A stretch of DNA of 64,000 bases from an uncultured bacterium (GCA_963980225.1 CAXBYW010000001.1:35301-99300); one strand, 5' to 3'; positions 1-64,000 are shown, counted from the stretch's first letter. The notes: a model not told the origin generated them from the sequence alone. A program made the numbers and translations.

Positions 1-2
1 GT

Positions 3-674
3 TTTTCTGTCTCTGTAAACAAGGGTTTTAAAGCTTCTGACTCAGACTTTGTCCTACTTTTAAACAACGACGTTTACCCCACTAAACCCTATCTAGAAAA
101 AGCTTTAAAACACTTTCAAGACCCAAAGGTTTTTGCCGTCACCTTAAACGAAAAAAACTCTTCTTGGCCAAAAGTATCTTGGAGCAAGGGTAAGTTTCAG
201 TACACTCAAGGGGAAGACAAAACAAAAGTTCGCCACACACCTTGGGCTTCTGGTGGCAGCGCCATATTCAAAAAATCAATCTGGGATGAGCTTGGTGGTC
301 TAAACGAGATCTACTCACCCGGTTACTGGGAAGACATCGACATCGGTTGGCGAGCTTGGAAACAAGGCTACAAGATTATCTGGGAACCAGACGCAACCGT
401 AGTTCATCAACACGAATCTTCTTTTAAAAAACTAGATCAAAACTGGCTTAATCTAATAAAACAAAGAAACGAGCTGTTATTCATCTGGCAAAACTTCTCC
501 AACCCTAAATACGTTCTGTCTCACCTGTGGTTTTTGCTCTCCTACACCCTAACTCATCCAGGATTTTCAAAGGTTATTTTTGCAGCCACCAAAAGTCTTT
601 CTCAGTTCAAGCGTATAAAAAATGCTAAGCTCTCAGATACAGAGGTATTAAAAATAAGTAATCAACTCCTATGA
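3..674 (+). CDS. Glycosyltransferase family 2, C-terminal part; the 5' end is cut by the window edge
   Basis: Frame-3 ORF is open from the window start to TGA at 672-674. The translation (…WASGGSAIFKKSIWDELGGLNEIYSPGYWEDIDIGWRAWKQGYKIIWEPDATVVH…) is typical of the GT2 catalytic domain C-terminal region. The stop overlaps the next ATG (ATGA). Confidence 0.6.
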   Translation, partial: FSVSVNKGFKASDSDFVLLLNNDVYPTKPYLEKALKHFQDPKVFAVTLNEKNSSWPKVSWSKGKFQYTQGEDKTKVRHTPWASGGSAIFKKSIWDELGGLNEIYSPGYWEDIDIGWRAWKQGYKIIWEPDATVVHQHESSFKKLDQNWLNLIKQRNELLFIWQNFSNPKYVLSHLWFLLSYTLTHPGFSKVIFAATKSLSQFKRIKNAKLSDTEVLKISNQLL

Positions 675-1477
675 AGTTCGACATCTCAATAATTACTATC
701 CCTTACAAGTCAGAAAAACACATAGGTCCCTTACTGGACTCCATAAAAAAGTCTAAAGACGGTTTGAAAAAACAAGTTATCGTTATCGACAACTACGGCC
801 AAGAGGACAAATCAGCCCAGATTGCCAAAGACCATCCAATAAAACCCATTGTTTTAGAGCCAGGAGCAAACCTTGGTTTTGCTAAAGGAGTCAATCTAGG
901 TTTAGAAAAAGCTACAGGTAAGTACATATTTCTAATCAACCCAGACACCACCTTAGTCGGAAACGCTCTTAAGGATCTATATGATTTTGCTGAAAAGCAG
1001 GAAGTCTTAGGTGCCGTAGTTCCAAGTTTAGTTTTCCCAGACAACAAAGCTCAACCATCAGTCATGAGGCTCCCTAATATAGGAAACGCTTTTAAACACT
1101 ACTTCCTAGGTTACAAAAACCATTTCGGTAAATACTTGCCAAAGGGAAAAGTCGCTAAGGTAGAAGTGGCTGTCATGGCTGCCTTCCTCATACCTGCAAA
1201 GGTGATTAAACAAATAGGTGAGTTAGATAAACGGTTTTTTCTTTACTACGAAGATGTAGAATTTTGCCACCGACTTTTAAAAGCCAATCTACCAATCTAC
1301 TATTTATCAAAGGCCAAGGTAAAACATGTCCATGGTGCTAGTGCTAACTTTGTCAGTCACTTAAAAAGCCCACTAGCCAAATCTGCCCAGATCTACCACG
1401 GTAGAGTAGGGTCCTTCCTTTTAAATTGTGTTCTTTGGTCGGGTCAAAAATGGCAAAAGTTCATATTACGTAAATGA
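671..1477 (+). CDS. GT2 glycosyltransferase (WbbL/rhamnosyltransferase-like)
   Basis: 268 aa. N-terminal ISIITIPYKSEKHIGPLLDSI…VIDNYGQED and LGFAKGVN motifs of the GT2 nucleotide-sugar-binding fold. ATGA overlap with upstream gene. Confidence 0.7.
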   Translation: MKFDISIITIPYKSEKHIGPLLDSIKKSKDGLKKQVIVIDNYGQEDKSAQIAKDHPIKPIVLEPGANLGFAKGVNLGLEKATGKYIFLINPDTTLVGNALKDLYDFAEKQEVLGAVVPSLVFPDNKAQPSVMRLPNIGNAFKHYFLGYKNHFGKYLPKGKVAKVEVAVMAAFLIPAKVIKQIGELDKRFFLYYEDVEFCHRLLKANLPIYYLSKAKVKHVHGASANFVSHLKSPLAKSAQIYHGRVGSFLLNCVLWSGQKWQKFILRK

Positions 1478-2610
1478 AAACCATCCTTAGTAAGCTTGCT
1501 TCAATCAAGTACTTGCTTCTTCTAGCCTTCTTTGTAAGATTATTTTTTATATATTTCCAGTACTCTGGTGATGTAGGTAATCATCTAGTGTGGGGTAGAG
1601 GAGCACTAGAAGGGACCTTAGGTTTCTACAATAAATCCTTTTCTGGTTTCAATCAGCCAAACTATCCACCTCTCACCATTCTTTTATTTTCTTTCTCGGC
1701 CTGGCTTTACCAGCTGTTTCAAAATTTAATTCTTTTCATAAACCAGGCAGTTCCCCTTTTTCCTTCGAAAATCGTTCCTCTCATGGAGACTCTAAATATG
1801 CAGGCTGCCTTTTTAAAACTACCAGCTATCTTAGCTGACCTAGGTATCGGCTGGTTAATTTACAAGTTAGCTCCCGTTAAAAAAACTGGCACAAAACTTC
1901 TACTATCCAGTCTCTACCTCTTTAATCCAGCCATAATTTATATAAGTACAATCTGGGGTCAGATAGAGTCAATTCCAGTTTTCTTTATCCTTTTATCTTT
2001 ATATCTTATTAAACGTAACTATCTTTACTCCCATGTTTTCTTTACCCTAGCCATCCTTTCCAAGCAAACCGCTCTTTGGATTCTACCTGTTTTTCTCGTT
2101 TTATGGTTAAAAAATAAACCTCTAAAAGTCTTTTTTAAAGGAATCCTTCTGCAGGTCATAGTCTTCATCTTGTTATATCTTCCCTTTACTTTAAGTCTCA
2201 CAGAACCATTTAAACTATATCTTGAAACTTTATCCGGTTCTTCTGCCTTGGTTTCAGATGCCGCTTGGAACATCTGGTATTTTATTTATCCACCTCAAAC
2301 CCTAGACTCTACTTTGTTGCTAGGGTTGTCCATTCGTCTCTGGTCGATTTTACTTATCCTGTCTTCTGTTGTTTTTATAGTCTTCAACTTACTTAAAAAA
2401 AAGATCTCCCTTTATCCATCTCTATTTTGGCTTTCCATGGTTGCCTTTTTCTTACAGACCAGGGTTCATGAACGCCATCTATTTCCAGCTCTTGTCTTCT
2501 TGTTACTAATTAACTTTAAAAACAAAAATTATCTTTATTTATCTTTTACTGGTCTAACCTTGTATCATATGTTTAACCTATACCAAAGCCTAGCACTACC
2601 GTTCATATGA
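1474..2610 (+). CDS. Polytopic membrane protein, candidate GT-C glycosyltransferase (DUF2029/GT87-like)
   Basis: 378 aa with about 9 predicted TM helices. N-terminal loop GDVGNHLVWGRGALEG…FY…NYPPL resembles the first-loop motif of GT87/DUF2029 membrane mannosyltransferases. Translationally coupled to flanking GT genes. Confidence 0.4.
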   Translation: MKTILSKLASIKYLLLLAFFVRLFFIYFQYSGDVGNHLVWGRGALEGTLGFYNKSFSGFNQPNYPPLTILLFSFSAWLYQLFQNLILFINQAVPLFPSKIVPLMETLNMQAAFLKLPAILADLGIGWLIYKLAPVKKTGTKLLLSSLYLFNPAIIYISTIWGQIESIPVFFILLSLYLIKRNYLYSHVFFTLAILSKQTALWILPVFLVLWLKNKPLKVFFKGILLQVIVFILLYLPFTLSLTEPFKLYLETLSGSSALVSDAAWNIWYFIYPPQTLDSTLLLGLSIRLWSILLILSSVVFIVFNLLKKKISLYPSLFWLSMVAFFLQTRVHERHLFPALVFLLLINFKNKNYLYLSFTGLTLYHMFNLYQSLALPFI

Positions 2611-4244
2611 TCTATTTAATACTTACCCTTGCTGCTTTCCTAAGACTTTTTCAACTAGGAGGTCTCCCTATCTCCCTTTTTGGTGATGAAATCGACGTGG
2701 GCTATCACGCTTGGTCTTTAGTCACCACAGGTCGTGACTACATGGGTAACTTGCTCCCAACCTACATCCAGAGCCTGGCAGAATGGCGTGCACCTCTTTT
2801 AATGTATGTCACCGCTCCATTCATCAAATTACTAGGCCCCACACCTTTTGCTGTTCGTCTGCCCGTAGCTCTTCTGGGGGTTCTCAACATCTACCTTATT
2901 TACTTATTAGCCAGAAAGCTATTTAAAAGTAAGTATGTTGGTCTTCTGTCAGCTCTAATTCTTGCTCTCACACCTTGGCACATCCATTACTCTAGAGCGG
3001 CTTTCGAGTCCACCCTTCTTCTCACTCTTCTTCTGTCCGGCACCTTGTTTTTTGTTGTTAAACGTTACTCCTTATCAATATTAAGCTTCATTCTTACTTT
3101 ATATACCTACTCAACCGCTAACCTCTTTACTCCGCTACTTGCCCTATCCTTGTTTTTAATCTACAAAAGTAAAGATACAACTGCCAAGCTTTTTAAGAAG
3201 TCATGCCTACTTCTTTTACTACTACCCATCGCTTACCACCTTACTCTAGGTCAAGCGGCCGGTCGCTTCAGTCTCGTTAGTGTATTTAAAGATAAAGAAA
3301 TAACCTACGACATAATCAACCAACGCACCTCACCTTGGGTTGACCAAAATGATGTTGAAGAAAAAATATTCCACAACAAGGCCATCTCTTATGCTGGCAA
3401 AGTGGGCTCAAACTACCTATCTGCTTTTTCTCCTCAGTTCTTGTTCATCTCTGGTGACCCTAACTTCAGACACTCAGTAGGTAGATTTGGAGAACTTCTC
3501 TGGGCCACCGCACCATTTTTACTTCTTGGGTTTGTTATTTTAGTTAAAAATATCAGAAAGAAAGAAAACAAATTGATCTTGGCTTGGCTTTTACTATCTC
3601 CCATCCCTTCTGCTCTTACTTTTGATGGCGCTATGCACGCTACCCGCTTAATTCTTATGCTTCCACCTTTAGTCATGATCACTGCCTTGGGTATAAAGCA
3701 CATCTCTGCTTTGGTAACCAACAAAAAGATATTCAAGGTCTACGCCTTTATATTCTTTCTCATCTTAGCTCTAAGTTCTAGAGCCTACTGGCATCGCTAC
3801 TCATTCCACTACAAATTTGAATCAGCTCGTCACTGGCATGATGGTTACCAAGAAATCGGTAACAAGCTAGCACCAAGGTTAGAATCAGCCGGGAGAGTTT
3901 TTATAAACAACACCTACGAACCATCACTATTAAAGTTTGCCTTTTTTGCCAAGTATCCACCCGTCAAGTTCCAGCAAGATTTTACAGGAGATGTTCCAGA
4001 AGAAAACATAATACCAGGCTTTGACGGTTTCAAGTTTGCAGACAAGTACTACTTTGGTAATGCAAGAAACTTAAGCGACCTATTTAAAATTCTAGAGCCA
4101 GGTGATATCTACTTAGCCGTTCAAAGCAAAGAAGTGCCAGGGGACTGGGACTGGTCAAAGGAACCACCACAAGAACTAAAGGTTTTAGACTACACTAAGG
4201 ATGTATTTAACTCTCCGCTTTTTTATCTAGTTTCTCCTCGATAA
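2607..4244 (+). CDS. ArnT/PMT-like GT-C glycosyltransferase (GT39/83-like), tandem paralog 1 of 5
   Basis: 545 aa. N-terminal LRLFQLGGLP…DEIDVGYHAWSLVTTGRD, the DE loop motif of PMT_2/ArnT-like enzymes, and AVRLPVALLGVL. Polytopic membrane domain plus C-terminal soluble domain of about 200 aa. Confidence 0.75.
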   Translation: MIYLILTLAAFLRLFQLGGLPISLFGDEIDVGYHAWSLVTTGRDYMGNLLPTYIQSLAEWRAPLLMYVTAPFIKLLGPTPFAVRLPVALLGVLNIYLIYLLARKLFKSKYVGLLSALILALTPWHIHYSRAAFESTLLLTLLLSGTLFFVVKRYSLSILSFILTLYTYSTANLFTPLLALSLFLIYKSKDTTAKLFKKSCLLLLLLPIAYHLTLGQAAGRFSLVSVFKDKEITYDIINQRTSPWVDQNDVEEKIFHNKAISYAGKVGSNYLSAFSPQFLFISGDPNFRHSVGRFGELLWATAPFLLLGFVILVKNIRKKENKLILAWLLLSPIPSALTFDGAMHATRLILMLPPLVMITALGIKHISALVTNKKIFKVYAFIFFLILALSSRAYWHRYSFHYKFESARHWHDGYQEIGNKLAPRLESAGRVFINNTYEPSLLKFAFFAKYPPVKFQQDFTGDVPEENIIPGFDGFKFADKYYFGNARNLSDLFKILEPGDIYLAVQSKEVPGDWDWSKEPPQELKVLDYTKDVFNSPLFYLVSPR

Positions 4245-4653
4245 TCTTAATAGTCATCGGAAATCCAGACGGTGTTATATTCATTCCTGCTACCAAGTCA
4301 CTATCATCAACAATCTCTCCGTTAACTGGGCTCACCAAAGTTAATTTATCCATCATGTATTTTTGTTTCTCTACTTTTTTTACTGCTACATCTAGTTTTG
4401 CCTGAGCAATTTCCTTGACACCTTTTTCCTCCTCATTTTGGGGACTAGGTAGCTTCCTGGCTACATCTTCAAACTCTGCTCTAGCTCGTCGATAGTTAGC
4501 CAGGTCAATATCGAGGTCAATTTTATCTAGTTTGTCATCTAGTTTAGCCAGTCCTTGTCCTTTTTTGACAATATCTCCTTTTTTTACACCTACCCACACT
4601 ACAGTTCCTCCTTGGTAAAACCTCATCTTGATCTTTTTGTATTTGGTCGCCAT
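4207..4653 (-). CDS. HlyD/membrane-fusion-protein-like fragment (lipoyl-hairpin region only); probable gene remnant
   Basis: 148 aa. GGTVVWVGVKKGDIVKKGQGLAKLD, then a coiled-coil segment, then LTLVSPVNGEIV, which is the classic periplasmic adaptor lipoyl-domain split motif. It lacks the N-terminal TM anchor and the C-terminal beta-barrel/MP domains. It overlaps the 3' end of the upstream GT39 gene by 38 nt in antisense. Confidence 0.4.
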   Translation of the reverse strand: MATKYKKIKMRFYQGGTVVWVGVKKGDIVKKGQGLAKLDDKLDKIDLDIDLANYRRARAEFEDVARKLPSPQNEEEKGVKEIAQAKLDVAVKKVEKQKYMMDKLTLVSPVNGEIVDDSDLVAGMNITPSGFPMTIKIIEEKLDKKAES

Positions 4654-4731
4654 ACATCCAGCTTATCACAAAATATTATTTGTCAAAACAAACAACTTCC
4701 CTCAAGCTTTATTTTAGTACAATAAGCATAC

Positions 4732-6378
4732 ATGATAAAAAAGGGTTTAATCATAGTTTTAATTTTGGGTGCAGTTTTAAGACTGGTATCTTTGGGACAG
4801 GTCCCCGCAGGCATCTCTCCGGATGAAGTCTCTCAAGGATACAGCGCCTACTCTCTTTTAAAGACGGGTCAAGACGAATGGGGACTATCATGGCCCTTAA
4901 CCTCCTTTAGATCGTTTGTAGACTACAAGGCTCCTCTACAGACCTATTTAATGATCCCTTCAGTTGCTGTTTTTGGCCTAAATGAGTTTGCCGTTCGTCT
5001 CCCCTCAGCTATCTTTGGCATACTAGCCATCTACGTTGTTTACTTACTCACCAGTGAGTTGTTCAACAAAAAAACGGGTCTAGTCGCTGCCTTTCTCTTA
5101 GCCATCTCTCCTTGGCACATCCAGTTCTCTCGCACCGCTCTAGAGGTCAATCTTTCTTCCTTTCTTTTTCCCTTAGGTCTGTACCTTTTCCTAAAAGGCC
5201 TTAAAAAACCAAAGACCCTAATTCTTGCAAGTTTAGTCTGGGGATTAAACCTTTACTCGTATCACGCCGCTAAGTTCTTTCTCCCTCTGTTCTTAGTACC
5301 TTTAGTTCTCATCAATCTAGAATCGCTTAAAAAAATAAAGGTAAAACAACTCACCATTCCCCTAGCACTCCTTTTATTTTTCTTACTACCCTCTCTTTAT
5401 CTAAGTTTCTTTAGTCCCGTCGGTGCCAGAAACAAAGACTTAATCATCACGAACTTGAATCAATCCCAACTAGAGTCAATCTCAAGCGAGCAGTATCTCT
5501 CACCTTTAAATAAAATATCTCCTCAACTAACCCGAGTCTTTCACAACAAAGCGATCTACATAGCTGATCAGTTTGCCAGTAACTACCTGACCTACCTTAC
5601 TCCCACATTTTGGTTTACAGAAGGAGGCAGCGAAACCACCTACTCGATTATTCCTGGTAGGGGACTTCTATATCTCTGGCAACTACCATTTATTATCTTA
5701 GGTTTAGTAAGCTTGCTGTCCATAAAAAACAAAAAGACCAAAGCAATTTTACTTTCCTGGATCTTACTTGCCGCTATTCCGGCTGCTTTAACCAAAGAAG
5801 GCTATCGCCCCAACAGGGCAGGGTCATTCTTAGGATTATGGGAAATCATCACCGCTTTTGGTTTAGTCCAACTACTCAAACTACCAGCAAGATACAAAAA
5901 AGCTACCCATTACATATTAGGCATAGTCATCCTAGCCTCATCTGTTCTATATATAGAAGACTACTGGCTTGCCTCACCCATTAGGTTCCCCAACAGCCTA
6001 TCTTATGGCTACCGTGACTTGATGACTAAGCTAGTCCCCTTAGAAGAAGAATTTGACGAGATAATAATAAATAGGGGCACTCAGTCCCAGTCCTTTGTCG
6101 CTTTTTACAAGAAGCTAGATCCAGTTATTTTTCAAAGTTACTCATCTGATTGGTGGAAAAGGTTTGAAAAGACAGATCTTTTATACCTAGACATGTTAGA
6201 TGACTATCAGTTAGAGAATTACAGATTCAAGACAATCCACTTACCAGAGGACTTAGGGGAGCACACACTACTAGTCTTACCGGCCAAAACTTTAGATCAT
6301 CAGTACCTGCCTTTTGTCTTTGACACCGTCTTTTATCCCAACAGGGAACCGTTCCTTTATTTACTTAAAAGCAAATGA
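4732..6378 (+). CDS. ArnT/PMT-like GT-C glycosyltransferase, tandem paralog 2
   Basis: 548 aa. LRLVSLGQVPAGISPDEVSQGYSAYSLLKTGQDEWG, FVDYKAPLQTYL, AVRLPSAIFGILAIY. C-terminal motif YPNREPFLY. TACAAT at 4718-4723, 8 nt upstream of the ATG. Confidence 0.75.
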   Translation: MIKKGLIIVLILGAVLRLVSLGQVPAGISPDEVSQGYSAYSLLKTGQDEWGLSWPLTSFRSFVDYKAPLQTYLMIPSVAVFGLNEFAVRLPSAIFGILAIYVVYLLTSELFNKKTGLVAAFLLAISPWHIQFSRTALEVNLSSFLFPLGLYLFLKGLKKPKTLILASLVWGLNLYSYHAAKFFLPLFLVPLVLINLESLKKIKVKQLTIPLALLLFFLLPSLYLSFFSPVGARNKDLIITNLNQSQLESISSEQYLSPLNKISPQLTRVFHNKAIYIADQFASNYLTYLTPTFWFTEGGSETTYSIIPGRGLLYLWQLPFIILGLVSLLSIKNKKTKAILLSWILLAAIPAALTKEGYRPNRAGSFLGLWEIITAFGLVQLLKLPARYKKATHYILGIVILASSVLYIEDYWLASPIRFPNSLSYGYRDLMTKLVPLEEEFDEIIINRGTQSQSFVAFYKKLDPVIFQSYSSDWWKRFEKTDLLYLDMLDDYQLENYRFKTIHLPEDLGEHTLLVLPAKTLDHQYLPFVFDTVFYPNREPFLYLLKSK

Positions 6379-8048
6379 AGCTTTTAAAAAAACCTTGGGT
6401 TGCCTTACTACTAATTACTTTCTTTGCTTTTGGTCAAAGGTTTTTTAATATATCCTCAAATCCTCCAGCTTTAAACTGGGACGAAGTCAGCCATGGCTAC
6501 AACGCTCTTTCAATCTTAAAGACGGGTGCAGATGAATGGGGTGTAAGGTTTCCCTTAATATTTAAAGCCTTCGGTGACTACAAACTTCCTTTATATATCT
6601 ATCTAACCGCCATCCCAGTATATTTTCTAGGGTTAACTACCACCGCCGTCCGTTTAGTTTCTGTTTTAGCCGGCACCCTAGCCATTCCTGGTATCTATCT
6701 ATTAACCAATCAACTATTCCCTAAGAAAAAATCACTACCCTTTTTGGTCGCCTTCCTTTTAGCTATCAATCCTTGGCACTTCTTTATATCAAGACCTGCT
6801 TTAGAAGCCAATCTAGCTTTAACCTTAATCATCTTTGGTTTTTACTGTTTACTTAAGGCTTTTAAAAATCCTAAGTTCTATTTACCGTCATCTATCTTGT
6901 TAGGTCTGTCTCTTCATACATACAATGTCTCTCGTGTCTTTGTTCCCCTCCTTCTTATTATCTTCTTTATCATCTACCGTCCCAAGTTTAAATTTGACCT
7001 AGTCCGCACCATCTCAGTCGCTATCATCACTCTTTTCTTCTCCATAGTCGCTTATCAAGTTTTTTCTGGCAGTGGTACTGCTCGCTACTCCAAAATATCT
7101 ATTCTCTCAGACTCAGCCGTTTATCAGTTAGGTTTATCTAGAGCAGACAGTTCTCTACCTCCACTTTTGGCTAAACTTCGTTTTAATCGCCCAATTTATT
7201 TTTTATCCGAGTTTGCTAAATACTACCTATCTTACTTCTCTCCAAACTTTATCTATCAATCTCAAGGTGCTCAGTATCAGTTTGCCATCCCGGGTAAAAA
7301 TCTATTCACCTTACCAGTCAGTATCTTAAGTTTAATTGGCGGGCTCTATCTACTGCTAAAAGAAAGATCTAAATCTACCTATCTTTTGTTCTCCTGGCTT
7401 TTACTATCTCCAGTCGGGGCCGCTCTAACAGCTGACCCGCCTCAAGCCATACGTCCAAACCCCATGATTCCAGCAGTTATAATTCTTGCTAGCATTGGTT
7501 TTTACTGGGTAGTTAGTCTTTTTAAAAAGCGTCGTTGGGCACAAGTTGCTATATCAGTATCATTAATTTTAAGCTGCTTACTAGGCTATATCCGCTATCT
7601 AGACTCTTACTACCAAGAGTATCAAACCAAATATGCCTGGTCCTGGCAGTATGGTCATGAAGAGACGCTAGAGTACATAGAAGAAAACAAAGATGATTAC
7701 GACAGGGTTATCTTTACCAAGTACTACGGTGAGCCTCACATCTTCTACGCCTTTTTCACCAATCTTGACCCTAAAAATCTCCAACCTGGTGGTGACAACA
7801 TTCGTTTCAAGAAAACAGACTGGTTCTGGACAGATAGAGTAAATACCACCTACTTTGTTAATGACTGGGAGATTCCTAAGCTACTAGAAGACACCCTTCC
7901 TCTAGAAAGTGGGGGACAAGTAGCTTTAGAAGATAGTCTATTGGTTTTCTCTCCTCAGAGTCTCCCCCAAAACGTAAAGATCTTAAAAACCATCAGCTTC
8001 CAAAACGATCTACCGGTCTTCTATATAGCTATCCTTGACAAAGACTGA
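6375..8048 (+). CDS. ArnT/PMT-like GT-C glycosyltransferase, tandem paralog 3
   Basis: 557 aa. NWDEVSHGYNALSILKTGADEWG, FGDYKLPLYIYL, AVRLVSVLAGTLAI. ATGA-coupled to paralog 2. Confidence 0.75.
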   Translation: MKLLKKPWVALLLITFFAFGQRFFNISSNPPALNWDEVSHGYNALSILKTGADEWGVRFPLIFKAFGDYKLPLYIYLTAIPVYFLGLTTTAVRLVSVLAGTLAIPGIYLLTNQLFPKKKSLPFLVAFLLAINPWHFFISRPALEANLALTLIIFGFYCLLKAFKNPKFYLPSSILLGLSLHTYNVSRVFVPLLLIIFFIIYRPKFKFDLVRTISVAIITLFFSIVAYQVFSGSGTARYSKISILSDSAVYQLGLSRADSSLPPLLAKLRFNRPIYFLSEFAKYYLSYFSPNFIYQSQGAQYQFAIPGKNLFTLPVSILSLIGGLYLLLKERSKSTYLLFSWLLLSPVGAALTADPPQAIRPNPMIPAVIILASIGFYWVVSLFKKRRWAQVAISVSLILSCLLGYIRYLDSYYQEYQTKYAWSWQYGHEETLEYIEENKDDYDRVIFTKYYGEPHIFYAFFTNLDPKNLQPGGDNIRFKKTDWFWTDRVNTTYFVNDWEIPKLLEDTLPLESGGQVALEDSLLVFSPQSLPQNVKILKTISFQNDLPVFYIAILDKD

Positions 8049-8062
8049 AAAACACCTATAAT
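8035..8062 (+). promoter_or_regulatory. Near-consensus sigma70-type promoter (TTGACA-N16-TATAAT)
   Basis: TTGACA at 8035-8040 lies inside the last codons of GT39 paralog 3. TATAAT is at 8057-8062, giving a predicted TSS near 8069. It sits upstream of the 60-aa ORF, which has its own GGAGG Shine-Dalgarno site. Confidence 0.55.
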
Positions 8063-8113
8063 ACGGGATACACCTTAAAAAGTTAAACTATAGAAATCTT
8101 AGAGGAGGTTTAA

Positions 8114-8296
8114 ATGCGCAAGTTCTTGCAGACATCTTTTGGCGAGTTCCTTATGCTTGTTCTATTTATTGCGCTCGCAAGTATTTTGATGTATGTGTGT
8201 AATGCTCCAACATCTTTAAATATCACATTCGTCATCGTTTTTTCAGTTTGTGGGGCAATAGCCTTCTTCATGACTCATACAAAACCTAAAGGCTAA
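8114..8296 (+). CDS. Small hydrophobic protein, 60 aa, two predicted TM helices
   Basis: MRKFLQTSFGEFLMLVLFIALASILMYVCNAPTSLNITFVIVFSVCGAIAFFMTHTKPKG. GGAGG Shine-Dalgarno at 8104-8108 with a 5-nt spacer. Dedicated promoter upstream and intrinsic terminator downstream. Confidence 0.6.
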   Translation: MRKFLQTSFGEFLMLVLFIALASILMYVCNAPTSLNITFVIVFSVCGAIAFFMTHTKPKG

Positions 8297-8322
8297 ACCA
8301 ACTCCACAATCTTCTTCTTCAC

Positions 8323-8353
8323 AGCTCTCGCTTATAATAGCGAGAGCTTTTTT
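8323..8353 (+). terminator. Rho-independent terminator
   Basis: Perfect 9-bp stem AGCTCTCGC / GCGAGAGCT with an 8-nt loop TTATAATA, followed by TTTTTT. It sits immediately 3' of the 60-aa ORF and abuts the ATG at 8354. Confidence 0.75.
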
Positions 8354-9997
8354 ATGGTCTCTTGGTATACTTACTGTATGTTATCCAAGAAAACTAAGAC
8401 ATCAATCTTGTTGCTCGTAGCAATCTTAACTCTAGGCTTCTTGCTTCGCTTTTACAAACTCTCCACTCTTCCTCCAGGTTTAACTTGGGATGAAGCCGGT
8501 CTAGGTTACAACGCTTACTCAATTTTAAAAACTGCTAGAGACGAACATGGCACTTTCTTGCCTTTAACCTTCAAGTCCTTTGGTGACTACAAGCCCGGCC
8601 TTTATGTTTATCTAGCCGTGCCATTTATAGCTCTTACAGGGCTTACAGAAGTAGCTGTACGTCTTCCTTCAGTCATTGCCGGCACCTTAGCCATCTTTGG
8701 GGTATATCTTCTAGTCAATCAGTTGTTTGACAAAAAGAAAGCTCTCTTAGCAGCTCTCGTTTTAAGTCTCTCTCCATGGCATATTCATTTCTCCCGTGGT
8801 GCTTGGGAGGTTAACATATTTACAACAGTTCTCCTTTTTGCTATTTACTTTTTTATAAGGAGTTTGAAAAACTCAAGATACTTTATTCCTTGGGTTTTAT
8901 TGGCAGCTTCCACCATATTTATATATCAAGGAGCAAAAATGCTTACCCCTCTTATATTTTTAGGTCTTCTTGTAATCTACTTCCCTCAAGTCAAAAAAAG
9001 TTTTTCAAGCTGGTTAATACCAAAAAGCCACAAGGTTGTCGCTATTTTTTCCAGTCTTTTACTATCATTCTTCTTTATTCTTAACTTAACCGGCCCTGCA
9101 GGTAATCGCTTGGCTCGTCTAAGTATCTTTGGCTACAAGCCACAATTGTCTGGTGACAAGCTATTTCACAACCAGCCCTTGCTAACATCTCAGTTAATTG
9201 CATCAAGATATCTTTACCATTTCTCTCCAGAAGTTTTGTTTTACCAAGGTTCGACCATAACAGAAAGAGGTAACCTGCCCAAGCAAGGCATGCTTTATAT
9301 CACCGAGGCTTTTTTCTTACTCTTGGGTTTTGCAGCTCTAGCTAAGTTGAAAAACAAACAGTCACGGAACCTGGTTCTCTCACTTCTTTTTTTAAGTCCA
9401 ATACCAGCCTCCATGACCCTGGCAGAGTTTTCTACCTTTAGGGCTTTATTCATTGTCATACCTTTAAGTATTATTTCTGCTCTAGGTTTGCATTATTTTT
9501 TAACCAAATATAAAAAAATCATCACTCTTCCCATCCTTTTCTTTGTCATTTTAAATATTGTTTTGACTATAAATATCTACTTTAATCACTCATTTGAAGG
9601 TCTGGCCCCAGAGTTCAACTATGGTTACAAGCAGGCCTTTGATCAGATAAACACACTACCAGAGGCTAACAATATTATTTTTACCGACGTTTATGGTCAA
9701 CCTTATATTTATTACCTATTCTATAACCAATTCGACCCCGCAGCTTACCAAAAAATCAATTCATATCAAGGCCAAGGTATCGATGTTGGTAAAGTAGATA
9801 GGGTGGGGGATAAAATAGAGTTCCATCAGTTCAGCCACACAGAGATCTTTAACCACGCAAACACTTGGTTTGTTGGCACTAGAGGAAACATTCCTGACGA
9901 ATTTAACATAAATGACGGTAGGGTAGAGTACTATAGTGAAATATCGATACCCAACAGGGAGCCTGCATTCAGGTTAGTAAAGACCTCCAAGTTATGA
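8354..9997 (+). CDS. ArnT/PMT-like GT-C glycosyltransferase, tandem paralog 4
   Basis: 547 aa. LRFYKLSTLPPGLTWDEAGLGYNAYSILKTARDEHG, FGDYKPGLYVYL, AVRLPSVIAGTLAIFG. C-terminal IPNREPAFRLV. The true start may be the internal ATG near 8378. Confidence 0.75.
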   Translation: MVSWYTYCMLSKKTKTSILLLVAILTLGFLLRFYKLSTLPPGLTWDEAGLGYNAYSILKTARDEHGTFLPLTFKSFGDYKPGLYVYLAVPFIALTGLTEVAVRLPSVIAGTLAIFGVYLLVNQLFDKKKALLAALVLSLSPWHIHFSRGAWEVNIFTTVLLFAIYFFIRSLKNSRYFIPWVLLAASTIFIYQGAKMLTPLIFLGLLVIYFPQVKKSFSSWLIPKSHKVVAIFSSLLLSFFFILNLTGPAGNRLARLSIFGYKPQLSGDKLFHNQPLLTSQLIASRYLYHFSPEVLFYQGSTITERGNLPKQGMLYITEAFFLLLGFAALAKLKNKQSRNLVLSLLFLSPIPASMTLAEFSTFRALFIVIPLSIISALGLHYFLTKYKKIITLPILFFVILNIVLTINIYFNHSFEGLAPEFNYGYKQAFDQINTLPEANNIIFTDVYGQPYIYYLFYNQFDPAAYQKINSYQGQGIDVGKVDRVGDKIEFHQFSHTEIFNHANTWFVGTRGNIPDEFNINDGRVEYYSEISIPNREPAFRLVKTSKL

Positions 9998-11616
9998 AAA
10001 ATAAAATAGCCATACTTCTAATAATTATCTTAGCCTCTATTCTTAGGTTGTATGCCTTAGATAAATTCCCAGCTGGTTTAAACGCTGATGAAGCAGCCAT
10101 AGGTTACAATGCCTACTCACTCTTAGAGACCGGTAAAGACGAACACAGTGCCTCCTGGCCCTTAGTTTTCAGGTCATTCGATGACTATAAACCACCTCTA
10201 TATTTCTACCTCGTTCTTCCGTTTGTAAAAACCTTAGGGTTAAACGTTTGGTCGGTACGTCTTCCGTCCGCTATTCTAGGTGTTGCTTCCGTTTATCTCA
10301 TCTATCTTCTCACCAATCAACTTTTTAAAAAGAAAGGTGTGGGGTTGCTTACAGCTCTATTGCTTACAATCTCTCCTTGGCACTTACACTTCTCTCGTGG
10401 TGGCTGGGAGGCAAATTCGGCTACATTCTTTCTTTTGCTGGGTGTCTGGGCATTTATCAAAGCTTTAAAGGAATCAAAATACTTTTTTCTTTCAAGCACC
10501 TCTCTAGTAGCTTCCTTATACGCCTATCACTCCATGAGGTTGGTTGCCCCGCTTGTAGTCCTATCTCTTCTATATATATATCGCTCCAAAATTAAGATAG
10601 ACAAACACATGGTTATTTCAGCTATTCTAGGCATCGTCTTGTTTTTGCCTGTAGGCAAGCAAATGTTTGGATCAGAAGGTACATCGCGTTTTTCTGGAGT
10701 CTCAGTATTTTCAGATGAGGGTCCATTATGGGAGGCCTTAGAAAGACGTAGACAGTCACCTAATCCTAATTCCATTTCAACTAGACTTATCCACAATAAG
10801 TACCTAACTTACTCAAGACGTTTCCTGTCAAACTACCTATCTCACTATTCACCTAGGTTTTTGCTTGTTACTGGTGATGAAATTGCTAGAAGTAAGGTGC
10901 CTGGAATGGGACAGTCTTACCTATTCTTAGCACCATTTTATGTATTAGGAATATTTAATTTACTCAAAATGAATACTAAGGGTAAAAAAGTTGTTCTGTT
11001 TTGGTTTCTAATAGCTCCATTGGCCGCCGCTCTTACTTTTCAGTCACCTCATGCCTTAAGGGCTCAAAACATGGTGATTCCCCTTACTGTTCTTTCTGCT
11101 ATTGGAATATACGAATTCTTCAACTTTTTAAAGAAAAACAAAGTGGTGTCTACGATATCTGGTCTTTTATTTATTGCCCTACTAACTTACAGCAGCACCC
11201 GTTACCTGCATCAATACTACACCCATTATCCTCAGGAGCTCCCCTTTGCCTGGCAGTACGGTTTTGATCAGGTGGCCGATTACATTAAAAAGAATGGAGA
11301 CAAATATGATTCCATCATCATTTCCAACCGTTATGATCAACCCTACATAATCATGGCTTTTTTCTTACAGTACCCACCAGATAAATTCCAACAGGAAATA
11401 AAACTAGAACCAAGAGACAATTTTGGTTTCTCCACGGTAAATGCCTTTGGCAAGCTCAAATTTAAAGCCATAGACTGGGGAGAAGACAGTAAAGCAAAAA
11501 ATACTTTAATTATCACGACAGAAGAAGGTGTTGACGAAAAAGAAAAAACTATTTACGAGGTATTGTTCCCTAATAAAGAGCCCGCGTTTAAGTTTTACGA
11601 GACCAGTCGTATATAA
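9994..11616 (+). CDS. ArnT/PMT-like GT-C glycosyltransferase, tandem paralog 5
   Basis: 540 aa. LRLYALDKFPAGLNADEAAIGYNAYSLLETGKDEHS, FDDYKPPLYFYL, SVRLPSAILGVASVY. C-terminal FPNKEPAFKFY. ATGA-coupled to paralog 4. Confidence 0.75.
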   Translation: MKNKIAILLIIILASILRLYALDKFPAGLNADEAAIGYNAYSLLETGKDEHSASWPLVFRSFDDYKPPLYFYLVLPFVKTLGLNVWSVRLPSAILGVASVYLIYLLTNQLFKKKGVGLLTALLLTISPWHLHFSRGGWEANSATFFLLLGVWAFIKALKESKYFFLSSTSLVASLYAYHSMRLVAPLVVLSLLYIYRSKIKIDKHMVISAILGIVLFLPVGKQMFGSEGTSRFSGVSVFSDEGPLWEALERRRQSPNPNSISTRLIHNKYLTYSRRFLSNYLSHYSPRFLLVTGDEIARSKVPGMGQSYLFLAPFYVLGIFNLLKMNTKGKKVVLFWFLIAPLAAALTFQSPHALRAQNMVIPLTVLSAIGIYEFFNFLKKNKVVSTISGLLFIALLTYSSTRYLHQYYTHYPQELPFAWQYGFDQVADYIKKNGDKYDSIIISNRYDQPYIIMAFFLQYPPDKFQQEIKLEPRDNFGFSTVNAFGKLKFKAIDWGEDSKAKNTLIITTEEGVDEKEKTIYEVLFPNKEPAFKFYETSRI

Positions 11617-11626
11617 TTACCTTGCT

Positions 11627-12478
11627 ATGAAAAAGCAGACCCTTTCGGTGGTTTTAGCCACCTACAATGAAGAAGAAAACATTGCTGACTGCATAAAGTC
11701 GGTTAGTTCGGTGGCGGATGAAATAATAATTGTAGACGAGTCTTCAACAGATAAAACCAGAGAGATAGCCAAGAAGCACGGCGCCTTAGTTTACAAAGTA
11801 AAGCACGAACCAATTTTCCATGTTACTAAAAACAAGGCTATTAAAAAAGCCAGCAAAGATTGGGTTCTCCAAATGGACGCCGATGAAAGGCTTACCTTTA
11901 AGATGGCAAAAGAAATTTCCGGGATACTATCAGGGGAGTACTTTGGGGTAGATTCTTGGCTTTCACCCATCAAGCGATCTTTATTGTTTTTTCCTAAGCC
12001 TAAAAAGTTGATTCAACCAGCTGCTGCCTACTGGTTACCTAGAAAAAACCTATTCCTAGGTAGATATCTAAAAAACACTGGTCAGTACCCAGATCCAGTC
12101 ATCAGACTTTTCCAAAAAGGTAAGGCAATCTTGCCTGCCAAAACAGTACACGAACAACTAGATGTGTCTGGTACAGTCGGATGGTTACAGTCAGACCTAG
12201 ACCATTTAGCTACTCCCAAGTTTGAAAGGTATCTAGAGCGCGAAAATCGTTACTCTGATCTAGAGGCCAAGCTTCTACAAGGTAGGGGAGTTAAAATCAC
12301 AGTTTTAAACACTCTAACTTACTTATTTTTTAAACCCACAAAAACCTTCCTTTCCTTATATATCCGCCACAGAGGTTTTTTAGATGGTTTCCCTGGGTTT
12401 GTTTTCTCTCTCTACTCGGGTTTCCACCACGCCTTCTCCTACATGAAGCTTTGGGAAATATATAAGAACAAGTCATGA
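11627..12478 (+). CDS. GT2 glycosyltransferase (WaaE/KdtX-like subfamily)
   Basis: LSVVLATYNEEENIADCIKSV…IIVDESSTDKT, and C-terminal RHRGFLDGFPGFVFSLYSGFHHAFSYMKLWE, typical of this GT2 subfamily. The start was chosen at the first ATG after the upstream stop codon; the ORF-track start at 11528 overlaps the previous gene. Confidence 0.7.
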   Translation: MKKQTLSVVLATYNEEENIADCIKSVSSVADEIIIVDESSTDKTREIAKKHGALVYKVKHEPIFHVTKNKAIKKASKDWVLQMDADERLTFKMAKEISGILSGEYFGVDSWLSPIKRSLLFFPKPKKLIQPAAAYWLPRKNLFLGRYLKNTGQYPDPVIRLFQKGKAILPAKTVHEQLDVSGTVGWLQSDLDHLATPKFERYLERENRYSDLEAKLLQGRGVKITVLNTLTYLFFKPTKTFLSLYIRHRGFLDGFPGFVFSLYSGFHHAFSYMKLWEIYKNKS

Positions 12479-13494
12479 ATAAATTAAGGATTCAACTAAA
12501 CTCAGGTGAACACTCCAAGGGTAGGGGAGTAGGAAACTACGCTAAAAACCTTAAAGAAGCTCTAAGAAAAAACCAATCTATAAAATTGGTCACTAATGAT
12601 CCAGATATTGAGCATTACACTTTTTTCGATCTTTTTTACCCTACCCTACCTCTCAAAAAAAAATACCCCACAGTAGTTACTGTTCATGATTTAACCCCGC
12701 TAGTCCTTTCACATTTGTATCCAAAAGGCCTTAAAGGAAGTATTAATCTATTAAGACAAAGATTGTCTCTGGTAAATGTTTCAGCTATCATCACTGATTC
12801 GGAAAACTCAAGAAGAGATCTAATAAAAATCTTTCTTCTTCCTCCAGAAAAAGTTTTTGTGACTCCCCTAGCAACAGATAAAATTTACAAAACTCAACCT
12901 TCTCCAATTTCGGTGGGAAAAATTAAATCAAAATTTGATCTACCAGAAAAATTCATTCTTACTGTAGCTGGTGGGCCCAACCCTAATAAAAACCTTCCTG
13001 CTTTAGCAGAAGCAACCAAGGTTTTAAAAATCCCTTTAGTCATAGCTGGTGGTGGTGTGGCTAAAAAAGCTCCTCAAGGTAAAGTTCATAAGGAGTTGCA
13101 AGATTTAGTTAAATTAAGAGGCTACTCTCATGTCATTACTCCCGGATTTATTACCAACAAAGAGCTTCTAGCCTTCTATTCACTAGCCACCCTTTACTGT
13201 CAACCTTCCTTGTACGAAGGCTTCGGTCTACCTGTACTAGAGTCCATGCATGCAGGTTGTCTAGTCGTATCAAGCGACACTAGTAGTTTGCCAGAGATCT
13301 ACGCTCCTGGAACCATTACTTTTGATCCACAAAGTCAAGATAGTTTACAGAATGCTCTCCAAAAAGCTCTTGACCTCTCTGATAAAGAAAAGAATCAACT
13401 TATTAAAGAAGCCAAAGAGGTAGCTAAGCAGTTTACTTGGAAACAGACAGCTGATCAAACAGTAGAGGTTTACACCCAAGCACTTTCATTATGA
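12475..13494 (+). CDS. GT4 glycosyltransferase (GT-B fold)
   Basis: C-terminal EGFGLPVLESMHAGCLVVSSDTSSLPEI (EX7E-type GT4 motif). Confidence 0.75.
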   Translation: MNKLRIQLNSGEHSKGRGVGNYAKNLKEALRKNQSIKLVTNDPDIEHYTFFDLFYPTLPLKKKYPTVVTVHDLTPLVLSHLYPKGLKGSINLLRQRLSLVNVSAIITDSENSRRDLIKIFLLPPEKVFVTPLATDKIYKTQPSPISVGKIKSKFDLPEKFILTVAGGPNPNKNLPALAEATKVLKIPLVIAGGGVAKKAPQGKVHKELQDLVKLRGYSHVITPGFITNKELLAFYSLATLYCQPSLYEGFGLPVLESMHAGCLVVSSDTSSLPEIYAPGTITFDPQSQDSLQNALQKALDLSDKEKNQLIKEAKEVAKQFTWKQTADQTVEVYTQALSL

Positions 13495-14567
13495 AGAAAA
13501 TCTTTTTAGTATTTTTTGTTTGGGTAATCACTATCTATGCCTTTACTTTTTTAAGTTCAACCCCTGCTTTCTTTGATTACTCATACGAATCAACTTCAAT
13601 GATTAAGGAAAATATTCCCAGCATAAGGCACTTGCTGAACTTTGACGGTAGTCATTATCAAAACATTGCTCACTTTGGCTACATCAAGAAATTTCAAACA
13701 GCTTTTTTTCCGCTTTTCCCAATAATGATAAACTTCGTAAGTTTTATGACTCAAAGTCATCTAATTTCAGCTCTCCTTATTTCCTTGCTTTGTACTTACT
13801 TATCAGTTTTAGTTATTGTTAAGCTTTTTAAAAAACCAACGGCGGCTATTATCTTGATATTTTTTCCTCTCTCTTTCTTTTTTCTGGCAGGTTATACAGA
13901 AAGCCTGTTCCTTTTTCTGTCTCTGTTGTCTTGGCATTTCTTTAAAGAAAAAAAATATTTACTTTCAGGTGCATTAGGTTTCTTGACCTCTCTTTCAAGG
14001 TTCTATGGAATTCTACTTTTCCCCTCACTCCTACTAGAGTTTTTTCTAAAGCTACCAAAAAACAAAAGATTAAAACTTATCTCTTATAAACCCGTTGTCC
14101 CGCTCTTGCTGATTCCTTTAGGTTTAGGTAGTTACATGGTCTACCTACAATTAATTTACCAAGATCCACTCGCCTTTTTTACCGCTCTTTCTCTTTGGGG
14201 TAAGTCAACTATTACTTTTCCTTTACAGACCATCTATCGCTACTTTAAGATTATCACTACTGTATCACCCACTATTATTCAGTACTGGGTAGCTCTACTA
14301 GAGATACTAAGTCTAGTAGTAGGTCTCTTGGCATCTCTTATTCTTTACAAGCAAAAACAATTCTCTTACTCACTTTATGTATTCTTAGGCTCGATCATTC
14401 CTTCCTTTACAGGGACTCTTCAGTCACTTCCAAGGTACTTGCTAGTTTTGTTCCCAATCTACTTTATTAAGTTACCAGTCAAACTTCATTTTCCTATCCT
14501 TGCTGCAAGTTTTACTCTTCAACTTGTACTACTCACCGCATTTTTAACAGGCCACTTCATTGCCTAG
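13491..14567 (+). CDS. PIG-V-like (GT76-like) membrane mannosyltransferase, paralog A
   Basis: 358 aa, polytopic. LNFDGSHYQNIAHFGYIKKFQTAFFPLFP matches my recollection of the PIG-V family loop motif (WDxxHYxxIAxxGY…AFFPxxP). Confidence 0.5.
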   Translation: MKKIFLVFFVWVITIYAFTFLSSTPAFFDYSYESTSMIKENIPSIRHLLNFDGSHYQNIAHFGYIKKFQTAFFPLFPIMINFVSFMTQSHLISALLISLLCTYLSVLVIVKLFKKPTAAIILIFFPLSFFFLAGYTESLFLFLSLLSWHFFKEKKYLLSGALGFLTSLSRFYGILLFPSLLLEFFLKLPKNKRLKLISYKPVVPLLLIPLGLGSYMVYLQLIYQDPLAFFTALSLWGKSTITFPLQTIYRYFKIITTVSPTIIQYWVALLEILSLVVGLLASLILYKQKQFSYSLYVFLGSIIPSFTGTLQSLPRYLLVLFPIYFIKLPVKLHFPILAASFTLQLVLLTAFLTGHFIA

Positions 14568-14599
14568 TGCAAATCGTGTAAAATCAACGAACCCTTAAA

Positions 14600-15739
14600 A
14601 TGAAAGTGAAAAAATTTCTTTACCATCTTTTAACCTGGAGATTTTCTCTTTTAGCAATCGCGATACTCGCGATTTTTTTTATTCCTCTTCGCTCTGGCTA
14701 CACTCTTCAGTCTGGCACATTTTCATTTAGTGACCTGTCTACCATGTGGGCTAACTTTGACGGTCTAACTTATCTCAACTTGGCAGAGAATGGTTACGAA
14801 AATCTACACTCTCAAAATCAGTATGCTTTTTTCCCAGTATATCCTTATCTAATAAAGACATTCTCATTTTTAGGATCATACCTTGCTAGCGCCTTAGTTG
14901 TCTCCCATCTTTCATTTATTTTAGGTCTATATGTTTTTTACAAGTTAGTTCTACTAGACTTTCAAAAAGAGGTAGCTTTAAGGGCTGCTTTTTTATTGCT
15001 CATATTTCCCACATCATTTTTCTTTGGTTCGGTCAGCCCAGAATCTTTATTTTTTCTTCTTGCGGTCTCGGTCTTCTACCTGATTAGAAAAAAACTATTT
15101 CTACCGGCAGTCTTGCTGGCTACTATCGCATCTGCCACTCGTTTTGCAGGTATTTTTCTTTGGCCCGCCATAATAATCGAACTCTGGCAACAAAACAAAA
15201 CAAATTTAAAGAAAACACTTAGTGATCCTCGTTCCGTACTCATGCTTCTGCCGCCACTGGGATTACTATCATTCATGCGTTTTCAATTTTTGCATACAGG
15301 TAAATGGATTAATTTCATTAGTACTCAACCAGGCTTTGGGGCCAATAGGGTGGTCAACAAGTTAATTTTATTACACCAAGTTTTTTACAGGTACTTTAGG
15401 ATGTTGACTCAGCTAAGTCTCTTTACTGATCCAATATATTTCACCATCGTCTTGGAGCTAGTGATTATGGTGTTTTTTTTGGGATTGGTCTTCCACGCTT
15501 TCAAGAAAACCAGGCTTAGTTATGCAGTCTTTGCTACTCTATCACTGCTGGTCCCTACGCTTGCAGGTACTTTTTCTTCAGTACCTAAATATGTACTAAC
15601 TATTTTTCCAGCCTTTATTGTGCTGGCTCTATTTTTTAATAAAGCTCCTAAAAAATATCAAAATCTCTATGTTCTAGTCTCAGTTATTCTATCTATTGTT
15701 TCGATCGCTCTCTGTACTCGAGGCTATTTTATATCCTAA
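14600..15739 (+). CDS. PIG-V-like (GT76-like) membrane mannosyltransferase, paralog B
   Basis: 379 aa, polytopic. ANFDGLTYLNLAENGYENLHSQNQYAFFPVYP, the same motif as paralog A. Confidence 0.5.
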   Translation: MKVKKFLYHLLTWRFSLLAIAILAIFFIPLRSGYTLQSGTFSFSDLSTMWANFDGLTYLNLAENGYENLHSQNQYAFFPVYPYLIKTFSFLGSYLASALVVSHLSFILGLYVFYKLVLLDFQKEVALRAAFLLLIFPTSFFFGSVSPESLFFLLAVSVFYLIRKKLFLPAVLLATIASATRFAGIFLWPAIIIELWQQNKTNLKKTLSDPRSVLMLLPPLGLLSFMRFQFLHTGKWINFISTQPGFGANRVVNKLILLHQVFYRYFRMLTQLSLFTDPIYFTIVLELVIMVFFLGLVFHAFKKTRLSYAVFATLSLLVPTLAGTFSSVPKYVLTIFPAFIVLALFFNKAPKKYQNLYVLVSVILSIVSIALCTRGYFIS

Positions 15740-15864
15740 AAACAATCATTTTAATCTCATAATAATCTATTAAAGGAATTTTCGTGTTACAATTCAAATT
15801 CTAGATAAAACATATCAGCACTTTCACAAATGTTTTTTAAATATTTTTCCAAAAGGAGGAAAAA

Positions 15865-16716
15865 ATGATGAACAGCATGGCGATCGACATGGGTACAGTT
15901 TTTCACGCTATAAACAGACTAGAAAAAAATTACTCAGGTAAAAATCAATACTGGAAAGCAGTAAACCCAGAACAAGCAGTTGCTTTGGAGTTTTACAGAG
16001 TCTTCCATGACATGCTCTCCAGGTCTGAAGGTTTCAAGGGAAAAGCCTCTCCAGACTGGGAAGTTCTCAATGAATTTCTAGAGGCAAATGATCTCGGTAA
16101 AATGTTCGACAGGTCTCTTAATGGGATTGGTATCATATCAATTCTTGACGAGTTGATACAGTATTCTGAAGAAGTTTCTCTTTGTGAAATCTACGGTGGT
16201 GATTACAACAATCATGCTGGTGTCAAAATTCCCGAAGGTTCTTATTTTGTCAGTCATATTCAAAGTTTAGACAATGAATTGATATGCATACACACCAAAG
16301 ACAACAATTCTCTCTGGCTTACCATGCCAGATTCACCTCCTAAAAATCCAGTTGATCTACTGCAAATTGTTTTCAACACAATGATGTCTCCAGGTACAGG
16401 CTCTCTTATCGGACCTTTTGGACATATCAAAGTCCCCCAAATCAGGTTAGATCTTAAGCCAGACATTAGTTTTCTCTCTGGAGCTTACACTTACGATCAA
16501 AATTCAAATAAACGATGGGTTATTTCCCAGGCATATCAACGATTCAAGTTGAGAACAAATCTCGAAGGACCCAGGGTAATAAGAAGGGGTACGTCTCCAG
16601 ACGAAACGGAAATATTAGTCTTCGACAGACCTTTCATTGGCTGGTTGGATCATCCAGGATCAAATTTACCCGCTGCCATTTTTTATGCGGATTACGATAG
16701 CTGGAAAGCACAATGA
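15865..16716 (+). CDS. Hypothetical soluble protein (orphan, 283 aa)
   Basis: Strong GGAGG Shine-Dalgarno at 15855-15859 with a 5-nt spacer. A 125-bp AT-rich non-coding stretch lies upstream and an intrinsic terminator follows directly. No TM segments and no recognisable family. Confidence 0.55.
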   Translation: MMNSMAIDMGTVFHAINRLEKNYSGKNQYWKAVNPEQAVALEFYRVFHDMLSRSEGFKGKASPDWEVLNEFLEANDLGKMFDRSLNGIGIISILDELIQYSEEVSLCEIYGGDYNNHAGVKIPEGSYFVSHIQSLDNELICIHTKDNNSLWLTMPDSPPKNPVDLLQIVFNTMMSPGTGSLIGPFGHIKVPQIRLDLKPDISFLSGAYTYDQNSNKRWVISQAYQRFKLRTNLEGPRVIRRGTSPDETEILVFDRPFIGWLDHPGSNLPAAIFYADYDSWKAQ

Positions 16717-16741
16717 TTTAAGATAAAAATAACTTCACCCC

Positions 16742-16771
16742 CCCCCACAGATATCCTGTGGGGGTTTTTTT
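16742..16771 (+). terminator. Rho-independent terminator
   Basis: 9-bp GC-rich stem CCCCCACAG / CTGTGGGGG, loop ATATC, then TTTTTTT. Confidence 0.75.
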
Positions 16772-16799
16772 ATTAAAAAAAATATACAATACCCATATC

Positions 16800-17456
16800 A
16801 TGACATATCTAATTATTCCTACTTTTAACGAAGGTAGTCGCTTAACCAAGACTTTAAAGGAAGTTAAAAAACATATAAACGAAAAAAATATAGTTGTAGT
16901 TGATGATGGTTCAAGTGTTCCTGAAAGTTTACCCAAAGACTCTAAAGCTACTTTAATTCGCCACCAGATAAACCTGGGTAAGGGTATGGCCATGAAAACA
17001 GGCGCAGACTTTGCTTTTGGAAAAGGTGCTAAAGCAGTTATCTTCATAGACGCAGACCTCCAACATGATCCCAAGCATTTACCTAAATTTAAAAAATTAC
17101 TTAGAAACAATGACTTGGTCTTTGCATCAAGAGTGCCCAGCCTTAAGGCACCTCTAGTTCGCTTGCTGGGAAACAAGTTTGCCTCCATATACATAAATGT
17201 CCTTTTTGGGGTATATATCTCGGACATCTTGTCTGGTTACCGAGCTTTAAACAAAAAAGCCTACAACCTACTTAAGTGGACATCACCTCGTTATGGTGTA
17301 GAGACAGAAATTGTTGCCAGGTTAGGGAAACACACAGACAAGCTAAAATGGGTAGAATTCCCCATAGAGACAATTTATATAAATAAGTACAAGGGTGTTA
17401 CAATCATAGATGCAATTAAAATTTTACAAAAATCAATATGGTGGAAGCTTTCTTAG
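16800..17456 (+). CDS. DPM1/GtrB-like polyprenol-phosphate sugar synthase (GT2), no TM segment
   Basis: LIIPTFNEGSRL…VVVDDGSSV…GKGMAMKTGADFAFGKGAKAVIFIDADLQHDP. The start was moved to the ATG at 16800 because the 16758 start would overlap the terminator. TACAAT at 16785-16790. The antisense ORF 16718..17227 is judged spurious. Confidence 0.7.
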   Translation: MTYLIIPTFNEGSRLTKTLKEVKKHINEKNIVVVDDGSSVPESLPKDSKATLIRHQINLGKGMAMKTGADFAFGKGAKAVIFIDADLQHDPKHLPKFKKLLRNNDLVFASRVPSLKAPLVRLLGNKFASIYINVLFGVYISDILSGYRALNKKAYNLLKWTSPRYGVETEIVARLGKHTDKLKWVEFPIETIYINKYKGVTIIDAIKILQKSIWWKLS

Positions 17457-17782
17457 GTATTCAAATAATCTCAATTTCTTTTGCTGGATTTATGCTTTAC
17501 ATAACTTTTTTACACAGCAAGAGAGGTAGTCTAAATAAGATAGAGTTTTATTCATGGGTTTTTCTATGGCTAGCTTTTATTTACTTTGCTCTTTTCCCCA
17601 AAGTACTAGACCCAATTTTGGCTCAACTTTTTGTTGCTCGTACAATGGATCTTCTGATGATTGCTGCCTTTATGATTTTGGCTTATCTTGGATTTCAAAA
17701 TTATATTGAAATAAAAAATTTACAAAAACAAATTAGAAGAATGGTCAGTCAAAAAGCTATCAAAAAAGCCAGTAAAAAATGA
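17438..17782 (+). CDS. Small 3-TM membrane protein with charged C-terminal tail (DUF2304-like GT2 partner)
   Basis: 114 aa with three hydrophobic helices, then NYIEIKNLQKQIRRMVSQKAIKKASKK. Overlaps the GT2 by 19 nt and the downstream ferredoxin by ATGA. Confidence 0.45.
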   Translation: MVEAFLGIQIISISFAGFMLYITFLHSKRGSLNKIEFYSWVFLWLAFIYFALFPKVLDPILAQLFVARTMDLLMIAAFMILAYLGFQNYIEIKNLQKQIRRMVSQKAIKKASKK

Positions 17783-17973
17783 AAAAAGTAATAGTAAGTA
17801 AAAACAAATGTATCGGTTGCTTTGCTTGTGAGGACGCAACGGATGGGCTATTTAAAGTAACAGACGGTCTTGCTAGAATCGACCAAAAAGCAGACTTAAA
17901 AGATCCCAAAATACAAGAAAAAATAAAACTGGCAATCGAAGTTTGCCCCACGAGAGCCATAAGTGAAGAATGA
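17779..17973 (+). CDS. Small single-cluster ferredoxin (4Fe-4S, Fer4_13-like)
   Basis: 64 aa. CIGCFAC…CP (C11, C14, C17, C56-P), the canonical CxxCxxC…CP arrangement, with the same length and layout as Thermotoga/Pyrococcus-type ferredoxins. Confidence 0.65.
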   Translation: MKKVIVSKNKCIGCFACEDATDGLFKVTDGLARIDQKADLKDPKIQEKIKLAIEVCPTRAISEE

Positions 17974-18728
17974 AGTTATCAATAATCACTCTTTCCTTTA
18001 ATCAAGCAGAGTTTTTAGAGCAAACCATCAAGTCAGTTGTCTCCCAAAACTATAAAAATATTGAGTACTTGATTTTTGACGGTGGTTCAACAGATGGGTC
18101 TGTAGAGATAATAAAAAAATACGCCAAAAAGTACCCCAAAATAATTAAATGGCAATCAAAAAAAGATAAAGGTCAAGTAGATGCCTTAAATAAAGCTCTA
18201 AAAATAGTAACAGGGGATGTTATTGCCTATATAAACTCAGATGACTATTATTTACCAGGTGTGTTTCAAAAAGTGGTTAAAACCTTCAAGAAAAATCCTA
18301 AGACAGAATGGTTAGTGGGTAATTGTCAAGTTACCGAGTCAAGATTGAAGTGGACATTTACTATTAAACATTTAATTCCAATTCATCAGGCAAAGTTTTG
18401 GTTGAATTTATTTAATTGGATAAACCAACCGGCTGTTTTTTTAAGAAAAAGTTTGTTTGATCAAGTGGGATTATTCAACCAAAAATATCATTATGCTTTT
18501 GATTACGATTATTGGCTTAGGTGTTCTAAAATGTCTCTGCCCGTTCGTTTAAAGCAGGACTTAGCAGTCTTTAGAGTACATCCAAATTCAAAGGGTTCTA
18601 GAGGTTATGATAAACAGTTTATAGAAGACTACCAAATTCATGTAGATAATAATAATAAAATAATCTGGAGAGCCTTACATTGGATATTATGGAAAATAAC
18701 CATGATAACTTATTTCTTTCTTAAATAA
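17970..18728 (+). CDS. GT2 glycosyltransferase
   Basis: LSIITLSFNQAEFLEQTIKSVVSQNY…FDGGSTDGS…INSDDYY. Confidence 0.7.
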   Translation: MKLSIITLSFNQAEFLEQTIKSVVSQNYKNIEYLIFDGGSTDGSVEIIKKYAKKYPKIIKWQSKKDKGQVDALNKALKIVTGDVIAYINSDDYYLPGVFQKVVKTFKKNPKTEWLVGNCQVTESRLKWTFTIKHLIPIHQAKFWLNLFNWINQPAVFLRKSLFDQVGLFNQKYHYAFDYDYWLRCSKMSLPVRLKQDLAVFRVHPNSKGSRGYDKQFIEDYQIHVDNNNKIIWRALHWILWKITMITYFFLK

Positions 18729-18805
18729 GTATAGTCTAGATTTTCATCAGTAATTATAATTTTTTGTGGCTACGAACCAGCAAATTATTCAGTATAATGC
18801 ACAAT

Positions 18806-19564
18806 ATGTCGAAAAGCATGAATGAAGGATTACTTGAAAAATTTAATAAAGTAGAACAGATCCATTGGTGGTGGGAAGGAAGAAAAGAAATCTTGAAGCA
18901 ATTTATTGGTAAATCAAGACCTAAGAAAATTCTAGACGTCGGGTGTGGTACAGGAGAAACACTTTCATTTCTCCAAGATACCTATCCAAACACTCAACTT
19001 TTCGGCATCGATTCCTCAAATAAAGCAATAAGTTTTTCAAAAAAGAGAGGTCATAAAAATATCTTTAAAGCGAGCGCTTTAAATCTTCCATTTGATGATA
19101 ATTATTTTGACATTGTTCTTTTTCTTGATGTCCTTGAGCACATAGGAAATGATGCAAAGGCAATAAGTGAAGCAAAAAGGGTCTTGAAAAAAAATGGAAG
19201 AATAATTTGTACAAATCCAGCCTTAAAATTTATTTGGTCAGAACACGATTCAAACCAAGGACATAAAAGAAGATATTCAAAAAAAGATGTAGTCAATCTA
19301 GCAAAAAACTCAAATTTAAAAGTCGAGAAAACAGCTTACTTTAATTTTCTTCTGAGCCCAGCAATAATCTTAATAAGATTGTTAAGTAGAGTACGTTTCT
19401 TCAAGCATTTTACGAGCTATGATAATAGTTTGAATTATGATATTGCCAACATGGGTGTGATCAACTCTATTTTAAAATTCTTATTTACCAAAGAGATACA
19501 AGCCCTAAAGTACATAAGATATCCTTTTGGTATATCAATATCTGCAGTTTTTAGAAAAGCATGA
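18806..19564 (+). CDS. Class I SAM-dependent methyltransferase
   Basis: ILDVGCGTGETLSFL (motif I) and DIVLFLDVLEHI. The start was chosen at the ATG at 18806 because TATAAT at 18793-18798 lies inside the longer ORF that starts at 18764. Confidence 0.7.
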   Translation: MSKSMNEGLLEKFNKVEQIHWWWEGRKEILKQFIGKSRPKKILDVGCGTGETLSFLQDTYPNTQLFGIDSSNKAISFSKKRGHKNIFKASALNLPFDDNYFDIVLFLDVLEHIGNDAKAISEAKRVLKKNGRIICTNPALKFIWSEHDSNQGHKRRYSKKDVVNLAKNSNLKVEKTAYFNFLLSPAIILIRLLSRVRFFKHFTSYDNSLNYDIANMGVINSILKFLFTKEIQALKYIRYPFGISISAVFRKA

Positions 19565-20322
19565 CATCCATAAAATCCAAAAATGAATTGACGGAAAAAG
19601 AACATTTCAATAAAATGGCTTCTTCATACGACACTAACTACGGATACTCGGACTCTTTTACTGAATATAAGCTTAATAAAAAAACAACAAGTTTCGTCAA
19701 CCTTATTAAGCCATACATAAAAAATAAGAAAAACCTCAAGATATTAGAAGTTGGTTGTGGGACAGGAGAGTACACAATGAGAATCGCAAAACATTTTCCA
19801 AAAACTAAAATAATAGGACTTGATATCTCAAATAACATTCTTAAGGTCGCACGCAAAAAATGTAAGACACAAAAAAATGTATCATTTACCGCACAAAGCG
19901 CCTATAAAACAAAATTGAAAAACGACTCAGTAGATGTTGTCTATGGATTTTATGCTCTACACCATTTAGATATTAAAAAATTTAAACAAGAAGCACTTAG
20001 AATTTTAAAACCAAACGGAGTAGTATATTTTTATGAACCTAACATATTAAATCCGGTTGTATTTTTGATTAAATCAAATAAATTTCTTAAAAGTAAGGTT
20101 GGGGATTCTCCAGATGAATGGGCTATTAACCCAATTGGCATCAAGAAAGAGTTCACAGGGTTTAACAAAGTAGATATTTTGATGTCAGAGTATGTTTGGC
20201 CGCTAAAATTCATACCATCAGAAGTTCTCATTTTAATTGACAAGACCATAAGTCCAATGAATAAAATTCCAGTAATAAAATATCTGGGTGGTTCTGTACA
20301 AATATTTTTTCAAAAAAAATGA
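19561..20322 (+). CDS. Class I SAM-dependent methyltransferase
   Basis: ILEVGCGTGEYTMRIAKHFP and VVYGFYALHHL. ATGA-coupled. Confidence 0.7.
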   Translation: MTSIKSKNELTEKEHFNKMASSYDTNYGYSDSFTEYKLNKKTTSFVNLIKPYIKNKKNLKILEVGCGTGEYTMRIAKHFPKTKIIGLDISNNILKVARKKCKTQKNVSFTAQSAYKTKLKNDSVDVVYGFYALHHLDIKKFKQEALRILKPNGVVYFYEPNILNPVVFLIKSNKFLKSKVGDSPDEWAINPIGIKKEFTGFNKVDILMSEYVWPLKFIPSEVLILIDKTISPMNKIPVIKYLGGSVQIFFQKK

Positions 20323-21926
20323 AACAATTCATTAAAAAAAATATTTTATTAATTGGTATTATTACCGCGGTATATTTTTTATATTCTTCAGTGTTCTTAA
20401 AACCTCACAAAATAAATAGTTTTTCTTTAGTTGATGATGGTCAAGTTTTGGTTCAAAGCTGGTCATATCTAAAAGACTGTGTTCAAAAAAAAGATTGTTC
20501 AGTTTTTGTTGATCAAACTTTCGAATTTGGTGTAAGCAGATTCAGACCTGCTTATTGGTTAATAAATAACACAATCTATAGTTTCTTCGGAGATAATGCT
20601 CAGGCCCATCATATTTTTAGGGTCTTTGCCACGGGGTATGCCACTGTTTTTCTTCTTGCACTTATACTCAGGGATTTGGGCATAAACTCGCTATTTACGT
20701 TGTTGGGTACTATTCTATTTTTTACAAATTATTCATTCACTGAAAATGTTATTCGCCTAGGAACAAACGAACCGTACCAAGTAATATTTCTCGCTATTTT
20801 TTCCTACCTTTACTTAAACAGAAAAAAATCACAGAAGAAAAGTTCAAAATCATTTATTTTCTTAACACTTCTGCTTGTGTGGACAATTTTAATAAAAGAG
20901 TCAAACATTGCCATCATACCAACACTACTATTGTTTGAATGGTATTTTTCTGGCAACAAAATACCCAAAAAAACAATGATGATGTTTTCCATACCAGCAA
21001 TAATCTTGTTATTGGGAATAGTTTATTCAAAAACACTTTTGACACAAATATCACTAGACATACCAATATACGCAAGTAACTACATGATCTCCCCATTATC
21101 TATGCTCCGAAATCTCATGTTCCATACTAAGCTTTTACTAAATTCTCTATCTCCTTTCTTGAAATTATCAATCGTTATCATCTTCGCAATCTTCATGCTA
21201 AGAAAAAAGATAAAAAATATTTTAAAGGCTCCCAAACTGTCCTACTGGTTGATTTTCACAATATCTTTTATTGGAGTTTTGCTACCATGGAGGTATGTGC
21301 TTGATAGGTATCAATTAATAGTGGTGTTTGGGTTAATTATTCTTATCATGGCTTTATTTCAAGAGTTCTACAAATATCTAAAAACAAGACTAGTTAAAAA
21401 AAACAGCTTGTTACAGAAACACATATTCAATGCGGTATCGATAATAGTGGTGGCGAATCTATTTTTTCATGGATTCCCTCTAAATCTTGCCAAAACAATC
21501 AATTATAGTAACTGGTTCTATGGTTTTAATAAATACGAGGCGGATCAAATGCAGGTTATTGCCAAATACGCAAACCAAGAGCTATATGTAAATGGTAAAG
21601 ACAATATTAATAATTGGGAGTTTCTATATGAAATACCGATTCATTTAAAATATTTATTTGGCCAAGATACAGATGTCCAAAGGATTACTGATCAAATACC
21701 ACAAAATGGTTATCTATTTTCTAAGACACCCTTTGATTCTCAGGTGGAAATCAGTGAGTTAGCTGACAAAGGTTACGAGCCAATAGACCAAAAAACATAC
21801 TCAGTTGATCGAATAGATCCGATAAAATTCAAAGAAAATTTTGTCATGAAACCGATTAGGACAGTGATAGATCCTCCACTGCACCCTGACAAGCATGTAT
21901 ATTACTGGGAGATACGAAAGCTATGA
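20319..21926 (+). CDS. Polytopic membrane protein, candidate GT-C glycosyltransferase
   Basis: 535 aa with about 11 TM helices and a soluble C-terminal domain of about 150 aa, an architecture like the ArnT/PMT-type enzymes. No confident motif match. Confidence 0.35.
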   Translation: MKQFIKKNILLIGIITAVYFLYSSVFLKPHKINSFSLVDDGQVLVQSWSYLKDCVQKKDCSVFVDQTFEFGVSRFRPAYWLINNTIYSFFGDNAQAHHIFRVFATGYATVFLLALILRDLGINSLFTLLGTILFFTNYSFTENVIRLGTNEPYQVIFLAIFSYLYLNRKKSQKKSSKSFIFLTLLLVWTILIKESNIAIIPTLLLFEWYFSGNKIPKKTMMMFSIPAIILLLGIVYSKTLLTQISLDIPIYASNYMISPLSMLRNLMFHTKLLLNSLSPFLKLSIVIIFAIFMLRKKIKNILKAPKLSYWLIFTISFIGVLLPWRYVLDRYQLIVVFGLIILIMALFQEFYKYLKTRLVKKNSLLQKHIFNAVSIIVVANLFFHGFPLNLAKTINYSNWFYGFNKYEADQMQVIAKYANQELYVNGKDNINNWEFLYEIPIHLKYLFGQDTDVQRITDQIPQNGYLFSKTPFDSQVEISELADKGYEPIDQKTYSVDRIDPIKFKENFVMKPIRTVIDPPLHPDKHVYYWEIRKL

Positions 21927-22954
21927 ACATAATTAACCGACTAGAGAAAATAATTAAGCAGCCCATGACGCTGCTTGTCACTTGGGCCGCTTTCCTTTTG
22001 TCTCCGTTACTAACGGTCCTAAGAATTGAGTACATCAAGGGCAACATTAACTTAAACTTCAGTATTCATGGAATGTCTACAGTACTATTATATCTACCAC
22101 TCTTTCTCTCCTTTTTAGCATTTGTAATTTTTACCTCTTGGTACGATGATTTTTTAAAGTCTAAATTAAGAAAAGCCCAATACGTGGTAATTTTTTTGAT
22201 AACTATTGCCAGTTTGATGTTCATTCTGTCATCTGCCAAACTTATCAACCTTGAAAAAACGTTTTATCCAAACTACGTATATGAGCATTACGGCATCATT
22301 CTTACTCACTTGAGCATAATGTCATTCATTGCAGGCTATCAAATAATTACTTCCTTAATTTTAATAATCAACAAGTTGAGCAACCTAACCTCAAGTAATA
22401 CCAGCAAGTCTATCTATGACAAAAATATTGGTCTTTTTAAAAACAGATATATAATAAAACCTTATGTTAGCGGTACTTTCCGCGGAAAAACATCATTCTT
22501 TTTATGTGTAGTAGGGTTTCTAACATTAATAATGGCAGCCTTCTACCCATTCATTAACTGGTCAAAATTGGTGGTAGAATCTCATGAAAGTTATGAGGCC
22601 AAAGTCGGTTCTAGGCACAAGTATCTTGATGCGCTTGCAACAGATACTCCAGAAGATTCCACAATCATTCATCCTCCACAAGGAGACAATTGGCCCGCAA
22701 TAGGCAACCAACCGTTAATCCGCTTCTTCCTTTTCCCAAGACCATTAGTGAGTGGTGCCTTATTTGTTGATCAAGAGTTTGCAGGGCAATTTGAATCAGC
22801 ATACTTTACTAAGATAATTGACAAAGTAAGTTGGCCAATCATTGACCTCACTAGAAAAGTTATAGTTTTTGATGAAACAACAGAGATATTCTACAAGTCA
22901 TTAAGTGTCAGCTCCATGAGTAATGGGGTCGAGATTAATAAAATTACTTTTTGA
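21923..22954 (+). CDS. Polytopic membrane protein, unknown function
   Basis: 343 aa with multiple TM helices. ATGA-coupled on both sides. Confidence 0.4.
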   Translation: MNIINRLEKIIKQPMTLLVTWAAFLLSPLLTVLRIEYIKGNINLNFSIHGMSTVLLYLPLFLSFLAFVIFTSWYDDFLKSKLRKAQYVVIFLITIASLMFILSSAKLINLEKTFYPNYVYEHYGIILTHLSIMSFIAGYQIITSLILIINKLSNLTSSNTSKSIYDKNIGLFKNRYIIKPYVSGTFRGKTSFFLCVVGFLTLIMAAFYPFINWSKLVVESHESYEAKVGSRHKYLDALATDTPEDSTIIHPPQGDNWPAIGNQPLIRFFLFPRPLVSGALFVDQEFAGQFESAYFTKIIDKVSWPIIDLTRKVIVFDETTEIFYKSLSVSSMSNGVEINKITF

Positions 22955-24249
22955 ACATGCTTGAATTTATACTCTCAACACTAATGATTATCACCATGAT
23001 CGCGGCGAAAATGTTCTTTATTTTCAATGAAGGTAGTTTTTCAAACACCGGACTTGAGGTGGTAAATTTGATAGGTTTGCTTCTGCTAATGTCGGTTGGG
23101 GTTATCGCATACATCAAATTACGCAAATCGAAAAAACACATAAAAACAAAGAAAAATCTTAGCATCACAACAATATTTTTGTTTGTCATCACGGGGCTGG
23201 TGGTGGCTTTCTCTTTGTACCTAAACTCCATCAAGATATCACTTCATTGGGATGCAATTGCACTATACGAAGCCAGAGCAAAATTCCTTGCAATAGGGAT
23301 GAAGTTTTCAGACATGTCAAATCTCTCAAGTTTTGATAATCTAAACAAGCATTATTATTTACTATATCCTCCTTTCACTTCTATAATCCACTTCCTTTGG
23401 GGTAAGCTTCTTGCTATACCGATTAGCATATATTACTCAATAACCTTAGCAACGTTACTTTTTTTGTCATTTTCAGTTTCAAGATATTCGTTAGGCACAA
23501 AAGGGGCTGCATTATTGGTCGCGCTTGTTGCTGCAAATGGGAGTATTTTTAACGTTGCAATAAAAGAATATACAAATCTTCCCTACGATCTATATCTAGT
23601 TGGTGGAATCTTATTATTACTATTGCACTTAAAAACTCACAAGTTATGGAGCTTTGCCTATGGTACTCTACTTCTTTCTACTTCTACGTGGATAAGACAT
23701 CTGGAGCCAATGTGGTTAGCTATTGTCATTGCCTATTCCATAACAATACTCTTCAAGGACAAATTCAAGCACAAAATAATTTACATATTAGTTCTTACCG
23801 GTTACTGTGTGTCAGAGTATTTTATATGGAATCACTTTGCCATAGCTGTTGGTGGTCGTCCAGAAGCAATCCCGACCTCGATATTGGGGTATGTGGAATC
23901 GGTTCTAGGCATATTTACAGGGGCACCTCTCGTTGTGGCTAAGTTGATGGTCGAGTCATGGTCTATTCCCTTTGTCATACACTCCACGGCTCTTCTTGCT
24001 GCCATTCTAAATTGGAAACACACCATAAAAGATAAGGCGATCCTATTTCTCAGTTTAATCCTGGCCATAAGCATCACATTCTACTTTGCGGGACTATATA
24101 TCTGGTCTTTTCAAGTAGATTGGTGGAACATTATCGTCAAATCACTCGATAGGTCATCTGGTTTCTTAATTCCAGTTTCTGCATACATAATCATTAAAAC
24201 GCTTTTCTTCTCAAATCTCTACTTCAAAAAAACTACTTTGAAGAAGTAA
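22951..24249 (+). CDS. Polytopic membrane protein, candidate GT-C glycosyltransferase
   Basis: 432 aa. HWDAIALYEARAKFLAIGMKF…YPPFTS resembles the GT-C first-loop D-x3-Y-x3-A … (H/Y)PP motif. Confidence 0.4.
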   Translation: MNMLEFILSTLMIITMIAAKMFFIFNEGSFSNTGLEVVNLIGLLLLMSVGVIAYIKLRKSKKHIKTKKNLSITTIFLFVITGLVVAFSLYLNSIKISLHWDAIALYEARAKFLAIGMKFSDMSNLSSFDNLNKHYYLLYPPFTSIIHFLWGKLLAIPISIYYSITLATLLFLSFSVSRYSLGTKGAALLVALVAANGSIFNVAIKEYTNLPYDLYLVGGILLLLLHLKTHKLWSFAYGTLLLSTSTWIRHLEPMWLAIVIAYSITILFKDKFKHKIIYILVLTGYCVSEYFIWNHFAIAVGGRPEAIPTSILGYVESVLGIFTGAPLVVAKLMVESWSIPFVIHSTALLAAILNWKHTIKDKAILFLSLILAISITFYFAGLYIWSFQVDWWNIIVKSLDRSSGFLIPVSAYIIIKTLFFSNLYFKKTTLKK

Positions 24250-24922
24250 TTTCCTTAAACAAATATTTTATTATCACTATTCCAAAAGGAATTGTCTTAA
24301 AATGGGTCTCTCCAGAAATGCGTGGGTTTTCTTTGGTAGGAAACTCTATCCTTTTGATATTATTTTTATATACCTTCACTACCCCATTAATATCGATTGT
24401 GGGACCATCAGTGAATGAAGGGTTAGTTTTCTTGAAAGTCTCTAAAGTCATTCCACGAAAACCATGAAGAACATCCCAAATCACATTTCCTTTTTTTCGC
24501 CACAATAAAGAAAGTAATCCTCCCAGACTTAGTACAAGCCACTTACGAAGTTTAATGAAACTATCATCATCTTCATTCTTTCCCCCCTTCATCATTCTGC
24601 TTGCAACAATAAACTGATAACCTTTTTCAAAAAATTTATGAAACTTTAATGTATCTGAAACTGGTACTGTTCCTTTCGGGTGAAAAAATATAATAGCATC
24701 CGACTTACACTTTTCTACTCCTAATATGTGTGCAGCATTAAGGCCTTTTTTAGATTGAATATGAACAGGAATTTTATTTTTTCTTAAGTACTCAATGGTG
24801 CCATCTTTACTTCCACCATCAATCGCAAAGACTTCATTGAAAGCATTTTTTTTAATCAAGGGGACATCATGTTTACATCCATCAAGCTCATTCCATGTAA
24901 TAAGACAAAGCGCAATTTTCAT
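24233..24922 (-). CDS. GT2 glycosyltransferase
   Basis: MKIALCLITWNELDG…AIDGGSKDGT. AAGGAG about 11 nt upstream of the ATG on the minus strand. Confidence 0.65.
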   Translation of the reverse strand: MKIALCLITWNELDGCKHDVPLIKKNAFNEVFAIDGGSKDGTIEYLRKNKIPVHIQSKKGLNAAHILGVEKCKSDAIIFFHPKGTVPVSDTLKFHKFFEKGYQFIVASRMMKGGKNEDDDSFIKLRKWLVLSLGGLLSLLWRKKGNVIWDVLHGFRGMTLETFKKTNPSFTDGPTIDINGVVKVYKNNIKRIEFPTKENPRISGETHFKTIPFGIVIIKYLFKEITSSK

Positions 24923-24928
24923 AATAAG

Positions 24929-27900
24929 TTAATCTCCTTTTCTAATAAATGCTTCTACAATTTCTATTCTACTAGATGGAGAAAGAATAACCTCATCAAT
25001 TTCTTGTTTCATCCAACAGTATTGGGCGCTAATCCTTACGAGATACTCTGTAGCCGTATCAGAAGGCACTAGATCAATCAGGATATTAGATTCTGGAGTT
25101 TTACAGTAGTTAATCTCAAGCTTGCCAATGGCGTCTGATTTTAATTTGAGATGAACATAATTACCTGTGGTCTTATCAAGACCATTCTCAACCAAGAGTC
25201 TTGCAGAACTACTTGCATTTATCACTGTTCGTTCATCAATAAGTGCGGCAAGTATTTTTGTATTTTCACTTGCATTCTTTTCATCAAACGTACCCCACAC
25301 ATATGGCAACTTCTTAAAATCAAACTCTTGGCTCAAAATAGTTTGAGGAAGTAGCCCATTGGCATTTAAAGCAGAGAATCTTTCTGATTTCCATAATAAA
25401 TATCCGTCTACATATCCAAGTGGAGTATAGTTGTCATAAATAAATTCATAAATTTTGTAACTTCTTATTTCATTTGGAACACCATCAATGCTATTAGCGT
25501 GTGTAATCGGTTGCCTAAAGACAACAATAGGGATTTCATTTTTATCATATGCTTTTTTAATTTTATCGAGTGAAAAATCTTGGATAACATCTGACGTCCA
25601 ATATGCACTAGGTATAAAATAATTTACGAACTTTTTATCCGTCACGACATACAACATCGGCGAGCTCGTCATGTCTAAAAACGTCTGTTCACCCTCTAAA
25701 TTATCAACTAAAAAACTAGCTATTTCTTTATATTGTGAATCATTAACTCTCACCCTACTTTCTTTGTTCTCCCAGTTATATAGATTAACAAGTCTAGTGT
25801 CTTTTAGCAATGCTGAACTTGAAGGGGAGAAAAGCTGATAGGCAAACAAAGCAACTGAAAAGAAAATCATTGCCCCTTCTTTTGAAAAAGACTTAACATA
25901 AAAAGGAATAGCCATCCCTAGGAAAATAAATAAATAAGGATTAAACCCAAGTACGAACAAGGACTGTCGTTGAACTGAACGTAAGGACATAACTAAAGAA
26001 AAAATCGCCAAGAAAAGAAGTAGATATTGGATTGATGTAAACCGGTGAAGGTTTTTTTTCAGAGCACTAACGGTGAAGAATAAGACATAAAATACACCAA
26101 TCAGTGGAAGTAAAAAATACTGGAAAATAGCCACTGGTGAATACGAGGCGGCAATGTTTATTAATCCTTGTGCTTGAGCTTGAAACTTCACAAATTCAAA
26201 CGCTTGTCCAATTAATCCAGAAAGAGACTCATTTCCTATATAGCTAGCAAAAGCTCCAAGTGAGGCGGTGAATATTCCCACGAGAAACAAAGATGATAAG
26301 ACTTGCTTAAAATTTATTACTGATACACGCTTGTCAATAAGTTTAAAAAGATTTTGAACCATGAGTATAAAAATGGCAGAAACAAAACAAGCAATTCCAA
26401 AATCGACTCTCCATGCGGTGAAAAATACACAGGCAAACCAGTAGGCAACCAACCGACGATAACTTGGTTTTTTAACGAGCCAAATAAACGAAAGGGCCAT
26501 GGCAAACGAAGACAGATAATATGTGTTTGCAAGAGACGTACTATGTCCATAAATAAAACGCGTACCTCCAAAAACACCCAGTAAAGGAAGGAAGAGTAAA
26601 GATAGTGTGGCAAAAAACGAATTAGTAAGCGAGTAAGTGACAAAATACAAAAAAACAATCTCAAAGATTTTAATGCCCCATTCCCACAACCAAGGTTCAA
26701 ACGCTTTGTAACCATTTACTACTGAGTATAAAAACTGACTAACTAAACTGGAAATGCCATGGGTGGGATAAATATTAACAAAGGGTATGCTTCCATGCGA
26801 AAAAAGTTGTTGTATTGTGATCAAGTCTTCTCCTTGGTGGAACATATCAAGATGGATGGGAATATTGATAAAGTTTTTGTATTCGTTGAATACCACAACC
26901 GAAACAATTAGTAGTGGAAAATACACGTACGAGGCAATAGGAAGTGGTCTATCTTTCCATGTGCGTTTTGTTCCTAAGAAAAACATCACTAAAGATAAAA
27001 AACTCAAAGTAGACACCGTAAAGATAGATACACCTCTAGCAGAAAAATTATATAAACCAGATAGTGAGAACTGGATTTCGTTTGAAATAGGTATTGAAAC
27101 TGGAATTAAAAGTAAGGGAATACTCGCAAACAATATACTGTTTAGGGTTGATTTTCGTTTGGCAAGCACCACCCCCTTTGTCAGTAAATAACATCCGATC
27201 CAAAAAAATACTAAAAAGATAAAATGTAAGGGAAAATATTCATATGTAAACATAAAACTACCTTTCACAAGTAACCATCTTGTGAAAAAAGGCACAAACG
27301 GAAGAATCAAACTAAGAACAATTAAGTTGTAATTATTTAATAATTTAGAAAGTATCCGGTTAGACGAATAAAACATCTTGATTCCAAGCATCACATATGT
27401 GATCGAGAACAAATATAAAAGCATGTGAAGAATGTTTACATATATCATCGCACCATTTAGATAGTGAAGAACAAACACAATTATGGAGACCAAGGAGATA
27501 GAAAAGAGCATACGCCGTTCATTTGCTAGTAACCGAGGCCCAACATACCTGGAAAGAACAATGTCAGTCTTAAAAAAGACGTAGTACAAAAAAGAAAAAA
27601 TCAAAATGAATAACGCAATTATCGAAACATACGACCAGGATCTCAATGAAATGTCTACTCCTTCAAGCACAGCGATACCAATCGTTCTTTCTGTAAAGTT
27701 TTTTAGGCTGTAATTGATGTTTTCAAATTTATATTGTATGGCCAACAAACTAAAGAGAGCACTAGATAGAGGGATCCATAAACCAGAAGCTACTTTACTA
27801 TCTCCAGAGTTTTTGGGTGGTAGTTTAAGTCCAAGGTAGGTATAAGCAGTAAAGGCAATTAAAAAAGACGAGAGTATTAATATAATCCCATTAACATCCA

Positions 27901-28003
27901 GGACCTTACTTAAGACAACTAAGCTAACAAAAAAATAACTTAGCGAAACAATAATTTTATCAATAAAGGAAACATGTGTACCTGTCTTTGTTTTAGTATG
28001 CAT
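24929..28003 (-). CDS. Giant polytopic membrane protein (1024 aa), candidate GT-C/YfhO-like glycosyltransferase
   Basis: More than 25 hydrophobic segments and a C-terminal soluble domain of about 250 aa. It sits between a GT2 and a TM-less DPM1-like GT2, with 6-nt and 27-nt intergenic gaps, all on the same strand. Confidence 0.4.
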   Translation of the reverse strand: MHTKTKTGTHVSFIDKIIVSLSYFFVSLVVLSKVLDVNGIILILSSFLIAFTAYTYLGLKLPPKNSGDSKVASGLWIPLSSALFSLLAIQYKFENINYSLKNFTERTIGIAVLEGVDISLRSWSYVSIIALFILIFSFLYYVFFKTDIVLSRYVGPRLLANERRMLFSISLVSIIVFVLHYLNGAMIYVNILHMLLYLFSITYVMLGIKMFYSSNRILSKLLNNYNLIVLSLILPFVPFFTRWLLVKGSFMFTYEYFPLHFIFLVFFWIGCYLLTKGVVLAKRKSTLNSILFASIPLLLIPVSIPISNEIQFSLSGLYNFSARGVSIFTVSTLSFLSLVMFFLGTKRTWKDRPLPIASYVYFPLLIVSVVVFNEYKNFINIPIHLDMFHQGEDLITIQQLFSHGSIPFVNIYPTHGISSLVSQFLYSVVNGYKAFEPWLWEWGIKIFEIVFLYFVTYSLTNSFFATLSLLFLPLLGVFGGTRFIYGHSTSLANTYYLSSFAMALSFIWLVKKPSYRRLVAYWFACVFFTAWRVDFGIACFVSAIFILMVQNLFKLIDKRVSVINFKQVLSSLFLVGIFTASLGAFASYIGNESLSGLIGQAFEFVKFQAQAQGLINIAASYSPVAIFQYFLLPLIGVFYVLFFTVSALKKNLHRFTSIQYLLLFLAIFSLVMSLRSVQRQSLFVLGFNPYLFIFLGMAIPFYVKSFSKEGAMIFFSVALFAYQLFSPSSSALLKDTRLVNLYNWENKESRVRVNDSQYKEIASFLVDNLEGEQTFLDMTSSPMLYVVTDKKFVNYFIPSAYWTSDVIQDFSLDKIKKAYDKNEIPIVVFRQPITHANSIDGVPNEIRSYKIYEFIYDNYTPLGYVDGYLLWKSERFSALNANGLLPQTILSQEFDFKKLPYVWGTFDEKNASENTKILAALIDERTVINASSSARLLVENGLDKTTGNYVHLKLKSDAIGKLEINYCKTPESNILIDLVPSDTATEYLVRISAQYCWMKQEIDEVILSPSSRIEIVEAFIRKGD

Positions 28004-28030
28004 CTATCATCTAGTAGCCCGGGCAATAAG

Positions 28031-28843
28031 TTATGTTCTAAGTATTTTACCCTTTTTGCTTCTAAGAATCATTAAACTTGTGAGGGCTTTGATTACAGTT
28101 TTAGCAGGAAGCGTTACTGGTTCTTCCATTCTGTCTGTCCCCCAAACTATTGGCAATAACTCAAATGAATGTTTTCTCCATATCACCAAGGTTCTCATTT
28201 CGGTTTGATAAAAATGACCAGGCCCTCTTTCAACAGAGATCCAGTTTTCAATCGGATATGTCTTAAACACATCTTTTAGTACAGAGGAATTAAAGGCTTC
28301 ATATCCGCTTGTCATATCATCAACCCATCCCGTTTCAAGACCAAGGGTGATGTTTGCTAAGAATGTTCCCGTTTGACTGATCAACTTCCTTTGAAGAGGG
28401 TACTGATTGATCCCTCCTTTATCAGAAAACCTTGAAGCAAAAACAGCAGAGTCTTCATCTTTACTCATTCTTTCAATAAACTCCGGGATATATCCAGGAT
28501 CATGGGCTCCATTTGCGTCCATCTCAATAACCATATCTGCACCATTAGAAACAGCATGATTAAGACCATGAAGGTAAGCATAGGCTAATCCTCTAGGGTC
28601 AGGAGCCCCTAAGTCTATCAAGTCCACTCGATCATCTTGGGTCGTAACATCGTCTACAAATTCCATGAAATCTGGTGTTGCATTGCTTGCACAAACATAG
28701 ATCTTTGGAACATAACCATCTGGAATCTCCTCAAGTATTCGCTCAAGAAGGCGCCCCTCCCCAAGAGATTTAGTCTCATTTTTTGCGGGCATTACGACAG
28801 CAACTCTTTTTTCCGTTCTCATTCTATGAATAATATCAGGCAA
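28031..28843 (-). CDS. DPM1/GtrB-like polyprenol-phosphate sugar synthase (GT2), no TM segment
   Basis: VAVVMPAKNE…MVIEMDANGAHDPGYIPEFI…VFASRF. Confidence 0.65.
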   Translation of the reverse strand: MPDIIHRMRTEKRVAVVMPAKNETKSLGEGRLLERILEEIPDGYVPKIYVCASNATPDFMEFVDDVTTQDDRVDLIDLGAPDPRGLAYAYLHGLNHAVSNGADMVIEMDANGAHDPGYIPEFIERMSKDEDSAVFASRFSDKGGINQYPLQRKLISQTGTFLANITLGLETGWVDDMTSGYEAFNSSVLKDVFKTYPIENWISVERGPGHFYQTEMRTLVIWRKHSFELLPIVWGTDRMEEPVTLPAKTVIKALTSLMILRSKKGKILRT

Positions 28844-28900
28844 GAGGTATTAAAACAACTCCAGTACAACTCAAGCAAACCTTAGATATAATAGTAAATA

Positions 28901-30394
28901 ATGATTACTCAGCACCTGACCTTCTCAGATTCAGCTAAGTTTGCCCAGTCCGCTACAAGTCTTGTTAAGGGTCAAGGGTTGCAAATTTCCCATTCATTCT
29001 TTAATCCTGAGTTAATCACTTCTTTTTCTTCAGGTACCTGGTTTCCAGCTAACTTTCTTCCACTACCTTCTTGGATCCTGTCTTTTATTTTTAGGTTTTT
29101 TCCAGCAACAGATACAACAATAGCTTTCACTGGACTATTATTTTTCATACTTTCCACACTATTAATCTTCTCTATTGGTAAAAAACTTCATTCAGTTAAA
29201 GCTGGTTTAATTTCTGCTCTTTTGTTTATCTCAAGTATGTTTTTTCAAGAATATGCCCTTAACTTTGCTAGCGAGATAGTCTTTATTCCTCTTATTCTTT
29301 TGTTTATTTACTTGATGCTGTTGCCTAAAAAACTTAAACTGATGTCCCTTATACCTTTGCTGCTTATGTTTATTACTCGACAACAAGCCAGTGTTTTTCT
29401 GGGTAGTTTTCTACTTGCTTTCCTGGCTATTTTTATTACTGGCAAAGCCAACAAAAAAAAGAAAGGTCTGGTCTTGTTAGCACTAGCCCTCTCTGGTCTC
29501 TTATTTGTTATTATCAGCAATTTTACTGCTAACTCCATCTTCTCTCCCGCTAAAGTATCCATTAGTTTCAATATCGCCGCTGGAAGTAATTTTGGTTCAT
29601 ACATTAGAGGAGGGGAGTATCAGGTCTTAAGTCTGCCGGGACTAGCCAGTAAGATTTTCTACAACTTCTACAACTTTGTTAAGGCCCCTGAAAGACTAGC
29701 CTTTCCTCCAATCTTCCTTCTCTTTATATACTCGCTCTTTATTAAGAGTAAGAAAAAAGAACTAAATTACTTTAAGCTCTTTACGGCTGTTTCTTTCTTC
29801 TTCTTTCTCTTGGCTGCTTCTGCCACCCTACCTAATGCCCGTTATGTTCATCCCATCATCCCACTGATAATGATTCTTGCTGGTATCGGCTTAGTTAAGT
29901 TAGCCGAGAGTCTTCCGTCTAAATTACAAAAGCTTGTCTTAGTTGTCATGGTTCTCTTTATTCTTTTTCCCACCTTCAAACATTTCACTTTTGATGCTCG
30001 CTCTCGTACTCAACAGTTCAATGTTGACAAACCTATTGCTGGTAAGAAGATAGCCGGTGTTATGGCAGAAAATATTCCTAAAGGACAGCTGACCATTACC
30101 AATCTAGACGCCTGGGCCGCTTGGTATTACGACCTAACCACCATGTGGTTCCCTGTTGAGGTAGACATGTTAGAAGGATATCAAGATAAAGTGGACTACA
30201 TTGTTATTACCAACTACAAAGAACACGATGGTGATTTTGCTTTAGGAGAATGGGAAGAGGTTGTTTACAAACCAGAAGATATTCAAAATCAATTTTTACG
30301 ACAAAATTACCAGATCTTGAAAAAATTTGAAATTACTCCAGAATCTAATTACGAAAACAAACAGTTTATTGGTACTATTCTAAAAAAGAAATAG
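28901..30394 (+). CDS. Polytopic membrane protein, GT-C-like (degenerate ArnT/PMT motif)
   Basis: 497 aa. FSDSAKFAQSATSLVKGQGL (D-S-x2-F-x3-A-x2-L-x2-G instead of DE…), followed by multiple TM helices and a C-terminal soluble domain. TATAAT at 28887-28892, 8 nt upstream of the ATG. Confidence 0.4.
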   Translation: MITQHLTFSDSAKFAQSATSLVKGQGLQISHSFFNPELITSFSSGTWFPANFLPLPSWILSFIFRFFPATDTTIAFTGLLFFILSTLLIFSIGKKLHSVKAGLISALLFISSMFFQEYALNFASEIVFIPLILLFIYLMLLPKKLKLMSLIPLLLMFITRQQASVFLGSFLLAFLAIFITGKANKKKKGLVLLALALSGLLFVIISNFTANSIFSPAKVSISFNIAAGSNFGSYIRGGEYQVLSLPGLASKIFYNFYNFVKAPERLAFPPIFLLFIYSLFIKSKKKELNYFKLFTAVSFFFFLLAASATLPNARYVHPIIPLIMILAGIGLVKLAESLPSKLQKLVLVVMVLFILFPTFKHFTFDARSRTQQFNVDKPIAGKKIAGVMAENIPKGQLTITNLDAWAAWYYDLTTMWFPVEVDMLEGYQDKVDYIVITNYKEHDGDFALGEWEEVVYKPEDIQNQFLRQNYQILKKFEITPESNYENKQFIGTILKKK

Positions 30395-30410
30395 TCTTTA
30401 AGATTAGGAC

Positions 30411-31667
30411 TTGATATACAATAGGATCGTGGACAAAATAAAATCACTTCTTTCTTCTCAAACATCCAAAGATACTTTCATTAGCCTAGCTGGTAGTGGT
30501 GTGGTTGCCGTTGCTGGAGTCATCTTTACTATTCTTTTAGCTAGGGCTTTAGAACCAGAAAATTTTGGTGTCTATTCCTCACTAGCGGCCATAGTAGGCA
30601 TCGTCTCTGTCTTAGGAGACTTAGGAATTGGAGCAGCCTTGGTTAACTTCTTACCTAAGATGCCCAACAAGCGTCAGGTATTAGTGGCTACTAGTTTCTG
30701 GTTCCAGTCAATTATTGCCCTGGTCTTTGCCTTACTAGTCTCTTTATCAAGTTTTGCTAGTGATCTATTTGTGCCCGGATCAATTCCGGCTCATTTAGTC
30801 TTTGCTGGTTTGCTTACTGGGGTATATATCCTTAATCAATACGCCGTTGGTCTTTTGAAAGCAGAAAAAAAGTTTCTAGCTGCCTCTATAGTCCAGTCAG
30901 TCGATTCCATAGGTAAGCTTGCTCTTACCTCTCTTCTTTTTTACAACAGCCAGTTAACTATTGGCTTAGCTCTTCTAGCCAACGTCATCTCAGTCATTAT
31001 CTCTACCACCTATGCCATGCGTCAAGAGTTTAGGAAACTACCCTTAATTCTTCCCAAGCTGTATTTAAAAAAGATTTTTTCCTTTGCTAAGTGGATCGGC
31101 ATATCCAGGATCTTTGGTGTTGCCATTTCCAGAATAGACATAGTCTTGCTAAACATCATGCATTCTAGTTTTTCTGCCGGTATATTTGCCGCCGCCAGTC
31201 GTATTATCTTTGTCTTTGCTTTGGTCGTTTCCAGTCTCGGTTCCGTGGTGGCTCCACGTTTCTCGGGCTTTACCAAAAGAGCACAAACAATTGCTTATCT
31301 TAAAAAACTGTTTACCTTAGTGAGTTTAGTTTCGGTTGTTATGTTGCTGGTAGTTCTTTTGGCCAAGCCAATCATTCTGTTGGTGTTTGGTGCCAAGTAC
31401 TTAACTGCAATCCCGGTTTTCAAGGCACTTACCATCGCTCTTATACCTTTCTTGTTCTCGCTCGTAACCTCCAATCCTATTATCTACACTTACGGTCAAC
31501 CAGATTACTTTGCAAAAGTAACAATGGTGCAGGTAGTAATCCTGGTGGCCTTAGATATCCTCCTTATTCCTAAGTTGGGCGCAATGGCCCCTGCTGTCTC
31601 TATTGGTGTTTCAAACATGGTAATGCTTGTTCTTGGTGGAATGAAATTAAAGAAGCTATTAGCTTAA
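30411..31667 (+). CDS. MOP-superfamily oligosaccharide flippase (Wzx/Polysacc_synt-like)
   Basis: 418 aa with 12-14 TM helices. The N-terminus …ISLAGSGVVAVAGVIFTILLARAL… is typical of PF01943 proteins. The start codon appears to be TTG at 30411. Confidence 0.6.
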   Translation: MIYNRIVDKIKSLLSSQTSKDTFISLAGSGVVAVAGVIFTILLARALEPENFGVYSSLAAIVGIVSVLGDLGIGAALVNFLPKMPNKRQVLVATSFWFQSIIALVFALLVSLSSFASDLFVPGSIPAHLVFAGLLTGVYILNQYAVGLLKAEKKFLAASIVQSVDSIGKLALTSLLFYNSQLTIGLALLANVISVIISTTYAMRQEFRKLPLILPKLYLKKIFSFAKWIGISRIFGVAISRIDIVLLNIMHSSFSAGIFAAASRIIFVFALVVSSLGSVVAPRFSGFTKRAQTIAYLKKLFTLVSLVSVVMLLVVLLAKPIILLVFGAKYLTAIPVFKALTIALIPFLFSLVTSNPIIYTYGQPDYFAKVTMVQVVILVALDILLIPKLGAMAPAVSIGVSNMVMLVLGGMKLKKLLA

Positions 31668-31668
31668 A

Positions 31669-32493
31669 ATGCCAAAACCTAAAATAGTCGTTCACTGTCT
31701 AGTAAAAAACGAAGAACGTTTTGTCTGGTACGCTCTAAAATCGGTCTTACCTTTTGTAGATAAAGTAATGGTCTGGGACACCGGTTCTACAGACAACACA
31801 GTTAGGCTAATAAAATCAATCAACTCAAAAAAAATTAAACTTAAGATACTCAAATCTGTCGACGCCGTCCAGCACACTAATCTTCGTCAACAAATGCTTA
31901 ATCAAACTAACAAAGAATTTTCTTGGTTAATGATCCTAGATGGAGATGAGATCTGGCCAAAGTCCCAGATCAAAAAAATGGCTGATTACCTAAAACACAC
32001 CAAAGACAAGGCTATCGTGGTTAAAACTAGAAATCTTGTCGGAGACATATATCACCAATTACCAGAATCAGCCGGTAAGTACGAGATAGCCGGCTTTAAA
32101 GGCCATCTGGGGTTAAGGTTCATAAGTTTAGATCTTCCCAGTCTTAAGATCAAAAATCCTCATGGGGGTCAAACATATACGACAAAAAACACTCCTCTTC
32201 AGAAACTAGAAAAAGGTCTCAGGGTTTTACCTAATATCTATTACTTTCATGTTACACATCTTGAAAGATCCACCAAAGACAAAGACACCTTAAAAAGATC
32301 ATTTAAAAGAAAATTTGAAATAGGGGAGAAGGTCAATAAAAAAGACCTCCCAAAACTCTTTTTTGATAAAAGACCCACCTTTGTCCCAGATGTAACCCAG
32401 TCTATGAGTAAGTCTTTTTTCCTTACCTCTCTCATTCAGACTCCTTTAAGAAAAGTTAAGAGGACTATCTTCCCATCCAAATCAGGCTACTAG
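31669..32493 (+). CDS. GT2-like glycosyltransferase (Glyco_tranf_2_4/GT92-like)
   Basis: IVVHCLVKNEERFVWYALKSVLPFVDKVMVWDTGSTDNT. Confidence 0.55.
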   Translation: MPKPKIVVHCLVKNEERFVWYALKSVLPFVDKVMVWDTGSTDNTVRLIKSINSKKIKLKILKSVDAVQHTNLRQQMLNQTNKEFSWLMILDGDEIWPKSQIKKMADYLKHTKDKAIVVKTRNLVGDIYHQLPESAGKYEIAGFKGHLGLRFISLDLPSLKIKNPHGGQTYTTKNTPLQKLEKGLRVLPNIYYFHVTHLERSTKDKDTLKRSFKRKFEIGEKVNKKDLPKLFFDKRPTFVPDVTQSMSKSFFLTSLIQTPLRKVKRTIFPSKSGY

Positions 32494-32495
32494 CT

Positions 32496-33245
32496 ATGTC
32501 AGACCTAGACTACTACCAAATTGCCGCTGAAGCCAGTGGAAAGATAAATGGCCACCAAGCTCTTTTGTATATTCAAGAAAAAGCCAAGTACTCAAAAAAA
32601 ATCTTAGATGTGGGTTGTGGGGAAGGTACCCGCCTAAACACTCTTTTGCCTAAAAACAAAAAAGCTACTGGTGTCGACATCTCAAAACAGGCCATAAAGA
32701 AAGCCAAGGGACAATATCCAAACCACAAGTTCATCTCTCTTAATAATGAAACTCTTCCTTTTAAGGACAGTTCCTTTGATCTCGTATATACCGCTTTTGT
32801 CTTGGAGCACACAAAAAATCAAACAAAGTTTTTAAACGAGATGTTAAGAGTGCTGGATAATCATGGAGAATTAGTTATCATCTGCCCAAACTATGGCGCT
32901 CCCAACAGAAGATCTCCAAACTCAACTGAAAGTCCACTCCAAAAACTCCTTAAGGGTTTTCTAAATGATTTTTCTCTTGACGGTAGCTTGAACTGGACAA
33001 AAGTTAAACCAAAGAAAAAATATATCAACATAGATGACGACACTACCGTCGAGCCATATCTTAAAACGTTAGAAAACTTTTTTTTAAAAAATAATCTCAG
33101 GGTGATCAGATCAAGTTCGCTTTGGGGGCTAGAACCTTTCAGTTTAAATCCTCGAAAGCTTCTGTTCTCTTTTTTGGGTAAACTTAACGTCTCTCCATTT
33201 AAGTACTGGGGACCTCAATTATTCATTGTTGTCAATAAAAAATGA
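32496..33245 (+). CDS. Class I SAM-dependent methyltransferase
   Basis: ILDVGCGEGTRLNTLLP…GVDIS…FDLVYTAFVLEH. Confidence 0.7.
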   Translation: MSDLDYYQIAAEASGKINGHQALLYIQEKAKYSKKILDVGCGEGTRLNTLLPKNKKATGVDISKQAIKKAKGQYPNHKFISLNNETLPFKDSSFDLVYTAFVLEHTKNQTKFLNEMLRVLDNHGELVIICPNYGAPNRRSPNSTESPLQKLLKGFLNDFSLDGSLNWTKVKPKKKYINIDDDTTVEPYLKTLENFFLKNNLRVIRSSSLWGLEPFSLNPRKLLFSFLGKLNVSPFKYWGPQLFIVVNKK

Positions 33246-34267
33246 AAATAGCTTTCTTAAACTTCTATCAAGCCAATCGGGGTTTAGAAACGTTCGTCAA
33301 CGAACTTTCTACCCATCTTTCAAAGGACAACGAAGTTCTTCTTCTCGATGGTCAACAAAAGGAGGCTTCAACCAGAGATCCCATCACTCTACTCCAACGT
33401 CTTTTTTTGGACAGGGACAGTCTCAAGGTCTGCACCTGGACCTTCAAGCAACTTAAGTCATTAAAAAACTTCAAGCCAGATCTGGTCATCCCCACTAATG
33501 GTGGTTGGCAAGCTTTAATAATATCCATCTTTGGAAGACTCATCGGCTCAAAAATAGTTATCGCTGGTCAGTCCGGTCCTGGCTGGGACGATCGTTGGAA
33601 CCTACTTTGTAAACCCCACTCTTTTGTGGCCTTAACCCAAAGGCAGGCAAAGTGGGCTAAAAAAGCCACTCCTTGGCCCAGGCAGAACATAGCCAAGATC
33701 CCTAATGGGGTAGACATGACTAAGTTTAAGTCTGCGGGAAAAAAGGTAGAACTGCAACTAGAGAAGCCCATAACCCTTGTTGTGGCCGCTACCGTTCCAT
33801 ATAAGAGGGTAGAGCAGGGGATAGCCGCAGTCTCAAGGCTAAAACAAGGCTCTTTTTTACTACTGGGTAAGGGTCCTCAAGATAAAAGGACCGATAACTT
33901 AGGGTATAAGCTACTGGGTAAGGGTAGATACCAAAGGCTCACAGTTCCTTTTACTCAGATGCCAGACTACTACCGTTCAGTAGACCTTTTTAGCCTCTGT
34001 TCGGCATCTACAGAGGCCTTTGGCATCGTCTACCTAGAAGCAATGGCTTCTGGTCTAGCTTGTGTGGCTACAGACGATGAATCAAGAAGAGAAATAGTAG
34101 GTGATGCTGGAATCTATGTAAAAAATCCAGATGACGTGGTCGAGTACTCTAAAGCACTTGAAAAAGCTTTAAATAAAAACTGGGGGAGCATTCCACTGAA
34201 CCAAGCCAAAAAGTTTTCTTGGAAAAAATCCGCCGAAAGCTACCACAAACTCTTTAAATCTCTCTAG
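33242..34267 (+). CDS. GT4 glycosyltransferase
   Basis: EAFGIVYLEAMASGLACVATDDESRREIVGDAGIYV. Confidence 0.7.
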   Translation: MKIAFLNFYQANRGLETFVNELSTHLSKDNEVLLLDGQQKEASTRDPITLLQRLFLDRDSLKVCTWTFKQLKSLKNFKPDLVIPTNGGWQALIISIFGRLIGSKIVIAGQSGPGWDDRWNLLCKPHSFVALTQRQAKWAKKATPWPRQNIAKIPNGVDMTKFKSAGKKVELQLEKPITLVVAATVPYKRVEQGIAAVSRLKQGSFLLLGKGPQDKRTDNLGYKLLGKGRYQRLTVPFTQMPDYYRSVDLFSLCSASTEAFGIVYLEAMASGLACVATDDESRREIVGDAGIYVKNPDDVVEYSKALEKALNKNWGSIPLNQAKKFSWKKSAESYHKLFKSL

Positions 34268-35223
34268 CTGATTGCCTCCCAAGCAGACTTAATAATCTCT
34301 TCTAATTCAGTGCTTTCTAGTTTCCACCCTAGTATTTGTTTGGCTTTTTTAGAACTTGCCACTAATCTAGCAGGATCCCCTTCACGTCTTTCTGACTCGG
34401 TTACTTTAAAGTTCTTGCCGGATATTTTTTTAACAGCATCAATCACCTCTTTTACAGAGTAACCATTGCCACTACCTAAATTAAAAGCCTCATTAGGATA
34501 TTTATCTAAATGTTTAAGTGATAGTAGATGAGCTCCAACAATATCAGACACATGAACATAATCTCTAATACACGTTCCATCAGGAGTGTCGTAATCAGTT
34601 CCAAAGATATATATAGCGTCCCTTTTGCCTTGTGCTGCCTGCATGATTAGGGGAATAAGATGAGTTTCAGGTTCATGGAGCTCGTGTGACTTGGTCGTTG
34701 CTCCAGCAGCATTAAAGTACCTAAACGCATGGTACTTCAAACCATAAGCTAGGTGATACCTATTAAGCGCTTGTTCAAACATCCACTTAGCTTCACCATA
34801 TGGATTGATAGGAGCTTTAAGATCTGTTTCCTCTATTGGTACTCGCTTGGGTGTTCCATAAACAGCTGCCGTAGAAGAAAACACGATTTTTAACACATTA
34901 TGTTTCCTCATGCTGTTAAGCAAGGAAACTCCTTGCACAAAATTAGTATCAAAATATTTATCAGGTGTCTTTACAGACTCACCTACCTGGATTAGTCCAG
35001 CAAAATGAAACACAGCTTCGATATCATTTTCCTCAAATACCTTGTCCATCAACTTACTATCTCCGACCTTACCGTGATAGAAAGAAGCTTCTTTGTTTAC
35101 ATTCTCTTTGTGTCCGGTCTCTAAGCTATCAACAATTACCACCTTATGCCCGTCAGCAACAAGCTTCTCAACGCAAACACCTCCAATGTAACCCGCACCA
35201 CCTGTTACTAGTATGCTTCCCAT
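34264..35223 (-). CDS. galE: UDP-glucose 4-epimerase
   Basis: MGSILVTGGAGYIGG…; the YxxxK-containing short-chain dehydrogenase/epimerase fold; …RYFNAAGA…; length 319 aa. Its stop codon overlaps the convergent GT4 stop within the tetramer CTAG. Confidence 0.85.
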   Translation of the reverse strand: MGSILVTGGAGYIGGVCVEKLVADGHKVVIVDSLETGHKENVNKEASFYHGKVGDSKLMDKVFEENDIEAVFHFAGLIQVGESVKTPDKYFDTNFVQGVSLLNSMRKHNVLKIVFSSTAAVYGTPKRVPIEETDLKAPINPYGEAKWMFEQALNRYHLAYGLKYHAFRYFNAAGATTKSHELHEPETHLIPLIMQAAQGKRDAIYIFGTDYDTPDGTCIRDYVHVSDIVGAHLLSLKHLDKYPNEAFNLGSGNGYSVKEVIDAVKKISGKNFKVTESERREGDPARLVASSKKAKQILGWKLESTELEEIIKSAWEAIS

Positions 35224-35276
35224 TCTAAAAATTATACACAGTATATCAAGCAGTGTTTAATTAAACCTCTTTAATT

Positions 35277-35285
35277 TGCTATAAT
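35277..35285 (+). promoter_or_regulatory. Extended -10 promoter element (TGcTATAAT)
   Basis: TG at 35277-35278 and TATAAT at 35280-35285. It lies 78 nt upstream of the GTG start of the paralog-pair operon, which has an AGGAG Shine-Dalgarno site. Confidence 0.5.
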
Positions 35286-35363
35286 GCCATCACGTCTTAA
35301 CTATCCCGTAATATAGTAGTTCTTTTAAAATTAAACCAGTAAATAAAAAAAGGAGAAAAGCTC

Positions 35364-35921
35364 GTGAAGAAAACACTAACATTTATCGTTTTATTCTCAG
35401 TTTTGGTGGGTATGATCTTGTGGCTTCCATGGTACGTATTTGAAGACCAAGAATTAGTTCAGATTACCCATGAACTTGAGTATTTACCTACCAATGACGT
35501 CCAGATCGTGCTTCAAGCAGACGATATCTCATCTTTTGAGTTGTCTCTTGATGAGTTTAAAAACAGACAGTTTAAAGGTATCAGCAGCCTTGAGGTAAAG
35601 AGATCAAACAAGACAGGTCAAACCTCTACGGCAGAGGTCACCATGTACGCAAGTGAGTCGGGTACAACCTTTCATGTCCAACTAGAAAACATAGAAATGT
35701 CCAGGTGGTCGCTCTGGGGAGTCAACATGGGAAGCTACTTCATTGTTGATCAGACACTGGACGATGGTGTACTCACCTTGAGTCTCGAGCGCGATATGGG
35801 GCTCTTACTTCTCTTTATGATCGGGGGACTAGGCCTTGGGCTAATTCTTATCAGTACCCTTATAAATAGGATCTGGCCAGACGAGAAGAATGATCTGTCG
35901 CGCCCAACTCAACTATTTTAA
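35364..35921 (+). CDS. Hypothetical protein with N- and C-terminal TM anchors, paralog A
   Basis: 185 aa, GTG start. AGGAG Shine-Dalgarno at 35351-35355. TM at both ends with a central domain of about 120 aa. Shares HELEYLPTNDV, SFEL…DEFK, FHVQLENIE and DGVLTLSL blocks with the downstream gene. Confidence 0.55.
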   Translation: MKKTLTFIVLFSVLVGMILWLPWYVFEDQELVQITHELEYLPTNDVQIVLQADDISSFELSLDEFKNRQFKGISSLEVKRSNKTGQTSTAEVTMYASESGTTFHVQLENIEMSRWSLWGVNMGSYFIVDQTLDDGVLTLSLERDMGLLLLFMIGGLGLGLILISTLINRIWPDEKNDLSRPTQLF

Positions 35922-35945
35922 AATCTCAATTAAGAGGAGTTATTC

Positions 35946-36494
35946 ATGAAGAAAAAAATCATAGCATATGTCTTTGCCTACATACTTGTAATGTCTGTCA
36001 TAACTTACTTTGAATACAGTAGATACAACACACTTGGACCAATTGAGGTTTCACACCAATTGGAATATCTACCTACTGACGATGTGTCGCTAACAAGTAA
36101 GGTGGGTGGTGCAGAGTCTTTTGAACTACCCTTTGATCAGTTTAAAAAACTATCTTTTGAGGGGGCAACATACATTGTTTTTTCTCAAAATCTAGACACG
36201 GTCAAAGTCAACGCCACGGCCTTAAGCTCTGGTGTCATCTTCCATACAGTGATTGACGAGATAGAAATACCAACAGTTGTAATGGGGAAAATATTCCTTA
36301 CAAGATATGAAATCGTTGATAAAAAAATCACTGATGGTACCATCATCTTAAGCCTGACCCCGGACGATAGTGAGTTTTTAATGTTAAACATTGTGGTCTG
36401 GGTTGTTACAGGCCTATCCGCATGCTTGTTTGGCATGATATACACAGTACGACATATGATCAAACGAGGCACTCTCACTTGGGAAGAGACTTAA
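35946..36494 (+). CDS. Hypothetical protein with N- and C-terminal TM anchors, paralog B
   Basis: 182 aa. GAGGAG Shine-Dalgarno at 35934-35939. HQLEYLPTDDV, SFELPFDQFK, FHTVIDEIE, DGTIILSL. Confidence 0.55.
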   Translation: MKKKIIAYVFAYILVMSVITYFEYSRYNTLGPIEVSHQLEYLPTDDVSLTSKVGGAESFELPFDQFKKLSFEGATYIVFSQNLDTVKVNATALSSGVIFHTVIDEIEIPTVVMGKIFLTRYEIVDKKITDGTIILSLTPDDSEFLMLNIVVWVVTGLSACLFGMIYTVRHMIKRGTLTWEET

Positions 36495-36517
36495 AAGAAG
36501 CTTAACAAAAAACAAAT

Positions 36518-36550
36518 CCCTATCGGAATTAACCGGTAGGGTTTTTTTTA
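36518..36550 (+). terminator. Rho-independent terminator
   Basis: Stem CCCTATCGG / CCGGTAGGG (9 bp with one G·U pair), loop AATTAA, then TTTTTTTT. Confidence 0.65.
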
Positions 36551-36578
36551 TTTCCACCCTTGGTGGTATCATTATCTT

Positions 36579-37307
36579 ATGTCACTCACAGTAGTCATCC
36601 CCACCCTAAATGAAGAGAAAGACCTCCCCAGAACTCTAGACTCACTTATTGGTTTAACAAAAAACATCTTGGTTATAGACTCCGGCTCGACAGACAGAAC
36701 GCTTGAGATTGCAAAAAAATATAAAGCCAAGATAGTTAATCATCCATTTAGCTCATACTCAGACACCAGAAACTTCGGCAACGATCAAGCTAAAGGGGGC
36801 TGGATTCTTTCTTTAGAAGCCGATGTGGTCGTAACTAAAAAACTAGCCCAGGAGATTAAAGAGGCAACAAATAAAGATGTTGGCCAGTCCGCTTACTATA
36901 TTCCCAGGCAAAACATAATCTGGGGTAAAAAAATTGGCCATACCGACTGGGGTCCAAAAGACGATCTCCATATCTGGCTATATAAAAAGGGGAGTGGTTC
37001 TTGGCAAGGCGATGTCCACGAGGAATATATAGTTAAAGAGGGGACTGTCGGCACCTTAAAAAACCCGCTCATCCACTACAACTACGAAACAGTAAATGAA
37101 TTCATAGGTAAGATTAATAACTATTCATCAGTGGCAGTTACTAAAGGAAAACCTTTCCCTTCATACTGGCCTTTAAGAGACTTCTTCAAGCGCTTCATAT
37201 ATAAACGAGGGTTTCAAGATGGCTACCATGGTCTCTTTTTAAGTTACCTACAGGCAATCTACTATCACGTCTTAAAAGTTAAGTATCATCAAAATAAAAA
37301 TGTCTAA
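36579..37307 (+). CDS. GT2 glycosyltransferase (WaaE/KdtX-like subfamily)
   Basis: LTVVIPTLNEEKDLPRTLDSL…VIDSGSTDRT, and C-terminal RGFQDGYHGLFLSYLQAIYY. TATCAT at 36567-36572, 6 nt upstream of the ATG. Confidence 0.7.
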   Translation: MSLTVVIPTLNEEKDLPRTLDSLIGLTKNILVIDSGSTDRTLEIAKKYKAKIVNHPFSSYSDTRNFGNDQAKGGWILSLEADVVVTKKLAQEIKEATNKDVGQSAYYIPRQNIIWGKKIGHTDWGPKDDLHIWLYKKGSGSWQGDVHEEYIVKEGTVGTLKNPLIHYNYETVNEFIGKINNYSSVAVTKGKPFPSYWPLRDFFKRFIYKRGFQDGYHGLFLSYLQAIYYHVLKVKYHQNKNV

Positions 37308-38478
37308 GGACTTTAAGCTCTACTGGATCTCCCACCAAATACTGGATTATCTAGCTAGTATCTCCACCACCATCTTCATAAACTTCTACATCTGGGAAAC
37401 CACCAAAAATATTTCTTCAATTCTACAATTTAACTTAGGACTATTCTTAGCATATCCATTTGCGGTCCTCCTGGGTAGTGTTCTAGTCGAGATGATCTCT
37501 CTTAAATTTTCTCAGGTAATTACCAAACTCTCTCAAGTGGTTTTTGTCTCCCTACTACTTGTTTTAGGAACTAGATTGATTGAGGGACAGTTCATCTTTG
37601 GTCTCCTTGCCGGTTTGGTCTTAGGTACCGCCTTTGCTCCAGTAGACGTCATAGCAGCCAAGATATTGCCAGACCTAAGACTAGACATCAACGCAAAAAT
37701 CAAAGCCGGTACTATTATCGTTGGTATAGTCTTTCCACCAATCCTTTCGTTCTTGGTAGATGTAAATAAAGCCTTTACTATTCCCTTCACTCTTGCCTTG
37801 GTCACATATGTCTTTCTGCTCATCATTTCTCTTTTTACTACCTTCCCCGACGTGGACGGCGAGTTTAGTCTAGCCGAGGTATTTAAATTTCCCGGAACTA
37901 ACCCAGAAAAAAGTATTCTCTTAAAGTCTGCTTTTCTTTCTGGCCTTAAAGACTCCATCCATTACTCGCTTATTGGTGTTTTAACCCTTAACTTTATTGG
38001 CTCACTTACTGGTTGGGGTTGGTTCAACCTTGCTCTTTCTGTCTTCTCTCTTATCTTAGTCTTAATATACAAAGGTCTAAAGATATCCAAGCAGTCAATT
38101 ATCTCCTTAGGGTTAGGTGCCATTGTTTTCCTTGTCGGTTCTGCTTACTTTGCTTATGATTTTTCTCTTACTGGTATCTACGTCTACGCCGCCGCCGTTG
38201 CTATATTCGAAGTCTTCTATGGTTTTGGAATAACCGGCACAATGGCCAAGTTAACCGATCTAGACGTTAACGAGAAGGATCTGTCAGCAGAGTACACTTT
38301 TTTCACTACCTTGTTTACCTCGATTGGTTTAATCATACCCATAGCCTTTCTTAACTACTTCCAAGTAGACTTAAAAGACCCCGCAATGTTCTTAGGTGTT
38401 GTAATCTTCTCAGCCCTTGTCCCATTTACTATACTAAAGGTAATGAGTAAGTCATTTCATCTAACTCATCAAACATGA
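37300..38478 (+). CDS. Polytopic membrane protein (about 12 TM; possibly transporter-like)
   Basis: 392 aa and uniformly hydrophobic. No confident family assignment. Confidence 0.35.
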   Translation: MSKDFKLYWISHQILDYLASISTTIFINFYIWETTKNISSILQFNLGLFLAYPFAVLLGSVLVEMISLKFSQVITKLSQVVFVSLLLVLGTRLIEGQFIFGLLAGLVLGTAFAPVDVIAAKILPDLRLDINAKIKAGTIIVGIVFPPILSFLVDVNKAFTIPFTLALVTYVFLLIISLFTTFPDVDGEFSLAEVFKFPGTNPEKSILLKSAFLSGLKDSIHYSLIGVLTLNFIGSLTGWGWFNLALSVFSLILVLIYKGLKISKQSIISLGLGAIVFLVGSAYFAYDFSLTGIYVYAAAVAIFEVFYGFGITGTMAKLTDLDVNEKDLSAEYTFFTTLFTSIGLIIPIAFLNYFQVDLKDPAMFLGVVIFSALVPFTILKVMSKSFHLTHQT

Positions 38479-39896
38479 CAATTTTAATAATTACCTTATT
38501 TGGATTAGTCTTAAGACTCCTTCTTGCCGGCCAGAGCCTATGGTTAGACGAGGCCGCTTCGGTAGTAATTGCTTCCCAACCTTTAAAGGTACTGATTCCC
38601 AGCCTAGCTGGAGACTTTCACCCACCCCTCTACTATCTCCTACTTAAGCCTTGGTTAAGCTTAGCTGGCCAAAGCGAGTTCCTTCTTCGTCTCCCTGGTA
38701 TCTTAATCGGCACTCTAACCGTCCCTGCTCTTTTTCTTCTCGTAAAAACCGTCTTTGTCCCTAAAAAGAAGCTAAAGTTCGAGATAGCTCATCTGGCCGC
38801 TCTACTACTGGCTCTAAATCCACTACATATCTACTACTCTCAGGAGCTGAGGATGTACTCTCTCTCTGCTCTCTTGGCCACACTCTCTTGGTATTTCTTG
38901 GCTAAGTGGCTAAAGAAAGACAAGATCAAAGATCTTTTGTTCTTCACCGTTATCACCGTTATTAGTTTTTACTCCTTCTATCTATCAGTCTTCATCCTTA
39001 TCTCCCAGTGGCTTTTCTTGATCTTCTTCCACAAAAAGAAACTAAAACCATTCTTTGTTTCTAACTTAGCCTTTGTAATCTGTTGTCTACCTTGGTTGCC
39101 AACTTTCCTTGGCCAGTTAAAGGGCGGCGGTTATCTAACCAGCGCTCTTCCAGGTTGGGCTGCATTGTCAGGTAATCTTTCTCCAAAATCTCTTATGTTG
39201 ATTCCAACCAAGTTTAGTTTGGGTCGTATCTCCATTGATCCTCAAAACCTTTACTACTTAGTAATCGGTCTTGTCACCGCCTTTATCTCTCTGCTATTTA
39301 TCCTTACCTTAAGGGTCAAGCGTAGTAGATTGTTTTTATTCTGGTTATTCATTCCCTTAGGTCTGGCCATCTTAGTCAGTATCATTACTCCAATTCTTGG
39401 TTACTGGCGATATATCTTCCTGCTCCCCGCCTTCACCACACTACTAGCAATCGGTATCTCCTATCTACCTCCAAAAATGTTTAACGTAAATGTAAGTTTA
39501 GTGATACTGCTATTTTTATCTTCAAATCTATACTTTTTATCAAACCCTAGGTTTCATAGGGAAAACTGGTCCACACTAGCCGAGCTAGTCACTCAAAAAC
39601 AAGACACCTTACTACTAGTCAACTTTACCGATGCTTTTGCTCCATTAAAGTTTTACTTACCCGACACCAACGTCTTTCCTACTCAACTAAAGTTAGGCCA
39701 AACCAGACAAGACATAGATGAGAAGCTTCCCGAGTTAATAGGTAAGGACACAACGATTTACTATCTTGACTATCTATCAGATCTAACTAGTCCAGAACGG
39801 CCCATCTTAACCTGGCTAAAAAGAGCCGGACTAAAAAAACAAGCAGTTTATCAATTCACCGGTTTAGGTGCCGTCTATGAGTATCAAGCACCGTAA
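38475..39896 (+). CDS. ArnT/PMT-like GT-C glycosyltransferase (GT39-like)
   Basis: LRLLLAGQSLWLDEAASVVIASQ…DFHPPLYYLL…LLRLPGILIGTLTV (DE loop plus HPPL motif). Confidence 0.65.
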   Translation: MTILIITLFGLVLRLLLAGQSLWLDEAASVVIASQPLKVLIPSLAGDFHPPLYYLLLKPWLSLAGQSEFLLRLPGILIGTLTVPALFLLVKTVFVPKKKLKFEIAHLAALLLALNPLHIYYSQELRMYSLSALLATLSWYFLAKWLKKDKIKDLLFFTVITVISFYSFYLSVFILISQWLFLIFFHKKKLKPFFVSNLAFVICCLPWLPTFLGQLKGGGYLTSALPGWAALSGNLSPKSLMLIPTKFSLGRISIDPQNLYYLVIGLVTAFISLLFILTLRVKRSRLFLFWLFIPLGLAILVSIITPILGYWRYIFLLPAFTTLLAIGISYLPPKMFNVNVSLVILLFLSSNLYFLSNPRFHRENWSTLAELVTQKQDTLLLVNFTDAFAPLKFYLPDTNVFPTQLKLGQTRQDIDEKLPELIGKDTTIYYLDYLSDLTSPERPILTWLKRAGLKKQAVYQFTGLGAVYEYQAP

Positions 39897-41190
39897 ATCT
39901 TTTTTAGTCTTAACCATCGTTTTGGTTCATCTCTTCTTTATTTATCTAGGTGGTTACTTCCTGTCTCCAGAGTTCACTCTCTATCCGTATTTAACTTCAC
40001 TAGGTCTAAAACCATATCTAGATTTAATAGACCAACATCTACCAGTAGTCCTCTTTGGTCCACTTTCTCTTCCTTCGTTCCTCACCCGAAATCCTCAACC
40101 TCTCTTAGGGGTGTTCTTAAGTATGGTGGCCATAACAGACATCTTATTTTTTAAGCTTTTAGAAAAAAGAAAGGTCAAAAAACCTATTTTCTGGACGGCT
40201 CTTTTTGCCGTCTCCTTATTCGTCTTTTCAGGTAACACACTCTGGTTGGAAACCTTTGTCGCTCCAGTTCTCCTGATACTTCTTTTACTTAAAGACAAGC
40301 CACTAGACCAGTTGTTTATCGGCATACTGTCGACCACCGCCGTTTTAATAAGACCCACTCTAGCCCCCGTGATATTGCTCCTGCTTGTTTTTAAAAAGAT
40401 AAAGTTCTCAAGGTTTCTTCTTGCAGGGCTCTTAATCCCCTTTCTAGCTACTCTTACCTATCTCGTTTACCATCAGGTGCTTCCAAGTTTTTTCAACATC
40501 TTCCTCGGTTTCAACACCACCTATTACCCAAGCTTAGCAGGTAAGTTGCCCAGCTTAAGAGATCTCTTCCTTGTCGGTCTAATTACTCTCCCCACGTTGG
40601 TCGCCCTTCTTACGAAGAAAAAATATCTACCGATCTTTATAATCCTACTATCTCTTTTGCCAGCCTGGCCCAGATTTGAACTAACTCACTTGATTCCCAC
40701 AGTCATTCTGTCCATATTCTTTTGGGCTACACACATCTCTTCCAACCGCTCCAATCGGTCGATAGTTTCTAAGGCGTTGCTCCTTTTTCTGGTTCTTTTA
40801 TCCATTAAAAAAATATCTACCGTTAACTACGGTAATTTTTACCTGACCAATGAAGTTAAAGAGGTAAGTAGCTACCTAAAAAAACAAGATCAAAACCAAG
40901 TCTTTGTCTTAGGTGGCTCGGACTTGATTTATTCTCTATCAAGAAAAAATCCAGCAGGGGACTACTACCTACCATCCCTTCCTTGGTACTATCAAAACCA
41001 AGACTTTGTCACCAGACAACTACAAGCTTTAAGACTAAACTCCGATTCTTTAGTGGTAATTAACCACACTTCATCCATAAACAATGTACCAGTCAGCACC
41101 TTCGCTAAACCAGTCTTTGGGTATATACTAGAAAACTACTCAATCATACATACCGTTGGTCAGTATCAAATATATAAGATCAAACAATGA
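39868..41190 (+). CDS. Polytopic membrane protein, unknown function (possible GT-C)
   Basis: 440 aa with more than 10 TM helices. The start overlaps the upstream gene by 29 nt; the alternative ATG at 39877 is equally possible. Confidence 0.35.
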   Translation: MPSMSIKHRKSFLVLTIVLVHLFFIYLGGYFLSPEFTLYPYLTSLGLKPYLDLIDQHLPVVLFGPLSLPSFLTRNPQPLLGVFLSMVAITDILFFKLLEKRKVKKPIFWTALFAVSLFVFSGNTLWLETFVAPVLLILLLLKDKPLDQLFIGILSTTAVLIRPTLAPVILLLLVFKKIKFSRFLLAGLLIPFLATLTYLVYHQVLPSFFNIFLGFNTTYYPSLAGKLPSLRDLFLVGLITLPTLVALLTKKKYLPIFIILLSLLPAWPRFELTHLIPTVILSIFFWATHISSNRSNRSIVSKALLLFLVLLSIKKISTVNYGNFYLTNEVKEVSSYLKKQDQNQVFVLGGSDLIYSLSRKNPAGDYYLPSLPWYYQNQDFVTRQLQALRLNSDSLVVINHTSSINNVPVSTFAKPVFGYILENYSIIHTVGQYQIYKIKQ

Positions 41191-42284
41191 AAGTTGCCAT
41201 AGACATTTCTCAAAGTATTTACGGAACCGGCGTATCTGTTTACACCATAAACTTGGTATCAAGTTTGATAAGTCAGTTCCCCAACGACGAGTTCATCCTC
41301 TTCGGTGGTTCACTAAGACGTAAAAAAGAACTAGAAAAAATAGCCAGAAAATTAAAGGCGAAAAGTTATATTTACCCTTTCCCTCCTCGATTGATGGATT
41401 TTGTCTGGAATTCACTACACGTCTACCCAGTGGAAAAGATTGTTGGTAACGTTGACTTAATTCACACCGCCGACTGGACAGAGCCACCATCATCTATTCC
41501 TAAAGTAACCACAGTTCACGATCTTATTCCTTTCAAATTTCCTCAAACATCTCATCAGATGGTTAGAAACGCTCATAAAAAACGTTTAAGTTGGGTAAAA
41601 AAGGAATCAAAAGCTATTATCGCTGTTAGCCAGTCTACTAAAAAGGATTTAATTGATATCTTAAAAGTTCCAGAAGAGAAAATAACCGTCATCCCTGAAG
41701 CAGCTGGAAGACGTTACCACCCTCAGCCCCCAACAATCGTCAGTGCCATAAAAAGAAGATACAAGATATCTTCCGACTACATTTTCTCGCTCTCCACGTT
41801 AGAGCCAAGAAAAAATCAAGCGGGTTTAATCAAGGCTTTCATGTTAGTAAAAAAGACTCACCCCGATCTAAAACTTATCATTGGTGGTCGTAGTGGTTGG
41901 GGAGAGGGTCTACCAAAAGAAGAGGGTGTGATCTTCCCAGGTTTTATTCCCGATGCAGATCTACCCGCTCTTTACTCGGGCAGCTTGGTTTACGCTCTAC
42001 CAAGTTTCTACGAAGGCTTCTCTCTTTCTCAACTTCAAGCCATGGCCTGTGGAACTCCAGTAGTCACCTCAAATGTATCAAGCATGCCAGAAGTCGTGGG
42101 TAAAGCTGGCATCTTAGTCGATCCAAAAAGTGTGGAATCAATCGCCGCTGGTATAATAAAGGCAATCAAAATGAGGCCAGAGCTAATAGGAAAAGGGCTG
42201 ACTAGATCTCAAGACTTCAGCTGGGAAAAAGCAGCTAAGGAAACACATGAGTTATACGAAAAAGTTTTAAGTTCTAATAAATAA
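41187..42284 (+). CDS. GT4 glycosyltransferase
   Basis: EGFSLSQLQAMACGTPVVTSNVSSMPEVVGKAGILVDP. Confidence 0.75.
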   Translation: MKVAIDISQSIYGTGVSVYTINLVSSLISQFPNDEFILFGGSLRRKKELEKIARKLKAKSYIYPFPPRLMDFVWNSLHVYPVEKIVGNVDLIHTADWTEPPSSIPKVTTVHDLIPFKFPQTSHQMVRNAHKKRLSWVKKESKAIIAVSQSTKKDLIDILKVPEEKITVIPEAAGRRYHPQPPTIVSAIKRRYKISSDYIFSLSTLEPRKNQAGLIKAFMLVKKTHPDLKLIIGGRSGWGEGLPKEEGVIFPGFIPDADLPALYSGSLVYALPSFYEGFSLSQLQAMACGTPVVTSNVSSMPEVVGKAGILVDPKSVESIAAGIIKAIKMRPELIGKGLTRSQDFSWEKAAKETHELYEKVLSSNK

Positions 42285-42299
42285 TCAACTAAACATACA

Positions 42300-43418
42300 A
42301 TGACAATTGGTATAGACATCAACGAAGCTAATATTTCACAACGTGTGGGGGTCAACCAAGTTGCTTTTGCCGCTCTTTCTAACTTAGTTAAGCGCGTCTC
42401 TTCCCCAGACACAATTATTGCCTTAGGTAAAGAAGGTCCCTTACCAGACATGCCCCAGACATCAGAAAATTTAAGCTATGAAATCTTTGGACCCAAAAAA
42501 CTTTGGGTCTTAACTGGTCTTACTAAGAGGCTTCTTTTTGGCAAACCAAAAATCGATGTTTTATTTTCTCCCAGTCACTACACACCTCTAATCTCTCGTA
42601 CTCCTAGTTTGGTCTACATAATGGATATGTCTTACGAAAGATTTGGTACTGACTACTTTACAAGTGAGGACTTAAGTCAACTAAAAAAATGGACCCCCCG
42701 TTCAGTCAAAAAATCAAAGAAGGTCTTAACCATTTCCCAGTTCTCAAAAGATGAAATAGTTAAGTTCTACAAAGTATCGCCTGAAAAAATCAAGGTAGTT
42801 TATCCTGGTTTTAACAAAGATCTGTTTCACGGTAAAATTCCTATAACCAAGCAAAACCAAATCAAAAGAAAATATCAAGTCAATGGCAGCTACTTACTTT
42901 ATGTTGGGACACTCCAACCAAGAAAAAATCTAACTCGCCTAATCAAGGCTTTCTCAGAGTTAAATAGACCAAGATTAAAATTAGTCATCGGTGGTAAAAG
43001 AGGTTGGTTTTACCAACAAATTTTTGACCAAGTTAAAGATCTAAAGATAGAAGACAGGGTCATATTTGCCGGTTACATTCCAGATGAAGACTTACCAGGG
43101 TTAATTAAATCCAGTAGAGCCTACGTCTTGCCAAGCCTGTATGAAGGTTTTGGTATGCCTCCGGTAGAGGCACAGTCTGTTGGTGTGCCAGTTGTCGTTT
43201 CTAAAGTAAGCTCTTTACCAGAGGTTGTGGGAGACTCAGGGGTATATATAGAAGATCCTTACTCCATACCAAGTATTAAAAAGGCCCTAGAAGAAGTTTT
43301 GAGTATGTCGCTTGCAAAAAGAGCTGAGGTCATTGCCCAGGGTAAAGAGAACACCAAACGTTTCAGTTGGGAAGAAAACTCCAAGCAAATCTTAGAAACC
43401 CTAAAAGAAATAGCGTAA
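42300..43418 (+). CDS. GT4 glycosyltransferase (paralog of the upstream gene)
   Basis: EGFGMPPVEAQSVGVPVVVSKVSSLPEVVGDSGVYIEDP. Confidence 0.75.
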   Translation: MTIGIDINEANISQRVGVNQVAFAALSNLVKRVSSPDTIIALGKEGPLPDMPQTSENLSYEIFGPKKLWVLTGLTKRLLFGKPKIDVLFSPSHYTPLISRTPSLVYIMDMSYERFGTDYFTSEDLSQLKKWTPRSVKKSKKVLTISQFSKDEIVKFYKVSPEKIKVVYPGFNKDLFHGKIPITKQNQIKRKYQVNGSYLLYVGTLQPRKNLTRLIKAFSELNRPRLKLVIGGKRGWFYQQIFDQVKDLKIEDRVIFAGYIPDEDLPGLIKSSRAYVLPSLYEGFGMPPVEAQSVGVPVVVSKVSSLPEVVGDSGVYIEDPYSIPSIKKALEEVLSMSLAKRAEVIAQGKENTKRFSWEENSKQILETLKEIA

Positions 43419-43744
43419 TGGCAGGTGTCTGTTTTAACTCTGGTGTTTGTTGTAAGTTGTTTTTAATCAATCTAACAGAAAAAGAATACAATTCTGGGAA
43501 TTACAAAACCCAGTTTGGCAAATCAGTGGTTTTTAAAGATTTCAAAAAAGCTTACGCTTCTGGAGTTGCCACATTAAAGCAAAAAAAAGATGGTAGTTGC
43601 ATATATCTTAAAAACAACCTTTGTTCTATCCATCCTAGAAGACCACAGGTTTGTCGAAGATTTTTTTGTTCATCAAAGGAAAAGAAGTATCAATCGATGG
43701 TTACTCAAGTAAAAAATTATAAAACGGGTCTTCAAAAAGCCTAG
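43418..43744 (+). CDS. YkgJ/FliB-family cysteine-cluster protein (CxxCxxCC-type metal-binding)
   Basis: MAGVCFNSGVCCKLF … GSCIYLKNNLCSIHPRRPQVCRRFFC. The start was chosen at the ATG that overlaps the upstream stop (TAATG). Confidence 0.5.
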   Translation: MAGVCFNSGVCCKLFLINLTEKEYNSGNYKTQFGKSVVFKDFKKAYASGVATLKQKKDGSCIYLKNNLCSIHPRRPQVCRRFFCSSKEKKYQSMVTQVKNYKTGLQKA

Positions 43745-43764
43745 TTCTGATACAATCAAGGCAT

Positions 43765-44400
43765 ATGCAGATGGCAAATATGAACATAGACGGAAAAGGT
43801 ATTTACTTCACAGACAAGCAAGGTAAAAAATTAGATTTACCAAGTGCTGCAAAAAAAATTCTCAATCGATTTTATAATTACTATCTAGATGCAGCCTTAC
43901 TTTTTCTTTGGGTAGTAGGTTACATTCCCAGCCATTTAATTAGAAACTTTTTCTATCAACTTTGCGGTATAGAAATGGGTAAAGGTTCCACCTTCCATAT
44001 GGGTGCTAGGTTCTACCAACCAAGAAACATAAGCATAGGTGAGGGAACGATAATAGGCGATCACGCATTTTTAGATGGTAGAGCAAGTTTGAAAATAGGT
44101 TCCCACGTAGATATCGCCTCAAAAGTAATGATATATAACTCAGAGCACGATCTTAATAGTCCAACCATGAAGGCCAAAGAAGAGCCTGTGGTAATAGGGG
44201 ATTATTGCTTCATCGGCCCAAGAGCCATCATTATGCCGGGGGTTACTTTAGGTAAGGGTGCAGTGGTTGCTGGCGGGGCAGTTGTCACCAAGAGTGTCCC
44301 AGATGGTGTCATTGTGGGTGGAGTACCAGCTCAAAAAATAAAAGACAGGGGACTAAAGGAATACAGTTATCGTTTAGGTAGGCCCAGGTTATTTCAATGA
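43765..44400 (+). CDS. Hexapeptide-repeat (left-handed beta-helix) acyl/acetyltransferase
   Basis: IGEGTIIGDHAFLDGRASLKIGSHVDIASKVMIYN…VVIGDYCFIGPRAIIMPGVTLGKGAVVAGGAVV. TACAAT at 43751-43756, 8 nt upstream of the ATG. Confidence 0.75.
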   Translation: MQMANMNIDGKGIYFTDKQGKKLDLPSAAKKILNRFYNYYLDAALLFLWVVGYIPSHLIRNFFYQLCGIEMGKGSTFHMGARFYQPRNISIGEGTIIGDHAFLDGRASLKIGSHVDIASKVMIYNSEHDLNSPTMKAKEEPVVIGDYCFIGPRAIIMPGVTLGKGAVVAGGAVVTKSVPDGVIVGGVPAQKIKDRGLKEYSYRLGRPRLFQ

Positions 44401-44951
44401 AGGTAACATTCAAAATACTTTTAAGCTTAGTTTATCTACTAGGTGTTTTCTATCTAGTACTACCAGACCCTATTTACCCAGATCTATCCCTAGCGACACT
44501 GTCAGACGAACCAGGTGATACATGGCAAAATCCAGACCAAAAAGCTTTCTTCTCAGATAAAACCAGACAAGAAGTTTTAGAAGAATTACAGCAGTCATTC
44601 TCTCTATCATTTTTAAAAGGATATCTACCTTCATTTAGACTAAACTATCGTCCAGAAGAATCAACCCAGTTTGTTAGGGAACAGTTAAATAGTTACTATT
44701 TGGAAGAGATAGTACACCCTCTAAGAGAATCCTTATACGTAAATGGCTGGGAACCACAAAATGCTCCTTACTGGCAGACTGTACCAGAAAATAAGCGGCC
44801 CACTATTCAAATAGACGGTACTTACTACAACTCTAAAATCACCCTAAGGCCAGTTTACTCTCAAGTTTGGGCAAGAATACTTATCTGGTCATTAATCTTC
44901 CCTTTAAGTTTTTTAGTTACAAAATCACTTAAAAGAAGTTTTTTAAGCTAA
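44397..44951 (+). CDS. Hypothetical protein with N-terminal and C-terminal hydrophobic segments
   Basis: 184 aa. ATGA-coupled to the acetyltransferase. Confidence 0.4.
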   Translation: MKVTFKILLSLVYLLGVFYLVLPDPIYPDLSLATLSDEPGDTWQNPDQKAFFSDKTRQEVLEELQQSFSLSFLKGYLPSFRLNYRPEESTQFVREQLNSYYLEEIVHPLRESLYVNGWEPQNAPYWQTVPENKRPTIQIDGTYYNSKITLRPVYSQVWARILIWSLIFPLSFLVTKSLKRSFLS

Positions 44952-44964
44952 AATCTAAAATATA

Positions 44965-45951
44965 ATGAGCGACAAAAAAACCTCACCAGAAATCTCTTTA
45001 ATCTCAATCTCTTACAACACCAAAAAAATTACCCTAGATACCTTAAGGTCAATCTACAAGCACACTAAGGACGTTGATTTTGAAATCATTATGGTTGACC
45101 ATGACTCCAAAGATGGTTCAATTGAAGCCTTGGAAAAATTTGCTAAAACAAAAAAGAACTTTACCTTAATAGATACTGGGAAAAACCCAGGCTTCGGTGC
45201 TGGTAATAATATTGGTGCGAAAAAAGCCAAAGGAGAATATCTTCTTCTTATTAACACAGACATGGTATTCAAGACCAATGTCATTAAAAAGGCTTTGGAC
45301 TGGGTCAAAGATCACCCAGAAGTCGGAGCTTACTCATGTAAGTTATTAAACACAGATCTTACGGTGCAAGCCACTGGTGGTTACTTCCCAACTCTGTTTA
45401 GGGTCTTCGCTTGGCAGTTTTTTATTGACGACCTTCCTTTCATTCGTTCTCTCATAAAACCAATTCATCCCCACGAACCTCACTTTTCCATAATCGATCG
45501 ATTCAAAGGAAAAAGAAACAAAAAGATCGCTCCCAAATCATCCTTTTATAATAAACCTCAGTCGCCTGACTGGGTCACGGGTGCTTTTACCATTATCCCC
45601 AGAAAACTATTTGAAAGCCTAGATGGCTTTGACGAAAACATCTGGATGTACGCTGAGGAACTGGAGTTGTGTTATAGAATTAAGGCAAAAGGTTTTAAGG
45701 TTGCTTACCAACCCAAACCTTCCATAATCCATCTCGCGGGTGCTTCTTCCGGTGGTTCTCGTTTGGGTATCACTCAAGAAACCAAGAACTTGATTTACTT
45801 CTTTAAAAAACATAAGCCTACTTGGCAACTACCTGTTGTTAAGTTATTCTTTATCTTAGGATCGATTTTGAGATTTATTATTTTCGGAATTATAGGCAAA
45901 AATGAAACAGCTCGCAAAGCTTACCCAGAGGCCATTAAACTCGCTATTTAA
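44965..45951 (+). CDS. GT2 glycosyltransferase (WbbL-like)
   Basis: ISLISISYNTKKITLDTLRSI…IMVDHDSKDGS…PGFGAGNNIG…LLLINTDMVF. Confidence 0.7.
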   Translation: MSDKKTSPEISLISISYNTKKITLDTLRSIYKHTKDVDFEIIMVDHDSKDGSIEALEKFAKTKKNFTLIDTGKNPGFGAGNNIGAKKAKGEYLLLINTDMVFKTNVIKKALDWVKDHPEVGAYSCKLLNTDLTVQATGGYFPTLFRVFAWQFFIDDLPFIRSLIKPIHPHEPHFSIIDRFKGKRNKKIAPKSSFYNKPQSPDWVTGAFTIIPRKLFESLDGFDENIWMYAEELELCYRIKAKGFKVAYQPKPSIIHLAGASSGGSRLGITQETKNLIYFFKKHKPTWQLPVVKLFFILGSILRFIIFGIIGKNETARKAYPEAIKLAI

Positions 45952-47164
45952 ATACATAGGGGCAGCCCTATTGATTTTTATACCGCTTTATCCTAAGTTC
46001 CCCGTATTGTTTTTACCATCATCTACGGTAGCCCTAAGGGCTGAGGACCTACTAATTTTAGTGGCAGTTCTTATGCTTATCCTGGCTTACAAAAACAAAT
46101 GGGTAAAGTCACCGCCTGTTACTTACCAGATCCTTGTCTACTGGGCAGTAGGTCTCTTGTCCGCCATCTCAGCTATCTTGATTACAAAAAACGTTGATCC
46201 TCTACTGACTCTACTACATTTTGCCAGGAGAATAGAATACATGAGTTTGTTCTTTATCTTCTATTATCTAGGATCTATCAGTAAAGAAAACCGTAAGTTC
46301 TTTTTGCAGTTACTGATTTTGCCGGTCATTGGTGTTTTTCTCTATGGTCTGGCCCAAATCTATTTTAGTGCGCCAGTAATCTCCACCATGAATGCAGAAT
46401 TCTCAAAAGGAATAGCCTTAACTCTTCAGCCAGGAGTCCAACTTTCTAGTACTTTTTCTGGCCACTATGACTTAGCTGTGTACTTAAGTTTTATAATTTC
46501 CATACTTTTCGCCATCGCCGTCCACACCAAGAAAAAATACAAACTAGGAGCTATCTACTTGGCAATAATTCCTTTAATCTGGCTCTTTTCGAAAGCAGGC
46601 TCAAGAATGGGCTTGCTCGGACTATTCTCTTCCGTCGCGGCCATCGCTTTAGTTAAGAAAAAAGTATTCCTAGGTTTTATATTAAGCGTCCTGATTGGCA
46701 TAAGTGTATTGTTTAGCCCTCATTTAATGGGGCGTTTTGCATCATTTGTAAAGGTTTTTGCTCAAGAAGAAGTCCTGCGGCCAATTCAACAAGACCGTTC
46801 CACCAGTATCCGTATAGACGTAGAGTGGCCAAGAGCCATGAGATCTTTTTATAAAAACCCTTTCTTGGGTACAGGCTACTCTTCCTTGGGTCTAGCTACC
46901 GACGGTGACTATATAAGGTCAATAGGAGAAACAGGTTTACTTGGCCTTCTAAGTTTTCTTTCAATACTGGTTGCCCTTGCAAGGTCTATTTGGGTTCGTC
47001 TAAAAAAAGCTGCCAACATGACAGACAAGACGTTGATTGTGTCTAGTGTGGGAATCTTTGTGGCCATGACACTAGTGGCCATCTTTATAGATACCTTCGA
47101 GGCAAGTAAAATAGCAATTCTCTTCTGGAGTATTACCGGTTTATCCCTTAGTATTAAGTCATGA
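45902..47164 (+). CDS. O-antigen ligase/polymerase-like membrane protein (Wzy_C-like)
   Basis: 420 aa, polytopic. N-terminal …LLIFIPLYPKFPVLFLPSSTVALRAEDLLILV… and a large periplasmic loop. The family assignment is from recollection. Confidence 0.45.
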   Translation: MKQLAKLTQRPLNSLFKYIGAALLIFIPLYPKFPVLFLPSSTVALRAEDLLILVAVLMLILAYKNKWVKSPPVTYQILVYWAVGLLSAISAILITKNVDPLLTLLHFARRIEYMSLFFIFYYLGSISKENRKFFLQLLILPVIGVFLYGLAQIYFSAPVISTMNAEFSKGIALTLQPGVQLSSTFSGHYDLAVYLSFIISILFAIAVHTKKKYKLGAIYLAIIPLIWLFSKAGSRMGLLGLFSSVAAIALVKKKVFLGFILSVLIGISVLFSPHLMGRFASFVKVFAQEEVLRPIQQDRSTSIRIDVEWPRAMRSFYKNPFLGTGYSSLGLATDGDYIRSIGETGLLGLLSFLSILVALARSIWVRLKKAANMTDKTLIVSSVGIFVAMTLVAIFIDTFEASKIAILFWSITGLSLSIKS

Positions 47165-48576
47165 TTAAAAAATTCCTTAAAAACCACATTGCCTTTTTTC
47201 TAATCCTAGTAGTTGCTCTTGTCCTCAGGCTTTATAAAATAGATAATCCAGTGGCCGACTGGCACTCATGGCGCCAAGCAGACACATCTTCTGTCACTCG
47301 AGTTTTTGACCAAGAAGGTGTCAACATGTTTATTCCTCGCTACCAAGACATCTCCAACATCCCTTCAGGTCAAGACAACCCTAATGGATACAGAATGGTC
47401 GAGTTCCCTCTATATAACCTAGCTCACTTGGGTGTCTTTCGTTTAGGAAGTCTAAACCTAGAAACAGCCGGCAGATTAACCTCAATCATCTTGTCTTTAG
47501 TCTCCCTGTCTCTCATTTATCTAATAGCCAATAAACTTTCTGGTAAAAAAACTGCTTTATTCGCGTCTTTCTTCTTTGCTCTTTTGCCTTTCAATATATT
47601 TTATTCAAGGGTCATCCTACCAGAACCATTAATGACCACACTCTTTCTCTCATCCTTTTTCTTACTTCTTAACTCAAGGATCTTTCTCTCTGCCGTCTTT
47701 TTAGCCGGAGCTTTGCTAGTCAAGCCTTACGCCATCTTTTTCACTCTTCCATATTTGTTAATATTTTGGAAAAAATGGAGAAGTAAAAAAATAAATCTGG
47801 TACAAATTTTAATCTATGGTGCTGTGGCTCTTACCCCCTTTATACTTTGGCGTTTTTGGATAGCTAACTTTCCAGAAGGAATTCCAGCCAGTGGTTGGCT
47901 TTTTAATCAAAACGGGATTAGATTTAGACCTGCTTGGTTCAGGTGGTTATTTGCCGAGCGTTTGGGTAAGTTGATCCTAGGGTACTGGGCCAGTATTTTC
48001 CTGGTACTAGGTGTACTTAAAAAACCTCTTAAGAATTTAAGTTGGAGTTATTCCCTATTTGGGCTGGGGATCGTTGCCTACTTTAGTGTCTTGGCAAGTG
48101 GCAACATAACCCATGATTATTACCAAAGTATAATAATTCCTTTCATCTGTTTAATTCTTGGTAGGGGAGTGGACGCTCTTACCTCGCTTCCAAATAAAAC
48201 ATTTTCAAGACCTCTTCTTTGGGGATCCGCTCTGGTGGTTGTCGCTTTTAGTCTGGCATTTTCTTGGTACGAGATCAAGGGCCTGTACCAAATCAATAAC
48301 CCCAGCATCGTGAAGGCAGGTCAGGCAGTAGACAATCTGCTTCCTAAGGACGCCAGAGTCATTGCTCCATATATGGGAGATACCGCCTTCTTGTATCAAA
48401 CCAATCGATATGGCTGGCCTCTATTAACTTACGACTTAGACAAGTTAATAGACTTGGGGGCCACTCATTATGTCTCCGTCAACTACGACGATCAAACCAA
48501 CATAATATTAAACGATCCAAACTTTTCAGTCCTTCAGCAAGAAAAGGAGTTCGTCATAATTAAACTTCAAAAGTGA
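47161..48576 (+). CDS. ArnT/PMT-like GT-C glycosyltransferase
   Basis: LRLYKIDNPVADWHSWRQADTSSVTRVF. The HxWRQxDT variant of the PMT_2 first-loop motif. 471 aa, polytopic. Confidence 0.55.
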   Translation: MIKKFLKNHIAFFLILVVALVLRLYKIDNPVADWHSWRQADTSSVTRVFDQEGVNMFIPRYQDISNIPSGQDNPNGYRMVEFPLYNLAHLGVFRLGSLNLETAGRLTSIILSLVSLSLIYLIANKLSGKKTALFASFFFALLPFNIFYSRVILPEPLMTTLFLSSFFLLLNSRIFLSAVFLAGALLVKPYAIFFTLPYLLIFWKKWRSKKINLVQILIYGAVALTPFILWRFWIANFPEGIPASGWLFNQNGIRFRPAWFRWLFAERLGKLILGYWASIFLVLGVLKKPLKNLSWSYSLFGLGIVAYFSVLASGNITHDYYQSIIIPFICLILGRGVDALTSLPNKTFSRPLLWGSALVVVAFSLAFSWYEIKGLYQINNPSIVKAGQAVDNLLPKDARVIAPYMGDTAFLYQTNRYGWPLLTYDLDKLIDLGATHYVSVNYDDQTNIILNDPNFSVLQQEKEFVIIKLQK

Positions 48577-49772
48577 AGATATTAATGCTCACTCCCTATC
48601 TGCCTTACCCTGACTCTTCTGGTGGGCAAATAAGAACCTTAAATCTTCTAAAGCATCTTCATAAGGAACACGACATAACCTTGGTTTCTTTAATTAAAGA
48701 CAAAAAAGAGAATCAGTACAAAAAACATCTCTTAAAGTACTGTAAAAAAATCCTCACCTTCCAAAGAAGCCCTAATCCCTTTACGTTAAAAAACATAGTC
48801 CGCACAGGTTTTACTAGTCAGCCATTTTTAATTGTCAGAAACTCTGCTCCTGGTGTAAAAGCAGCCGTAAAAGAAGAATTAGATACAGGTAACTATGACC
48901 TTATCCATGCCGAGACCTTTTACGTAATGCCTAGTATTCCAGAGACAAGCACACCCATCGTTTTGGTAGATCAAACAATAGAGTATCTGGTCTATCAGCA
49001 CTATGTAAACAAAACGGCCCACAAATTAATAAAACCCCTACTTCGAATAGACGTGGCCAAACTAAAAAAATCCGAGAAATTCTACTGGCAGAAAGCCGAT
49101 CAGGTTGTAGCAGTCTCCCAGCAAGATAGACAAGAAATGAGAAAGCTGTTACCAGGCCTAGACGTTAAGATAGTTCCCAATGGAGTCAACCTAGACCTAT
49201 TTAAAGAAAAGAAATCTTGGAAGTCAAAAGATCCAACTATTCTTTTTGTCTCTAACTTTAAATGGCTACAAAACAAAGAAGCCGCCCACCTTCTTGTTAA
49301 AGAAGTTTATCCTTTGGTAAAAAAAAGTATTCCTCAAGCCAAGTTACATATAGTTGGTCAACACATCCCGGCAGACATATTAAAGTACAAAAGCAAATCA
49401 ATATCGGTAGACCCATTAGCAGAAGACGACATAAAAAGCCTAGTCAAAGCTTGGAACCAAGACACTGTCTTTGCTTCCACCATCCGTGGTCCTGGAGGAA
49501 CACGTTTGAAGAATCTAGCTGCCATGGCCAGTAAACAACCAATCGTCTCTACTAAAGTAGGTATCCAAGGTTTAGGTGCTAAACACGGTGTCCACGTACT
49601 AATAGGTAATACCCCACAAACTATTAGCCAACACATTATTAAACTGATAAAATCACCTAAGCTAGCTGAAAAGCTGGCAACCAACGCAAGAGAACACGTT
49701 GAGAAAAACTTTAATTATCAAAACATAGCTAAGAAACTAAGCGCCATATATTATCAGCTAAATAAAAAATAA
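48573..49772 (+). CDS. GT4-like glycosyltransferase (GT-B fold)
   Basis: [30 protein letters not shown]-terminal Rossmann half. Confidence 0.6.
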
Positions 49773-50683
49773 TGCCCAAAAAAAACGAGCTAGCCATTAT
49801 CATTGTCAGCTACAACACAAGTAAGCTTTTAGATGACTGTCTTACTTCTATTTATAAAGCCGAACAACCAAAAGGTGGGCTAGAAGTCGTCGTTGTCGAT
49901 AACGACTCAAAAGACGACAGTGTTGCAATGACCAAAAAGAAGTTTCCTCAAACAAAAGTAGTTGCCAGTAAGGAAAACCTAGGTTTTGCTAAGGGTAATA
50001 ACGTTGGTGTCGACAAAACAAACTCAGACTACATTTTGTTTTTAAATTCTGACACAGTCATCGAGAAAGATAGTTTAACCAGGCCTTTAAAGTATCTAAA
50101 AAGACATCCAGAGGTTGGCGCTGTAACAGTCAAGCTGTTTTTAGCCGACGGGTCGATAGATTACGATAACCACCGTGGTTATCCCGACCCTTGGACTTCC
50201 TTCTGTCACTTCACTGGCATCTCAAAGCTCTTCCCAAATTCAACCTTCTTAAATAACTATCATCTAGGTAGGAAGAACTTAAACAAGATTCACCAAGTCC
50301 CTATGACAGCTGGTTCTTTTATGATGATGCCATCCAAAGTATTTAAAAAAGTCGGCCGTTGGTGTGAAGACTACTTCTTCTATGGTGAAGATCTAGATCT
50401 CTGCCACCAAATTAACAAGGCCGGTTACAAGATAATTTACTACCCTAAGACCACAACACTTCACTTGAGAGGGGCTTCATCGGGTTTAAGGAAAGAAACA
50501 AAAAAGATTGCTAAGCCTCCTAAGGAAACCAGGATTAAAGTGGCAAAGTCTTCAATTAGCGCCATGAAAACTTTTTACAAGAAGTTCTACACCGATCAGT
50601 ATCCCAAGGTTGTTACCTGGGTCATTCTTAGTGGCATTACCATCATGGGTAAATTCAGGGTTTTAAAGCACAAGTTAACATAA
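49772..50683 (+). CDS. GT2 glycosyltransferase (WbbL-like)
   Basis: [21 protein letters not shown]…[12 protein letters not shown]…[10 protein letters not shown]…LFLNSDTV. Confidence 0.7.
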
Positions 50684-50692
50684 AGACATTTT

Positions 50693-51796
50693 ATGCGTAT
50701 AGGAATCGATGCCAGGCTTTACGGTAGTAAACACACTGGTATTGGTAGATATACTAAAAACTTGATTTTAGCTTTAGCAAAAAAAGACAGGAAAAACTCA
50801 TACGTCATATTTGGCAGTCAAGAGATTAAAGAGGAAATCGAAAGCTTAAAAAAATTTGAGTTTGTTAAATTAACTACCCCCATATATTCACTTGCTGAAC
50901 AGGTAATTAATCCGTTTGTATTTTCTCGCGCCAAGCTAGACATGCTGCACGTTCCCCACTTTAACGCCCCCATCTTCTATCCTGGCAAGCTTGTTATCAC
51001 TATTCACGATCTTATTAAGCATATCTCTACCGGTAAAGACTCCACCACCCACTCAACCGGCATCTACTGGATAAAACAATTAGCTTATCGTTTTATAGTT
51101 TTTGTAAATATTCACAAAGCTAAAGTTATCATTACTCCAAGTAAGTTCTGGCAAGACTATTTAGTCAATAACTACAATCTTAACTTTAAAAAAGTTCATG
51201 TAACTTATGAAGCTGTAGACAAAACACTAAAGTCGAAAAAAGGACAAAGCCCTAAAAACACCTTGAAAAAATACAATCTCGATAAGCCATTTATTATCTA
51301 CACTGGAAATCTATATCCTCATAAAAACATTAATTTCTTAATTAAAGCTGTGGGTGTATTTAATAATTCTCACAAACATCAGCTTACCTTAGCGATTGCT
51401 TGCGCTAGAAGTGTGTTTGAAAAAAGACTAACTAAAGACAGTGACATCCGTTATCTAGGGTACGTTCCAGACAACGATCTAGCCATGTTGTATTCCCAAT
51501 CACTAGCCTTGGTTCACCCCTCATTAATAGAAGGGTTTGGATTAACTGGCCTGGAGGCAATGGCAGCTGGGTTACCAGTTCTCTCTTCAGACGCAACCTG
51601 TCTACCTGAGGTTTATGGTGAAGCTGCTCTTTATTTCGATCCCTACAATCAAAAAAGCTTAATACTAAGACTAGAGCAAATAATGGAAGATAGAGACTTA
51701 CTAAAAGACTTAAAGGAAAAAGGCTACTTGAGGGTAAAAAGTTTTTCTTGGGATCGTACGGCCAAGGAAACCATTAAAGCCTATCAGGCCATATGA
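50693..51796 (+). CDS. GT4 glycosyltransferase
   Basis: EGFGLTGLEAMAAGLPVLSSDATCLPEVYGEAALYFDP. Confidence 0.75.
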   Translation: MRIGIDARLYGSKHTGIGRYTKNLILALAKKDRKNSYVIFGSQEIKEEIESLKKFEFVKLTTPIYSLAEQVINPFVFSRAKLDMLHVPHFNAPIFYPGKLVITIHDLIKHISTGKDSTTHSTGIYWIKQLAYRFIVFVNIHKAKVIITPSKFWQDYLVNNYNLNFKKVHVTYEAVDKTLKSKKGQSPKNTLKKYNLDKPFIIYTGNLYPHKNINFLIKAVGVFNNSHKHQLTLAIACARSVFEKRLTKDSDIRYLGYVPDNDLAMLYSQSLALVHPSLIEGFGLTGLEAMAAGLPVLSSDATCLPEVYGEAALYFDPYNQKSLILRLEQIMEDRDLLKDLKEKGYLRVKSFSWDRTAKETIKAYQAI

Positions 51797-52890
51797 AAGT
51801 AGCTTTAGTTTACGATCAAGTTAATAAGTTTGGTGGTGCTGAACGACTATTACTATCTTTACACAAGATATATCCTAAGGCTCCACTTTACACCCTAATT
51901 CACAACCCAAAGTCCTCTTCTTGGGCAAAAGGGTTCTCCGTTATCGCAAGTCCTTTAAATAAAATCAAGTTTCTCAGAAAACACCACCAATGGCTCGCGC
52001 CTATTGCCCCCATGATGTTTGAGACATTTAACTTTGACAACTTTGATGTGGTAATAAGCATAACCAGAGACAACGCTAAAGCAGTAGTCACTAAACCAGG
52101 AACACTACATATTTGTTACTGCCTGACACCAACGAGATACTTTTGGGGTGATGTAAGGGAGTATGATCACGACATAAAGATCAAAATCCTCCCAAATTTT
52201 TTAAAAAAATACTTTAAAAACATGGATTTACTCATTTCCAGAAGACCAGACCGATATATGGCGATTTCTAAAGAGGTTAAAAACAGAATAAAGACCCATT
52301 ACAATCAGGATTCATTAGTTGTCTACCCTCCAATAGGGGACAAATTTTACTCTAAATCCAAGCCAAAACCACTTAATAAAAGAGACTACTATTTATTAGT
52401 CGGCCGTTTGGAGTCTTACAAAAAAGTAGATCTAGTTGTTGACGCCTTCAACCAACTACCAAGCAAAACACTCAAGGTGGTTGGCTCAGGATCTGAAAGG
52501 AAAAAATTAAAAAAAGTAGCCGAATCTAACATAACGTTCTCTGGTCAAGTGACTGATCAGGAACTAATCAATCTTTATGCTAACGCTAAAGCCATTATCT
52601 TTCCTCAAATAGAAGACTTTGGTTTAGTGCCTTTAGAAGCCCAAGCATCAGGCACTCCTGTAATAGCTTTTAATAAGGGGGGCGCCAAGGAAACAGTCAT
52701 TGATGGTCAAACCGGTATCTTTTTTAACCACCAGACCGTCGACAGTCTATCAAGCGCTATAAAAAAATTAGAATCAGGAAATCATCAGATCACTCCAAGG
52801 CAATGTGTTCTCAATGCCGAGAAATTCGCCGAAGATAGATTTTTAAAAGAATTTCGTGATAAAGTAGATAAACTATGGTCAAAAGACTAA
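51793..52890 (+). CDS. GT4 glycosyltransferase
   Basis: EDFGLVPLEAQASGTPVIAFNKGGAKETVIDGQTGIFF. Confidence 0.75.
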   Translation: MKVALVYDQVNKFGGAERLLLSLHKIYPKAPLYTLIHNPKSSSWAKGFSVIASPLNKIKFLRKHHQWLAPIAPMMFETFNFDNFDVVISITRDNAKAVVTKPGTLHICYCLTPTRYFWGDVREYDHDIKIKILPNFLKKYFKNMDLLISRRPDRYMAISKEVKNRIKTHYNQDSLVVYPPIGDKFYSKSKPKPLNKRDYYLLVGRLESYKKVDLVVDAFNQLPSKTLKVVGSGSERKKLKKVAESNITFSGQVTDQELINLYANAKAIIFPQIEDFGLVPLEAQASGTPVIAFNKGGAKETVIDGQTGIFFNHQTVDSLSSAIKKLESGNHQITPRQCVLNAEKFAEDRFLKEFRDKVDKLWSKD

Positions 52891-54005
52891 AAAAACCTGA
52901 ATACCTAAAACACACTTACATCTGCCTTTTGGCTGGTGGCACAGGCACTCGACTATGGCCTAGATCAAGAAAAAAGACTCCTAAGCAGTTTGCTCCAATT
53001 TTAGGCAGACTCACCCTTTTTCAACAAACAGTCAAGCGTATAAGAAACCTAGTTCCTCTATCCAGGGTCTATGTCATAACCAACGAGCGTTACACTAAAG
53101 ACATCCAAAGACAGATACCGTTAATCCCTAACAAGAACATTATCGCTGAACCAGAAAAAAAGAATACTGCCATGGCAATGGGAGTAGCCGCTGCTTGGAT
53201 TCACAAAAAAGATCCGAAGGCTGTAGTCATCAATCTAGCTGCCGACCACTTAATTCAAAAGCCTAAAAAATATATCAAAGTCCTAAAGGGTGCCGCCAAA
53301 ACCGCTTTCACTCAAGATAAGCTGGTAGCTGTAGGCGTGGTTCCTACTTTCCCTCACACGGGCTTAGGATACATCCATTTTGGTAAGAAGATCCCGAGTA
53401 CGAGTTCTCTCCCAACTTACAAAATGAAGGGATTTACTGAAAAACCAAATCTCCCAACTGCCAAACGTTTTTTAAAGACCAAGCAGTATCTCTGGAATGC
53501 CAATAACTACGTCTACACCACCAAAAGAATAATTGAGGAGTTTAAAATCCACGCTCCAGACATCTATCGTCACGTCTACAACGTATACAAAGCCGTCGGC
53601 ACCAAGCAACAGAATAAAGTTCTAAAAAAAGAATATAGATTAGTAAGAGAAGACTCCATCGACTACGCCATCTCTGAAAAAACAAAAGAAATGATCGTAA
53701 TTCCCGGCGATTTTGGCTGGAGAGACATTGGTGACTGGAAAATAATCTACGACATATCTAAAAAAGACAAAAACGGAAATGTTGTTATTAATCACGGCTC
53801 CAACGGAGGTGAGCAAATAAACCTGGGTGCAAAAAACAATCTAATTCACTTTGACGATCAGCTTATTGCCACAGTAGGTGTCGAGAACCTAATCATAGTG
53901 GACACTGGCGACGCCTTGTTAATCTGCAATAAAGATAAAGCTCAGAACGTCAAAGAGTTAGTTAAATTACTAAAAGAAAAGAAAAACCTCTCAAAATACG
54001 TATGA
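52875..54005 (+). CDS. manC: Mannose-1-phosphate guanylyltransferase (GDP-mannose pyrophosphorylase)
   Basis: YICLLAGGTGTRLWPRSRKKTPKQF at the N-terminus (NTP_transferase). 376 aa. Confidence 0.7.
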   Translation: MVKRLKKPEYLKHTYICLLAGGTGTRLWPRSRKKTPKQFAPILGRLTLFQQTVKRIRNLVPLSRVYVITNERYTKDIQRQIPLIPNKNIIAEPEKKNTAMAMGVAAAWIHKKDPKAVVINLAADHLIQKPKKYIKVLKGAAKTAFTQDKLVAVGVVPTFPHTGLGYIHFGKKIPSTSSLPTYKMKGFTEKPNLPTAKRFLKTKQYLWNANNYVYTTKRIIEEFKIHAPDIYRHVYNVYKAVGTKQQNKVLKKEYRLVREDSIDYAISEKTKEMIVIPGDFGWRDIGDWKIIYDISKKDKNGNVVINHGSNGGEQINLGAKNNLIHFDDQLIATVGVENLIIVDTGDALLICNKDKAQNVKELVKLLKEKKNLSKYV

Positions 54006-54667
54006 GCTTAATCTATAACTCAACTAAGAGATTAATGGATATAGTCGCTTCCTTGATATTGGTAGTTCTATTTTTACCCATCTGGATAATAATCCCTCTT
54101 CTCATGAAGTTTGAGCATCCAGAATATCCAATTCTTTATACACCAGAGAGGGTAGGTAAAGATGGTCGTCTTTTTAAGCTTCTAAAATTTAGAAGCATGA
54201 TAATGTTAAAAGGAAAAAATGGCAACCTTGAACATGCGGTTAATGTCTGGAAAGACAACAAGGCCTTGTTTGAAAAATACAAAAAATCTGGTTGGAAGTT
54301 AGAAATAGACAGTGATCCGCGAATAACCAAGTTAGGCAAGTTCTTGCGTCAAACGTCAATTGATGAAATGCCACAAGTCTTTAATATCTTAAAAGGGGAC
54401 ATGAGCTTGGTCGGCCCTAGAGCTTATGTGCAACCAGAAATAGATGACGCCATAAAAAGATTTGGTAAGGAAAATATCGGTCCTTTTATAAAATCCAGCT
54501 ACAGCGTTAAACCTGGCTTGACAGGGCCGTGGCAGGTTTCCGGCAGAAATAAGATATCTTGGAACAAGAGAGTCAAGATGGATGCCGCCTATGCAAAACG
54601 ACACTCAATACTAGAAGATTTGTTAATCATTTTAAAAACACCGTTTGCCATGATCAGTAAGTGGTAA
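54002..54667 (+). CDS. Polyprenyl-phosphate phosphoglycosyl transferase (Bac_transf 'sugar transferase', initiating enzyme)
   Basis: KRLMDIVASLILVVLFLPIW… FKLLKFRSM… DEMPQVFNILKGDMSLVGPRA… GLTGPWQVSGRN. Confidence 0.8.
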   Translation: MSLIYNSTKRLMDIVASLILVVLFLPIWIIIPLLMKFEHPEYPILYTPERVGKDGRLFKLLKFRSMIMLKGKNGNLEHAVNVWKDNKALFEKYKKSGWKLEIDSDPRITKLGKFLRQTSIDEMPQVFNILKGDMSLVGPRAYVQPEIDDAIKRFGKENIGPFIKSSYSVKPGLTGPWQVSGRNKISWNKRVKMDAAYAKRHSILEDLLIILKTPFAMISKW

Positions 54668-54679
54668 ACTAAATAAAGT

Positions 54680-56629
54680 ATGGATCTGCCTAAAAAAACA
54701 ACGATTAACGAAGCTTCCACCCCGGAAGAGAAGCAACAGCCTCCAGTAGAGGAAAAAGTTTCTAATTCAGATACTTCAAAAAAGAAATACCTAAAAATAG
54801 CTAAAAAGGTAGGTCTTGGTCTTTTGATCTTTGTCTTAGTTGGTGGTCTTTTTGGAGCCTTGGCGGGCTTCACTTTAAGGTCTCCGGTCAAAGCGACTTT
54901 AGAGAGTGTCAATAATCTGATGACAGATTTCCAAAATAAAGATCTTGTAAGTGCCAAAAGCTCACTTGAAGTAGTAAAAGCAGACATAAAAGTCTTAGAC
55001 AGTAAATACAAGCTGGTTGGCTGGACCAAAATAATTCCTTTCTTGGGGGGATACACCAAAGACGGTCAAAGTGTCATCACAGCATCAGACTCACTTGTCA
55101 AAGCAATAGACCTAACAATTATTGCCTTAGAACCATACTCTGACCTTTTGGGTTTCAAGTCGGATTCTGAGCAGCAACTAGATAAAACAGGGGATGAGTC
55201 AATCGAGAACAGAATCATCTTCATGGCAGAGACCTTAGATAAAATCTCACCAGAACTAGAAGGTATTACTCAAGAGCTATCCAAAGTTGGTGAAGAGATA
55301 CTCTCCATCAATCCCAAGAGATATCCAAAGAAACTTGCTGGTAAGGAAGTAAGGTCAAAGATTGTCTCAGTCCAGACTGCCCTAGGCGAGTCGGTCCAAC
55401 TTTTCTCTCAAGCCAAACCACTAATTAAATTACTTCCAACTCTTCTTGGTAACCCAGATGCAAAAACATATCTTCTTCTCTTTCAAAATGACGCCGAGAT
55501 AAGAGCCACAGGAGGCTTCTTAACAGCCTATGCTTATCTAGACATGGCTCAGGGAAAACTAAAACCAGGCAACTCATACGACATCTACAATCTAGATGCT
55601 CGTTGGGCCAGTAACCTTAAGGCGCCTGATCCAATCAAAAAATACCTAAAAGAGTCAAGTTGGAATTTAAGGAATATAAACATGTCACCAGACTTCAAGG
55701 TGTCCATGGATCAATTCTTGGAGATATATAGAGACATTCCAGGTACCAGACAAATAGACGGTATCATCGCCATAGACACTTCTGTACCAGTTGGTTTCTT
55801 AGACATCATTGGCCCAATTGGAGTTGGTGGTTGGGGCAACTTCTCCTCAGAAATCGACCCTCGTTGTGACTGTCCTCAGGTGGTCTACGCCTTAGAAGAA
55901 ATAGCCGACAGGCCCACTTATGAAATCAGACTAGATAGAAAAGCAGTGTTAGGTCCTTTAATGCACTCTCTAATGGCCAACGCCATGGGAAGTCCCAAAC
56001 ACATGTGGCCAGAACTTCTAAACTCACTTTTGACTTCAATCCAAGAAAAACACCTACTTTTCTACTTCCTTGATGAGGACTCTCAAAAAATAGCCGAGGA
56101 CTTCAACTCTGCTGGCAGAATAAAGGAATTTACTGGAGACTATCTTCACATAAATGACAGTAATTTTGGTGGCGCCAAGACAGATATGTTTCTAGAGAGA
56201 GAAGTGGAACAAGAAATAGAGATGGACGGAGACAAAATCATAAAAACAGTGACCTTAAGTTACAGTAATCCTCATAAGGGTTCCAACTGCAATCTAGAAG
56301 CCGGTCAGCTTTGTTTAAACGGTACATATAAAGACTGGGTTAGGATCTATGTTCCTCAGGGTAGTGAGTTAATTAGTGTTGTTGGTTCCGAAGATGAGGC
56401 AGAGACTGGTGAAGAACTAGGTAAAACTTATTTCTCGGCTTTCTTTACCATGAGACCTGAGTCATCAAGTAAATTAGTCTTCAAGTACCAGCTACCAAGT
56501 TTAAACACAGACGCTTATCAGTTGCTAATCCAAAAGCAACCAGGTAAGCCAACCATTAAACACAACATAATCTACAACGGGATACAACAAGAAATAGATC
56601 TCTCAACAGACACCACGCTTTCTCTTTAG
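54680..56629 (+). CDS. DUF4012 domain membrane-anchored protein
   Basis: N-terminal TM. LLLFQNDAEIRATGGFLTAYAYLDM matches the DUF4012 hallmark (N-x-AE-x-R-x-TGGF). Confidence 0.6.
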   Translation: MDLPKKTTINEASTPEEKQQPPVEEKVSNSDTSKKKYLKIAKKVGLGLLIFVLVGGLFGALAGFTLRSPVKATLESVNNLMTDFQNKDLVSAKSSLEVVKADIKVLDSKYKLVGWTKIIPFLGGYTKDGQSVITASDSLVKAIDLTIIALEPYSDLLGFKSDSEQQLDKTGDESIENRIIFMAETLDKISPELEGITQELSKVGEEILSINPKRYPKKLAGKEVRSKIVSVQTALGESVQLFSQAKPLIKLLPTLLGNPDAKTYLLLFQNDAEIRATGGFLTAYAYLDMAQGKLKPGNSYDIYNLDARWASNLKAPDPIKKYLKESSWNLRNINMSPDFKVSMDQFLEIYRDIPGTRQIDGIIAIDTSVPVGFLDIIGPIGVGGWGNFSSEIDPRCDCPQVVYALEEIADRPTYEIRLDRKAVLGPLMHSLMANAMGSPKHMWPELLNSLLTSIQEKHLLFYFLDEDSQKIAEDFNSAGRIKEFTGDYLHINDSNFGGAKTDMFLEREVEQEIEMDGDKIIKTVTLSYSNPHKGSNCNLEAGQLCLNGTYKDWVRIYVPQGSELISVVGSEDEAETGEELGKTYFSAFFTMRPESSSKLVFKYQLPSLNTDAYQLLIQKQPGKPTIKHNIIYNGIQQEIDLSTDTTLSL

Positions 56630-56634
56630 TTCAA

Positions 56635-57174
56635 ATGAACAAAACCTTTTCAGATATTGGTATCGTTATAAGAGTCACAGACTTTGGTGAAGCAGATCGT
56701 TTTGTAGACTTGGTAACCAAAAATCATGGTCTTGTTAACTTAGTTGCCAAAGGTGCAAGGCGCATCACCTCTAGAAAAGCTTCTCACTTAGACTTACTAA
56801 ATCTAGTTAAGTTTCAGGTTGCTAGAGGTCGCTCTCCACAAATACTGACTCAAGCAGAATTAATAGAACCCCATCTTGACTTGAAAAACAATCTTAAGAT
56901 GGCTCGCACCTCCTTTTATCTAGCCGAGATTCTAAACTCACTTTTAGCTGCAGAACAACCAGATCCTGAGCTTTTTGCTTCTCTCAAGAACTATCTATTT
57001 CACTTAAACAAAACTCCTTCTAAAGAAAACTCTCGCCAGCTATCAGTAGACTTCCAGCTCTATCTTTTACGTCACCTGGGTTTTCCTGAGCCAAAGATCC
57101 ACACTCCAGAGGCAATCATGAATCACCTAGAAAATATTACCAGCAAAAAAATCAAGTCCAGACACCTTTTATAA
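56635..57174 (+). CDS. recO: DNA repair protein RecO (short form)
   Basis: GIVIRVTDFGEADRFVDLVTKNHGLVNLVAKGARRITSRKASHL resembles the RecO N-terminal OB-fold signature. 179 aa. Confidence 0.5.
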   Translation: MNKTFSDIGIVIRVTDFGEADRFVDLVTKNHGLVNLVAKGARRITSRKASHLDLLNLVKFQVARGRSPQILTQAELIEPHLDLKNNLKMARTSFYLAEILNSLLAAEQPDPELFASLKNYLFHLNKTPSKENSRQLSVDFQLYLLRHLGFPEPKIHTPEAIMNHLENITSKKIKSRHLL

Positions 57175-57194
57175 TTTAAGTTACAATATTCCTT

Positions 57195-58502
57195 ATGGCA
57201 GATGAAAAGAAACTAGAAAAAATTATTGCCTTAGCTAAGCGCAGGGGTTTTGTTTATCCTTCATCAGAAATATATGGTGGTTACGCCAGTGTCTACGACT
57301 TTGGTCCAAGAGGTGTGGAGTTAAAGAACAACATTAAAAAAGCCTGGTGGAAAGAAATGGTTCATCAAAGAACCGACATAGTCGGTCTAGACTCAGCCAT
57401 ATTCATGCACCCTAAGACCTGGGAAGCATCCGGTCACGTAGAAGGATTTTCTGATCCCTTGGTCGAGTGTAAAAAATGCCATCACCGGTTTAGATCAGAT
57501 CACCTTAAAGAAGAAGGTAAAACTACCTGTCCAGACTGTAGCGGTGAACTAACAGAAGAAAAAAACTTCAATCTTTTAGTAGAAGCAAAAATGGGAGTTA
57601 CCGATGAGAAAAAGTCCAAAGCTTACTTAAGAGGAGAAACCTGTCAAGGAATCTATCTAAATTTTCAAAACGTCCTAAACTCCACCAGACAAAAAATACC
57701 TTTTGGTATTGCCCAAATAGGTAAGGCATTTAGAAACGAGATCACACCCAAGAACTTTATCTTCAGAACTCGTGAGTTTGAGCAGATGGAAATGCAGTTT
57801 TTCATCGAACCAAAAGAAAAAGAGGCAGACAAGTTCTTTGAGTACTGGAAAGAGCAAAGACTCAACTGGTACCTTAACTTGGGTATAGATAAAAAGAACT
57901 TAAGATTTAGAGCTCACGCAGAAGATGAGCTAGTCCACTACGCTAAAGCAGCCGAAGACATCGAGTACAACACTTCATTTGGTGGTTGGAAAGAGTTTGA
58001 GGGGGTACATAATAGGGGAGACTGGGATCTATCTCGCCACTCCGAATATTCTGGTAAGAATTTAGGTTACCTAGAGCAAGACGGTACTAGAGTGACTCCT
58101 TGGATCATCGAAACATCTGCCGGTGTAGACAGAGCTTTCTTAATGTTTCTTCTGGATTCATACAAAGAAGACAAGGAAAAGAATCGTACTTATCTAGCCC
58201 TTCATAAATCACTAGTCCCAGTTCAGGTGGCTGTCTTCCCACTTTTAGGTAATAAACCAGAGTTAATTTCAAAAGCAAAAGAAGTCTTCGACAGCCTATC
58301 TAAAGCAGGTCTAATAGTGGAGTGGGACCAAAGAGGCAACATCGGTAAAAGATACTATGCTCAGGATGAAATAGGTACTCCACACTGCGTTACTGTAGAT
58401 TTTGATACACTAGAAAAAGGTGAGGTTACGGTTAGAGATAGAGATACAGCCAGCCAAGAAAAAGTTAGCATTGATAAACTAATTAAATACCTAAAGAAAT
58501 AA
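57195..58502 (+). CDS. glyQS: Glycine--tRNA ligase (alpha2 dimeric type)
   Basis: RRGFVYPSSEIYGGYASVYDFGPRGVELKNNIKKAWW…, class II motifs, 435 aa. TACAAT at 57182-57187, 7 nt upstream of the ATG. Confidence 0.9.
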   Translation: MADEKKLEKIIALAKRRGFVYPSSEIYGGYASVYDFGPRGVELKNNIKKAWWKEMVHQRTDIVGLDSAIFMHPKTWEASGHVEGFSDPLVECKKCHHRFRSDHLKEEGKTTCPDCSGELTEEKNFNLLVEAKMGVTDEKKSKAYLRGETCQGIYLNFQNVLNSTRQKIPFGIAQIGKAFRNEITPKNFIFRTREFEQMEMQFFIEPKEKEADKFFEYWKEQRLNWYLNLGIDKKNLRFRAHAEDELVHYAKAAEDIEYNTSFGGWKEFEGVHNRGDWDLSRHSEYSGKNLGYLEQDGTRVTPWIIETSAGVDRAFLMFLLDSYKEDKEKNRTYLALHKSLVPVQVAVFPLLGNKPELISKAKEVFDSLSKAGLIVEWDQRGNIGKRYYAQDEIGTPHCVTVDFDTLEKGEVTVRDRDTASQEKVSIDKLIKYLKK

Positions 58503-59347
58503 TGAAAAAATTTGCTCCCTTATTAACTTTGTTTGTATTGTTATCAGTCTTTTTGGTCTTTATCTTTCAAAAAAAATCATCTAACCCCACCTCTCTAGAA
58601 GGCCAAGAATCAGCTGGTGCACGTCTGGTCATCAACCAACTAGATCAAAGCAAAAGACCTTTTACTCTACTCTCTCAACACTCAACCGGAAAACTGCTGG
58701 CTCTTTTCCTACAGAACACCTCTAGTCTAGAACAGGCCACCATAGACTTAGAATATCTCTCCGGTGATCTACTAAAAGGAGCACGAAGTACTCTAAAAAC
58801 TCCAATAGAAGACCCTTATGCCAAAAGTTTTCTTTTGGGAAGTTGTTCTGCTGGAGGTAAGTGTAGTTTTGATAGAGAGTTAATATCAGGTTCTTTAAAG
58901 TTAAAATTAAGAGTTAAAGACGAGTCAGAGATTCACGTCTTAAAAGGTGACTACTCTTTTGTGGATGGTGAGACCACCACCACCGATGGTCGTATAACTT
59001 ACACACCAGCCGGCAGTCCAACTGGTGAGATACTTCTTAACACTTTAGGATTACCAGAGACATTAGAAGGTAACATGGAGCTTTACCCAATTTCTATTAC
59101 CTCAACCAACAAACAGTCAATCAAGGGAGAACTGGAGATAAGAAAGAAGGGGATAAGTAAGGTAATGGTCTATGATGGTTCCGCATATCAAGACTTGGAC
59201 GCCGTTATTAGTGAAGACACCGTCACTATTACCTTAAATCATTCTCCAAGAAAAGAAACAGTTAAGATAATAAGAGACGACCTAAAAGAAACAGAAGAAA
59301 CTCATACCTTTTATGTCTGGGGCCCTATCATTCTATTAAGCCAATAA
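58502..59347 (+). CDS. Hypothetical secreted/membrane-anchored protein
   Basis: N-terminal hydrophobic signal/anchor MKKFAPLLTLFVLLSVFLVFIF. 281 aa. Confidence 0.45.
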   Translation: MKKFAPLLTLFVLLSVFLVFIFQKKSSNPTSLEGQESAGARLVINQLDQSKRPFTLLSQHSTGKLLALFLQNTSSLEQATIDLEYLSGDLLKGARSTLKTPIEDPYAKSFLLGSCSAGGKCSFDRELISGSLKLKLRVKDESEIHVLKGDYSFVDGETTTTDGRITYTPAGSPTGEILLNTLGLPETLEGNMELYPISITSTNKQSIKGELEIRKKGISKVMVYDGSAYQDLDAVISEDTVTITLNHSPRKETVKIIRDDLKETEETHTFYVWGPIILLSQ

Positions 59348-59358
59348 AGTTTCAGAAA

Positions 59359-60381
59359 CTAACTTAAGTTTTCAATAAGATCAGCCATTCTTTTCCTGGT
59401 GATTTCCATTATTTTTCCACTCAACTCGATGTCAGTTTTTGTACTTAAACCATCCAAGTTCAATCCAGCAGCAGCTCTTTCAAGGTAAGCTAACTTCAGC
59501 AATCTTTCTTCTTCTGGGGATTTTGGTAGATCGTCAATCTTTTCCCACCACAAACTCATTTGTTCTAGTACTTCCTTTTCATTCAATTCAGAATCCGCCA
59601 AATGGTAAAGAAACCAGTGTTGCCCAAAAATTGCATCATAAAACGGTTGTCGCCAAGACCAGTAAAGATTCGACAATAAAACAATTTGTTCACCAGAAAC
59701 ATGATAGAAATCTCCATCTGATAGATGTCCATGTTGAAACTCAGGTTCTATTCCTTGATACCCATGAACTAAAATTTCTACTGCTTTATCGATCAGTTTT
59801 TCATCACCACTTTCTCTAAAAGGATGATCAGGATACATCTTGTAAGCAATTTTTCTCCAATTGGCAAAATTATTTTTAATTATCTCTCCGATTTTCCCCT
59901 CAGGCTTATCAAGCCAGGGCTCTCCTACACACTTACTTTTGTATTCATCATAAAGCTCAAAAAATAGAGAGATTTCCTTTTTGTTGGTTGGAATATTAAT
60001 CACTCTTTTGTCTGGAATCCACTCCATTACCAGGGCTTCATAGTTTCTTTCATCGCTCCAAGGAATAGTTTTTATTAACTTAGGTGGTCTGATAATCAAG
60101 CTCTTGTTTTGTTTATCAAAACCATTAATCATATCTATCTCACTAGTTTTAGGTTTTACTCCTTGAATCTTAAGGGTAGCTTTGATTCCGTCAATCTCAC
60201 CTTCACTGTGGAAAGCTCCTATCTCACTGGATCCCCACCAGGCACTTTCTCCAAGATGTTTCGTGAGTTTGAACCCTGTCTCATCCTCAATCTCTTTGAT
60301 GATCTCTTGTTTTCTCTGTTTAAGGTTAGATCCTGTTAAAACGCCCTTATACACTTCATTCTGTTTTTTAGGTTTGTTCAT
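59359..60381 (-). CDS. Kinase-like-fold phosphotransferase (APH/choline-kinase-like), tentative
   Basis: …QHGHLSDGDFYHVSGEQIVLLSNLYWSWRQPFYDAIF… resembles the APH catalytic loop (HGDxxxxN) and the DxxxxxxxDLA region. TAGAAT lies 7 nt upstream of the ATG on the minus strand. Confidence 0.4.
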   Translation of the reverse strand: MNKPKKQNEVYKGVLTGSNLKQRKQEIIKEIEDETGFKLTKHLGESAWWGSSEIGAFHSEGEIDGIKATLKIQGVKPKTSEIDMINGFDKQNKSLIIRPPKLIKTIPWSDERNYEALVMEWIPDKRVINIPTNKKEISLFFELYDEYKSKCVGEPWLDKPEGKIGEIIKNNFANWRKIAYKMYPDHPFRESGDEKLIDKAVEILVHGYQGIEPEFQHGHLSDGDFYHVSGEQIVLLSNLYWSWRQPFYDAIFGQHWFLYHLADSELNEKEVLEQMSLWWEKIDDLPKSPEEERLLKLAYLERAAAGLNLDGLSTKTDIELSGKIMEITRKRMADLIENLS

Positions 60382-60423
60382 ATTTACTATTCTAAACCAC
60401 TCATCTCAGACAAATCAAAAATC

Positions 60424-60726
60424 CTAGCACATGTCATTTACTAGTGGTACAACCTCTATGCACGGTGTACCCCAACTATGGTTATCAAAGATGAAAGCGT
60501 GAATATCTGCAAGCTTCTTATTAGTAGTCTTTAAAACTATCACCACTACATCCTCACCCTCTATTTTTTCTTTTTCCGACCACATTAAGTGGACATTCTC
60601 AAAAATTTTAGCAGTACCGCACAGATCTTTTTTTAATAATCCTCGGCAAAGTTTTTCTGCCTCTTTCTTGGTTTCGCAGGGAATATTAACGAAAACTGTT
60701 TCTATATCATTCATATACCCAATCAT
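60424..60726 (-). CDS. cutA: Divalent-cation tolerance protein CutA
   Basis: 100 aa. …LCGTAKIFENVHLMWSEKEKIEGEDVVVIVLKTTNKKLADIHAFIFDNHSWGTPCIEVVPL has CutA1-like length and block pattern. Confidence 0.6.
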   Translation of the reverse strand: MIGYMNDIETVFVNIPCETKKEAEKLCRGLLKKDLCGTAKIFENVHLMWSEKEKIEGEDVVVIVLKTTNKKLADIHAFIFDNHSWGTPCIEVVPLVNDMC

Positions 60727-60798
60727 ACACCAAAACTAATAATTCCATGACAAGTTTATGTTTTTTCTGGGTTGCTTCCATGTTCGTGAAACTGGTCC

Positions 60799-60849
60799 TT
60801 GACAACGTGATTTCTTTTCACGATACTTAAAGGTGGTGACAAGTGGTGA
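60799..60849 (+). promoter_or_regulatory. Candidate mraZ promoter with two GTGGTGA direct repeats (putative MraZ boxes)
   Basis: TTGACA at 60799-60804, a 17-nt spacer, then GATACT at 60822-60827. GTGGTGA at 60833-60839 and at 60843-60849, a 10-bp periodicity around the predicted TSS. Confidence 0.45.
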
Positions 60850-60907
60850 AATATCTTAGTAAAAATACTATATCTTTCACCAATATATAACACCTGCCTT
60901 ATGCATT

Positions 60908-61336
60908 ATGTTTATAGGACGACATTACCATCAACTAGAAGCCAAAGGCCGACTAGCTATTCCTCAAAACTTCAGACGGGCTCTAAAATCTGGTGGCGTG
61001 ATAACTTGGGGGCTAGATGGATGCCTGTTTCTTTTCCCCGCCTCATACTGGCAAGAACTCTCAGGCAAATTAGCCAAGCTTCCTCTAACCAATCCCTCGG
61101 CCAGGCAATTCACTCGTCTTCTGGTCCAATCAGCCACCGAGCTAAATCTAGACAAACAAGGGAGAACCCTAATCCCAGAGCACCTAAGAATACAAGCCAA
61201 ATTAAAAAAACAAGTCGTGGTAGCTGGAGCTCTAACCCGGGCAGAAATCTGGGATAAAGACCACTATCACAAGCACCTTGAAAAAATAACGCGTCAAGTT
61301 CCAGTAGACCAGGAACTAGCCAATTTAGGTATATGA
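60908..61336 (+). CDS. mraZ: Transcriptional regulator MraZ
   Basis: MFIGRHYHQLEAKGRLAIPQNFRR…, duplicated SpoVT/AbrB-like halves, 142 aa. The overlapping ORF 60901..61257 in another frame is rejected. Confidence 0.85.
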   Translation: MFIGRHYHQLEAKGRLAIPQNFRRALKSGGVITWGLDGCLFLFPASYWQELSGKLAKLPLTNPSARQFTRLLVQSATELNLDKQGRTLIPEHLRIQAKLKKQVVVAGALTRAEIWDKDHYHKHLEKITRQVPVDQELANLGI

Positions 61337-62223
61337 CAATCAAAATACCAAGACACAATCCAGCTTACTCTGGCCTCATAGCCAAGCTATTTAATCTAAA
61401 ACCAGGTGACCTGTTTCTAGACCTTACTCTAGGAGACGGTGGGCACACCCAAGAAGCCCTTGAGGTGGGTGCAACAGTAGTAAGTCTAGACATCGATCCT
61501 GAGTCGATAGAAAGAGCCAAAGAATTCGTTCCTAAAGATCTTCAGAAAAACTGGACTGTTATTAACTCTAATATGACCAATGTTACTGAGACTTTAAACA
61601 AATTAGGCACTAACAAATTCAAGGCCATCATGGTCGATTTAGGTCCTTCACAGTATCAGGTATTATCTCCCGAAAGAGGCTTCAGTTTCTCATCCAACGA
61701 CCATCTAGACATGAGACTAGACAAAACACTAGGTGTAACAGCCAAAGACTTCCTAGCCGCCCTTGGTCAAAAAGAACTAGAACAAATATTTCATCTAGCA
61801 GACGAACCAAAAGCAAGACAAATTGCCAAGGCGATAATAGCTCAAAGAAAGGTCTCTCCAATCAATACTGGAGAAGAGTTGGCCAAATTAGTTACTAAGG
61901 TAAAAGGTGTTTTCAAGAAAACTCACCCGGCCACCCAGGTATTTCTAGGCTTAAGGATGGCAGTCAATCTAGAAAGAGAAGTAATTCTAGATACCTTACC
62001 TCAACTTCCAGATCTGCTAGAAACAGGAGGAACATTAGGAGTCATATCCTTCCACTCAGGCGAAGACAAACTGGTGAAACAGTTTGGTAAACAGCAGGAA
62101 GAAAAACAAACATTGCGCGTTATTTACAAGAAACCTCTAAGGCCCACAGCCGAAGAGATTAACAATAATCCAAGAGTCAGAAGTGCCTTACTTAGACTCT
62201 TTGAAAAAAATGATCAAAATTAA
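61333..62223 (+). CDS. rsmH: 16S rRNA (cytosine1402-N4)-methyltransferase
   Basis: HNPAYSGLIAKLFNLKPGDLFLDLTLGDGGHTQEAL…. Immediately downstream of mraZ with an ATGA overlap. Confidence 0.85.
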   Translation: MTIKIPRHNPAYSGLIAKLFNLKPGDLFLDLTLGDGGHTQEALEVGATVVSLDIDPESIERAKEFVPKDLQKNWTVINSNMTNVTETLNKLGTNKFKAIMVDLGPSQYQVLSPERGFSFSSNDHLDMRLDKTLGVTAKDFLAALGQKELEQIFHLADEPKARQIAKAIIAQRKVSPINTGEELAKLVTKVKGVFKKTHPATQVFLGLRMAVNLEREVILDTLPQLPDLLETGGTLGVISFHSGEDKLVKQFGKQQEEKQTLRVIYKKPLRPTAEEINNNPRVRSALLRLFEKNDQN

Positions 62224-62509
62224 ACAACTAAACTTCATACTATATCTTTGTATAACTGTCATGGCGGTTACTAATCTGATTAGTACTAATGCTCTGGCTA
62301 CCAAAGGTATCGAGATAAATAATCTTTACCAGAGCTCTCAGCTACTGGAAAAAAGTAATCAGCAACTAGAAGCTGAGATAAATAAGTACAACAACCTTTC
62401 ATACATACAAGAACTTGGTATAAGTAAGGGCTTCAGGCGTATAGACAACATCAGCGTAGTATCTGCATCTAGTTTGGTAGCCAACAAACCAGATACAATC
62501 TATCCATGA
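62210..62509 (+). CDS. ftsL: FtsL-like cell division protein (small bitopic, coiled-coil)
   Basis: MIKIKQLNFILYLCITVMAVTNLI (TM), then LEKSNQQLEAEINKYNNLSYIQELG (coiled coil). Its position between rsmH and ftsI is the conserved dcw order. The alternative start at 62183 overlaps rsmH further. Confidence 0.45.
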   Translation: MIKIKQLNFILYLCITVMAVTNLISTNALATKGIEINNLYQSSQLLEKSNQQLEAEINKYNNLSYIQELGISKGFRRIDNISVVSASSLVANKPDTIYP

Positions 62510-64000
62510 CCCAAGCTGATCAACAGCTCACTCGATTCCGTCTCAAGCTAATCACCAAACTATCTCCTTTGATATTCATCATTATATTAGTCCGTCTTTT
62601 TTACTGGCAGATAATTAAGGGCCCGCAACTAAGTGCTAGAGCAACCCAACAACACAGCTCAGTTAGTGTACTAAGAGCCCGTAGGGGAGATATATACGAC
62701 ACCAATGGAGAACTTTTGGCCGGCACCAACAATCTCTATCATCTCTATCTATACAAACCTCTAATGGAGGAAACAACAGGTGTTTTAGTAGATAAACTAG
62801 CTCCAATTTTAGTCAATGATCCGCCACCAGCAAGTCCAGGAGCTGAACCCATTACTCCTAAGCAAATGTTGGAAGAAATAGAAGACTTCCTGAAAGGAAG
62901 GATGGATCTGTCCTCTAACTGGATCTCGATCAAGCACTACTTAACCACAAAACAGAAAGAGTTAATAGACGCACAAGAACTAAAAGGTCTAGACTTTGAA
63001 CCAGAATATCTTCGTTATTATCCAGAAAGTTCCTTATCTGCTCACATACTAGGTTTCGTAGGCAAGGATCTAGCCGGCCAAGAACAAGGATACTTTGGTT
63101 TAGAGGGTTTTTTCGATCGTCAACTAAAAGGTCGCTCAGGTAAAGTTAGAAGTGAAAAAGACGCCTATGGAAATCCCATCTTAATTGGCAACTATCAACT
63201 TTTACAAAGTCAAAATGGTGATTCCATAACCACGACCATAGATAAGTCCAAGCAATTTTTAATGGAGAATCTACTTAAAGAAGGTATAGCTAGGTACAGT
63301 GCCCGTTCAGGTACTGCCATCGTCATGGAAACAAAAACGGGGAAAATCAGGGCCTTAGCCAGTTTCCCAAACTACGACCCAGGTAGCTATCCAGATTTTA
63401 ATAAAGACTTCTACAAAAACCCAGTAATTGCCAGTCTTTTTGAACCAGGTTCGGTTTTCAAACCACTAATCATGGCCTCAGCACTAGACAAAAAGGCCAT
63501 CCAAAAAGACTCAATCTGTGACATCTGTAATGGCCCTATTCACATTGGGGAGTTTAGTATTAAAACGTGGGACGAGACCTATCATCCAGGCTCAAGTATG
63601 ACAGACATCTTGGTTAACTCAGACAATACGGGTATGGTTTATGTATCAAGAAAGCTTGGTGAAGAGGGCTTTTTAGACACATTAGACAGTTTTGGTTTCG
63701 ATGTGCTTACGGGAATAGAGCTTCAAGAAGAAGTCACCAGTAAACTAAAACAAGGTAGTTCATTTAGAGAAATCGACCTAGCCACTAACTCATTCGGTCA
63801 AGGAATTGCCATAACCAGGCTTCAGCTGCTCACCGCCTTCAATGCCTTGGCAAACAGCGGTTTATTAATAGAGCCAACATTAATTGAGAAGATAGGTCAA
63901 AAACAAGAACGAACAAAGGAGTCGACTAGAATCTTAAAAGAAGAAACCACTAAAGATGTGACCGACATGCTCATCCAGGTGGTCGATCAAAGTAAAATAA
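62506..64000 (+). CDS. ftsI: Penicillin-binding protein transpeptidase (FtsI/PBP2-like); the 3' end is cut by the window edge
   Basis: N-terminal TM LSPLIFIIILVRLFYWQ. PBP dimerisation domain. GSVFKP (SxxK active site) and NSDN (SxN motif). The ORF is open to the window end and absent from the ORF track for that reason. ATGA overlap with the ftsL-like gene. Confidence 0.8.
   Translation, partial: MTQADQQLTRFRLKLITKLSPLIFIIILVRLFYWQIIKGPQLSARATQQHSSVSVLRARRGDIYDTNGELLAGTNNLYHLYLYKPLMEETTGVLVDKLAPILVNDPPPASPGAEPITPKQMLEEIEDFLKGRMDLSSNWISIKHYLTTKQKELIDAQELKGLDFEPEYLRYYPESSLSAHILGFVGKDLAGQEQGYFGLEGFFDRQLKGRSGKVRSEKDAYGNPILIGNYQLLQSQNGDSITTTIDKSKQFLMENLLKEGIARYSARSGTAIVMETKTGKIRALASFPNYDPGSYPDFNKDFYKNPVIASLFEPGSVFKPLIMASALDKKAIQKDSICDICNGPIHIGEFSIKTWDETYHPGSSMTDILVNSDNTGMVYVSRKLGEEGFLDTLDSFGFDVLTGIELQEEVTSKLKQGSSFREIDLATNSFGQGIAITRLQLLTAFNALANSGLLIEPTLIEKIGQKQERTKESTRILKEETTKDVTDMLIQVVDQSKI

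Follow-up and report, generated by a model that had tools for sequence, protein, structure and literature searches.

A block of three minus-strand genes from an uncultured bacterium, in which a polytopic membrane protein of 1024 aa is encoded between two GT2 glycosyltransferases, raises the question of whether these genes together glycosylate a substrate outside the cell and, if so, what kind of enzyme the large protein is. The block was analyzed within the stretch of 64,000 nt that contains it, here called the window.

The gene block and the family of its largest product

ORF calling confirmed the three same-strand genes of a preliminary description of this locus, encoding proteins of 229, 1024, and 270 aa. 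The block and its immediate neighbours are as follows:

24233..24922, minus strand: GT2_229, 229 aa, a TM-less DPM1/AglJ-like GT2 and candidate polyprenyl-phosphate-sugar synthase
24929..28003, minus strand: the 1024-aa gene, whose product belongs to a large family of polytopic proteins of ~950-1370 aa that lacks annotation
28031..28843, minus strand: GT2_270, 270 aa, TTG start, a second TM-less GT2, DPM1/PpgS-like
28901..30394, plus strand: PMT_2-type GT-C, 497 aa, divergent, 57 nt upstream of the block (Pfam PMT_2, 4.8e-8)
19561..24249, plus strand: convergent block coding for a 253-aa methyltransferase and for three membrane proteins without annotation (535, 343, and 432 aa)

As the gaps within the trio are 6 nt (GT2_229/1024-aa gene) and 27 nt (1024-aa gene/GT2_270), the block is operon-like; at its 3' end it is overlapped by 17 nt by a convergent gene. 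The genes are real, since the 1024-aa protein has homologues at E=0 and both GT2s score above the Pfam GT2 threshold. PMT_2 genes occupy the position equivalent to that of the divergent GT-C in four related loci (L001, L063, L065, and L066), in synteny with the module, while the convergent block has syntenic orthologues in L063, L064, and L065 and is conserved with the 1024-aa gene/GT2_229 pair in the CPR clade. When compared with PMT_2 using hhalign, the families of its 535-aa and 432-aa proteins gave GT-C-like signals (P 2e-4 and 6e-4, respectively; reversed ~0.1).

The 1024-aa protein itself has no Pfam, NCBIfam, or PDB sequence match, in agreement with the earlier statement that it belongs to no nameable family. 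Neither Pfam nor NCBIfam matched 47 diverse relatives, none of which reached a Pfam GT-C model even at E<=0.05, and no YfhO (PF09586), DUF2723, or GtrC-type match was found in the protein or these relatives, so that the first two of the families suggested previously could be set aside. An AftD-like identity, also suggested, found no PDB sequence match, and AftD, whose structure has been solved (PMC11127046), was not among the Foldseek matches of the membrane domain. At E<=1e-3 the family comprises 2003 representatives (50%-identity clusters) from many bacterial phyla and archaea, which public sources label 'hypothetical protein'.

Architecture and relationship to GT-C enzymes

An AlphaFold2 (AF2) model of the 1024-aa protein (pLDDT 82, pTM 0.81), together with hydropathy, gave ~21 TM helices, fewer than the more than 25 first counted, and the following order of domains:

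27797..28003, minus strand: N-terminal extension, residues 1-69, lineage-specific, 2 TM helices, outside the family core
26948..27796, minus strand: N-module, residues 70-352, ~9 TM helices
25799..26947, minus strand: GT-C-like core, residues 353-735; TM11 as 'TM1', then EL1 and 10 more TM helices
26681..26881, minus strand: EL1 (first extracytoplasmic loop), residues 375-441, putatively catalytic, two interfacial helices
25349..25798, minus strand: alpha/beta domain, residues 736-885, predicted extracytoplasmic, with the densest conservation
24932..25348, minus strand: CBM-like beta-sandwich, residues 886-1024, putative acceptor-glycan binding domain

The family profile match begins at residue 70, and the helices of the extension (13-34 and 39-58) have low pLDDT. 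Applying the positive-inside rule to the AF2-model helices and hydropathy, we infer an N-in, C-out topology that would put the C-terminal domain, along with every conserved polar residue, on the outside of the cell. The C-terminal part is soluble and predicted to be outside, as had been proposed, but it spans ~290-300 aa (726-1024) rather than about 250 aa and consists of two domains. Conservation across 96 sequences is focused on the predicted outside loops and the soluble domain, not on the membrane interior. The N-module contains near-invariant R106, D117, R121, and E309 in predicted outside loops; near-invariant Arg and His residues in such loops include R106, R121, R675, R679, H680, and R750. 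The N-module is found in every full-length family member, and its profile resembles neither GT-C families nor the C-module (P>=0.03). A fusion of two membrane domains had been suggested; two modules are indeed present, but all of the family shares this arrangement, which is therefore ancestral rather than the product of a recent fusion.

In the AF2 model, a 67-aa loop comes after TM11 (355-374); it contains helices 387-403 and 418-430 and carries the motif [D/E]386-x-F-[H/E]-x-[G/A]-[E/N]...P407...[D/E]410...H415. Position 386 is acidic in 89% of the 96 sequences, P407 is present in 100%, and H415 in 90%. The alpha/beta domain has conserved R750, T774, Y785, Q808, D840, R847, E853 (100%), P861 (100%), and W871, and the beta-sandwich conserved W903, D907, R990, and W997. 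Searching the beta-sandwich against the PDB with Foldseek returned CBM29, CBM6, CBM16, and the AlgX CBM with a probability of ~1.0 but E 0.03-0.1, a TM-score of 0.44-0.50 normalised on the CBM, and an rmsd of 3.2 Å over ~112 columns.

The link to known enzymes runs through k3, a stand-alone family of ~560 aa. Using hhalign, the 1024-aa family aligned with k3 over 435 columns (probability 93.6%, E 2e-7; residues 404-880 on k3 65-568) versus P 0.003-0.006 for reversed controls, and the C-module alone gave P 1.2e-6, with probabilities of 91-94% over these comparisons. Near-invariant His of k3 aligns with H415, while the invariant D51 of k3 aligns with D386 in a low-confidence extension of the alignment only. 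The alpha/beta domain pairs with the C-terminal domain of k3 inside the 435-column match, and its signal when taken alone is weak (P 0.048). In turn, k3 is a divergent PMT_2/GT39-type GT-C: 8/39 members match Pfam PMT_2, one is named GT39 by NCBI, and k3 versus PMT_2 gave a probability of 81% (1.3e-5; reversed 0.14-0.18). The direct comparison of the 1024-aa family with PMT_2 gave P 2.7e-4, and the alignment register closed via five independent intermediate families in 5/5 cases, versus 0/5 with the PMT_2 profile reversed. Using a membrane-only model (pTM 0.85), the best Foldseek matches of the membrane domain were AftA (8IF8, probability 0.82), although this match is weak (TM ~0.3), and PglB (6GXC, probability 0.41).

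The membrane core is thus, at the level of sequence profiles, homologous to PMT_2/GT39-like GT-Cs, and the earlier view of the protein as a candidate GT-C stands on the chain through k3, the AftA and PglB matches, and the predicted GT-C-like EL1. Because the protein and its 47 relatives miss the threshold of Pfam PMT_2 (PF13231) and CAZy GT39-GT83 even at E<=0.05, it is a relative of PMT_2 and not a member. ArnT and the protein O-mannosyltransferases of this GT-C clan group have, after their first TM helix, a loop outside the membrane that bears interfacial helices and a conserved acidic residue; EL1 is predicted to be its counterpart here. The 1024-aa protein shares with them a soluble domain after the final TM helix and a gene adjoining those of ArnC/DPM1-class polyprenyl-P-sugar synthases. 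It differs in being roughly double their size, with the extra ~9-TM N-module (R106, E309) and a CBM-like end, and in its EL1 motif, 'DxFHxGE...P...H', whereas that of PMT and ArnT is of the DE type.

Partner synthases and gene neighbourhoods

Both flanking GT2s are closest to Dol-P/Und-P sugar synthases and not to polymer-forming GT2s. GT2_229 matches Pfam GT2 at 2e-7 and GT2_270 at 9e-13, and their best NCBIfam models are AglJ (1e-14 over the full length) and PpgS (5e-5), respectively; as both scores lie below the equivalog cutoffs, GT2_229 is not an AglJ orthologue and GT2_270 is not a PpgS orthologue. The sole PDB sequence match of each is the P. furiosus Dol-P-Man synthase (DPMS; 5MLZ), at 2.6e-8 for GT2_270 and 2.4e-3 for GT2_229. 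The block had been described as having one TM-less DPM1-like synthase, which holds for GT2_270 but applies to GT2_229 too. Neither protein has a hydrophobic or TM helix, and neither gene adjoins a DUF2304 gene, so that we found no means of membrane association through TM helices of their own or through a small partner of the DPM3 or GacJ/Rv3632 type.

The conserved partner of the 1024-aa gene is GT2_229. Its orthologues lie directly downstream in 6/6 close relatives (53-73% identity), at a gap of 6-13 nt wherever the downstream flank is complete (the window, L001, L063, L064, and L065), and in L066 a partial orthologue follows after 13-19 nt. The same order is found in Paenibacillus and Bacteroidota, in which GT2_229 orthologues (50-58% identity) follow a 1024-aa-family gene. 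GT2_270 is clade-specific, with orthologues restricted to L063 and L064 (56-62% identity), and the upstream slot varies among the other close relatives, holding SIS and NTP-transferase genes or an RGP-type mutase. What is conserved of the trio across phyla is the 1024-aa gene/GT2_229 pair.

Of the 66 loci fetched for the wider family, about 63 are non-redundant, and at least 35 of these have a GT2 of the polyprenyl-P-sugar-synthase class within 6 kb; every GT2 subfamily beside the family belongs to this class (PgfS/ArnC, PpgS, AglJ, Dol-P-hexose transferase). ArnE/F-like flippase pairs were found in 8 of the about 63 loci, in distant relatives, and relatives with the same N-module retain separate ArnE/F-like genes. 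This recurrence of DPM1/GtrB/ArnC/PpgS-class synthases, with ArnE/F-like flippases nearby, supports the pairing with an adjacent synthase that the preliminary description had proposed. Its three-component logic holds for the synthase and the GT-C candidate only: no flippase gene of the GtrA/GtcA, ArnE/F-SMR, MATE, or Wzx type is present in the trio or its conserved block, which leaves strictly two components and a spare synthase. The window contains no homologue of the ArnE/F-like c8 genes and no small multi-TM ORF besides its sole DUF2304 gene, which follows another GT2 (16758-17456); a Wzx-like gene lies at 30411, 2.4 kb from the trio.

The adjacency could instead be accidental, with the synthases feeding the PMT_2-type GT-Cs of the island generally and the 1024-aa protein obtaining its donor from this shared supply or from another source. 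The window encodes at least eight PMT_2 GT-Cs, one PIG-V-like protein, and two more membrane proteins that look like GT-Cs, but no more than three candidates for a lipid-sugar synthase. Of the metagenome loci with a GT2_229-type gene, about three quarters lack a 1024-aa-family gene, and GT2_270 is not conserved outside its clade. Against this stand the tight spacing of GT2_229 described above and the retention of gene order in Paenibacillus and Bacteroidota loci, from which PMT_2 arrays are absent. Moreover, where the 1024-aa-family gene is missing, a 560-680-aa GT-C-like protein (k0, k1, or k3) takes the equivalent position beside the synthase, the pattern expected of a donor cassette with exchangeable transferases. 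We consider an accidental arrangement possible but doubtful.

The association of a GT2-class polyprenyl-P-hexose synthase with a large polytopic GT-C candidate that would act extracytoplasmically recalls the GtrA/GtrB/GtrC, CsbB-YfhO-GtcA, and GacI/J/K/L systems. The S1 partner synthases share with GtrB a GT2 domain and two C-terminal TM helices, and the GT2 + DUF2304 pair in the window resembles GacI/GacJ (10.1101/180810). Unlike in those systems, the GT2s of the trio are TM-less and without an adjacent DUF2304 partner, and no GtrA/GtcA homologue is present.

A putative extracytoplasmic glycosylation module

We estimate a probability of roughly 0.7 that the three genes form a glycosylation module which works outside the cytoplasm and depends on lipid-linked donors. 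The evidence is computational throughout: it shows gene structure, family membership, homology to PMT_2/GT39-like GT-Cs, and the neighbourhood counts, from which topology, donor, acceptor, catalytic residues, and a functional link between the genes are inferred. In such a module, GT2_229, by homology, would load polyprenyl phosphate with a monosaccharide taken from a nucleotide sugar at the cytoplasmic face of the membrane, and GT2_270 may act likewise with the same or a second sugar. The polyprenyl-P-sugar would then be flipped to the outer face, a step absent from the trio and probably performed in distant relatives by the ArnE/F-like pair; candidates here are the Wzx-like gene, a gene that lies in another part of the genome and, as a speculation, the N-module of the 1024-aa protein. 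Acting as a GT-C, the 1024-aa protein would bind the lipid-linked donor at the outer leaflet through its core (353-735), and the conserved acidic residue D386, in EL1 just past 'TM1', may activate the acceptor. The alpha/beta domain and the CBM-like beta-sandwich would hold this acceptor, which would most likely be a glycan of the cell surface that has already been exported, with the universally conserved N-module (R106 and E309 outside) as an extra part.

Similar logic has been described for the three-component pentofuranose system of GT136 (Citrobacter youngae ORF12; Kelly et al., PNAS 2024, PMC11127046), in which a lipid-sugar synthase acts in the cytoplasm, a flippase follows, and the GT-C, which ends in a CBM at its C-terminus, adds side-chain sugars post-export; auxiliary sugar-modifying enzymes diversify the donor. 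Glf-like mutases recur beside the 1024-aa family, and RGP-like mutases and oxidoreductase/epimerase sets also adjoin its members. GT136, however, has 11 TM helices in ~650 aa and no N-module, and its donor derives from PRPP via a UbiA-like synthase and a MATE flippase, whereas the 1024-aa family is accompanied by GT2/DPM1-like synthases and a flippase that, if present, is ArnE/F-like. A GT-C core combined with carbohydrate-binding modules is also known from Emb and AftD (PMC11127046), which the CBM-like beta-sandwich recalls, although AftA, AftD, and EmbA/B/C share no sequence similarity with the 1024-aa protein and differ in domain order. Module-A relatives carry DAO and SDR genes reminiscent of lipid-linked-sugar epimerisation by DprE1/DprE2, but their oxidoreductase is of the DAO type and presumably not of the DprE1 family.

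The acceptor might instead be a protein, such as an S-layer protein, pilin, or other secreted protein, with the C-terminal domains binding the protein substrate or a glycan already attached to it; only the acceptor would differ. The nearest annotated relatives are indeed of the PMT_2/GT39 type, which includes O-mannosyltransferases, and AglJ, from S-layer glycoprotein glycosylation, is the best NCBIfam match of several partner synthases as well as of GT2_229. The S1 synthase resembles PgfS, which is part of a streptococcal protein-glycosylation system, its NCBIfam name being only 'glycosyltransferase PgfS', and the Paenibacillus alba locus resembles an S-layer glycan gene cluster in having Wzm/Wzt, rml genes, a methyltransferase-GT, and an 839-aa protein with Wzy_C. 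Yet the beta-sandwich resembles glycan-binding CBMs, many family loci are of the ABC-transporter polysaccharide type or contain an LPS-core-type GT9, and neither the loci nor the sequences analyzed here identified an acceptor protein, making this reading unlikely.

It is quite improbable that the protein acts in the manner of Wzy, WaaL, or SEDS enzymes, as a polymerase or ligase that draws on oligosaccharides linked to polyprenyl diphosphate to polymerise repeat units or join finished glycans to their final acceptor, rather than transferring single sugars from polyprenyl monophosphate. Its large polytopic form, the near-invariant outside Arg and His residues, which would suit a diphosphate, and the occurrence of some distant members in Wzm/Wzt ABC-transporter loci, which need a ligase, would fit such an activity. 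However, Wzy_C and other polymerase/ligase Pfam models found no match in 47 family members, WaaL, RodA, FtsW, and Wzy structures were missing from the 48 Foldseek matches of the membrane domain, homology leads to PMT_2/GT39-type families, the genes that recur nearby encode monophosphate-sugar synthases and ArnE/F-like flippases, and separate Wzy_C proteins already exist in the window and the P. alba locus. Despite ~21 TM helices, an N-module with no recognisable enzymatic homology, and a trio lacking its own flippase, a main role as a non-enzymatic transporter or flippase that has a periplasmic binding domain and moves lipid-linked or polymeric glycans, the outcome named beforehand as refuting the GT-C proposal, is extremely improbable, as transporter structures ranked below AftA and PglB at noise level (probability <=0.08, TM ~0.1), conserved residues are mostly predicted to lie outside the membrane interior, the C-module is homologous to GT-C enzymes, and N-module-bearing relatives still have ArnE/F-like genes.

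The reading as a GT-C that would glycosylate exported glycans is therefore preferred. To our knowledge, its ~9-TM N-module makes the 1024-aa protein the most helix-rich GT-C-like architecture. The protein very probably represents a novel type of membrane glycosyltransferase of unusual size that acts on cell-surface glycans outside the cell, and its family, widespread in bacteria and archaea, has never been described before.

The three-gene block and its glycosylation island

The preliminary description had placed three minus-strand open reading frames side by side, and ORF calls confirmed all three at the coordinates claimed:

24233-24922, minus strand: GT2_229, a GT2 protein without transmembrane (TM) helices
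24929-28003, minus strand: the 1024-aa polytopic protein, referred to here as the big protein
28031-28843, minus strand: GT2_270, a second TM-less GT2 with a TTG start

The genes of this trio are separated by gaps of 6 and 27 nt. On the upstream side, at a distance of 57 nt, lies a divergent PMT_2-type gene, and the last 17 nt of the trio at its 3' end are shared with a convergent gene. Scans for promoters and terminators found no more candidates than expected by chance. Both flanking GT2s score above the Pfam GT2 threshold and neither contains a hydrophobic helix. As the sole PDB sequence match of each was the Pyrococcus Dol-P-Man synthase 5MLZ (2.6e-8 for GT2_270 and 2.4e-3 for GT2_229), and their best NCBIfam matches were PpgS and AglJ, respectively, both far under the equivalog cutoffs, we regard the two proteins as DPM1-like. 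TM-less synthases of this class use small membrane partners of family DUF2304, GacJ/Rv3632 (10.1101/180810). The only DUF2304 protein of the window adjoins neither GT2_229 nor GT2_270, and the start of its gene is overlapped by that of a third TM-less GT2:

16758-17456, plus strand: third TM-less GT2, 232 aa
17438-17782, plus strand: DUF2304 protein, 114 aa, three TM helices (E 1e-18)

This pair is laid out like GacI/GacJ or PpgS/Rv3632, in which a membrane activator accompanies the lipid-sugar synthase (10.1101/180810), and its GT2 brings the candidate donor synthases of the island to three.

The names of homologues (Microgenomates group, Amesbacteria) point to a CPR/Patescibacteria genome. 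The island covers ~55 kb of the window and contains at least eight PMT_2 GT-Cs, a PIG-V-like protein, many GT2 and GT4 proteins, Wzx-like and Wzy_C-like proteins, a ManC-like nucleotidyltransferase and an initiating Bac_transf. Its PMT_2 array is unusually dense for a single locus, with five genes in tandem and others at 28901, 38475 and 47161:

2607-11616, plus strand: five tandem paralogous PMT_2-type GT-Cs (545, 548, 557, 547 and 540 aa), some also matching PMT or STT3
28901-30394, plus strand: PMT_2 protein starting directly with the conserved 'LTFSDSAKFA', as in homologues of ~490-500 aa
35364-35921 and 35946-36494, plus strand: two adjacent paralogues of 182-185 aa with no Pfam family

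No hydrophobic helix was found in the first ~70 residues of the 28901-30394 protein or its homologues, which appear from their sequences to lack the usual GT-C TM1. The two short paralogues each have an N- and a C-terminal hydrophobic helix and share a conserved 'H(E/Q)LEYLPT(N/D)DV' stretch.

Architecture and GT-C homology of the big protein

Public sources label the big protein 'hypothetical protein', and it has no match in Pfam or NCBIfam. In its AlphaFold model (pLDDT 82, pTM 0.81) ~21 TM helices end by residue 725, making the earlier count of more than 25 too high, and the soluble C-terminal part, previously put at ~250 aa, is nearer 300 aa, with an alpha/beta domain (~736-885) followed by a beta-sandwich (~886-1024). 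The positive-inside rule, applied to the predicted helices, suggests an N-in, C-out topology, which would place every conserved polar residue outside. Across 96 sequences, conservation peaks in the soluble domain (R750, D840, E853 (100%), W903, D907 and R990).

The conserved core of the family profile starts at residue 70 of the window protein. From there to residue 352 runs a module of ~9 TM helices, the N-module, which carries a near-invariant R106 (97%) and E309 (99%) in the same 96 sequences. It resembles none of the families tested and is the main unexplained part of the protein; in hhalign comparisons it did not match GT-C-like families, and a search for internal duplication between it and the C-module was negative (P 0.17). 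The GT-C-like core opens with TM11 (355-374), followed by a 67-aa loop that contains helices 387-403 and 418-430 and the motif [D/E]386-x-F-[H/E]-x-[G/A]-[E/N]...P407 (100%)...[D/E]410...H415 (90%). In the GT-C_A pattern the catalytic acid lies in the first extracytoplasmic loop, after TM1, an arrangement that TM11 and the motif-bearing loop would fit (PMC11127046). A pseudogene or decayed enzyme, prompted by Q680 and N410, was rejected, as Q680 is common to intact close relatives and the protein matches the family profile end to end.

Direct profile-profile comparison of the big family, the relatives of this protein, with the family of the neighbouring PMT_2 protein gave P 2.7e-4 against 0.18-0.19 for reversed controls, a marginal signal, given that a reversed control in another comparison went as low as 1.6e-4. 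Each of five further polytopic families (k0, k1, k2/m432, k3 and m535) aligns to the big and PMT_2 profiles in a single register, and for all five the route from the big family through the intermediate to PMT_2 is consistent with the direct mapping, with 124-181 columns within ±4. Agreement was found in none of five with PMT_2 reversed, in two of five with the big profile reversed and in none of five with the N-terminal module. A five-sequence profile of the window's tandem PMT_2 paralogues did not match the big family significantly (hhalign P 0.07), with the register the same, and the window's PMT_2 profile matched no PDB sequence.

Judged at the level of sequence profiles, the decisive link between the big family and GT-Cs is k3, a stand-alone family of ~560 aa that adjoins GT2_229-type genes. 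With a 39-sequence k3 profile, the comparison with the big family gave a probability of 93.6% and E 2e-7 over 435 columns (reversed, 0.003-0.006), aligning residues 404-880 to k3 65-568, which is essentially all of k3, C-terminal soluble domain included. The C-module alone gave 1.2e-6 and the N-module nothing. H415 is aligned to a near-invariant His of k3, and D386 to its invariant D51 only within a low-confidence extension. Pfam PMT_2 is matched by 8 of the 39 k3 members (best 6.5e-6), one member is named 'glycosyltransferase family 39 protein' by NCBI, and hhalign relates k3 to PMT_2 with a probability of 81% (1.3e-5; reversed, 0.14-0.18); on this profile evidence we assign k3 to the PMT_2/GT39 type. 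Foldseek on the full-length model gave nothing beyond weak CBM-like matches to the C-terminal beta-sandwich, and a membrane-only model was predicted to get past these.

Distribution and gene neighbourhoods of the family

Word-indexed searching brought up only 20 relatives. An exhaustive profile search returned 2003 cluster representatives at E<=1e-3 (859 at <=1e-30), mostly of 950-1370 aa, which puts the family at ~2000 clusters at 50% identity. The profile covers each full-length member from one end to the other, which makes the architecture as a whole ancestral. Of 47 diverse members, none matched a Pfam model, and the family profile matched no PDB sequence. In species-representative genomes, members are few but spread very widely, occurring in Chloroflexia, Paenibacillus, Bacteroidota, gut Lachnospiraceae and Oscillospiraceae, Spirochaetota, Myxococcota, Gammaproteobacteria, Dojkabacteria and candidate phyla, and in the archaea Methanothrix and Undinarchaeota; its hosts include both CPR bacteria and DPANN archaea. 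Tandem duplicates occur in a candidate division FCPU426 MAG (L006/L013, 3754-10509) and a Lachnospiraceae MAG (L051, 6340-12253).

In the six closest loci, where the big protein is 41-52% identical, a GT2_229 orthologue directly follows the big gene in every case. GT2_270 orthologues occupy the upstream slot only in the window, L063 and L064; in L001 and L065 the slot holds SIS and NTP-transferase genes, and in L066, a close CPR relative, an RGP-family gene (PF03214, reversibly glycosylated polypeptide/UDP-arabinopyranose mutase-like; 2236-3384, minus strand) divergent from the big gene. The RGP family is typical of plants and its occurrence in bacteria is unusual. As its contents vary among these loci, the slot behaves as an exchangeable donor-supply cassette. 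The exact trio was rejected as a conserved unit, since GT2_270 orthologues occur in only two related contigs, with one weak relative elsewhere.

In Paenibacillus and Bacteroidota the order is the big gene, one Glf-like gene and then a GT2_229 orthologue, the last 50-58% identical to that of the window, above the 30-35% of the big protein itself. GC content is 0.31-0.36 over 18001-28000 of the window versus 0.38-0.41 on both sides, and this stretch holds methyltransferases, GT2_229, the big gene and the following:

20319-24249, plus strand: polytopic proteins of 535, 343 and 432 aa without annotation, syntenic with the big gene in L063, L064 and L065

In hhalign comparisons the 535- and 432-aa families show GT-C-like signals with PMT_2 (P 2e-4 and 6e-4) and also with the big family, all in one register; the 343-aa protein matched nothing. 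The low GC, together with the 50-58% identity of GT2_229 to its orthologues in Paenibacillus and Bacteroidota, hints at horizontal acquisition of the conserved block, and could come partly from the AT-rich codons of membrane proteins.

Across ~63 non-redundant big-family loci, at least 35 have a GT2 of the lipid-sugar-synthase class within 6 kb. The GT2s near the family form six subfamilies, each belonging to the class of polyprenyl-P-sugar synthases: S1 (~312 aa, PgfS/ArnC-like, with two TM helices at the C-terminus), S2 (~268 aa, PpgS/AglJ-like), S3 (GT2_229 type), S4 and S5 (AglJ-like) and S6 (GT2_270 type). A fuller module, present in 13-14 loci of Lachnospiraceae, Paenibacillus, Flavobacterium, Fibrobacter and Dojkabacteria (among them, within about ±6 kb of the big gene, L002, L017, L035, L041, L043, L046, L050-L053, L056 and L059), comprises a DAO-type FAD oxidoreductase, a GtrB-like S1, an SDR-like protein, a psicose/ketogluconate-epimerase-like TIM barrel, a TM-less S2 and the big gene, often with two ArnE/F-like half-EamA proteins. 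We found no published account of this module, which is reminiscent of the three-component systems with epimerase assistance reported by Kelly et al. (PMC11127046) and suggests a redox epimerisation of a sugar, possibly lipid-linked, with DprE1/E2-like logic, in gut Firmicutes and other phyla. Seven Bacteroidota loci (L023, L028, L029, L032, L036, L037 and L045) have the big gene followed by genes for a GT9 (heptosyltransferase-like), a methyltransferase and a 362-aa unannotated membrane protein, with no lipid-sugar synthase within 6 kb. This context is LPS-core-like, and the donor-cassette model does not account for it.

A survey in the reverse direction took in 42 metagenome loci that contain a GT2_229-type gene and have upstream sequence of at least 2.5 kb. 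Only 10 carry a big-family gene, and an exclusive tie of GT2_229-type synthases to this family was accordingly rejected. Nearly all of the remaining loci have a Glf-like gene and a polytopic protein of 560-680 aa (k0, k1 or k3) at the equivalent position, often with an ArnE/F-like pair. Thus the synthase-mutase cassette pairs with interchangeable GT-C-like transferases, the big family among them, which supports the functional reading. Both k0 (~575 aa, 18 members) and k1 (~670 aa, 8 members), which adjoin GT2_229-type/Glf-like cassettes (L074-L095 and others), have no Pfam match, give weak hhalign signals in the GT-C register and are likely further undescribed GT-C families.

A proposed pathway and its implications

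In the mechanism that we consider best supported, a cytoplasmic DPM1-like enzyme would place a sugar on polyprenyl phosphate, the lipid-sugar would be flipped, and the big GT-C would move the sugar onto an exported glycan gripped by its C-terminal domains. The trio encodes no flippase, and no ArnE/F, GtrA or Glf homologue was found in the window. As many other GT-Cs share the island, a dedicated coupling of the trio there is uncertain. We would guess at mannose as the donor sugar in the window, from the ManC-like gene at 52875, and the acceptor could be either a polysaccharide or a protein.

Taken jointly, the big family, k0/k1/k3, the GT2_229-type synthase, Glf- or RGP-like mutases and ArnE/F-like pairs may constitute an undescribed, widespread pathway for the extracellular addition of hexofuranose or unusual sugars to surface glycans from a polyprenyl-P-sugar donor made by the GT2, with the N-module as a new unit fused to a GT-C; we put the probability of this whole reading at roughly one in five. 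For hexoses, the pathway would be what the GT136 systems are for pentofuranoses, and within it the N-module would act as an integral channel or flippase for the donor lipid, as the place where the TM-less synthase docks, or as a second active site. Such a role would explain a CPR version that needs no separate flippase or DUF2304 partner.

Systems that combine a GT-C with a lipid-sugar synthase are already known as a kind. What is new is the family itself, for which neither Pfam nor NCBIfam has a model and the literature searched gave no description, and which has ~19 core TM helices and a conserved extra N-module. A large part of the microbial cell surface depends on GT-Cs for its synthesis or decoration; examples are LPS modifications, arabinan, the side chains of teichoic acids and rhamnans, and glycoproteins of the N- and O-linked kinds. 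GT-C families are still founded singly, GT136 dating from 2024. Recognition of a GT-C with a defined donor-supply cassette would turn thousands of 'hypothetical proteins' into testable glycosyltransferases, indicates specific loci in the culturable hosts Paenibacillus piri, P. alba and Flavobacterium enshiense, and raises the structural question of what role a conserved extra 9-TM module plays in a GT-C. CPR bacteria have, to our knowledge, very large glycosylation islands and no genetics, and the family would offer a mechanistic handle on the assembly of their surface glycans.
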